A DNA stretch of 25,081 bases from Saprospiraceae bacterium (GTDB taxonomy: Bacteria > Bacteroidota > Bacteroidia > Chitinophagales > Saprospiraceae): contig JALEHC010000221.1 in assembly GCA_022763215.1 (NCBI GenBank), positions 1 to 25,081 on the forward strand, in the 5' to 3' direction. Below are positions 1 through 25,081 of this stretch, one piece after another (the first letter of the stretch is position 1; every line of letters begins with the position of its first letter). A program made the position numbers and the translations under genes. A model generated the notes under the pieces. It saw only the letters and a list, made by a program, of their open reading frames with translations. It searched no databases and was not told the origin of the DNA.

Positions 1-1332
1 GGAAACAATGGCGACTTCACCTTTAATATTTCTGATGACAACGTTACAATGGTTGGCGGACAAGCTTGTGTTGAAGTATCTGTTGAAAACTTCACGGATA
101 TTCTGGGCTTGCAATTTAGTATCAACTATGATCCATCCATTTTGGAATTTGTCTCTGTCGGTAATTTTGGCCTTACAGGGCTTAATGAGAACCTAATGGG
201 GTTGCCGACAGGCGGAACACAAGAAGGCCAGATTACAGTGTCGTGGATAGACAACTCACTGGCAGGTGTAAGTTTATCAGATGGAACCGTCTTGTTTGAG
301 CTGTGTTTTAACACACTTGCAGGTGGTAGTTCGGAGGTTGAAATTAGTAACAACCCAACAAGTGTCCAGGTATTGGATAACAATGATAACGTACTTCCAT
401 ACAATGCAAATGCAGGTACCGTGAATGTGACCGGAGGTCCACCACCACCAATGGGAGATGATTTTACACTGATTATATCTGATGAGTTTGTTCAGACCAG
501 TGGAAGTTCGGTTTGTGTAGAAGTGACAACACAGAACTTTACCAATATTTTGGGGATGCAGTTTAGTGTAAACTATAATCCTTCAAAACTGACCTTCGAG
601 TCTGTGGGTAATTTTAATCTGGATGGATTGAATCAAAACCTAATGGGCTTACCAAATGGTAATGGTACACAAGCGGGTAATATTACAGTATCCTGGATTG
701 ATAATGCACTCGCTGGGATTACACTTCCTGATAATACAGTATTGTTTGAAATTTGCTTTACAGCAGATTTGACATCGGGTACCACTCCTGTGGAATTGTC
801 AAATACACCAACTTCTATTCAGATATTGGATAATAACGATGAGGTGTTGATGCCAACTTTGGTGGATGGTTCTGTATCAATTGGTAATCCTGGAGATGGA
901 TTAAAGATTGACATCGAAGATGCAACGGTATGTTCTGATGACAATGAAACCTTCTGTGTGGGTGTAACGGTGGAAGACTTTACCGATATTTTGGGAATGC
1001 AGTTTAGTATCGTCTATGATCCAACAGATTTGGAATACTCCTCTGTTGGCAACTTCAACCTAGATGGCTTGAACGCTAACTTAATGGGCTTGCCTGATGG
1101 CGGACCGACTAGCACGCAACCTGGGGTGATTACACTGTCGTGGATTGATAATGCGCTGTCTGGTGTGTCTTTGCCAGATGGAACTGAGATATTTGAAATA
1201 TGCTTTGAGCCGCTGGCTCCAGAAGGAACTACAAGCAATATTGAGTTTTCTAATATGCCGACTAGTATCCAGGTTATTGATATAAATGATGCACAAGTAC
1301 CATTTATTGATGAGCCCGGGGTGATTACTTTT
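1..1332 (+). other. Three tandem cohesin-like beta-sandwich modules (~145 aa each; unit 1 is truncated at the window edge) inside the SprB-like CDS. They are also visible as ~430-bp DNA-level tandem repeats.
   Basis: Three units share (V/F)CVEV(T/S)..NFT(D/N)ILG(M/L)QFS(I/V)NY(D/N)PS.L.F.SVGNF.L.GLN.NLMGLP....Q.G.IT(V/L)SWIDN.L.G..L.D.T.LFE(I/L)CF......S..E.SN.PTS.Q(V/I)LD.ND.V. This pattern (G..V.V.V....I.G.QF.i.YDP..L....V..G ... G.I...F.....LF.i.F.a ... i.d.nd....dG.V.Ig) parallels type I cohesin signatures. The units are separated by short Pro/Gly linkers (PPPP at 439-450). Confidence 0.5.
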
Positions 1333-4300
1333 GATTGTAATCAGTTTTCTGCTCCAGTTATTCAGGAGCCTGCGACGATTACCAACAATGACTGTTTTGG
1401 TGACATGGATGGTAGCATTAGCATCAGTGTGAATGGTGGTAGTGGTGACTTTTCATATGCATGGTCAAGCCCAGCGGGTGTAGGCAGTGTATCTATGATT
1501 GACAACTTGTCTGCTGGTAACTATACGGTAACGGTAACCGATAATATGTCTGGCCAGACGGCGATTAAAACTTATACGATTACTCAGCCAGCCACACCTG
1601 TAACAATTAATTCAATTGATGTAACAGATATTGTTTGTCCTGGTGAAAATTCAGGTGCTATCAGTGTGAACGCTTCCGGCGGTACAGGCACATTAAGCTA
1701 TAGCTGGACGCCAAATGCGCCTGCAACAGCAAGTATCACTAACCTTTCAGCAGGAGAATTTTATAGAGTAACCATTACGGATGCCAATGGATGTGAGGAA
1801 GTATCTTCCTTCATCGAAGTAGCAGAACCTGAGGCAATCGCTACAAATGCAGTTGTTACAGATATTGCTTGTAGTGGTGAAGCAAATGGTTCGATTGATA
1901 TTACGCCTTCCGGCGGAACGGGCTCCTTGTTTGTAGATTGGGATGTACTTCCTGATTTCCAAACTTCGCACTCAAACTTGAGTGCAGGTACTTATACCGT
2001 TACAATATCAGATGGAAATAACTGTGAATTGGTAGAATCCTTTGAAATTACAGATCCTGATCCAATTGTAATAAACGAACAGGTCCAAGATGTAGAATGT
2101 GCCGGCGACATGAATGGCTTTGTTAATTTGAACGTAAGTGGAGGTACTGCTTCCGCAGGATATTCAATCGACTGGGCTGATGCTGGATTAACGGACGATG
2201 AAGGAACACAAATGAACTTGGCAGCTGGTTCTTATGAAGTTACGATTACGGATGATAATAACTGTTCGATTGTAGAGGTAATTGATATAAACGAACCAAG
2301 TGCAATTGAACTAAATCCAACCGTTGAAAATGTGCTATGTGCTGGTGAAAACTCTGGTACTATTAGCCTTAATATTACAGGAGGTACTCCAAACCCTGAT
2401 TATGCCATCAACTGGGGAGGTCCTCTTCCTGATGGTCAGAGTATGCAAGCACAGTTGCCTGCGGGGACTTACCCTGTTACCGTGACGGACGGGAATGGTT
2501 GTGCAGAGATACAGAATATTACAGTGGAAGAGCCGAATGCTCCTATCATTGTTACTGCTATGGTAGAAGACATTGCCTGTGAAGGTGGGCCGACTGGTAG
2601 TATTAGCCTTAGCATAAGTGGTGGTACACCTGGTAATGCAGGATATTCGATTGACTGGGCAACCCTCACTGATGGTGAAATGATGCAGGAAAACCTGGAA
2701 GCAGGTAATTACACGGTAAGTGTAACTGATGAAAATGGCTGCGAAACAGTAGAGTCATTTGTTGTAAACTCTGACGCACCGATATTTATCAATGGTACTG
2801 TTGAAGATGTAAGTTGTGCCGGAGAAAGTGATGGTGGTATTTCAATTACCCTTGCTGGTGGCTCACAAAATTTTGATATTTCATGGGATGGACCAGGTGT
2901 TGATCCGCTGGAAGCTCAGCAAGTTAATCTGGGTGCAGGTGAATATACAATAACGGTCACAGATACACAGTCTGGTTGTGAAAAAATTGAAACATTTGAA
3001 GTGGCTGAACCAGGCGAGCTGGCTGCAACAGCTGATATCCAGAATGCAGCGTGTTTCGCGGAAGCGACAGGCTCTGTAGTGCTGGATGTTACAGGAGGTA
3101 CCGAAAACTATACCATCGATTGGAGTGGAGGTATTTCACAAAATGAAACAAATCCAAGTGGTTTGTTGGCTGATGATTATATGGTAACCATCACCGATGC
3201 CAATGGATGTACCCTTGAACAAACAATTACGGTAGGTGAAGCTGCTGAAATCTCAGTGATGGCTGATCTTACTAATATTAATTGTTCGGGTGATGAAACA
3301 GGTGCAATTAGTATCAGTATTTCAGGTGGTACACCAATGTACACTAGAGATTGGACGGACTTACCTGATAACTTAAATACACAAAACAACTTGGGCGCTG
3401 GTACCTATGAATTGGTAATTACTGATGCTAATGGTTGTAATGAAACAGTAAGCTTTGAACTGACAGAACCAGATCCAATTGAGCTGAATGAAGTTGTAGA
3501 ATACGTTGATTTGGGCAATGATGGCTCTGTTGATTTAAGTACAACAGGTGGGGTAGAGCCTTACACTTTCGAGTGGTCGGGGCCAAATACATTTAGCAGC
3601 TCCTCAGAAGATTTGACTAACCTGAATGATATAGGTGAATACTGCGTAACTGTTACCGATGCCAATGGTTGTGTTTACGAAGAATGCCTCGATGTCCGTC
3701 TAAGATTACAGTTTGGGTTTGAAACAATACAGTTTTCTTGTGGTGATCTTGATAATGGCTTAATTGACCTGGAAGTATTGGGGGGATTAGAACCATATAC
3801 CTTTGATTGGGATGTAACGGGGGCAGCTGACTCGCCATTGCTTGATGGTGTGGGCGCCGGTACTTATACCGTAACCGTTACGGATGCAGAAGGGACTCAA
3901 ATTACTGGAACTTTTGAAGTTGGTGAATATCCTGGTTTGGTGGTTTCTGAGACATTGACTCCAGCTCAAGGTTTGGTTAATAACTTTAATGGAGCTATCA
4001 ATCTAAATATTTCAGGAGGTGCACAGCCATATGATATTATTTGGGACAATGGCTTTACAACAGCTAATATCAGCGGTCTTCAAGCCGGTACTTACTGTGT
4101 GACGATTACCGATGCCAATGGCTGTACGTTCGAAGAATGTTACATTATCGAATTCATTCCGGATGAACTTGAAATTGAAGAATCCATTGCCATTGAGGCA
4201 AATTGTTCTGGTGATGATAATGGTCGTTTGTTGATTACAGTATATGGCGGTATTCCACCTTATACTATGACGATTAACATTAATGGTACGGATGAAGTCA

Positions 4301-5907
4301 TTACGAGTGTGAACCGTGAATTTGAAATTGAAGGTCTTGCAGCTGGTAGTTATAGCTACACTGTTGTAGATGGAAATGGCGACATGGTAGCTGGATCGGA
4401 AACGGTAGAAGAACCAGATCCACTGACTTTGCAAGGATTTAACGTACGACACGATACGGAATTGACAGGACCTGGAATTGGTACTGGCCGTATTCAATTG
4501 AATATTCAAGGTGGTACACCAAACTATTCAGTAACATGGTTGGGTACGCCATTACAAGGGCCAACTATTATTTCTTTGGACTCTGAAATTTATACACCTC
4601 AAGTAGTAGATAGCAGAGGTTGTACTATCATTTTCCCAGAGATAGAAGTTGAAGAATTTGCGATTGACCTGGAAGGTACGCCAGCTGTATGTACAGGTGA
4701 TGAAAATGGTGCTGTTGACCTTGTTATTACGGATGGAGACATGCCGTATACCTTCAGCTGGGAGCTAGAAAATGGAGGTACAGCAACTACAGAAGATATC
4801 AATAACCTGCCAGCCGGTACTTATACGGTTACCGTTACCGAAAATTCTGGTAATACATTGGTTGAAAACATTACTATTGGTACGCAATCAAACTTACAAT
4901 TGGAAGCAGAAGTTGCAACCAACTATAATGGATTTGATGTAAGCTGTGCTGATAGTGCGGATGGTGAAGTAAGTGCAAATGCAATCTTTAATGGTGCTGC
5001 TTGTACCGATTGTGATTACGAATGGGTCTTGGAGGGTGAGCTATTAGGCGTAAATCAGACCCTTACAGATGCTCGACCAGGTACCTATGAACTGACGGTT
5101 ATCGATCCGTTGATGTGTGAAAATATACAAGAAGTTGTTTTGGTCGCTCCAGATCCACTTGTATTAAACTCAAACATTCAGGAAGTGGCTTGTCCAGGCG
5201 ATCGCAATGGTGTCATTACGGTTATGGTAACTGGTGGCGTTGGAGGTTTCTTTGATTATGATTGGAGTAACGGAAGTAGCACTTTCCAAAATGCAAATCT
5301 ATCTTCTGGTACATATGCCTTGACCGTAAGTGATGATAACAACTGTGAAGTTTCTGATTTATTCGAATTAGTTGATCCGGCTCCATTAGAAATCAACTTA
5401 CAAATAGAAAACGATACGGACCCTGAAGGTTGTAATGGTTCTGTTTGGGCCGTTGTAAATGGTGGTTTCCCGCCATATACCTATGATTGGAGCACCCTGG
5501 AGGTTGACGAAACGCAGGCATTAGTTGAAAGTGTATGCCCTGGTGCTTATGTCGTTTCAGTAACAGATGTAAGAGGATGTACTCAAGTATCTACGGTCGG
5601 AAATGTATTGAATCGTTCCTTTGATTGTTTGGAAGAACGTATCGTTATCACACCTGACGGGAATGGTTCAAATGATGAGTTCATTATTAACTGTATCGAA
5701 GAATTGATGGAAAATCATCTGGAAGTTTACAACAGATGGGGACAATTGGTATTCGAAACAGATAATTATGACAATACTTGGGAAGGTACTTCTCAGAATG
5801 GAGATGTGCTTCCGGAAGGTCCATATTTCTTTGTATTGGATTATAGAGATCCGATTACTAATGAGATGACACAGTACAGAGGTTCAATGACAATTTTGAA
5901 AGAATAA
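1..5907 (+). CDS. SprB-like giant cell-surface gliding adhesin, 5'-truncated by the window edge (frame 1 is open from nt 1; >=1968 aa in window). It has cohesin-like modules, ~18 SprB-type repeats and a T9SS type B C-terminal domain.
   Basis: One uninterrupted ORF to the TAA at 5905-5907. The reading frame is open from nt 1, and the first ATG at 49 lies inside repeat unit 1, so the gene starts upstream of the window. Recurrent ~80-100 aa units carry the motifs C.G..(N/D)G.I and GG(T/S)..Y...W, typical of SprB repeats from Flavobacterium gliding adhesins. The C-terminal ~98 aa (ITPDGNGSNDEFIIN...YNRWGQLVFE...W.G...G..LP.G.YFF.L) match the gliding-motility-associated (T9SS type B) CTD. Confidence 0.9.
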   Translation, partial: GNNGDFTFNISDDNVTMVGGQACVEVSVENFTDILGLQFSINYDPSILEFVSVGNFGLTGLNENLMGLPTGGTQEGQITVSWIDNSLAGVSLSDGTVLFELCFNTLAGGSSEVEISNNPTSVQVLDNNDNVLPYNANAGTVNVTGGPPPPMGDDFTLIISDEFVQTSGSSVCVEVTTQNFTNILGMQFSVNYNPSKLTFESVGNFNLDGLNQNLMGLPNGNGTQAGNITVSWIDNALAGITLPDNTVLFEICFTADLTSGTTPVELSNTPTSIQILDNNDEVLMPTLVDGSVSIGNPGDGLKIDIEDATVCSDDNETFCVGVTVEDFTDILGMQFSIVYDPTDLEYSSVGNFNLDGLNANLMGLPDGGPTSTQPGVITLSWIDNALSGVSLPDGTEIFEICFEPLAPEGTTSNIEFSNMPTSIQVIDINDAQVPFIDEPGVITFDCNQFSAPVIQEPATITNNDCFGDMDGSISISVNGGSGDFSYAWSSPAGVGSVSMIDNLSAGNYTVTVTDNMSGQTAIKTYTITQPATPVTINSIDVTDIVCPGENSGAISVNASGGTGTLSYSWTPNAPATASITNLSAGEFYRVTITDANGCEEVSSFIEVAEPEAIATNAVVTDIACSGEANGSIDITPSGGTGSLFVDWDVLPDFQTSHSNLSAGTYTVTISDGNNCELVESFEITDPDPIVINEQVQDVECAGDMNGFVNLNVSGGTASAGYSIDWADAGLTDDEGTQMNLAAGSYEVTITDDNNCSIVEVIDINEPSAIELNPTVENVLCAGENSGTISLNITGGTPNPDYAINWGGPLPDGQSMQAQLPAGTYPVTVTDGNGCAEIQNITVEEPNAPIIVTAMVEDIACEGGPTGSISLSISGGTPGNAGYSIDWATLTDGEMMQENLEAGNYTVSVTDENGCETVESFVVNSDAPIFINGTVEDVSCAGESDGGISITLAGGSQNFDISWDGPGVDPLEAQQVNLGAGEYTITVTDTQSGCEKIETFEVAEPGELAATADIQNAACFAEATGSVVLDVTGGTENYTIDWSGGISQNETNPSGLLADDYMVTITDANGCTLEQTITVGEAAEISVMADLTNINCSGDETGAISISISGGTPMYTRDWTDLPDNLNTQNNLGAGTYELVITDANGCNETVSFELTEPDPIELNEVVEYVDLGNDGSVDLSTTGGVEPYTFEWSGPNTFSSSSEDLTNLNDIGEYCVTVTDANGCVYEECLDVRLRLQFGFETIQFSCGDLDNGLIDLEVLGGLEPYTFDWDVTGAADSPLLDGVGAGTYTVTVTDAEGTQITGTFEVGEYPGLVVSETLTPAQGLVNNFNGAINLNISGGAQPYDIIWDNGFTTANISGLQAGTYCVTITDANGCTFEECYIIEFIPDELEIEESIAIEANCSGDDNGRLLITVYGGIPPYTMTININGTDEVITSVNREFEIEGLAAGSYSYTVVDGNGDMVAGSETVEEPDPLTLQGFNVRHDTELTGPGIGTGRIQLNIQGGTPNYSVTWLGTPLQGPTIISLDSEIYTPQVVDSRGCTIIFPEIEVEEFAIDLEGTPAVCTGDENGAVDLVITDGDMPYTFSWELENGGTATTEDINNLPAGTYTVTVTENSGNTLVENITIGTQSNLQLEAEVATNYNGFDVSCADSADGEVSANAIFNGAACTDCDYEWVLEGELLGVNQTLTDARPGTYELTVIDPLMCENIQEVVLVAPDPLVLNSNIQEVACPGDRNGVITVMVTGGVGGFFDYDWSNGSSTFQNANLSSGTYALTVSDDNNCEVSDLFELVDPAPLEINLQIENDTDPEGCNGSVWAVVNGGFPPYTYDWSTLEVDETQALVESVCPGAYVVSVTDVRGCTQVSTVGNVLNRSFDCLEERIVITPDGNGSNDEFIINCIEELMENHLEVYNRWGQLVFETDNYDNTWEGTSQNGDVLPEGPYFFVLDYRDPITNEMTQYRGSMTILKE
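1369..5610 (+). repeat. About 18 tandem SprB-type repeat units (protein-coding) forming the stalk of the adhesin.
   Basis: Counted GG..(P)Y...W motifs, e.g. SVNGGSGDFSYAWSS, SGGTGTLSYSWTP, GGTENYTIDWSG, GGVEPYTFEWSG, GGLEPYTFDWDV, GGAQPYDIIWDN, GGFPPYTYDWST. Each is preceded by a C.G...G.I segment and followed by a (Y/T)TVT(V/I)TD.NGC strand. Confidence 0.7.
5611..5904 (+). other. T9SS type B C-terminal sorting domain (gliding motility-associated CTD, TIGR04131-like).
   Basis: NRSFDCLEERIVITPDGNGSNDEFIINCIEEL..LEVYNRWGQLVFETDNYDNTWEGTSQNGDVLPEGPYFFVLDYRD.....YRGSMTILKE matches the consensus FTPNGDG.ND.F.I.G......L.I.NRWG..V.E...Y.N.W.G...G..LP.GTY.Y... Confidence 0.85.
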
Positions 5908-5919
5908 ACAAATATCTAT

Positions 5920-5959
5920 GTGTATCCATCTTCGCATGCAGAAGGTGGGTACACTTTTT
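5920..5959 (+). terminator. Intrinsic terminator/attenuator immediately after the SprB-like gene and before PorP/SprF.
   Basis: A 14-bp stem, 5920-5933 paired with 5941-5954, including two G.U pairs, with loop GCATGCA, followed by TTTTT at 5955-5959. Confidence 0.55.
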
Positions 5960-6009
5960 AATAATCCCTGAGCATACGGCTTTCGCCAAATGCTGTAACC
6001 GATTTTATT

Positions 6010-6987
6010 ATGAAAAAGATACTTCTACTTTTAATTTCTATAACGGCATGCTTTTCCCTGGCTGCACAGGATGAAGCAATTTTTAATCAGTATCACATCA
6101 ATCCGATCTTGGTAAACCCTGCTTATGCTGGTTTTGAGCGTACTCCTAAAGCAGGTGGTATTGGGTTTTCTGATGATGATTTTAACGGAGTGCATATTTT
6201 ACAAGCAAACTACCGCGGGCAGTGGTCTGGGTTTGATGGTGCGCCTAAAACATATATGTTGTCTTACCATGGCCCAATTAGTAATACTTTTGGTCTGGGG
6301 GTAAGCCTTGGTTCTGAAACAGCTGCACAAATGCGCCGTTTCAAAGGTCAATTGAATATGGCGTTCCGCTTTCCTATCAAGGATAATTTCAGATTGACGA
6401 TTGGCCCTTCTTTGGAGGTTCAGCAAATGACTGTTGATAATGGCGTTGTAGACGATCCGTTCTATATTCCTTCTGATGAAACCCTGGAAGAGTTTATTAA
6501 CGGTAAGCGAGAATTTGATGCATCCTTAGGTATTATGGGAGAAATCAAGCAAAATACTTTGATTGGTTTGTCTTTTGCCAACTTGGTTCGTGCGCGTTTA
6601 GATAATATTTCTGACGATCAGCAAGAATCTTTCTTTTCTTATTACACTTTCTTTGCAAGACATCGATTCCAGGTAGCAGGGCCAGATTTTGAGTTGGTTC
6701 CGTCTATGATGATTCGTCAGTTAAGAGATGCACCTTTCCAAATTGATTTTAATTTGATGGCCAATTTTATGGTCGGAGAAAATAAAGACAATAGATTATC
6801 AGCTGGTCTATCCTATCGCTTTGGTGATTTGGGGGTACTATTAGGGTTTAATGTGTTCAATATTGATGTTTATTATGGATATGACGTTTCTTTCCGTCGA
6901 TTCCAGAAATTTAACATGGGTTCACACGAAATTACTATTGCTTATAAGCTGGTAAAAAAGAAAAGCGCTAATAAAGCGCAGCAATAA
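6010..6987 (+). CDS. Type IX secretion system outer-membrane protein, PorP/SprF family.
   Basis: A 325-aa ORF with ATG at 6010 and an N-terminal signal peptide (MKKILLLLISITACFSLAAQ). The family-typical N-terminal motif FNQY.INP.LVNPAYAGF follows. The size and beta-rich composition fit a beta-barrel. The gene sits immediately downstream of a type B CTD protein gene, which is the canonical sprB-sprF arrangement. Confidence 0.85.
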   Translation: MKKILLLLISITACFSLAAQDEAIFNQYHINPILVNPAYAGFERTPKAGGIGFSDDDFNGVHILQANYRGQWSGFDGAPKTYMLSYHGPISNTFGLGVSLGSETAAQMRRFKGQLNMAFRFPIKDNFRLTIGPSLEVQQMTVDNGVVDDPFYIPSDETLEEFINGKREFDASLGIMGEIKQNTLIGLSFANLVRARLDNISDDQQESFFSYYTFFARHRFQVAGPDFELVPSMMIRQLRDAPFQIDFNLMANFMVGENKDNRLSAGLSYRFGDLGVLLGFNVFNIDVYYGYDVSFRRFQKFNMGSHEITIAYKLVKKKSANKAQQ

Positions 6988-7010
6988 AAGATGTCCAATA
7001 ACAATTGGTA

Positions 7011-7060
7011 TTTGGGATGGCCTTCTTTCACTTGTGGAAGAAGGCTTTTTTTGTTTTTTT
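7011..7060 (+). terminator. Rho-independent terminator of the PorP/SprF gene. It is copy 1 of the TTTGGGATGGCC-hairpin repeat family.
   Basis: Stem GCCTTCTTTC (7020-7029) pairs with GGAAGAAGGC (7036-7045). The loop is 6 nt. A long T-tract follows at 7046-7060. Confidence 0.7.
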
Positions 7061-7597
7061 TGAATAAAAAATGAAGGTTGGAATGTTTTGGCACGGTACT
7101 TGCTGTATAGAAGGTGTATTAGAGAAAACAAATTAAGACGACCAGGAAAATTCAAACATGCTATGAGAAGTTTAGGCAAATAGAGTGCCAAAGTCAAAAA
7201 TGATTGACTAACTCTTACTCATATCCTAGGCTTCCGCTTCAACCATCTGCTTTTGCAGATCCTGCATTTTCTCGGCTTCTTACTTTGAATTGAAAGTTTG
7301 ACATTCAACTATTTTATAGTATTTGAATAGTACAGGTGAATTGAATAGTTCATCAATATTTTTCATTGTTGGTAGGTTAAATATACCTCCGGCAACAATC
7401 ACTTGTACATCGTCTTGGGTAGTCGTGCCATAAGAAATCGTGATGTATGAATATTGCCCAAGCACTAAATTGAATTTTGGTGTAGTTATTATAGTTGAGC
7501 CTATCGTATTCCGCCGAGTAGGAAGGAATCGCCTCTCCCAAATATTGGGAGAGGGAATAGGTTTTACCGATAACTACCTTACCCCCAATTTTTTGAA

Positions 7598-7645
7598 TAC
7601 CCTTTTAGGTGGTAAAATACCCCTAAAAGGGTATTTCTATTTTAA
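7598..7645 (+). terminator. Orphan terminator-like hairpin in a gene-free region.
   Basis: A perfect 12-bp stem, TACCCTTTTAGG (7598-7609) with CCTAAAAGGGTA (7622-7633). Inner GGTA/TACC pairing is also possible. TTTCTATTTT follows. No plus-strand CDS lies upstream within 600 nt. Confidence 0.4.
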
Positions 7646-8012
7646 ATAAATATGATATCTTTGTATATGTCTACGATAGTAGATTCTTTTCAAAAGAGCT
7701 TCCAATAATCCGCAAATAGCGGTCATACCAATCAAAAAATTCAGGGGAATATAATTTCATATCCCTATATGGTTCTTCAATAAAAAGTAGAGCCATTGAA
7801 ACCTTTATTTTTTCTATCCGTATACTGACTTAATGCATGCAAATAGTGCATGTTTTCAAGCCTCAATTTGAATGGCTTGCCTGTTTGATGGTTTTGTAGA
7901 GAATGTGAAGACGTGTAAAAAACAGGATTATAAATGACCTTATTTTATGGGCAATTATAAATTAAGGCGATTGGATTGTATGTGATTCACAAGAACCGTT
8001 TTCAAGTTATAC

Positions 8013-8540
8013 TTAAATCGGTTTTTGGGATGGCCTCTCTCCTAGGCAGACTGGAGGGGGGCTTTTTATTTTTTCTATATTTTGATATTCTTTTTCTTTT
8101 GGGGGCTCGGGGGCCAATATGCCGCTGGCCATGATTAATACGCCGATTCCGCCCAGAATACTTGCCATTAAGGTTGGCGATAATGAAAAATGCCAATTAT
8201 CTTCTCTTTTCCTTCCATAATGAAAGGCCAATAATAAAATGAAGGATGCAAATCCTGCAATTAACCAGGCTGTTTTTTCCACTATAGTTTTTTGAGTTTT
8301 GCTTTTCAGCAAATGATAATCTTTCGCATGAGCAGGCACCTGACTGCGATTGTTTTCATCTACGCTGTTTATGTTGCTCTTCCTAATTTTGGAGCGGAGA
8401 CAGCTTTCGCTATCTCCGCAAGTACAAACCAGGCTTTTACCTGGAAAAATTGAATTATTTGTTGATATGTTGCCAGCCAATATCGTATAGGCATAGATTG
8501 TGATGAGCAGACAACAGATCAACGGTTTATTTATAATCAT
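8013..8540 (-). CDS. Small membrane protein of unknown function. It has an N-terminal hydrophobic anchor, a CTCGDSESC cysteine cluster and two predicted TM helices.
   Basis: ATG at 8540 (complement) lies 5 nt after the stop of the upstream gene, suggesting an operon. The hydrophobic segments are LICCLLITIYAYTILAG, AWLIAGFASFILLLAFHY and LMASILGGIGVLIMASGILA. The last ~20 codons are encoded by the reverse complement of a hairpin repeat (8021-8076), so the true C-terminus is uncertain. Confidence 0.5.
   Translation of the reverse strand: MIINKPLICCLLITIYAYTILAGNISTNNSIFPGKSLVCTCGDSESCLRSKIRKSNINSVDENNRSQVPAHAKDYHLLKSKTQKTIVEKTAWLIAGFASFILLLAFHYGRKREDNWHFSLSPTLMASILGGIGVLIMASGILAPEPPKEKEYQNIEKIKSPPPVCLGERPSQKPI
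8021..8076 (+). repeat. Copy 2 of the TTTGGGATGGCCTCTCTCC ... GGNGGGGGGC-T-run hairpin, a terminator-like repeat.
   Basis: GCCTCTCTCC (8033-8042) pairs with GGAGGGGGGC (8053-8062); the stem forms in RNA using G.U pairs. TTTTTATTTTTT follows. The first 21 nt are near-identical to copies at 7011 and 17831. Confidence 0.5.
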
Positions 8541-8545
8541 GAGCT

Positions 8546-9349
8546 TTAAACATTTGGTTTGTTCAGGGAAACACTATTGTTACTTTGGTTTTCAAATACT
8601 TCTTCGATGTCCCATTTTTCAGAAAAAGGTTTATCGATTGTTTTAGGGCCCGCAAAATTGTAAAGCAAACCACCTCCGGCCAGCAAAATGATGATCGGAA
8701 GACAACCGCTCATGGAAGCACCTGCCGATCCGCCGGCAAATAAGGGAAATAAGATTGCTGCTGCAAAAGCTTGTTTAATCATAGCGAACAATAAAGCGAT
8801 TCCCAGGCCAATACCAATTATGGTAGCCGCACCACCAATTAATTTGCCAAATAGACCAAAATCGTTCAGTATCGTAATTTTTGTAACTGAGGTACGCGGC
8901 AGGTAGGATTTGTCTTTGAAAAATACATATTCCTGACTGATATGTTGCAAACGTCCCTTTTTGAAGTGATTTTCTCCATCCTTTCTATAATCTGCCCTAA
9001 TTCTGATCCCTTTTTTAACGATTCTTTTTAGCCTTCTTTTTTTGAGTTTGAAAATCCACTTTCGCAAACCCTTTGGAGCTTTCATTTGCTTTTCGAGTTG
9101 AGCCATAATTTCTTCATGACTCGTTGTGGCTCTCTTAAAGGATTGTAAATCTTGTAATGGAATTTGGTGAAGTTCAGAGGAAGTGGTACTACATCTGATA
9201 TAGAAAAGAGATTCGCCTGCGATGGAATCGAAGCGGATATTAATCTTGCTTCCATCTTTAAGGAATAGGGTACTGCAATCAGAGACGTTTTGTGCTTGGA
9301 CTGATAAATAGAAAAATACCAGAATACTGCTTGTGATTAAATTTTTCAT
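8546..9349 (-). CDS. Secreted/membrane-anchored protein of unknown function. It has a signal peptide, two small KDG-containing beta modules, a polybasic amphipathic segment and a C-terminal glycine-zipper TM pair.
   Basis: ATG at 9349 (complement). The signal peptide is MKNLITSSILVFFYLSVQAQ. Two related ~45-aa modules are present (FLKDGSKINIRFDSIAGESLFY... and DYRKDGENHFKKGRLQHISQEYVFF...). The highly cationic stretch is RKWIFKLKKRRLKRIVKKGIRIR. The Gly/Ala-rich TM helices are GGAATIIGIGLGIALLF and LFAGGSAGASMSGCLPIIILLAGGGLL. Confidence 0.6.
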   Translation of the reverse strand: MKNLITSSILVFFYLSVQAQNVSDCSTLFLKDGSKINIRFDSIAGESLFYIRCSTTSSELHQIPLQDLQSFKRATTSHEEIMAQLEKQMKAPKGLRKWIFKLKKRRLKRIVKKGIRIRADYRKDGENHFKKGRLQHISQEYVFFKDKSYLPRTSVTKITILNDFGLFGKLIGGAATIIGIGLGIALLFAMIKQAFAAAILFPLFAGGSAGASMSGCLPIIILLAGGGLLYNFAGPKTIDKPFSEKWDIEEVFENQSNNSVSLNKPNV

Positions 9350-9377
9350 ATGTAGGTTTTTTGGTTGATTGATACTT

Positions 9378-9385
9378 CAAAAGTA
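9378..9385 (-). promoter_or_regulatory. Candidate Bacteroidota sigma-A -7 element (TACTTTTG = TAnnTTTG) for the 9349-to-8013 operon.
   Basis: On the minus strand the motif TACTTTTG lies 28 nt upstream of the ATG. There is no Shine-Dalgarno sequence, as is typical of Bacteroidota. Confidence 0.3.
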
Positions 9386-10295
9386 TAGGGATGGGAGCGA
9401 AATAGTCAGGAAAATGATCATAGCAAAATATATAAAATACTTTAATGTCGATAATTTTAATGTCGAACTACGAATAGAAGGAAATAATGTTGTTAAATCT
9501 GATGGGGTGATAAGCTACTGATTTTTAAACTATTACATATTTGTGTTTATGTGGTTTCTCTATTTATATATAAAAAAATAACAAAGCGATTGAGCTGGAG
9601 TGAATTTGGCATAGTTTTTTCTATACTATGATTGACTGTTGGAAACATCCGATAAAGCTCGGATCGACACCGAACTAGAAAAAAGAATAAAAAACATATA
9701 AAAATTGTTTAATTTGATTTTTTGGCACGGTTTTTTCAATAGATAAAGTAGCAACAGAAAAGGAAAACAGCGTATATAAAAAGTACGAGAATTCCTGTTT
9801 TGTGCAACAAACATACTGAAGCCGAAAGGTTTCCAAACATACTACAGACGTTATAAAGGCGTCATTAATCGGTATCCAAAATAGGATGCCAATCAACTAT
9901 GAGCGATTACAACACTACACACATATGTGGATAAAGGAGAAGTAAGCGTACTATGAGAAAATAATTTTGCTTGCCTTCTCAACAGTGAATTTCCGTTTGC
10001 TGTTTTCTTCCACATCAATTGGCAGAAGCACCAAGAAATGCTTCATACAATCAGTAATAACCATTAAGTAAGGATTTAAGTAGATGATTTTGTGTCATTT
10101 AGTGTAGGATTTGCCGAAAGGCGAGCCACTAAAGACAGGGGAGAGGTATGTCTGATTGAACCGAAAAATACAGAATACTATAACGGATAGTGCCGATGGC
10201 ACAAGCGTCTAAGCATAACACCGCATAGCGGTGAACAGGATACGTATAACCAAAATTTCACACATATTTTTTAGTAATTTTAAACTACATCAAAA

Positions 10296-13200
10296 ATGAA
10301 AAACGTACTACTATCCCAGAATTGGGACCGAGAAAGCTTTGCTCCAAAGGAAGCAAACAACAACAAATTGGCAAACTGGTTGATTAAAGCAACACTTCTT
10401 TTTGCCTTACTTTTTAGCTCTTTGACAACAACTAACGCGCAATGTACCTTATTTTGTAATGGTACTTCGCAAACAACCGCTTTACCACTTTCTGTTAACA
10501 ACTCATGCGAGAGTGTAATTCTGGCGAGCCAACTGATCGATATGGATCAGACAGATTGCCCAGATGGAAAGCGACTGACCGTGAGAGACGAAATGAATAG
10601 TCAAATCGCGGAAGACATTGACCAAGTGGTATTTGATGCCACCGATTATATCGGCGAAGTGGTTAGTGTAACAGTGACCGACACAACTACCGGCTTATTT
10701 TGCGTAAGCTTCGTGGAAATCATTGACAATTTGCCTCCATCAGTAGACTGTCAGTCGGCTATGGTAAAATGTGTTGCAGACACAAGTGCAGCAGCAATTG
10801 GATTTCCAACGATTACAGACAATTGTGACAATGACGTGGTGCTAACCTATGTCGATAACATGGACGATCAGCCTTGTTTTGCACCGAATACACTTGTCAT
10901 CAATAGAGTGTGGACAGCCAGAGATGCTAGTAATAATGTAAGCACCTGTTCACAGACTATCTTAGTAGACCGTCCAAACTTAAATGAAATTGACTTTCCG
11001 GATGGGCTGGTACTGGATTGTGATAATGCAGATGTCGGATTGGATGTAACAGGGCAACCATCGATTACGGATGAAGTGATTGACAACAATGGCTTTTGTG
11101 ATTTGACCGTAACTTTTGCAGATGATACCTTATATACATGTGGAACGATAGAGTACGAGATTGTAAGAACATGGACGGTAGAAGATGATTGCTCTGATCA
11201 AACTGCTGTTTCTACACAAACAATTACAGTAACTGACCAGACCGCACCTGATATTACTTGCCCAGATAATGTGATGGTTCAGACTTTACCTGGCCAGTGT
11301 TATACTACGGTGACTTTACCAGAACCGACTTTGAGTGACAACTGTGACCCGAATGCAACCTTCTTAGTCAATACTTCGTATGGATCGGTTGGTACAGGAC
11401 CACACCCATTCGTACCGGTAGGAACGCATTCTGTACAGTATACTGGAGTTGATTTTTGTGGAAATGCAGTAGTGTGTACAATTGCCCTGAACGTAGTTGA
11501 TGATGAAGAACCGGTAGCTGTATGTAGTGACTTTACCGCTGTTTCGATTCCTTCTTCTGGGCTTGCAATGGTATCTGCGACTACTTTTGATGATGGAAGT
11601 AATGACAACTGTGCAACGGAGCTTTATTTTAAAGCTAAGAAGATGACAGATGGTACTTGTAATAACGCGAATGGTGATGACTCAAATGACCCTGGCAATC
11701 AGGAATGGTTTGATGATAGTGTGATCTTCTGCTGCGCAGAGACGGATACAGATGCACAAGTAATGATGCGTGTATATGAAATTGATCCGGGTGACGGACC
11801 AGTTGAACCAGGAAGAGAAGCACCAGGTGGAGATTTGTTTGGCCACTTTACAGAATGTATGGTAAATGTAAGCGTGCAGGATAAAATCAACCCAGTATTT
11901 ACCAACTGTCCGAATGATTTGACAATTACATGTACAGAAGATATTTCAGACTTGTCTGTTTTTGGAGTGGCACATATTGTAGACAATTGTTCTGCAACGC
12001 TAGATTCTACAGAAGTTATTGACATCAGTTCATGTGGTGAAGGAGCTATTACAAGAACCTTTACTGCGACGGATCAATCAGGTAACCAAACACAATGTGT
12101 ACAAACGATTAGCGTGATCAATGGTGATCCATTTGATGAGAATGATATTGTTTGGCCAGGCGACGTAACACTTGAGACATGTGGCGCAGGTACAGACCCA
12201 GAAGATTTGCCAGACGGTTTGCAGGAACCTCAGATATTGAGTGAAGATTGTACTATGGTTGCCTATAACTACGACGATCACTTGTTTGACATTGCCTTCC
12301 CGGCTTGTTACAAGATCTTGAGAACATGGACGGTCATCGACTGGTGCCAGTATGATCCAAATGATCCGGATGCAGAAGGACGATTTAGCGATGTACAAGT
12401 TATTAAAGTGGAAGATAATGAAGCACCGATAATGGATTGTCCAGATGATATAGTAGCGGCGGTTTCTACTAACTGCAACACAGGTACTGTAACACTTGAT
12501 CCACTAACAGCAGATGATTGTAACCCGAATGTATTGATTACGAACAATTCACCTTATGCAGATGCAGGTGGTGCGAATATCAGCGGTGAATATCCACTTG
12601 GACAAACGATAGTAACGATTACGGCTTCTGACAGATGTGGAAATACAACGACTTGCGAAGTCATGGTAACCGTAGAGGATTTGAGTGCACCTTCACCAGT
12701 ATGTATCGTGGGTATCTCAGCGAGCTTGGTCGAGATGAATGGCGAAATAATGGCAACGATTAATGCAGATGCCTTTGATGGCGGAAGTACTGATAATTGT
12801 ACATCACCAGAAGATTTGGATCTACTGATTCGGGTAGCGGGTGATGGACCAACAAATACGGCACCTACAACCTCACAACTTGTGTTTAACTGCGAAGATG
12901 TCGGGTCACAAGTGATCGAATTCTGGGCAGTCGATGAAGAAGGAAATGGTGATTTTTGTACGACTTATGTACTGATTCAGGATAATATGAACTTGTGTCC
13001 AGCTACGACAACAAGCGGTATGATAGCGGGTAGCATCAATACAGAAATGGGTGAAACAGTCGAAGATGTAATGGTGTACATCAACGCACCGGGCAACAAT
13101 CAGAGTATGACGAATATAGACGGTACATTTGAGTTCCTTGGTATTCCATTCGGATTTGATTATGCACTGGTACCTGAGAAAAATGACCAAGTAACGAACG

Positions 13201-14273
13201 GAGTGAATACACTGGATATGATCAAAATCTCGAGACATATTCTTGGCGTACAAAAATTGGATTCACCATACAAAATGATTGCTGCTGATGTGGATGGCTC
13301 TGGTAGCATCTCGGTTCTGGACCTAGTATACATGAGAAAGTTGATCTTGAATGTAAGCGAAAACTTCCCGAACAATACCAAATCATGGAAGTTTATCCCG
13401 GCTGACTATGAATTCACGGATGACACGAACCCATTTGCGGATGATTATCCAACAGCCTCTTCGATTGATGACTTTGATGTAAGCGAAATGTATACGGACT
13501 TTATTGGAGTGAAAATGGGAGATGTAGACAACTCAGCACAGCCAAATAGCTTGTTTGCACCAACGAACGACGATAACAGCAACAACTTAGTGATCAATAC
13601 AGAGAATACATATTTGCCGCAAGGCGAAGAAATAGAGGTACCATTTAGCGTAAGCGACATGCAAAATATCAATGGCTACCAGTTTACACTGAATGTTGAT
13701 CTTGATCAGGTAGAGATTGTAGAAGTTCTGGAAGGTGATTTGCCAGAGATGAATGAAGATAACTTCGGAATTGCGATGGAAGATGGCTGGATCACAACAA
13801 GCTGGAATGCAGCACCAGATGCAGAGTTGGCAGAAGATACGAGACTGTTTACACTGGTACTGAGAGCGAAAACGGACATTGAAGTGGCGAATGTGATCGA
13901 GTTGACATCGGATGTGACGGCTGCTGAAGCTTATGACACAGATGACAAGCAGAGCGGTGTTGATTTGAACTTTAGCCAGAATGTGACTGCAACGAACACG
14001 GTACAGGCAGAAGGCTACGAATTGTATCAGAATACGCCGAATCCGTTCCGCGATCAAACAACAATCGCCTTCGATTTGCCGGAAGCTGGGTATGCTGTAC
14101 TTACGATCTACAATGCGGCTGGAACGGAGCTATACAGAAAAGAAGGACAATATGCTGCCGGACGAAACAGCATTATGATCCAGAGACATGATTTGAATGC
14201 AAGCGGAGTAGTTTACTACAAGCTACAAACCAAGCAATTCGAAGCAACTAAGAAGATGGTAATCACAAAATAA
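10296..14273 (+). CDS. Large secreted T9SS type A cargo protein (1325 aa). Its domains in order are: multiple HYR/Ig-like modules, a CarbopepD-regulatory-like beta-sandwich, a dockerin-like module, a cohesin-like module, and a Por_Secre_tail CTD.
   Basis: ATG at 10296. The signal peptide has an unusually long n-region, with cleavage near NAQ/C at aa 48. HYR-type motifs recur (P.I.CP......C......P...DNCD ... G.H.V.YT..D..GN...C...V.V.D...P), along with RTWTV.D.C...QTI.V.D..AP signatures. The C-terminal YELYQNTPNPFRDQTTIAFDLPEAGYAVLTIYNAAGTELY...SGVVYYKL....ATKKMVITK matches the T9SS type A CTD. Confidence 0.9.
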   Translation: MKNVLLSQNWDRESFAPKEANNNKLANWLIKATLLFALLFSSLTTTNAQCTLFCNGTSQTTALPLSVNNSCESVILASQLIDMDQTDCPDGKRLTVRDEMNSQIAEDIDQVVFDATDYIGEVVSVTVTDTTTGLFCVSFVEIIDNLPPSVDCQSAMVKCVADTSAAAIGFPTITDNCDNDVVLTYVDNMDDQPCFAPNTLVINRVWTARDASNNVSTCSQTILVDRPNLNEIDFPDGLVLDCDNADVGLDVTGQPSITDEVIDNNGFCDLTVTFADDTLYTCGTIEYEIVRTWTVEDDCSDQTAVSTQTITVTDQTAPDITCPDNVMVQTLPGQCYTTVTLPEPTLSDNCDPNATFLVNTSYGSVGTGPHPFVPVGTHSVQYTGVDFCGNAVVCTIALNVVDDEEPVAVCSDFTAVSIPSSGLAMVSATTFDDGSNDNCATELYFKAKKMTDGTCNNANGDDSNDPGNQEWFDDSVIFCCAETDTDAQVMMRVYEIDPGDGPVEPGREAPGGDLFGHFTECMVNVSVQDKINPVFTNCPNDLTITCTEDISDLSVFGVAHIVDNCSATLDSTEVIDISSCGEGAITRTFTATDQSGNQTQCVQTISVINGDPFDENDIVWPGDVTLETCGAGTDPEDLPDGLQEPQILSEDCTMVAYNYDDHLFDIAFPACYKILRTWTVIDWCQYDPNDPDAEGRFSDVQVIKVEDNEAPIMDCPDDIVAAVSTNCNTGTVTLDPLTADDCNPNVLITNNSPYADAGGANISGEYPLGQTIVTITASDRCGNTTTCEVMVTVEDLSAPSPVCIVGISASLVEMNGEIMATINADAFDGGSTDNCTSPEDLDLLIRVAGDGPTNTAPTTSQLVFNCEDVGSQVIEFWAVDEEGNGDFCTTYVLIQDNMNLCPATTTSGMIAGSINTEMGETVEDVMVYINAPGNNQSMTNIDGTFEFLGIPFGFDYALVPEKNDQVTNGVNTLDMIKISRHILGVQKLDSPYKMIAADVDGSGSISVLDLVYMRKLILNVSENFPNNTKSWKFIPADYEFTDDTNPFADDYPTASSIDDFDVSEMYTDFIGVKMGDVDNSAQPNSLFAPTNDDNSNNLVINTENTYLPQGEEIEVPFSVSDMQNINGYQFTLNVDLDQVEIVEVLEGDLPEMNEDNFGIAMEDGWITTSWNAAPDAELAEDTRLFTLVLRAKTDIEVANVIELTSDVTAAEAYDTDDKQSGVDLNFSQNVTATNTVQAEGYELYQNTPNPFRDQTTIAFDLPEAGYAVLTIYNAAGTELYRKEGQYAAGRNSIMIQRHDLNASGVVYYKLQTKQFEATKKMVITK
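11247..11510 (+). other. HYR (hyalin-repeat) domain 1 of the 10296-14273 CDS.
   Basis: PDITCPDNVMVQTLPGQCYTTVTLPEPTLSDNCDPNATF...VGTHSVQYTGVDFCGNAVVCTIALNVVDDEEP. Confidence 0.6.
12423..12704 (+). other. HYR domain 2 of the 10296-14273 CDS.
   Basis: APIMDCPDDIVAAVSTNCNTGTVTLDPLTADDCNPNVLI...YPLGQTIVTITASDRCGNTTTCEVMVTVEDLSAP. Confidence 0.6.
13167..13349 (+). other. Dockerin-like module (two F-hand repeats) in the 10296-14273 CDS.
   Basis: KNDQVTNGVNTLDMIKISRHILGVQKLDSPYKMIAADVDGSGSISVLDLVYMRKLIL matches the type I dockerin duplicated segment D.N.DG.VN..D...L.RY.L. It is preceded by a CarbopepD_reg-like segment (GSINTEMGETVEDVMVYIN...TNIDGTFEF). Confidence 0.55.
13581..13973 (+). other. Cohesin-like module in the 10296-14273 CDS.
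   Basis: LVINTENTYLPQGEEIEVPFSVSDMQNINGYQFTLNVDLDQVEIVEV..GDLP....DNFGIAMEDGWITTSWNAAPD..L..DTRLFTLVLRAKTD...ANVIELTSD follows the same pattern as the three modules at 1-1332 (…NILGMQFS.NYDP..LEF.SV ... ITVSWIDN ... LFEICF). Confidence 0.45.
14013..14270 (+). other. T9SS type A C-terminal sorting domain (Por_Secre_tail, TIGR04183-like).
   Basis: YELYQNTPNPFRDQTTIAFDLPEAGYAVLTIYNAAGTELYRKEGQYAAGRNSIMIQRHDLNASGVVYYKLQTKQFEATKKMVITK. Confidence 0.85.
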
Positions 14274-14296
14274 ATATTGCTGAACACTGTTAATAA

Positions 14297-14330
14297 CAAT
14301 TTGAGAGGGCTTCCGAAAGGAAGCCCTTTT
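14297..14330 (+). terminator. Rho-independent terminator of the 10296-14273 gene.
   Basis: GGGCTTCC-GAAA-GGAAGCCC forms a perfect 8-bp stem with a GAAA tetraloop, followed by TTTTTTT. Confidence 0.8.
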
Positions 14331-14424
14331 TTTATATAAGTTAAGTGCTGGTGACTTAGCTAGCACTTTGTTAGGTAGGTATAAATTGATTTTTTTTCAA
14401 TGTAAGTGCAAAAACTTGGGGTGA

Positions 14425-14458
14425 GGTTGGCTTTTTGCCAATTTTGTGTGTAATTTTG
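14425..14458 (+). promoter_or_regulatory. Candidate Bacteroidota promoter for the 14656-17400 gene, with a -33 TTG, a 21-nt spacer and a -7 TAATTTTG.
   Basis: gaggTTGg, then 21 nt, then TAATTTTG, which is a perfect TAnnTTTG. This implies a 5' UTR of ~190 nt. Confidence 0.3.
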
Positions 14459-14655
14459 AAAGACAGGCCTTCGATACGCCCGTTTGTGTTTAGCGCCAGC
14501 TAAAAAACACAGGGCAAGCAATATTTTCTTCCACGTTGGCCCCCCAGTGTTCAGTACAAAAAACAGATATGGCTACAGTCATGTCCTGTAATCCGCATAT
14601 GAACACGAAACTCAATTTGAATTATTAATACGAAGAACTAAACAAATCAGCTGTC

Positions 14656-17400
14656 ATGAAATTAGATGTACAACAGCAGCTCCAGTGGTGGGCCTATTGC
14701 AATGATCGTGCTTTGCAAAACAAACCTCTCTTATACAAATACTTATTCTTGGCTTCTTGGGCAATATTTTTTGCCGGAAACCTGAATGCACAGCAATGTG
14801 GCGCTATTTGTGATGATTTGGTTACTGTTACGCTTAACTCTACAGGTTTGGGTGCCGCACCTGCAACAACCTTTGATGAAGGAACAGCAGCTTCCTGCTG
14901 TGTCGATTTTTTTGAAGTAAAACGCATGACTGACCCGGATGCGGCCTTCAATTCCAGTGTCGTATTTTCTTGTGCCGACGTCGACAACGGTCCGGTATCT
15001 GTTATTTTAAGAGTAGTTGGCTGTGATGGCTCTACCAGTACCTGCATGTCCCTAGCGAATGTGGAAGATAATATTGATCCGGTATTGGCTTGCCCAAACC
15101 CCATGACGGTTGGTTGCGGCCTGGGCGATAGCTCTCCGTCTATGACTGGACAGCCGGAAGTAACAGAAGCTTGCGGTGTGGCCGACTTGTTTTATATAGA
15201 CAATACCTTCGATACCAACTGTGGTGGAGGTTTTATAGAACGCGTATGGACGGCAACTGACCCTTCCGGAAATGCAGGCACTTGCGTGCAAATTATAAAC
15301 ATTGAAGATACGACGCCATTGATGGTCGATTTCCCAGATGACTATACGGTAAACTCTTGTGTAACCGTGGATGATCTGGACCCAGAAGATTTGCCAGCTC
15401 CTTTTGACTTTCCGGTTATTAATGGGGATGATTGCGAAATGGTATTTCAAAGTCATGAAGACTTTGTATTTACGGCAAGTGGAAATTCCTGTATCAAAAT
15501 ATTGAGAACCTGGAAAATTATTGACTGGTGTGTTTATAACCCAGGAGGAACAGATGGATTATACGAAGATGTACAAATTATCAAAGTAAACGATAATGCA
15601 CCTCCAACTTATGATTGCCCGGAGGACTATACCGTTGCTTTTCTTGATAGTGATTGTGATACTGATATCACAATTCCGATGCCAGATAATATTGACGATT
15701 GTTTACCGGATGTAGATGTGCATGTAAGTGGTGTGCTTGGAACCGGATTTAGTTATGAAGATGTCGGGGAAGGTACTTATGGTTTTACGTATACGCTGAC
15801 AGATGGTTGTGGTAATTCCAGTAGTTGCAGCATTAATGTAACGGTCGTAGATGGGAATGCACCAGACTTTGTTTGTTTGAATGGATTGGCGGTTTCTTTG
15901 ATGCCGAGTGGAATGATAGAGTTGGCAGCCGATGATTTTATTCAGTATGTGAGCGATAATTGTACCGCCACTTCCAATATCCAATTGCGAATTGGTGGGG
16001 CACCAGAACCGGGGCAAGATGATCCACCTGCTGAAAATAGCATTGTTTTTACATGTGATGACCTCGGCAATAATGTAGTGGCTATCTGGGCTGGTGATGA
16101 GGCTGGCAATTGGGATTATTGCCTTACTTATGTAGAAATTCAGGACAATAGCAATGGTTGTAACCCTATTACTGGGGGTATAAGCTTGGGTGGATACATC
16201 CAGAATGAAGACGGTGCTGAGTTAGAAAACATTATGGTGCGCCTAAATGAGGACGAAGAATTAGAAAGTATGACAGACTCTATTGGGGGCTATATGTTTG
16301 AACCAATTGAGCCAGGTATAGATTACTCCATCAAACCAGAAAAAGACACCAGTTATATGGAAGGTGTAAATACGTTGGATTTGATTTACTTGATGCGTCA
16401 TATTACGGGTACAGATCCTTTGGAGTCGCCCTATAAAATTATTGCAGCAGATATTGATAATTCTGGTAATGTCAGCATTATGGATGCAATATCTTTGCAG
16501 CGATGTATTTTATCGGTTACGGATACTTTCCCGAATAATACGAGCTGGCGATTTGTGAAATCTTCTTACTTATTCCCAAATCCGCTAAATCCGTTTACAC
16601 CACCATTTCCAGAGCAGATTGAAGCAGATAGCATGCTGCTAAATATGTTTAATGCTGACTTTGTGGGTATTAAGGTTGGTGATCTGGATAATTCTAGTAT
16701 GGCTTCTGCATTGCAGGAAACTACAGATCGTTCTGGCAATTTGTTGTTGTATACCAAGGAGCAACAGTTCAATGAAGGAGAAAAAGTTATGATTGAAGTA
16801 CGTGCTGCTGATTTTGCTTCATTGGCAGGTATGCAATGGGCTTTTGAGTTGGATTTGACTTCCGTCAAATGGGAATCTGTTCTTCCTGGAGTCATTCCGA
16901 TGGATGGTACAAATGCACATTTATCGAAAGATGGTCAATTGCGTTTTAGTTGGGCTACTGGCAATGCCTATACGGTAAAACAAGATGATATCTTGTTTAC
17001 TATTGTATTAGAAGCTTTAGCTGATAATAATATTAGTAATATTTTTCAGATGAATAGTCAATCTGCTTGGAAAAAAGCTTATTTGTCTAACAATCTGAAT
17101 AAGGTGGAAACACAATTGTTTGTGCAACAAGGAGATGCAAGTACCCTTGAGGTAATGGAAGCCTATCCGAATCCAACTGTAGGGCAAACAATGATTCCAT
17201 TTGTACTACCACAGCAAGCGGAGGTTCAGTTGAATGTATGGGACTCGAATGGACAATTGATTTTTTCAAATAAGCAAATATTTGCTGCAGGCCAGCATGC
17301 ATGGGCTATTGAAGCCAATGATTTGCCGGTATCAGGTACTTATTGGTATGAAGTAAAAACAGACGGAAAGACAAGCAGAGCAAAGCTAGTCAAACTATAA
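14656..17400 (+). CDS. Paralogous T9SS type A cargo protein (914 aa). Its domains in order are: HYR/Ig-like modules, a CarbopepD-regulatory-like segment, a dockerin-like module, a cohesin-like module, and a Por_Secre_tail CTD.
   Basis: ATG at 14656. The signal peptide has a similarly long n-region (…AIFFAGNLNAQ/QC). Residues 1-914 align colinearly with residues ~405-1325 of the upstream gene. Examples: CIKILRTWKIIDWCVYNP...EDVQIIKVNDNAPP vs CYKILRTWTVIDWCQYDP...SDVQVIKVEDNEAP, and VNTLDLIYLMRHITGTDPLESPYKIIAADIDNSGNVSIMD vs VNTLDMIKISRHILGVQKLDSPYKMIAADVDGSGSISVLD. The C-terminus EAYPNPTVGQTMIPFVLPQQAEVQLNVWDSNGQLIF....SGTYWYEVKTDGKTSRAKLVKL is a type A CTD. Confidence 0.9.
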   Translation: MKLDVQQQLQWWAYCNDRALQNKPLLYKYLFLASWAIFFAGNLNAQQCGAICDDLVTVTLNSTGLGAAPATTFDEGTAASCCVDFFEVKRMTDPDAAFNSSVVFSCADVDNGPVSVILRVVGCDGSTSTCMSLANVEDNIDPVLACPNPMTVGCGLGDSSPSMTGQPEVTEACGVADLFYIDNTFDTNCGGGFIERVWTATDPSGNAGTCVQIINIEDTTPLMVDFPDDYTVNSCVTVDDLDPEDLPAPFDFPVINGDDCEMVFQSHEDFVFTASGNSCIKILRTWKIIDWCVYNPGGTDGLYEDVQIIKVNDNAPPTYDCPEDYTVAFLDSDCDTDITIPMPDNIDDCLPDVDVHVSGVLGTGFSYEDVGEGTYGFTYTLTDGCGNSSSCSINVTVVDGNAPDFVCLNGLAVSLMPSGMIELAADDFIQYVSDNCTATSNIQLRIGGAPEPGQDDPPAENSIVFTCDDLGNNVVAIWAGDEAGNWDYCLTYVEIQDNSNGCNPITGGISLGGYIQNEDGAELENIMVRLNEDEELESMTDSIGGYMFEPIEPGIDYSIKPEKDTSYMEGVNTLDLIYLMRHITGTDPLESPYKIIAADIDNSGNVSIMDAISLQRCILSVTDTFPNNTSWRFVKSSYLFPNPLNPFTPPFPEQIEADSMLLNMFNADFVGIKVGDLDNSSMASALQETTDRSGNLLLYTKEQQFNEGEKVMIEVRAADFASLAGMQWAFELDLTSVKWESVLPGVIPMDGTNAHLSKDGQLRFSWATGNAYTVKQDDILFTIVLEALADNNISNIFQMNSQSAWKKAYLSNNLNKVETQLFVQQGDASTLEVMEAYPNPTVGQTMIPFVLPQQAEVQLNVWDSNGQLIFSNKQIFAAGQHAWAIEANDLPVSGTYWYEVKTDGKTSRAKLVKL
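15601..15852 (+). other. HYR domain of the 14656-17400 CDS.
   Basis: PPTYDCPEDYTVAFLDSDCDTDITIPMPDNIDDCLPDVDV...EGTYGFTYTLTDGCGNSSSCSINVTVVDGNAP. Confidence 0.6.
16327..16515 (+). other. Dockerin-like module of the 14656-17400 CDS.
   Basis: KDTSYMEGVNTLDLIYLMRHITGTDPLESPYKIIAADIDNSGNVSIMDAISLQRCIL. Confidence 0.55.
16738..17070 (+). other. Cohesin-like module of the 14656-17400 CDS.
   Basis: LLLYTKEQQFNEGEKVMIEVRAADFASLAGMQWAFELDLTSVKWESVLPG...DGQLRFSWATGNAYTVKQDDILFTIVLEALAD. Confidence 0.45.
17143..17397 (+). other. T9SS type A C-terminal sorting domain.
   Basis: LEVMEAYPNPTVGQTMIPFVLPQQAEVQLNVWDSNGQLIFSNKQIFAAGQHAWAIEANDLPVSGTYWYEVKTDGKTSRAKLVKL. Confidence 0.85.
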
Positions 17401-17429
17401 AAAAAGGCTTCATCATAGCCTAATATGTA

Positions 17430-17474
17430 ATCATAGTACGAGTGTTGGCGAACACGTTAGCACTGTACTATGAT
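17430..17474 (+). terminator. Probable terminator of the 14656-17400 gene.
   Basis: ATCATAGTAC(g)AGTG ... CACTGTACTATGAT forms a 14-bp stem with a 1-nt bulge and a 16-nt loop. It is followed by a TTATTT tract, which is a weak U-run. Confidence 0.4.
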
Positions 17475-17830
17475 TTATTTCAGAATATTACACATTTAAA
17501 TTTAATTGTATTTTTATAAAATATATTTGAAAAATACCCCCTTGAGGGTATTACAAAATCCTGTGTAAAACGTACATTTGTAATATATAAAGGCACAAGC
17601 TAAATTCTACCATAATTATAAGATGCAAGATTCAAAGCAAGTTTATAGCGTTTCTTAACTACATAATTACAAGCAAACACTGCACCATCCTAAGTTTTAA
17701 AGCATCGCTTACACCAAAGACAAATAATCAAACTAGAGAATTGAATTGACATTGTATTGCACTTATTCTCATTCGAACAAGTCAATACATCAAAGATATA
17801 TTGGTATTAATATCCACCATAAGAAACAGC

Positions 17831-17875
17831 TTTTGGGATGGCCTCTCTCCATGTATTTGGCGGGGGGCTTTTTTC
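17831..17875 (+). repeat. Copy 3 of the TTTTGGGATGGCCTCTCTCC ... GGCGGGGGGC-T-run hairpin, a terminator-like repeat, located 75 nt upstream of yraN.
   Basis: GCCTCTCTCC (17841-17850) pairs with GGCGGGGGGC (17859-17868), followed by TTTTTT. The 5' flank is identical to that at 8021. Confidence 0.5.
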
Positions 17876-17946
17876 ATATATGCTATTAGGTATTTCCTGC
17901 GTTGAATATAGAAGTCTTTTCTCTTAACTAAATTGATTTTTTCCCT

Positions 17947-18315
17947 TTGGCAAGACATAACGACATCGGACAGCAAGGCGAGGCACTAGCTCAAAACTAC
18001 CTGAACAACGCAGGCTTCGAAATACTGGAACAAAACTGGCGCCATAGTAAAGCAGAAGTGGACTTGATTGCAAAAGATGGAGCCATTTTAGTGTTTATAG
18101 AAGTAAAAACCAGAAGTTATGCTCATTTTGGCCAACCCGAGGCGTTTGTCACACCCAAGAAAATGCAACTCTTGGCCAAAGCAGCATCTGTATATATGGA
18201 GCAAATTGGTCATGACTGGGAGATTCGCTTCGATGTCGTTTCTGTCATTTTACCGGAAGGTAAACCACCCCAAATTCAACATTTTCCGGATGCTTTCTTT
18301 CCTGGCCTGGCCTAA
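17947..18315 (+). CDS. yraN: YraN-family (UPF0102) predicted PD-(D/E)xK-like endonuclease. It uses a TTG start codon.
   Basis: The 122-aa product begins MARHNDIGQQGEALAQNYL..GFEILEQNWR...EVDLIAKDG..LVFIEVKTR, which is the typical YraN N-terminus with its E...D...E.K pattern. The ORF opens after the TAA at 17923-25, and the first in-frame start is TTG at 17947, with no upstream ATG. The stop is TAA at 18313-15. Confidence 0.75.
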   Translation: MARHNDIGQQGEALAQNYLNNAGFEILEQNWRHSKAEVDLIAKDGAILVFIEVKTRSYAHFGQPEAFVTPKKMQLLAKAASVYMEQIGHDWEIRFDVVSVILPEGKPPQIQHFPDAFFPGLA

Positions 18316-18893
18316 ATCATTCCTTCAAAATCTTCCAAAATTAGCCCCATCAACATTTGGTCTTCCATTACACCAGTTGGCTTAAGGTGAGCAGCTCTCA
18401 GGTCGCCTTCGCGGCGAAATCCACATTTGCGCGCCAGACGCTGGCTGGAATAATTATCCATGGCAGTGCGGATATAAAGTTTTCGCATTTTTAATTGTTG
18501 GAACGCAAATTGAATAACTGCAAAAGTAGCCTCCGTCATAATACCCTTTTCGCCAAATTCGCGATCAATGAAGTATCGTAATTCTGAATGCGGAAGCTGC
18601 CATTTGATATCAAACAACCAAACGATACCGATCAATTTCGCACTTTCGTTATCCCATACGCCAAACATATATTCTTGCTGAAGCAACCAGTGTGCAATTT
18701 TTTGACGAATAAAAATTTCGCAGGCCTCTTTTGTTTTAGCAATTTCTACCGTTTCCGGAAAATATTCACTAAGTCGCGAATGATTATTCTGAATGAGTTG
18801 GTACAATTGTTCCCCTTCATTCTCTCTGAATCGTCGCACTACCGTGCGCTTTGTCAAAAGTGCGGTATCAATATCAAGTAATTGTGGCTGCAT
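18312..18893 (-). CDS. GNAT-family N-acetyltransferase, RimJ/RimL-like (ribosomal-protein N-acetyltransferase family).
   Basis: The C-terminal GNAT core is (L/I)IGIVWLFDI...HSELRYFIDREFGEKGIMTEATFAVIQFAFQQLKMRKLYIRTAMDNYSSQRLARKCGFRREGDLRAAH. The likely ATG start is at 18893 (MQPQLLDIDTALLTKRTVVRRF...), and the six-frame ORF extends to a TTG at 18941. The stop TAG (complement of 18312-14) overlaps the yraN stop codon. Confidence 0.8.
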   Translation of the reverse strand: MQPQLLDIDTALLTKRTVVRRFRENEGEQLYQLIQNNHSRLSEYFPETVEIAKTKEACEIFIRQKIAHWLLQQEYMFGVWDNESAKLIGIVWLFDIKWQLPHSELRYFIDREFGEKGIMTEATFAVIQFAFQQLKMRKLYIRTAMDNYSSQRLARKCGFRREGDLRAAHLKPTGVMEDQMLMGLILEDFEGMI

Positions 18894-19249
18894 AGGACTA
18901 CTTTGAATGTCAAAACGTTTTGTCAGATTTTGACTTCCCAAAATATGTTAAATTTGTACAGAAAGGAAAGAAATACACCTTCCATTTGATGACCCATAAA
19001 AATATTACAATGAGCAGAGGCTTAAGTTTGATTTTTACTTGTTTGATTACCTACCACTTGAGCTTGCCTGCCCAGCATAATTCACTTTGGCAATTGGCAA
19101 GTCATTTTTAGAAAACAATCAAGTGGAGCTGTACATTTAGGTAGGTAACGAACAAGCCGTAATGGCCAAAGGCACAGACCTACAACTCAAAGCAGCCGCA
19201 AAGGAACTGCTGCGGTGAGCGAGCAAGAGCAAAAAGAGAGTAACATATT

Positions 19250-20389
19250 ATGAGAATTCTGGAAGAAGTGCGGTTTAAGATGATGCTTCAGCATGTATTT
19301 TTCATTGCACTGGTATGGGCAGTGATTGGGGGCTTGGATGCTATGAATACGCATGCCATGTCCCAAACGGCACTTCTCCAACCTACAGAACGCTATCAAT
19401 TTGCGCCATATCTGTTTGTGAATACCCTGATGTGGTTTATTTCAGGACTAATTTCGGGAGGTGTGCTTATTTTTTATTTGCGCGAAAGCGGCCGATCTAA
19501 AACCTTTGGCATGGCTTTTTTGCAAAATAGCCTTGTGTTGAGTCTGATTCATTTTAGTGTGCATGGTATTGTTTTTCAATTGATTCGATATAGTGTTGGG
19601 GTGGGGGCGGTAGAGCGAAGTTCTATTTTGTATGATGCCTTTGGGCTTTTGGGAAGCCCTTATTATACCAAGAGTGTCGTACTGGGGTATATTGTAGCTG
19701 CTTTCACGATTGTGTCGCTAAATGTGAATGAAAAATATGGCCCAGGAATGCTCCGAAAAATGCTGCTCGGAAATTATTACCAACCAAAACAAGAAGAGCG
19801 AATATTCATGTTTGTGGATATCAAATCAGCGACCACCATTGCAGAAATGTTGGGGCATATTCGATTCCATAATTTATTGAATGATTTTTTTAGGGATGTG
19901 ACTAATCCGATTTTGTATACTTCTGGAGAGGTGATTCAATATGTGGGAGATGAGATTGTTGTTTCTTGGACGATGGACAAAGGCTTACCGAATGCTAATT
20001 GTCTACGTTGTTTTTATGAGATGCAAGTCAGTATTCAAAAACGTTCTGAACGATACCAACAGAGGTATGGGTTGGTTCCTGAATTTAAAGGAGGGCTACA
20101 CTGTGGTGTGGTGACTGCTGGTGAAATCGGGGTGATTAAAAAAGATGTGGTATTTTCTGGCGATGTGGTCAATACGACTGCTCGTATTCAGACGCTTTGT
20201 AATGAATACAATGTCAATTTGTTACTCTCTAAATATTTGCTCGACAAACTCAATCTACCTCCCAGTAATTTTTATCCAAAACGTATGGGGGTTACAGAGC
20301 TGAAAGGGAAGCGCCAAAAGATTGAGCTGTATACTTTCGAGGAAAATGAACGCAATCAGTTGTTTTATCCGGTCTTGGTGCAGGATTAG
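19250..20389 (+). CDS. Membrane-anchored class III nucleotidyl cyclase (adenylate/guanylate cyclase catalytic domain), with four predicted N-terminal TM helices.
   Basis: ATG at 19250. The TM segments are VFFIALVWAVIGGL, LFVNTLMWFISGLISGGVLIFYL, SLVLSLIHFSVHGIVF and SVVLGYIVAAFTIVSL. The cyclase core is IFMFVDIKSATT (first metal Asp), YVGDEIVV (second metal Asp) and GDVVNTTARIQ (transition-state Asn/Arg). Confidence 0.8.
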   Translation: MRILEEVRFKMMLQHVFFIALVWAVIGGLDAMNTHAMSQTALLQPTERYQFAPYLFVNTLMWFISGLISGGVLIFYLRESGRSKTFGMAFLQNSLVLSLIHFSVHGIVFQLIRYSVGVGAVERSSILYDAFGLLGSPYYTKSVVLGYIVAAFTIVSLNVNEKYGPGMLRKMLLGNYYQPKQEERIFMFVDIKSATTIAEMLGHIRFHNLLNDFFRDVTNPILYTSGEVIQYVGDEIVVSWTMDKGLPNANCLRCFYEMQVSIQKRSERYQQRYGLVPEFKGGLHCGVVTAGEIGVIKKDVVFSGDVVNTTARIQTLCNEYNVNLLLSKYLLDKLNLPPSNFYPKRMGVTELKGKRQKIELYTFEENERNQLFYPVLVQD

Positions 20390-20494
20390 TTTTTTGGGGA
20401 CGCAGAGATAATGGAGCTTTCACAGAGGTCGTAGAGAGAACTACCCTCTGCGAACTCTGCTGAATCTCTATGGACTCTGCGTCCCAAAAAAAAA
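20390..20494. terminator. Bidirectional intrinsic terminator between the convergent cyclase and lipoprotein genes.
   Basis: T6, then GGGGACGCAGAG ... CTCTGCGTCCC (an 11-bp perfect inverted repeat enclosing a nested CAGAGG/CCTCTG hairpin), then A9. U-runs are available on both strands. The terminator sits directly between the stop codons at 20389 and 20495. Confidence 0.7.
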
Positions 20495-21451
20495 TCAATC
20501 AATCCCCACTTCCAGACGCTTATCCATATCTTCCAGGGCATTCTGTTGCCAGTAAGGACTCATGACCGTTTCTGTGCGTTGAGCCACCGTCGTTCTTGGC
20601 TTTTTGTCGAATACAGAAGGGTAAGTATCTAGCCAGCCTTCGATCGTGTAGGGCGGAGCCGGATTGTAGACGATCTGTAACGTTCGCTTGAGTTGTGGGT
20701 ACGTAATTTCATATGCCTTGAGTCCCTCACCTTTTATTTCGGAGCCAGTATAGTCTATTACTTTAGCATTTACCGAAAGGGGCTGAAAATCGAGGTGTAA
20801 CAAACGAGCGATCATCATACTTGGGTACATCTGTAGCTCGCCTGTTGGCAAACGATCAGGATTGATGCGGATGCGATTAAAGAGATCATCTTCGAGTAGT
20901 GCCAGTGGTTTTTTGTTGCGCTGGTCACCTTCTGCCTCAAAGTAGGAGCGAAGTAGTACATCGTATTCACCATCGCGGCGATTGAGTTGCATGAAAGTCT
21001 GGCCGCACCATTCTTGGGAAGAGTTTGTAATCTTCATCGTTTCGGTATATTCCTCACTATTGACGGGCGTAAAAACAGAAGTCATTATATTATAAGTATA
21101 AATACCCGTTGGGAAAGTCCGTACGCGATTATTTTTTAATACCGAGACCGAGTTCGGATTTTGGTAGCGGTCGTTTTTGACCTGCTTGTCGGTCAGGAAA
21201 TCTTCAGTAACAAAAATCAGTACAGCTTCGCCTGGATGTACATCCTTATAGCGATTTTGCGAAAGCGCGTATCTGCTGATTTCTGCTTTGCCTTGGTACC
21301 AATATTTGTCTAATTGATTCGGTTCCCCTTTTTGTTTTTGAGCTGCGGGAATGGCTTTTGCCGTTTGTTCCGCCTCAGAAGCTGTTTGAGGTGTTGTAGG
21401 TTGGCAACTCCAAAGCGCTAAACCTAATGCGATAAAGAAGATATATCTCAT
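20495..21451 (-). CDS. Hypothetical lipoprotein.
   Basis: ATG at 21451 (complement). The signal peptide with a lipobox-like Cys is MRYIFFIALGLALWSC. The 318-aa product has a Gln/Thr-rich linker after the Cys, followed by a globular domain. No recognisable catalytic motif was found. Confidence 0.6.
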   Translation of the reverse strand: MRYIFFIALGLALWSCQPTTPQTASEAEQTAKAIPAAQKQKGEPNQLDKYWYQGKAEISRYALSQNRYKDVHPGEAVLIFVTEDFLTDKQVKNDRYQNPNSVSVLKNNRVRTFPTGIYTYNIMTSVFTPVNSEEYTETMKITNSSQEWCGQTFMQLNRRDGEYDVLLRSYFEAEGDQRNKKPLALLEDDLFNRIRINPDRLPTGELQMYPSMMIARLLHLDFQPLSVNAKVIDYTGSEIKGEGLKAYEITYPQLKRTLQIVYNPAPPYTIEGWLDTYPSVFDKKPRTTVAQRTETVMSPYWQQNALEDMDKRLEVGID

Positions 21452-21651
21452 GTTGTTATTTTTTATTTGAACGAAAAATTAAGGAATTCAGATGTTCCGA
21501 ATGCTGTCATCTGTCACTATCGGACAATCTTTCATCTTTAAAACCGAATTATTGCAAGAGTGTTCTGGTGGTGGGTACAACAAAAAAGGCAGCCCTTTGG
21601 GAGGACTGCCTTCGCAATAGCTAGTAGCTACGCTTTATATAAACACGTCAT

Positions 21652-23787
21652 TTACAGTAAGCTATCCGCTTTGGCCTGATTTAGGCCGAGTTGCGAAATG
21701 GTATTCATCAGTTCGTTGACCAATGGTTTTTCATTGTCACTCACTTTATTCTGTAGTTTGAGCATCAGGGCTGCCATGCTTAGGTTTTTGAGGTCTTCTG
21801 ACTTAAAGCCAGCCCCTTTTACCAGTTGGCTAATTTGGCCAAGCATACCCTTGCTGCTGTCGCCATTGCCGATCAAAGCATGTTTGAAGTCCGTCAATTG
21901 CTGGCTACTTCCAACCAGGCGATCAACTGTTTTTCCACGATTGATGGCATTCATGATGTTGTTGATGAAGGTCTCTTCGCCCCCAACGATATCGATATTT
22001 GCCTGCTTGAAGGCTTCTGCCAATGCCAATGCCTGTGCTTCGGCTATTGCTTTTTGTACTTCGATATTGGCCAATTCGACCTGCTTGTCTTTCTCCAAGC
22101 GTAGCTTGAACTCTTCGTGCTCTTTGCCCACACCGTCGAGTGCTTTCATGGCTTTTGCTTTCTGCTCTACGCCTTTGGCTTCGGCCAACAGCTTCTCTTC
22201 TTGTACTTTCGCTTCCGCTAGACCCGTCTTTTCGATCACTTCTGACTCAGCCAGACCTTTCTTTTGAAGCACTTCTGCTTCCAGTATGCCTTGTTTGTGG
22301 GCAGCTTCCGCTTTCGCTGAAATACCAGTTGCTTCCGCTTTTGCTTTCTTCTCAATTACTACGGCTTCGAGTGTACCTTCTTGCTCACGTGCTTTGGCTT
22401 TCGCCTCAATAACCTGAGCTTCTGACAATCCAATAGTTGCTTCTTCTGCTGCTTTCGCTTCCGCGTTAATCTTACGAGCTTCTGCATCTCTTTCTGCTGC
22501 ATTTTTCTTCGCTTCCGCGTCGATCAGCAACTTCTCTGCCTGAATTTCAGCCGCTAGTTTGGCTGCTTCCGCTTCTTTTGACTGGCGAATAACAGAAGAT
22601 TCTCCTTCTTCCTGGGCTTTGATCACCGCTACTTGCTTCGAACGATTGGCAGCAGCTACTTCACGTGTATCTTTTATTTTCTCTTCTTCGTCTACCACTT
22701 TCTTCTCAACCATGATGCGCTCTTTGATCACATCTTGGATATTCTTTCTTTCTTCTTCGATTGCACGCTCTTTCTCAATTTCAGCCAGTGTAACGATGCG
22801 TTCTTTTTCTGTTTGCTCCAGCAAACGATCTTTTTCTACGCGCTCCGTTTCTACCGCATCTGCTCTTTCTTTGCTCTTTTGAGCAACAATGACTTGGCGT
22901 AATTTATTTTCTTCGGCAATTTGTAGTTCTTCTTCTGTGCGAATGCGAACCATTTCAGAGCGGAGGCGCTCCTCCTCATTGATCTTGGCTATTTCTGCAT
23001 TTTCGCGAGCTTGGATGTTAGCGATTTCACGCTTTTGGCGTTCCTCTTTTTCTGCTAATTGGCGCTCGTATTCGAGTATCGCTTCACGAGCTTCAACATC
23101 TTGCTCTTTAATCGTCTTTTCTTCTTCTCTGCGGATGAAGTTGGCCTTAATTTTCTGGGTAGCAGTTAGTTCTGTAATCTTTTTGATACCTTCTGCATCG
23201 AGGATGTTGTTGATTTTGAGGTGTTCCAACTCTGTCTGCTCTAGGAAATCAATTGCACAGTCATCCAGCACATAACCATTCAGGTCTTGGCCAATGGTGG
23301 TAATAATTTCCTGCTTGAAGCGGTCGCGATTGTCGTAGAGTTCTACAAACTCAAATCGTTTACCAACTGTTTTGAGGGCTTCTGAGAATTTAGCTTCAAA
23401 CAACTCGCGCAGGGTAGTATGATCAGAGGCACGTTTACAGCCAATAGATTGCGCTACGTTTTTGATTTGTTCTTTGTCTTTAATCACTCGAACGAAAAAG
23501 ACCACTTTGATGTCTGCCCGAATATTATCGCTACAGATCAAACCTTCTTGTTTCATTCGACTGATTTCCACGGTTTTGACAGAAAGGTCCATCAATTCTA
23601 CCATGTGAATAACCGGGATGACAAACATACCTTTGTCGTATTCCACAGCCGTGCCGCCTTGGCCTGTACGGACCATGGCAACGCCCTGAGGTACTTTTTT
23701 GTAGAAAGAGACAAATACAATAATTATCATGAAGGCAATTACAGCAATGGCTCCTCCAATAATTAAAGCTATCGTTGTTCCAGTCAT
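21652..23787 (-). CDS. Flotillin-family protein (SPFH/band-7 domain plus long Ala/Glu/Lys-rich coiled coil), YqiK-like.
   Basis: The N-terminal TM helix (IALIIGGAIAVIAFMIIIVFV) is followed by the SPFH core (GVAMVRTGQGGTAVEYDKGMFVIPVIHMVELMDLSVKTVEI...). About 350 aa of EA/KA-rich heptad-like repeats follow (EERLRSEM..., AEAKAAEEA..., EAKAKARE...). The C-terminal domain is conserved in flotillins. Confidence 0.85.
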   Translation of the reverse strand: MTGTTIALIIGGAIAVIAFMIIIVFVSFYKKVPQGVAMVRTGQGGTAVEYDKGMFVIPVIHMVELMDLSVKTVEISRMKQEGLICSDNIRADIKVVFFVRVIKDKEQIKNVAQSIGCKRASDHTTLRELFEAKFSEALKTVGKRFEFVELYDNRDRFKQEIITTIGQDLNGYVLDDCAIDFLEQTELEHLKINNILDAEGIKKITELTATQKIKANFIRREEEKTIKEQDVEAREAILEYERQLAEKEERQKREIANIQARENAEIAKINEEERLRSEMVRIRTEEELQIAEENKLRQVIVAQKSKERADAVETERVEKDRLLEQTEKERIVTLAEIEKERAIEEERKNIQDVIKERIMVEKKVVDEEEKIKDTREVAAANRSKQVAVIKAQEEGESSVIRQSKEAEAAKLAAEIQAEKLLIDAEAKKNAAERDAEARKINAEAKAAEEATIGLSEAQVIEAKAKAREQEGTLEAVVIEKKAKAEATGISAKAEAAHKQGILEAEVLQKKGLAESEVIEKTGLAEAKVQEEKLLAEAKGVEQKAKAMKALDGVGKEHEEFKLRLEKDKQVELANIEVQKAIAEAQALALAEAFKQANIDIVGGEETFINNIMNAINRGKTVDRLVGSSQQLTDFKHALIGNGDSSKGMLGQISQLVKGAGFKSEDLKNLSMAALMLKLQNKVSDNEKPLVNELMNTISQLGLNQAKADSLL

Positions 23788-23946
23788 ATTTTGAGGTTTA
23801 AAATTTTTTCTAAAGTTTTGTTTTGAAAGCTTCCTGAGATAGGAGTATCCCAGGAAGCTAATAACCCATCACTCACCTTCATCCGAAAGTGGAGGGTAAT
23901 TGAATGATCAATGACTTCATGGCTTTATAGTTTGGGGTCCAAAAAT

Positions 23947-24624
23947 TTATTCATGTTCTGCTAAAGCTCGTACCAAGAAGAATTTTTTATCTTCTGTACG
24001 GCCTATGATAAGTGCTTTTTGTCCTTTTTTGAAAGCTCCGCTTTCTGAATCTGTTTTGATACTAATCAATAGTGGATTACCATCGTAGAGTACTTCTGCC
24101 TGTCCGACTTGACCATTGCCGGTCGGAAAACGCATGGTACAAACCTGACCGATGTAATCAATAGGAGCTACACCTTTGCTGCTGTAGTCTTTGAACACAG
24201 GTATCAAAGGCATACTCAAGACTTTAGTAATCAGTAAGCCTGCTACCAGATTCGGAAAAAGTAAAACCAATGCAAAAATCAGTGTCCCACCTCCCGGAAG
24301 TGTTTGGTTGGCCCAAATTGATATAATCCACATACTGGTGACCAGAAAGGTCATCAGAAACATGAAAGGTACTTTTCCGAAGTTGAAAAAATGTAAAGCA
24401 CCTGCGATACTAAAGGCTGAGCCTTCCACCTCCAAATCGGCATCTGCATCGACATCAACATCCAAGTCCATATCCACATCTGCATCCATGTCGACATCCA
24501 TATCAAATGCACCGAGGTCCATTACACCAATGACGACGCTGATCCAGTACAGGATGACTATCATCAAAAGAATCGTATACACGATGTTGGGAGGGGAGCC
24601 TGCCGCATGGAGTAGTTCTTGCAT
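23947..24624 (-). CDS. NfeD-like / YqiJ-family (DUF1449-type) inner-membrane protein with a C-terminal OB-fold. It is the partner of the downstream flotillin.
   Basis: ATG at 24624 (complement). There are four TM helices. The C-terminal beta-rich segment GQVCTMRFPTGNGQVGQAEVLYDGNPLLISIKTD...GQKALIIGRTEDKKFFLVRAL is typical of the NfeD OB-fold. The gene lies 159 nt upstream of the flotillin gene on the same strand, matching the yqiJ-yqiK arrangement. Confidence 0.7.
   Translation of the reverse strand: MQELLHAAGSPPNIVYTILLMIVILYWISVVIGVMDLGAFDMDVDMDADVDMDLDVDVDADADLEVEGSAFSIAGALHFFNFGKVPFMFLMTFLVTSMWIISIWANQTLPGGGTLIFALVLLFPNLVAGLLITKVLSMPLIPVFKDYSSKGVAPIDYIGQVCTMRFPTGNGQVGQAEVLYDGNPLLISIKTDSESGAFKKGQKALIIGRTEDKKFFLVRALAEHE
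24424..24507 (-). repeat. Coding hexanucleotide-periodic tract (GAT-NNN)13 encoding (Asp-X)13 (DMDVDMDADVDMDLDVDVDADADLEVE) in the first extracytoplasmic loop of the YqiJ-like protein.
   Basis: On the plus strand the tract reads gcatc/gacatc/aacatc/caagtc/catatc/cacatc/tgcatc/catgtc/gacatc/catatc. The antisense frame yields the mirror SASASTSTSKSISTSAS low-complexity ORF. Confidence 0.8.
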
Positions 24625-24680
24625 ACGTTTGGAATTTAAGGGTTATCGAATAGTTTAAGTTATCATCAGTTTTCAAAAAT

Positions 24681-24760
24681 CAGGCCTTCTCCGTTGTCTT
24701 CATATGTTTCATTTGTACTTGTCTCATTTATCGGTCTTCGGGTCAATTGGAGAAGGCCTG
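24681..24760 (-). promoter_or_regulatory. Perfect 12-bp inverted repeat (CAGGCCTTCTCC / GGAGAAGGCCTG) with a 56-nt spacer, followed on the minus strand by an ATTTTTG tract. It is a candidate leader attenuator or terminator of an upstream gene lying beyond the window.
   Basis: 5' arm 24681-24692 and 3' arm 24749-24760. On the minus strand the structure ends 45 nt upstream of the yqiJ-like ATG. Confidence 0.35.
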
Positions 24761-25081
24761 TATGTAATCATTTAGGTTAATTGGGTGATTGTGTTTCAAT
24801 GGTTTATACAGCTAAGGATAGAAATGCTAGCCATAGCTTGGGTGTATGGGGATAAAGAACTTTCAAGATATTCCAAATTTGGTTGATTTAATAATGCCGG
24901 ATTATAATTTTTGGCTGGAAAGCCAAATACCCGGGGTTTCAAGCAATTGTATTGCTTGAGTTGCTATTATGTAGGTGATTTCTTTGTGTGTATGTCGGTA
25001 ATTGTAGTACTAAATTGCACTAAAACACGATAAAAGTCGAGTTTCCTCGCCAAAGCTGGATGAAATCTCGACAAAAGTTAA

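Follow-up and report, generated by a model that had tools for sequence, protein, structure and literature searches.

The question raised by this locus is what a tandem array of cohesin-like modules contributes to a SprB-type surface protein in a member of the Saprospiraceae, given that cohesin-dockerin pairs are a textbook form of modular extracellular assembly that is understood almost solely in Gram-positive cellulosome producers. The window, i.e., the whole stretch of DNA analysed here, spans, from end to end, one 25,081-nt contig of a Saprospiraceae MAG, in which frame 1 of the plus strand is open from position 1 to a stop codon at 5907. The assembly cuts this gene inside the cohesin array, so that its N-terminus, with the signal peptide and the true number of modules, is missing from the contig; the contig probably ends there because such arrays are assembly-prone. 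The product of positions 49-5904 was 100% identical to P0101 (MCI5081559.1), which already bears the name 'cohesin domain-containing protein' at NCBI. An exact look-up of the 1952-aa product returned no match and no sequence upstream of window position 1, and scans of genome and metagenome contigs for the upstream sequence yielded only relatives at 34-38% identity, with the missing part recovered from none of them.

Three units were identified head-to-tail on the plus strand at 1-447 (unit 1), 448-897 (unit 2), and 898-1338 (unit 3, the module closest to the SprB repeats), each 441-450 nt in length. Their start-to-start spacings were 447 and 441 nt (450/447 and 453/450 nt for other segments, giving a range of 441-453 nt across segments), with a period of ~445 nt; thus, the tandem triplication expected from the original prediction was real, whereas its period of ~430 bp was not. 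The encoded proteins shared 58-59% amino-acid identity over ~149 aa (59% between units 1 and 2), and ungapped 150-nt stretches compared between units were 65% and 70% identical. The tandem repeat at 1-1338 is accordingly real and far beyond chance. The two strings that had first drawn attention to the similarity, at 987-1021 and 547-580, encode ILGMQFS-x-x-Y-D/N-P, the most conserved peptide motif of the units. Tandem Repeats Finder (TRF) did not call the ~447-nt period in the window because the copies are too diverged, their identity being too low. Unit 1 had been thought to be truncated by the window edge, but it was essentially complete (profile positions 4-139 of 139), and what the edge removes is the 5' part of the gene that lies upstream.

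With each unit scored alone against the Pfam Cohesin family (PF00963; cut-off, 24.1 bits), units 1, 2, and 3 reached 43.1, 40.3, and 34.2 bits, respectively, and the whole protein reached 77.7 bits. A profile built from 32 modules of the array protein and its relatives matched solved cellulosomal cohesins in the PDB (E = 1.5e-7, positions 3-144). In addition, the AlphaFold2 (AF2) model of unit 2 (mean pLDDT 94.4) formed a nine-strand beta-sandwich, for which cohesins made up all 50 of the 50 best Foldseek matches in the PDB, with TM values of 0.72-0.79 to type I cohesins. The best of these matches (6kgf, 3ul4, and 2vn5) were type I cohesins crystallised with their own dockerins. Hence the modules, originally described as cohesin-like, are true cohesins by Pfam, PDB profile, AF2, and Foldseek, and share sequence homology, not fold alone, with the dockerin-binding type I cohesins. 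Conservation over 792 modules was confined mainly to core residues and a cysteine pair, and when these modules were examined for conservation of the 8-3-6-5 sheet, through which type I cohesins bind, no obvious binding face stood out, the per-strand information being nearly flat at 1.4-2.3 bits.

In unit 1, the two cysteines occupy aa 23 and 102 (nt 67-69 and 304-306), within 'VCVxV' of strand 2 and 'FExCF' of strand 6, and may form a disulphide across the sandwich. The pair is kept in most of the 792 modules and is absent from the first, post-signal-peptide module of the relatives, whose N-terminal module may represent a distinct subtype.

Downstream of the array, the same reading frame encodes ~18 SprB-type repeat units of ~78 aa each, forming a rod or stalk (1366-5613, plus strand; Pfam SprB PF13573, 329 bits over 15 stretches). 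A self-built HMM placed 18 SprB units at aa 456-1871, and direct-repeat families in this region were spaced by 234-240 nt. The protein ends in a T9SS type B C-terminal sorting domain (CHU_C/TIGR04131) at 5644-5907, stop codon included, with scores of 80.7 bits for PF13585 (aa 1882-1963; cut-off, 27 bits) and 45 bits for TIGR04131 (cut-off, 35 bits). The assignment to a SprB-type protein was therefore borne out by both its SprB repeats and its type B domain, and the identity and architecture of the array protein as read here are considered close to certain. Pfam searches of the array protein and of the single units for carbohydrate-binding families gave no match. Directly 3' of the array gene, a gene at 6010-6987 (plus strand) encodes a PorP/SprF-like outer-membrane shuttle or anchor (PF11751, 146.8 bits), the protein of which had a 2.2-kb Logan contig at 99% identity as its sole match in an exact look-up. 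Orthologues of this gene at 47-49% identity occupied the same position in the related loci L001 and L008, and the gene was also kept in L009.

A PorP/SprF-like protein retains type B cargo at the cell surface by way of the cargo's C-terminal domain (PMC9143113). The PorP/SprF-like protein encoded downstream serves such cargo as its cognate shuttle (PMC9143113, PMC12618676), and adhesion is the known or predicted role of SprB-type and other type B cargo (PMC12618676). Since type B cargo is anchored by its C-terminus, we infer from this literature that the N-terminal cohesins would form the distal tip of the filament, and the 'base' of the stalk, where the modules had been placed, would be the wrong end (PMC9143113).

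The closest full-length orthologue, P0020, is a collinear protein of 2593 aa (63% identity) with 7 cohesins, 18 SprB units, and the C-terminal domain. Units 2 and 3 of the window are positional orthologues of its modules 6 and 7, the latter being its last (69% and 66% identity, respectively), which suggests that about four cohesin modules and the signal peptide have been lost from the window and that the array, of which at least 3 modules are present here, probably comprises ~7; the expectation of more copies upstream is thus likely to be right. In full-length relatives, the protein opens with a short hydrophobic leader, and the first cohesin starts from about residue 20.

Comparison of unit number across strains, as had been proposed, uncovered differences. 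L001 (a MAG) carried 8 modules and L002 (a metagenome contig) carried 6, with flanks 98.5-100% identical; the difference consists of a two-module block that is present twice in L001 at 100% identity. As this block adjoins a run of N, at ~2413-2512 inside the cohesin array of L001, it could be a scaffolding or assembly artefact. Copies in L001 share an exact run of 417 nt. L008, a frameshifted long-read assembly, carried 15 modules, some pairs of which shared 91-97.5% nucleotide identity and exact runs of up to 134 nt, and L009 carried 12. Module number in the relatives overall ranged from 3 to 15, and array length evolves in them by module duplication and loss. The frameshifts of L008 divide its array gene in three.

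Two further genes were observed at the upstream side of the related loci. A small gene of ~255-266 aa, encoding a signal peptide, one cohesin, and a type A sorting domain, lies directly 5' of the array gene in every relative (L001, 150-950; L008, 8965-9762; L009, 9431-10195; and also L002-L006), and the position of its counterpart in the window falls beyond the contig end. At the upstream edge of the locus, L008 (89-751) and L009 (160-846) encode a LuxR-type response regulator (Response_reg + GerE), which may control the cluster.

The combination of cohesins with a SprB-family adhesin had been regarded as unusual, but when 1.84 billion cluster representatives were searched with a profile, 11,874 proteins were returned at E <= 1e-3, with 1,362 at E <= 1e-30. 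Among the best 150 of these 50%-identity cluster representatives, SprB-type units were found in 122 and a CHU_C-like tail in 106, and 104 combined both with a cohesin array. The proteins of this best-150 census carried 3-13 cohesins, which start from about residue 20, just past the signal peptide, and lead straight into SprB repeats. A Pfam check of every sixth of the best 150 (n = 25) detected Cohesin in 25/25, SprB in 21/25, and CHU_C in 20/25. The cohesin array followed by SprB repeats and a type B domain is therefore a large recurrent family and no oddity, in line with the existing NCBI name; it comprises more than 100 diverged clusters, several of them in cultivable genera (Phaeodactylibacter, Lewinella, and Haliscomenobacter). 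A search with the SprB/CTD tail gave homologues that were short proteins or fragments only, and SprB/CHU_C proteins without cohesins exist. Accordingly, the units do not correspond to divergent Ig-like spacers common to all SprB homologues, the scenario against which the original prediction had been set. Searches of open-access papers turned up none on cohesin arrays borne by SprB-like or T9SS proteins, nor any on dockerins of Saprospiraceae, an absence that is no proof.

Potential partners of the cohesins are encoded next door by two T9SS type A cargo genes on the plus strand. The first (10296-14273; Pfam HYR, Cohesin, and Por_Secre_tail) contains HYR domains, a dockerin at 13176-13400, a cohesin-like module at ~13575-14009, and a Por_Secre_tail, and the second (14656-17400) ends in the same C-terminal cassette, with a dockerin at 16339-16560, a weak cohesin-like module at ~16729-17136, and a Por_Secre_tail (30.7 bits). 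Against PF00404 (Dockerin_1; cut-off, 22.9 bits), the first dockerin scored 38.2 bits as an isolated 75-aa segment and 21.9 bits in context, and the second scored 31.2 and 18.3 bits, respectively, both in-context scores thus falling just below the cut-off. In the gene at 14656-17400, local HMMs gave 104.1 bits for the dockerin and 31.3 bits for the cohesin. The dockerin segment is a duplicated loop-helix, situated in the gene at 10296-14273 just upstream of the Pfam cohesin. A profile of 49 dockerin segments matched the solved dockerins 4uyp_B, 4dh2_B, 2ccl_B, 1ohz_B, and 1daq (E = 5e-8 to 1e-4), and the AF2 model of the dockerin (pLDDT 80.4) had three helices, with dockerins as all 26 of its 26 best Foldseek matches in the PDB (TMq <= 0.72). 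A strict regular expression (D.[ND].[DN]G.{5}[DE]) had no match over the window, which is a false negative, the dockerins being confirmed by profile and fold.

The cassette, in which a dockerin is followed by a cohesin-like module and a type A sorting domain (~375 aa), had 204 homologues at E <= 1e-5, those named coming from Saprospiraceae, Haliscomenobacter, Phaeodactylibacter, and Lewinella, and a full dockerin segment was present in 103 of the 120 cassette homologues listed out of these 204. The cassette gene adjoins the cohesin-array gene in all four loci with enough flank (the window, L005, L008, and L009). What is new here is that dockerins are carried on two neighbouring type A genes and that this linkage recurs in three related loci. 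Cassette genes are multi-copy and also occur away from array genes (L010 and L012), and adjacency may therefore hint at pairing. Dispersed cassette genes are as would be expected if the array had multiple clients. The cohesin-like module adjoining each dockerin was more divergent than the array cohesins; it could itself be the real partner of the dockerin, whether inside a single molecule or head-to-tail from one molecule to the next. As a separate observation, positions 1-11686 of L012, which belongs to one assembly with L008, hold a second cluster of several dockerin-cassette genes (HYR + Dockerin and Doc-Coh-CTD) and no cohesin-array gene, so that a single genome contains multiple, dispersed dockerin carriers.

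The explanation that we favour, with odds a little better than even, is that the array protein is a T9SS type B, SprB-like filament whose distal cohesins dock the neighbouring dockerins. Docking of dockerins as the function of the array, taken by itself, is a plausible but somewhat less than even proposition, drawn from homology and synteny. The protein would be laid out as a signal peptide (lost here), the cohesin array, ~18 SprB repeats, and the type B C-terminal domain, and by analogy with SprB/SprF of Flavobacterium johnsoniae and PG1035/PorP of Porphyromonas gingivalis it would be exported by Sec and then by the T9SS translocon. The PorP/SprF-like barrel encoded at 6010-6987 would, by the same analogy, collect the protein and hold its C-terminal domain at the cell surface, while the rod of SprB repeats would project the cohesin array outward from the cell, and the filament may travel along the gliding track. 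The distal cohesins would then offer scaffoldin-like docking sites for the dockerins of the cargo proteins encoded at 10296-14273 and 14656-17400, and a single filament could display several HYR-domain surface proteins. In the course of evolution, array length changes through unequal recombination among younger modules that still resemble one another; units 1-3 are too diverged for this. A broader proposal, which we regard as speculative and rather unlikely, is a T9SS-based cohesin-dockerin surface assembly in Saprospiraceae, in which 3-15 tip cohesins would load type A cargo (HYR-domain adhesins and perhaps enzymes encoded elsewhere), the Doc-Coh cassette may allow further branching, and the whole would mirror the cellulosome scaffoldin in Gram-negative, aerobic bacteria, the array length being tuned by unequal recombination.

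Dockerins need not be what the array binds. The cohesin fold is a beta-sandwich like that of carbohydrate-binding modules, the known or predicted role of type B cargo is adhesion, and the array occupies the distal N-terminus in every full-length relative, all of which would suit an adhesive tip for a different ligand (a polysaccharide, an algal or prey surface, or a matrix component); the dockerins would then pair with their own adjacent cohesin-like modules, as the fixed Doc-Coh tandem would also allow. However, the sequence homology of the modules to dockerin-binding type I cohesins, the presence of dockerins beside the array gene in every locus with enough flank, and the lack of a match to any carbohydrate-binding family argue for docking, so that the adhesive tip is a minority possibility, given perhaps half the weight of the filament that docks neighbouring dockerins. 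It is considerably less probable that the modules are passive Ig-like spacers, which would lengthen the filament and bind nothing. Such spacers would be compatible with a module number that varies from 3 to 15 in the relatives and with conserved positions that are mostly core residues, but length is already provided by the ~18 SprB repeats, the array is always at the distal tip, units 2 and 3 have kept positional orthology with the last two modules of P0020, and each module has been under purifying selection, with dN/dS values of 0.14-0.26 for units 1-3 over saturated dS.

The age of the units bears on the remaining alternative, namely that the DNA repeat was triplicated recently and that, in this strain, recombination makes it a copy-number (contingency) locus. 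Nucleotide identity among units 1-3 was 58-67% (58-62% in the codon alignment), third-position identity in that alignment was 36-45% and near saturation, dS was above 1.5 or not computable (saturated), and the longest exact run common to the units was 11-14 nt. The similarity of the units at the nucleotide level arises because amino-acid conservation alone yields 58-62%, and the units are ancient paralogues under purifying selection; recent duplication of units 1-3 is rejected on the strength of the saturated dS, the 58-62% identity, and the runs of at most 14 nt. Given this high divergence and the short shared runs, units 1-3 are poor substrates for homologous recombination and represent the old, stable end of the array. 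The tandem arrangement, the contig break inside the array, and the relatives in which near-identical modules differ in number would be in keeping with a contingency locus, yet no more than 14 identical bases in a row are found among units 1-3, third positions are near saturation, TRF was silent, and the duplicated block of L001, adjoining a run of N, could stem from scaffolding. For units 1-3 this reading is largely refuted, and we consider it the least probable of those weighed here. The earlier suggestion of copy-number change by recombination thus finds no credible substrate in these units, and what survives of it is that module number differs among relatives, with 6 and 8 modules in two near-identical strains, 15 in a further one, and 3-13 across the census.

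Compared with known systems, the locus resembles the clostridial scaffoldins (CipA/ScaA, with type I pairs) in its tandem cohesins of ~145 aa, their nine-strand beta-sandwich, and the dockerin proteins encoded nearby. It differs from them in its host, a Gram-negative member of the Bacteroidota (Saprospiraceae), and in the use by the array protein of a T9SS type B domain and a PorP/SprF-like barrel instead of SLH/sortase, with no CBM3. Furthermore, the dockerin carriers here combine HYR domains with T9SS type A tails and lack glycoside hydrolases, the array modules have a conserved cysteine pair, and the pairing is here a prediction from sequence. Pfam detected no CBM or GH families in the array protein and the two dockerin proteins, which in this respect depart from a scaffoldin. 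Like SprB of F. johnsoniae and other type B cargo with cognate SprF/PorP-like proteins, the array protein has SprB repeats and a type B C-terminal domain, and its gene is directly followed by one of the porP/sprF type, whereas it has an N-terminal cohesin array and is much smaller than the 669-kDa SprB. To our knowledge, SprB of F. johnsoniae has no cohesin array. Cohesin- and dockerin-like modules outside cellulosomes, occasionally found together in a single protein, were reportedly described by Peer et al. in 2009 (FEMS Microbiol Lett; cited in PMC6487960), and the present modules are similar in occurring outside cellulosome producers and, in the Doc-Coh cassette, in being joined in one protein. 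Unlike such orphan modules, the long arrays here are mounted on a defined secretion and anchoring chassis and show conserved synteny with dockerin genes, which makes the pairing testable.

As such, the locus offers a concrete, testable case for the role of non-cellulosomal cohesins and dockerins. Should the binding prove real, it would reveal how surface filaments are decorated in gliding Bacteroidota and would supply protein engineering with new orthogonal cohesin-dockerin pairs; otherwise, the array protein would rank as an unremarkable member of a large family of surface adhesins that is annotated already.

Several other features were observed in the window. Between the porP/sprF and dockerin genes, the minus-strand ORFs 8013-8540 and 8546-9349 look like small membrane or secreted proteins and are followed by an unusually long intergenic gap (9350-10295). 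Like the minus-strand ORFs 20495-21451 and 21652-23787, they have no Pfam match at E <= 1e-3, and the products of these four ORFs measure 175-711 aa. The genes for a GNAT acetyltransferase (18312-18941) and an adenylate/guanylate cyclase domain protein (19250-20389), situated downstream of the surface-protein cluster, are probably unrelated housekeeping or signalling genes. Lastly, an imperfect tandem repeat with periods of 6, 18, and 24 nt (TCCACA-like) was located at 24425-24506, inside the minus-strand ORF 23947-24624 (no Pfam match).

Follow-up and report, generated by a model that had tools for sequence, protein, structure and literature searches.

Cohesins and dockerins are the plug-and-socket modules that build cellulosomes, and members of both types found outside cellulosomes were reportedly surveyed by Peer et al. 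in 2009. Among the closest known systems to the pair described here are the clostridial cellulosomal type I pairs, represented by Clostridium thermocellum CipA Coh2-Xyn10B Doc (PDB 1OHZ/2CCL) and by OlpC Coh-Doc435 (4DH2). In the type II X-module-dockerin of C. thermocellum CipA (XDoc, PDB 5G5D/3KCP) a separate X module precedes the dockerin, while Archaeoglobus fulgidus provides a non-cellulosomal cohesin (2XDH). The Amy4/Sca1 protein of the Ruminococcus bromii amylosome has adjacent C-terminal cohesin and dockerin modules and can homopolymerise through both (PMC12663171).

The cassette analysed here combines the known dockerin and cohesin folds in a T9SS-coupled, sandwich-inserted arrangement. 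It differs from the clostridial type I systems in its host, a Saprospiraceae-like lineage of the Gram-negative Bacteroidota, in its export by T9SS instead of Sec plus SLH or sortase anchoring, and in its HYR adhesin-like cargo, which is without CAZyme or CBM. Its dockerin lies inside a beta-sandwich, has a degenerate first F-hand and asymmetric repeats, and is adjacent to the cohesin in one chain. The neighbouring position of the two modules at the C-terminus of a single polypeptide is shared with Amy4/Sca1. There, however, the cohesin comes before a free-standing C-terminal dockerin, the host is Gram-positive, the cargo is a GH13 enzyme, and both the sandwich insertion and the sorting domain are absent; binding by Amy4 was shown by experiment whereas binding by the cassette is what we infer. 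The literature search found no account of a T9SS-coupled cohesin-dockerin cassette or of a sandwich-inserted dockerin. The cassette is a very common but previously undescribed block in Saprospiraceae-like bacteria.

Gene content of the window

The window, i.e., the whole stretch of 25,081 nucleotides that was analysed, codes for two paralogous type A cargo proteins, P1 and P2, downstream of a type B cargo gene (ORF-A) and a PorP/SprF-family gene (Table 1). P1 and P2 align end to end over 925 aa with 34% identity (BLASTP, E 1e-159), rising to 35-40% in the cassette region. Their meaningful profile matches are limited to HYR, HYR_4C, cohesin, dockerin and the C-terminal sorting domain (CTD). No CAZyme or CBM family was matched by Pfam or TIGRFAM profiles in P1, P2 or ORF-A; the locus has neither the dockerin-bearing CAZyme nor the CBM scaffoldin of a cellulosome or amylosome, ORF-A carrying SprB repeats.

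Table 1. Features of the window, with nucleotide positions, strand and supporting profile matches.
Feature	Position	Strand	Evidence
P1, 1325-aa HYR-repeat adhesin-like T9SS cargo, cassette at C-terminus	10296..14273	+	ORF; Pfam HYR 1.4e-16, HYR_4C, Cohesin, Por_Secre_tail
P1 beta-sandwich N-terminal half, aa ~901-961, five strands	12996..13178	+	
P1 dockerin inserted in sandwich, aa ~962-1024; loop 1 aa 963-974, loop 2 aa 998-1009; three helices	13179..13367	+	
P1 beta-sandwich C-terminal half, aa ~1026-1081; invariant W1031; K-x-G-D-V-N staple motif aa 1073-1078	13371..13538	+	
P1 cohesin, aa ~1096-1228, nine strands; beta6 segment ITTSWN aa 1166-1171, residues co-varying with dockerin	13581..13979	+	
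P1 T9SS type A CTD	14034..14270	+	TIGR04183 28.5 bits; PF18962 22.6 bits
P2, 914-aa paralog, P1-type cassette	14656..17400	+	BLASTP to P1 E 1e-159
P2 sandwich N-half aa ~502-562, dockerin aa ~563-625, sandwich C-half aa ~626-680	16159..16695	+	Family HMMs 6.2e-15, 2.5e-25, 3.7e-22; Pfam Dockerin_1 16.7 bits, SdrD_B 0.027
P2 cohesin, aa ~694-823	16735..17124	+	Family cohesin HMM 3.2e-29; aligns to P1 cohesin
P2 T9SS type A CTD	17164..17397	+	TIGR04183 39.6 bits; PF18962 30.7 bits (cut-off 27)
ORF-A, SprB-like type B cargo, truncated by left window edge	1..5907	+	Reading frame open from base 1
ORF-A cohesins, at least 3, N-terminal	7-396, 496-849, 901-1245	+	Pfam Cohesin 7.6e-22 (3 stretches), 78.4 bits; family cohesin HMM
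ORF-A SprB repeats, 16			SprB 1.4e-98
ORF-A type B T9SS sorting domain	~5644-5889	+	CHU_C 8.5e-23; TIGR04131
PorP/SprF-family outer-membrane protein gene	6010..6987	+	PF11751 1.2e-42

In both paralogs the C-terminal cassette has a fixed order: the sandwich with its dockerin, a linker of conserved length, the cohesin and the type A CTD. The original prediction had placed a dockerin and a cohesin ahead of such a CTD at 13167-13973 (P1 aa 958-1226) and 16327-17070 (P2 aa 558-805); both modules are genuine and come in the same order in the two proteins. The CTDs match TIGR04183 above its 23-bit cut-off at the extreme C-terminus (aa 1247-1323 of P1, aa 837-913 of P2). By extrapolation from Porphyromonas gingivalis, they may be cleaved by PorU, followed either by the anionic-LPS attachment at the cell surface that the original prediction expected or by release. 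In non-Porphyromonas Bacteroidota type A cargo is often released. Besides the PorP/SprF-family gene, the usual companion of a type B cargo gene, no T9SS core gene was found in the window.

No dockerin was found in the part of ORF-A that lies in the window, and those of P1 and P2 are the only ones found there. ORF-A is a candidate scaffoldin-like trans partner, an obvious one that the original prediction had overlooked. The window shares with seven other loci (L002, L012, L037, L051, L057, L061 and L068) the presence of dockerin-less multi-cohesin type B cargo genes beside cassette genes.

The dockerin as an insertion in a beta-sandwich

The dockerin is an insertion between the fifth and sixth strands of a CnaB/transthyretin-like beta-sandwich. 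The segment previously read as a conserved linker (FPNNTKSWKFIP...DFIGVKMGDVDNS) is in fact folded, modelled as four beta strands with pLDDT 93-97 that complete the sandwich started upstream; the dockerin is therefore inserted in another domain. The sandwich, its strand number within the seven-to-nine range, can be superimposed on domains of the CnaB, SdrD B or CarboxypepD_reg type. None of the CnaB, SdrD B and carboxypeptidase-regulatory (transthyretin-like) domains has an EF-hand pair between its strands, as this one does. Its two halves are linked by the DCA pairs N915-I1070, D955-G1071 and P960-K1032. The last strand, with its GDVN motif, staples the dockerin, as reflected in the pairs I978-V1077 (rank 1), S1002-D1078 and N971-D1078. 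The module pair stands. With the N-terminal sandwich half lying ahead of the dockerin, the unit starts at P1 aa ~901 (nt 12996), ~55 aa earlier than first proposed. The cassette is not a type II X-dockerin dyad, in which an X module of its own would directly precede the dockerin; with sandwich strands flanking the dockerin on both sides and the GDVN staple, the arrangement is an insertion and not a tandem.

The dockerin is type-I-like and adopts the three-helix dockerin fold, not that of an unrelated helical hairpin. Its Pfam PF00404 scores (18.6 bits in P1, 16.7 in P2) are below the 22.9 gathering cut-off; matches to this profile are already annotated (precomputed) in many relatives, and the family profile matches solved dockerins with E 3.6e-7. 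The conservation of F-hand ligands between P1 and P2 that the original prediction required holds for loop 2 and extends to three positions of loop 1, and the refuting conditions set for that prediction did not come true. Loop 2 is canonical, with identical ligand positions in both paralogs (D998-x-D1000-x-S1002...S1006...D1009 in P1, D-I-D-N-S-G-N-V-S-I-M-D in P2); 122/122 relatives keep positions 1 and 12 unchanged, position 3 being N/D and position 5 S/D/N. Loop 1 is degenerate (N963-D-Q-V-T-N-G-V-N-T-L-D974 in P1, D-T-S-Y-M-E-G-V-N-T-L-D in P2) and retains only positions 1 (N/D), 9 (N) and 12 (D), with Q and T at positions 3 and 5 of P1 and S and M at those of P2. The two repeats are also asymmetric (H981 vs L1016, S/Q979 vs R1014), and together with the degenerate first F-hand this makes a dual binding mode unlikely. 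Exposed recognition positions are strongly kept across ~40%-identical sequences: T972 in 97%, H981 in 99%, R1014 in 90% and K/R1015 in 88%.

The cohesin is likewise type-I-like and has the nine-stranded jelly-roll cohesin fold. That of P1 matches PF00963 at aa 1100-1211 (33.5 bits vs a 24.1 cut-off); that of P2 has no Pfam match alone and is recovered by the family cohesin HMM (3.2e-29). Near-invariant surface motifs include G1127, Q1129 and W1170.

Architecture and co-variation across relatives

The cassette is found in hundreds of loci of Saprospiraceae, Lewinellaceae and Haliscomenobacter genomes, usually with one dockerin for one cohesin. At least 595 genome loci carry it, as do >10,000 clusters formed at 50% identity when matches are taken at E <= 1e-30, some of which may cover the profile only partly. 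In the 80 genome loci examined plus the window, one dockerin is accompanied by exactly one cohesin in 111 ORFs and by two cohesins in one further ORF, and no ORF has a dockerin alone; in this set the cassette always ends 230-262 aa past the GDV motif. One dockerin and one cohesin are found in 127/148 cluster representatives, K-x-GDV and GYQF are 51-56 aa apart in 84 of about 100 relatives, and tandem duplications copy the whole unit together. The 341-aa AF2 monomer model has a pLDDT of 93.8 (93.4-93.8 in all five models) and a pTM of 0.89; if bodies of ~185 and ~135 aa were placed independently of each other, the pTM would, as a rough estimate of the author, be about 0.55-0.6. The whole unit is thus predicted to be one rigid body, and the pTM suggests that the dockerin contacts the cohesin within the model.

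R1014 co-varies with the cohesin: its DCA pairs with N1171, S1169 and T1208 rank 41, 49 and 90 among about 54,000. DCA on its own is weak here (Meff 320): in three shuffles that broke the linkage in cis the maximum was 0.88-1.32 vs 1.32 observed, and only the counts of dockerin-by-cohesin pairs >=0.9 differ (6 observed vs 0, 2 and 1). Arginine or another residue at 1014 is associated with a polar or non-polar residue at 1171 (odds ratio 22, p 3e-15), and among 25 roughly independent sister contrasts 15 changed as expected and 0 the other way (p 3e-5). Relative to identity-matched R-versus-R contrasts, excess change falls on cohesin beta3, beta5, beta6 and beta8, not on the back sheet (Mann-Whitney p 3e-6). 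Both window paralogs match in cis (R with N in P1, Q with A in P2); the rule has exceptions, R occurring 31 times with a hydrophobic residue and Q/H 7 times with a polar one. As the dockerin and the cohesin change together across relatives, they probably bind each other. The co-variation, within one chain, of R1014 with the 8-3-6-5 face of the cohesin, and the single predicted body, support the self-complementarity suggested earlier from the sequence.

Probable pairing, in cis or in trans

The best explanation, with a probability of roughly 0.45, is a cognate dockerin-cohesin pair in a fixed cassette that uses the canonical interface and is closed in cis by default. Dockerin helix 3 (second-repeat positions 13, 17 and 22, above all R1014) would meet the cohesin 8-3-6-5 sheet at S1169 and N1171 of beta6, F1157 of beta5 and T1208 of beta8. 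Held by the neighbouring cohesin, the dockerin would form with it a rigid, calcium-stabilised body, the cell-proximal base of a very large T9SS-exported HYR-repeat adhesin. Closure in cis may also keep the two sticky modules from cross-linking molecules that are still in the periplasm. The degenerate first F-hand, the sub-threshold Pfam dockerin score and the exceptions to the R/N rule weigh against this explanation.

It is somewhat unlikely, though a serious contender, that the dockerin of the rigid cassette grips instead the cohesin of another molecule: a second copy, the adjacent paralog or ORF-A with its N-terminal array of cohesins. The resulting chains or arrays would keep T9SS-released type A adhesins at the cell surface, like adaptor scaffoldins or Amy4/Sca1, the R. 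bromii protein serving as precedent (PMC12663171). Homotypic head-to-tail binding predicts the within-polypeptide co-variation equally, and the swapped states in adjacent paralogs of loci L038 and L017 (R with F, then Q with N) fit trans pairing better. The multi-cohesin type B genes beside cassette genes point the same way, as do ten representatives with 2-4 N-terminal cohesins plus the C-terminal cassette. In the dockerin-less cohesins the 1171-equivalent is L, I, F or Y, the state associated with Q/H-type dockerins such as that of P2. Free partners, namely dockerin-less multi-cohesin proteins, sandwich-dockerin units without cohesin (P0021, P0122, P0131, P0252) and complete genes ending directly after the GDVN motif (P0117, P0118), speak for trans and against cis-closed pairing. 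However, the single confident body and the fixed linker length are most simply due to cis packing, a network has no need of strict 1:1 adjacency, and a multi-cohesin gene lies within 10 kb in just 8/81 loci.

A beta-sandwich directly ahead of the CTD is found in many T9SS type A cargo proteins. The cassette cohesin might accordingly be an Ig-like stalk spacer with no binding role, the dockerin serving solely foreign cohesins such as the at least three free ones of ORF-A, in a window whose dockerins are confined to P1 and P2. This is improbable: it leaves unexplained the 8-3-6-5-specific changes that accompany R1014 changes in the same polypeptide, the near-invariant G1127, Q1129 and W1170, and the fixed spacing. 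Still more improbable is a structural relic whose folds are kept and binding lost, the dockerin being a mere calcium-binding stabiliser of the sandwich, for while the degenerate first F-hand, the sub-threshold Pfam score and the stapling into another domain would suit it, the conserved exposed recognition positions, the face-specific co-variation and the persistence of the cassette in so many loci and clusters do not.

The upstream multi-cohesin SprB-like type B gene with its PorP/SprF companion suggests a T9SS-linked, non-cellulosomal cohesin-dockerin surface network. An unlikely but far-reaching extension is that Saprospiraceae-like bacteria have a non-enzymatic T9SS-based surface system in which PorP/SprF-anchored SprB-like cohesin arrays capture released adhesins, with a specificity code and a cis self-cap. 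Type A adhesins released by T9SS would then be caught via their sandwich-embedded dockerins at the tip of the type B protein. The code would be R at dockerin position 17 with N in cohesin beta6 vs a hydrophobic residue there for Q/H, and until the surface is reached the protein would be capped by its own cis-closed state. Every captured adhesin would add a cohesin, giving chains or exchangeable heads on a gliding or prey-capture apparatus.

Dockerin, cohesin and the sandwich that holds the dockerin

The original prediction placed a dockerin and a cohesin before a type A T9SS sorting domain (CTD) in regions corresponding to aa 958-1226 of P1 and aa 558-805 of P2. The two paralogs are 34% identical across 925 residues (pairwise alignment, E 1e-159) and their N-terminal parts consist of HYR / HYR_4C repeats (Pfam). 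The P1 cohesin (aa 1100-1211) passes the Pfam cut-off (33.5 vs 24.1 bits), the dockerin scores below it in both proteins (18.6 bits in P1 and 16.7 in P2 vs 22.9), and the type A sorting domain TIGR04183 is above its 23-bit cut-off (28.5 and 39.6 bits, respectively). The same C-terminal layout is found in 178 relatives (search with P1 aa 905-1235), nearly all from Saprospiraceae, Lewinella, Haliscomenobacter or unclassified Bacteroidota. A profile built from 122 of them matches solved dockerins (4uyp_B, 3.6e-7; 8zvk_A, 3.8e-7; 4dh2_B, 5e-5) as well as solved cohesins (3l8q_A, 1.1e-6; 4uyp_A, 1.1e-4; NagJ cohesin). The module pair is real and its similarity well past chance because of these matches to solved structures and of the AlphaFold2 models (P1 aa 900-1090: pLDDT 93.3, pTM 0.87); chance or low-complexity similarity is ruled out by the profile and fold evidence. 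Module pair, order and CTD are thus confirmed in both paralogs, while the interpretation first given to them is borne out in part only. By fold the modules belong with type I cohesins and dockerins, with the difference that the dockerin fails its Pfam threshold and carries one degenerate F-hand.

Loop 2 of the dockerin is canonical (P1 D998-V-D-G-S-G-S-I-S-V-L-D1009; P2 D-I-D-N-S-G-N-V-S-I-M-D). Across the 122 relatives its positions 1 and 12 never vary, position 5 is always S/D/N, and position 3 is N/D in 119. Loop 1 is the degenerate one (family consensus D/N-x-N/D-x-L-N-G-V-S/T-T-x-D), reading N-D-Q-V-T-N-G-V-N-T-L-D in P1 and D-T-S-Y-M-E-G-V-N-T-L-D in P2. Only one putative calcium site per dockerin is clearly canonical. 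Since the loop 2 ligands are common to both paralogs and the predicted fold is that of a dockerin, the assignment withstands the objections that its F-hand D/N positions might not be conserved or that the fold might be an unrelated helical hairpin.

The stretch between dockerin and cohesin, originally described as a conserved linker, turned out to be half of a folded CnaB/transthyretin-like sandwich into which the dockerin is inserted. In the AlphaFold2 model of P1 aa 900-1090 the dockerin comes after five strands (model residues 8-62) and before another four (132-136, 156-158, 165-167 and 170-174; pLDDT 93-97). Mean-field direct coupling analysis (DCA) of 355 cassette sequences from protein matches, 80 genome loci and 150 cluster representatives (Meff 320) gave contacts joining the two halves (N915-I1070, D955-G1071, P960-K1032), and a flexible linker is rejected on the modelled strands and these contacts. 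The sandwich ends in a K-x-G-D-V-N motif with invariant G-D. Its V1077 forms the strongest coupling of the whole cassette, with I978 of dockerin helix 1, and D1078 couples with S1002 (loop 2, position 5) and N971 (loop 1, position 9). The motif may be a staple, or an extra calcium ligand compensating the degenerate first F-hand.

Gene surroundings and conservation of the cassette

Upstream of P1 and P2 lies the multi-cohesin gene ORF-A (coordinates of all features are in the table). Its product has 16 SprB repeats, a sorting domain of T9SS type B and, in the N-terminal part, at least three cohesins recognised by Pfam; it is dockerin-less and looks like a scaffoldin-like surface protein. AT-rich spacers (GC 0.33-0.35; ~7.0-8.0 kb and 9.35-10.3 kb) flank the two minus-strand genes that precede P1. 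In P1 (10296-10440) and P2 (14656-14790) the hydrophobic core of the signal peptide, with ...NAQ|C and ...NAQQ|C at its end, respectively, comes only after an unusually long hydrophilic stretch of ~25-30 aa; the true start of both may differ from the annotated ATG. Downstream, the strong AT skew at 22-23 kb (-0.44) is due to a gene for a 711-aa protein without a Pfam match at E <= 0.01. The very long E/A/K-rich stretch after its SPFH/flotillin-like region is probably a coiled coil. Searches for Rfam families and tRNA genes in the window found none.

Features of the window and of related loci
Feature	Location	Strand	Remarks
ORF-A	window 1-5907	+	runs off left window edge; frame open from base 1
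PorP/SprF gene	window 6010-6987	+	next after ORF-A
Predicted membrane or secreted protein	window 8013-8540	-	no Pfam match; between PorP/SprF gene and P1
Predicted membrane or secreted protein	window 8546-9349	-	no Pfam match; between PorP/SprF gene and P1
P1	window 10296-14273	+	1325 aa
K-M-G-D-V-D of P1	window 13512-13529		aa 1073-1078; sandwich end; equivalent stretch in P2
P2	window 14656-17400	+	914 aa
711-aa protein	window 21652-23787	-	N-terminal membrane helix; by eye SPFH/flotillin-like region
Swapped paralogs	L038 1996-5799 / 6596-10435		gene 1 dockerin R + cohesin F; gene 2 Q + N
Swapped paralogs	L017 599-4396 / 4985-8860		gene 1 dockerin R + cohesin F; gene 2 Q + N
~270-aa cohesin + type A CTD gene	L037 1348-2154
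~270-aa cohesin + type A CTD gene	L051 363-1187
~270-aa cohesin + type A CTD gene	L057 8101-8952
~270-aa cohesin + type A CTD gene	L061 11417-12220
P0118 gene	L081 656-1594		signal peptide, passenger domain, sandwich::dockerin unit; three consecutive stop codons
P0117 gene	L082 86-1462		signal peptide, passenger domain, sandwich::dockerin unit

Parts of the window's gene order recur in relatives. ORF-A-like multi-cohesin type B genes, with 2-5 cohesins and a type B CTD each, have cassette genes less than 10 kb away at L002, L012, L037, L051, L057, L061 and L068; at the four loci listed in the table a gene for one cohesin and a type A CTD is found directly upstream of them. The order ORF-A-like, P1-like, P2-like is also present in L002 and the P1-like, P2-like pair in L003, L008 and L009.

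A scan with a degenerate pattern in one genome per GTDB species confirmed at least 595 cassette relatives among 599 matching stretches listed. These come from Saprospiraceae, Lewinellaceae, Haliscomenobacter, Phaeodactylibacter, Portibacter and Lewinella cohaerens DSM 23179; a single genome often holds several loci. The best identity to P1 among the matches listed was 49%. When 1.84 billion 50%-identity cluster representatives were searched with the profile, 10,247 matched at E <= 1e-30. In nearly all of the best 150 of these (E <= 1e-174; protein lengths 545-6062 aa) the match covers the profile almost completely and lies at the C-terminus or close to it, a few (e.g. P0122, P0132, P0252) having a partial or internal match.

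The architecture is nearly fixed. Across 80 loci and the window, 111 ORFs carry a single dockerin with a single cohesin, one further ORF has one dockerin and two cohesins, none has a dockerin without a cohesin, and the distance from the GDV motif to the C-terminus is always 230-262 aa. In 84 of ~100 relatives 51-56 aa separate K-x-GDV from the cohesin GYQF. Among cluster representatives 127/148 have one dockerin and one cohesin, 10/148 have 2-4 additional N-terminal cohesins, 6/148 hold the whole unit in two tandem copies, and a few (e.g. P0021) feature extra sandwich::dockerin units without cohesin. P0117 and P0118 are complete genes that stop right after the GDVN motif (within ~10 residues) and lack both cohesin and CTD. 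The 119-aa gene that follows P0118 was considered as a split-off cohesin and rejected.

Probable recognition between dockerin and cohesin

The three-module construct (P1 aa 900-1240, 341 residues) was modelled by AlphaFold2 with pLDDT 93.8 and pTM 0.89 (five models, 93.4-93.8). Independent bodies of ~185 and ~135 aa would, by a rough estimate, score a pTM of about 0.55-0.6; judged from pTM, the construct is predicted to be a single rigid body. The top DCA pairs that join the cohesin to other parts are all on the dockerin side. R1014, at position 17 of repeat 2, a classical dockerin recognition position, pairs with N1171 (rank 41) and S1169 (rank 49) in beta6 and with T1208 (rank 90) in the beta8 region, followed by L1010-A1210, R980-N1126 and N1019-V1207. 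Cohesin strands were assigned from the AlphaFold2 model and the intra-cohesin DCA pairings beta3-beta6 and beta3-beta8; the canonical dockerin-binding sheet of cohesins is beta 8-3-6-5.

DCA is noisy with an alignment of this size. Three shuffles breaking the cis linkage gave DCA maxima of 0.88-1.32 vs 1.32 observed, and 0, 2 and 1 dockerin-cohesin pairs at or above 0.9 vs 6 observed. Because this control leaves single pairs not individually significant, sister-pair contrasts and an identity-matched control were used instead. APC-corrected mutual information was uninformative, being dominated by gap patterns of the N-terminal half of the sandwich and blind to highly conserved columns. The residue at 1171 is polar in 285 and non-polar in 34 sequences with R at 1014, vs 10 and 26 sequences without it (odds ratio 22, p 3e-15). 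The 36 non-R sequences do not form one clade. Compared with their nearest R-type relatives in 25 roughly independent contrasts, they changed in the expected direction in 15 and in the opposite direction in none (p 3e-5). Relative to identity-matched R-vs-R contrasts, excess change is found in beta6 (N1171, S1169, T1167), beta5 (F1157), beta8 (T1208, E1211) and beta3, and the back sheet shows no excess (mean excess +1.86 vs -2.23, Mann-Whitney p 3e-6). The co-variation and the model support that dockerin and cohesin of the same cassette are a cognate pair recognizing each other via the canonical interface. The self-complementarity of the original prediction gains support from the face-specific co-variation and the rigid model as regards cognate pairing; its alternatives of latching and chaining are not separable by co-variation.

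Possible cis clasp or trans network, and relation to known systems

We tentatively prefer a cis-closed clasp as the default state (probability roughly 0.45), favoured by the prediction of a rigid body, by a linker of fixed length, by strict 1:1 adjacency and by the block duplication of whole units. Trans chaining or networking is a somewhat less likely alternative with several observations on its side. Cohesin arrays exist without a dockerin and dockerin units without a cohesin, 31 sequences break the R/N rule by combining R at 1014 with a hydrophobic residue at 1171, and adjacent paralogs with swapped states, as neighbour-to-neighbour pairing would predict, are found at two loci that are orthologous (L038 and L017, 64% identity). 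Ruminococcus bromii Amy4/Sca1, in which cohesin and dockerin are adjacent, homopolymerises (PMC12663171). In dockerin-less cohesins, including the three of ORF-A, the position equivalent to 1171 is L, I, F or Y, a state that accompanies Q/H-type dockerins; P1 and its orthologs combine an R-type dockerin with N, and P2 and its orthologs are of the Q/H-type. P1 may therefore be self-contained, whereas P2-type dockerins could also fit ORF-A cohesins. That the cassette cohesin is a mere spacer is improbable, and that the modules are a non-binding relic slightly more so.

Gram-positive cellulosomes are assembled by cohesin-dockerin pairing, which is also a widespread protein-engineering tool. Domain searches found no CAZyme or CBM domains in P1/P2, and a cellulosome is rejected because the system has neither enzymes nor CBM. 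Cohesin and dockerin in one polypeptide, as in the cassette, were already known from scaffoldins and Amy4/Sca1; archaeal proteins also combine them. The searchable literature yielded nothing specific on a T9SS-linked or Saprospiraceae cohesin-dockerin system, and neither a cis clasp nor a trans T9SS network of this kind; the Aureispira grappling-hook paper makes no mention of cohesins or dockerins. As far as this literature shows, several features are novel: the insertion of the dockerin in a sandwich, the cassette of fixed layout that includes a type A T9SS CTD, its abundance in Saprospiraceae-like lineages, its association in genomes with PorP/SprF and SprB-like multi-cohesin cargo of type B, and the R/N vs Q,H/hydrophobic co-variation.

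The cassette would carry the cohesin-dockerin principle into Gram-negative type IX secretion and from enzymes to adhesins, adding a new topology in which the dockerin is a stapled insert of a CnaB-like sandwich, beside its own cohesin. The co-variation is a candidate specificity code that may provide new orthogonal cohesin-dockerin pairs. If closed in cis, the cassette would be a natural self-capping or rigidifying clasp; if paired in trans, it would build a surface network linking type A and type B T9SS cargo.
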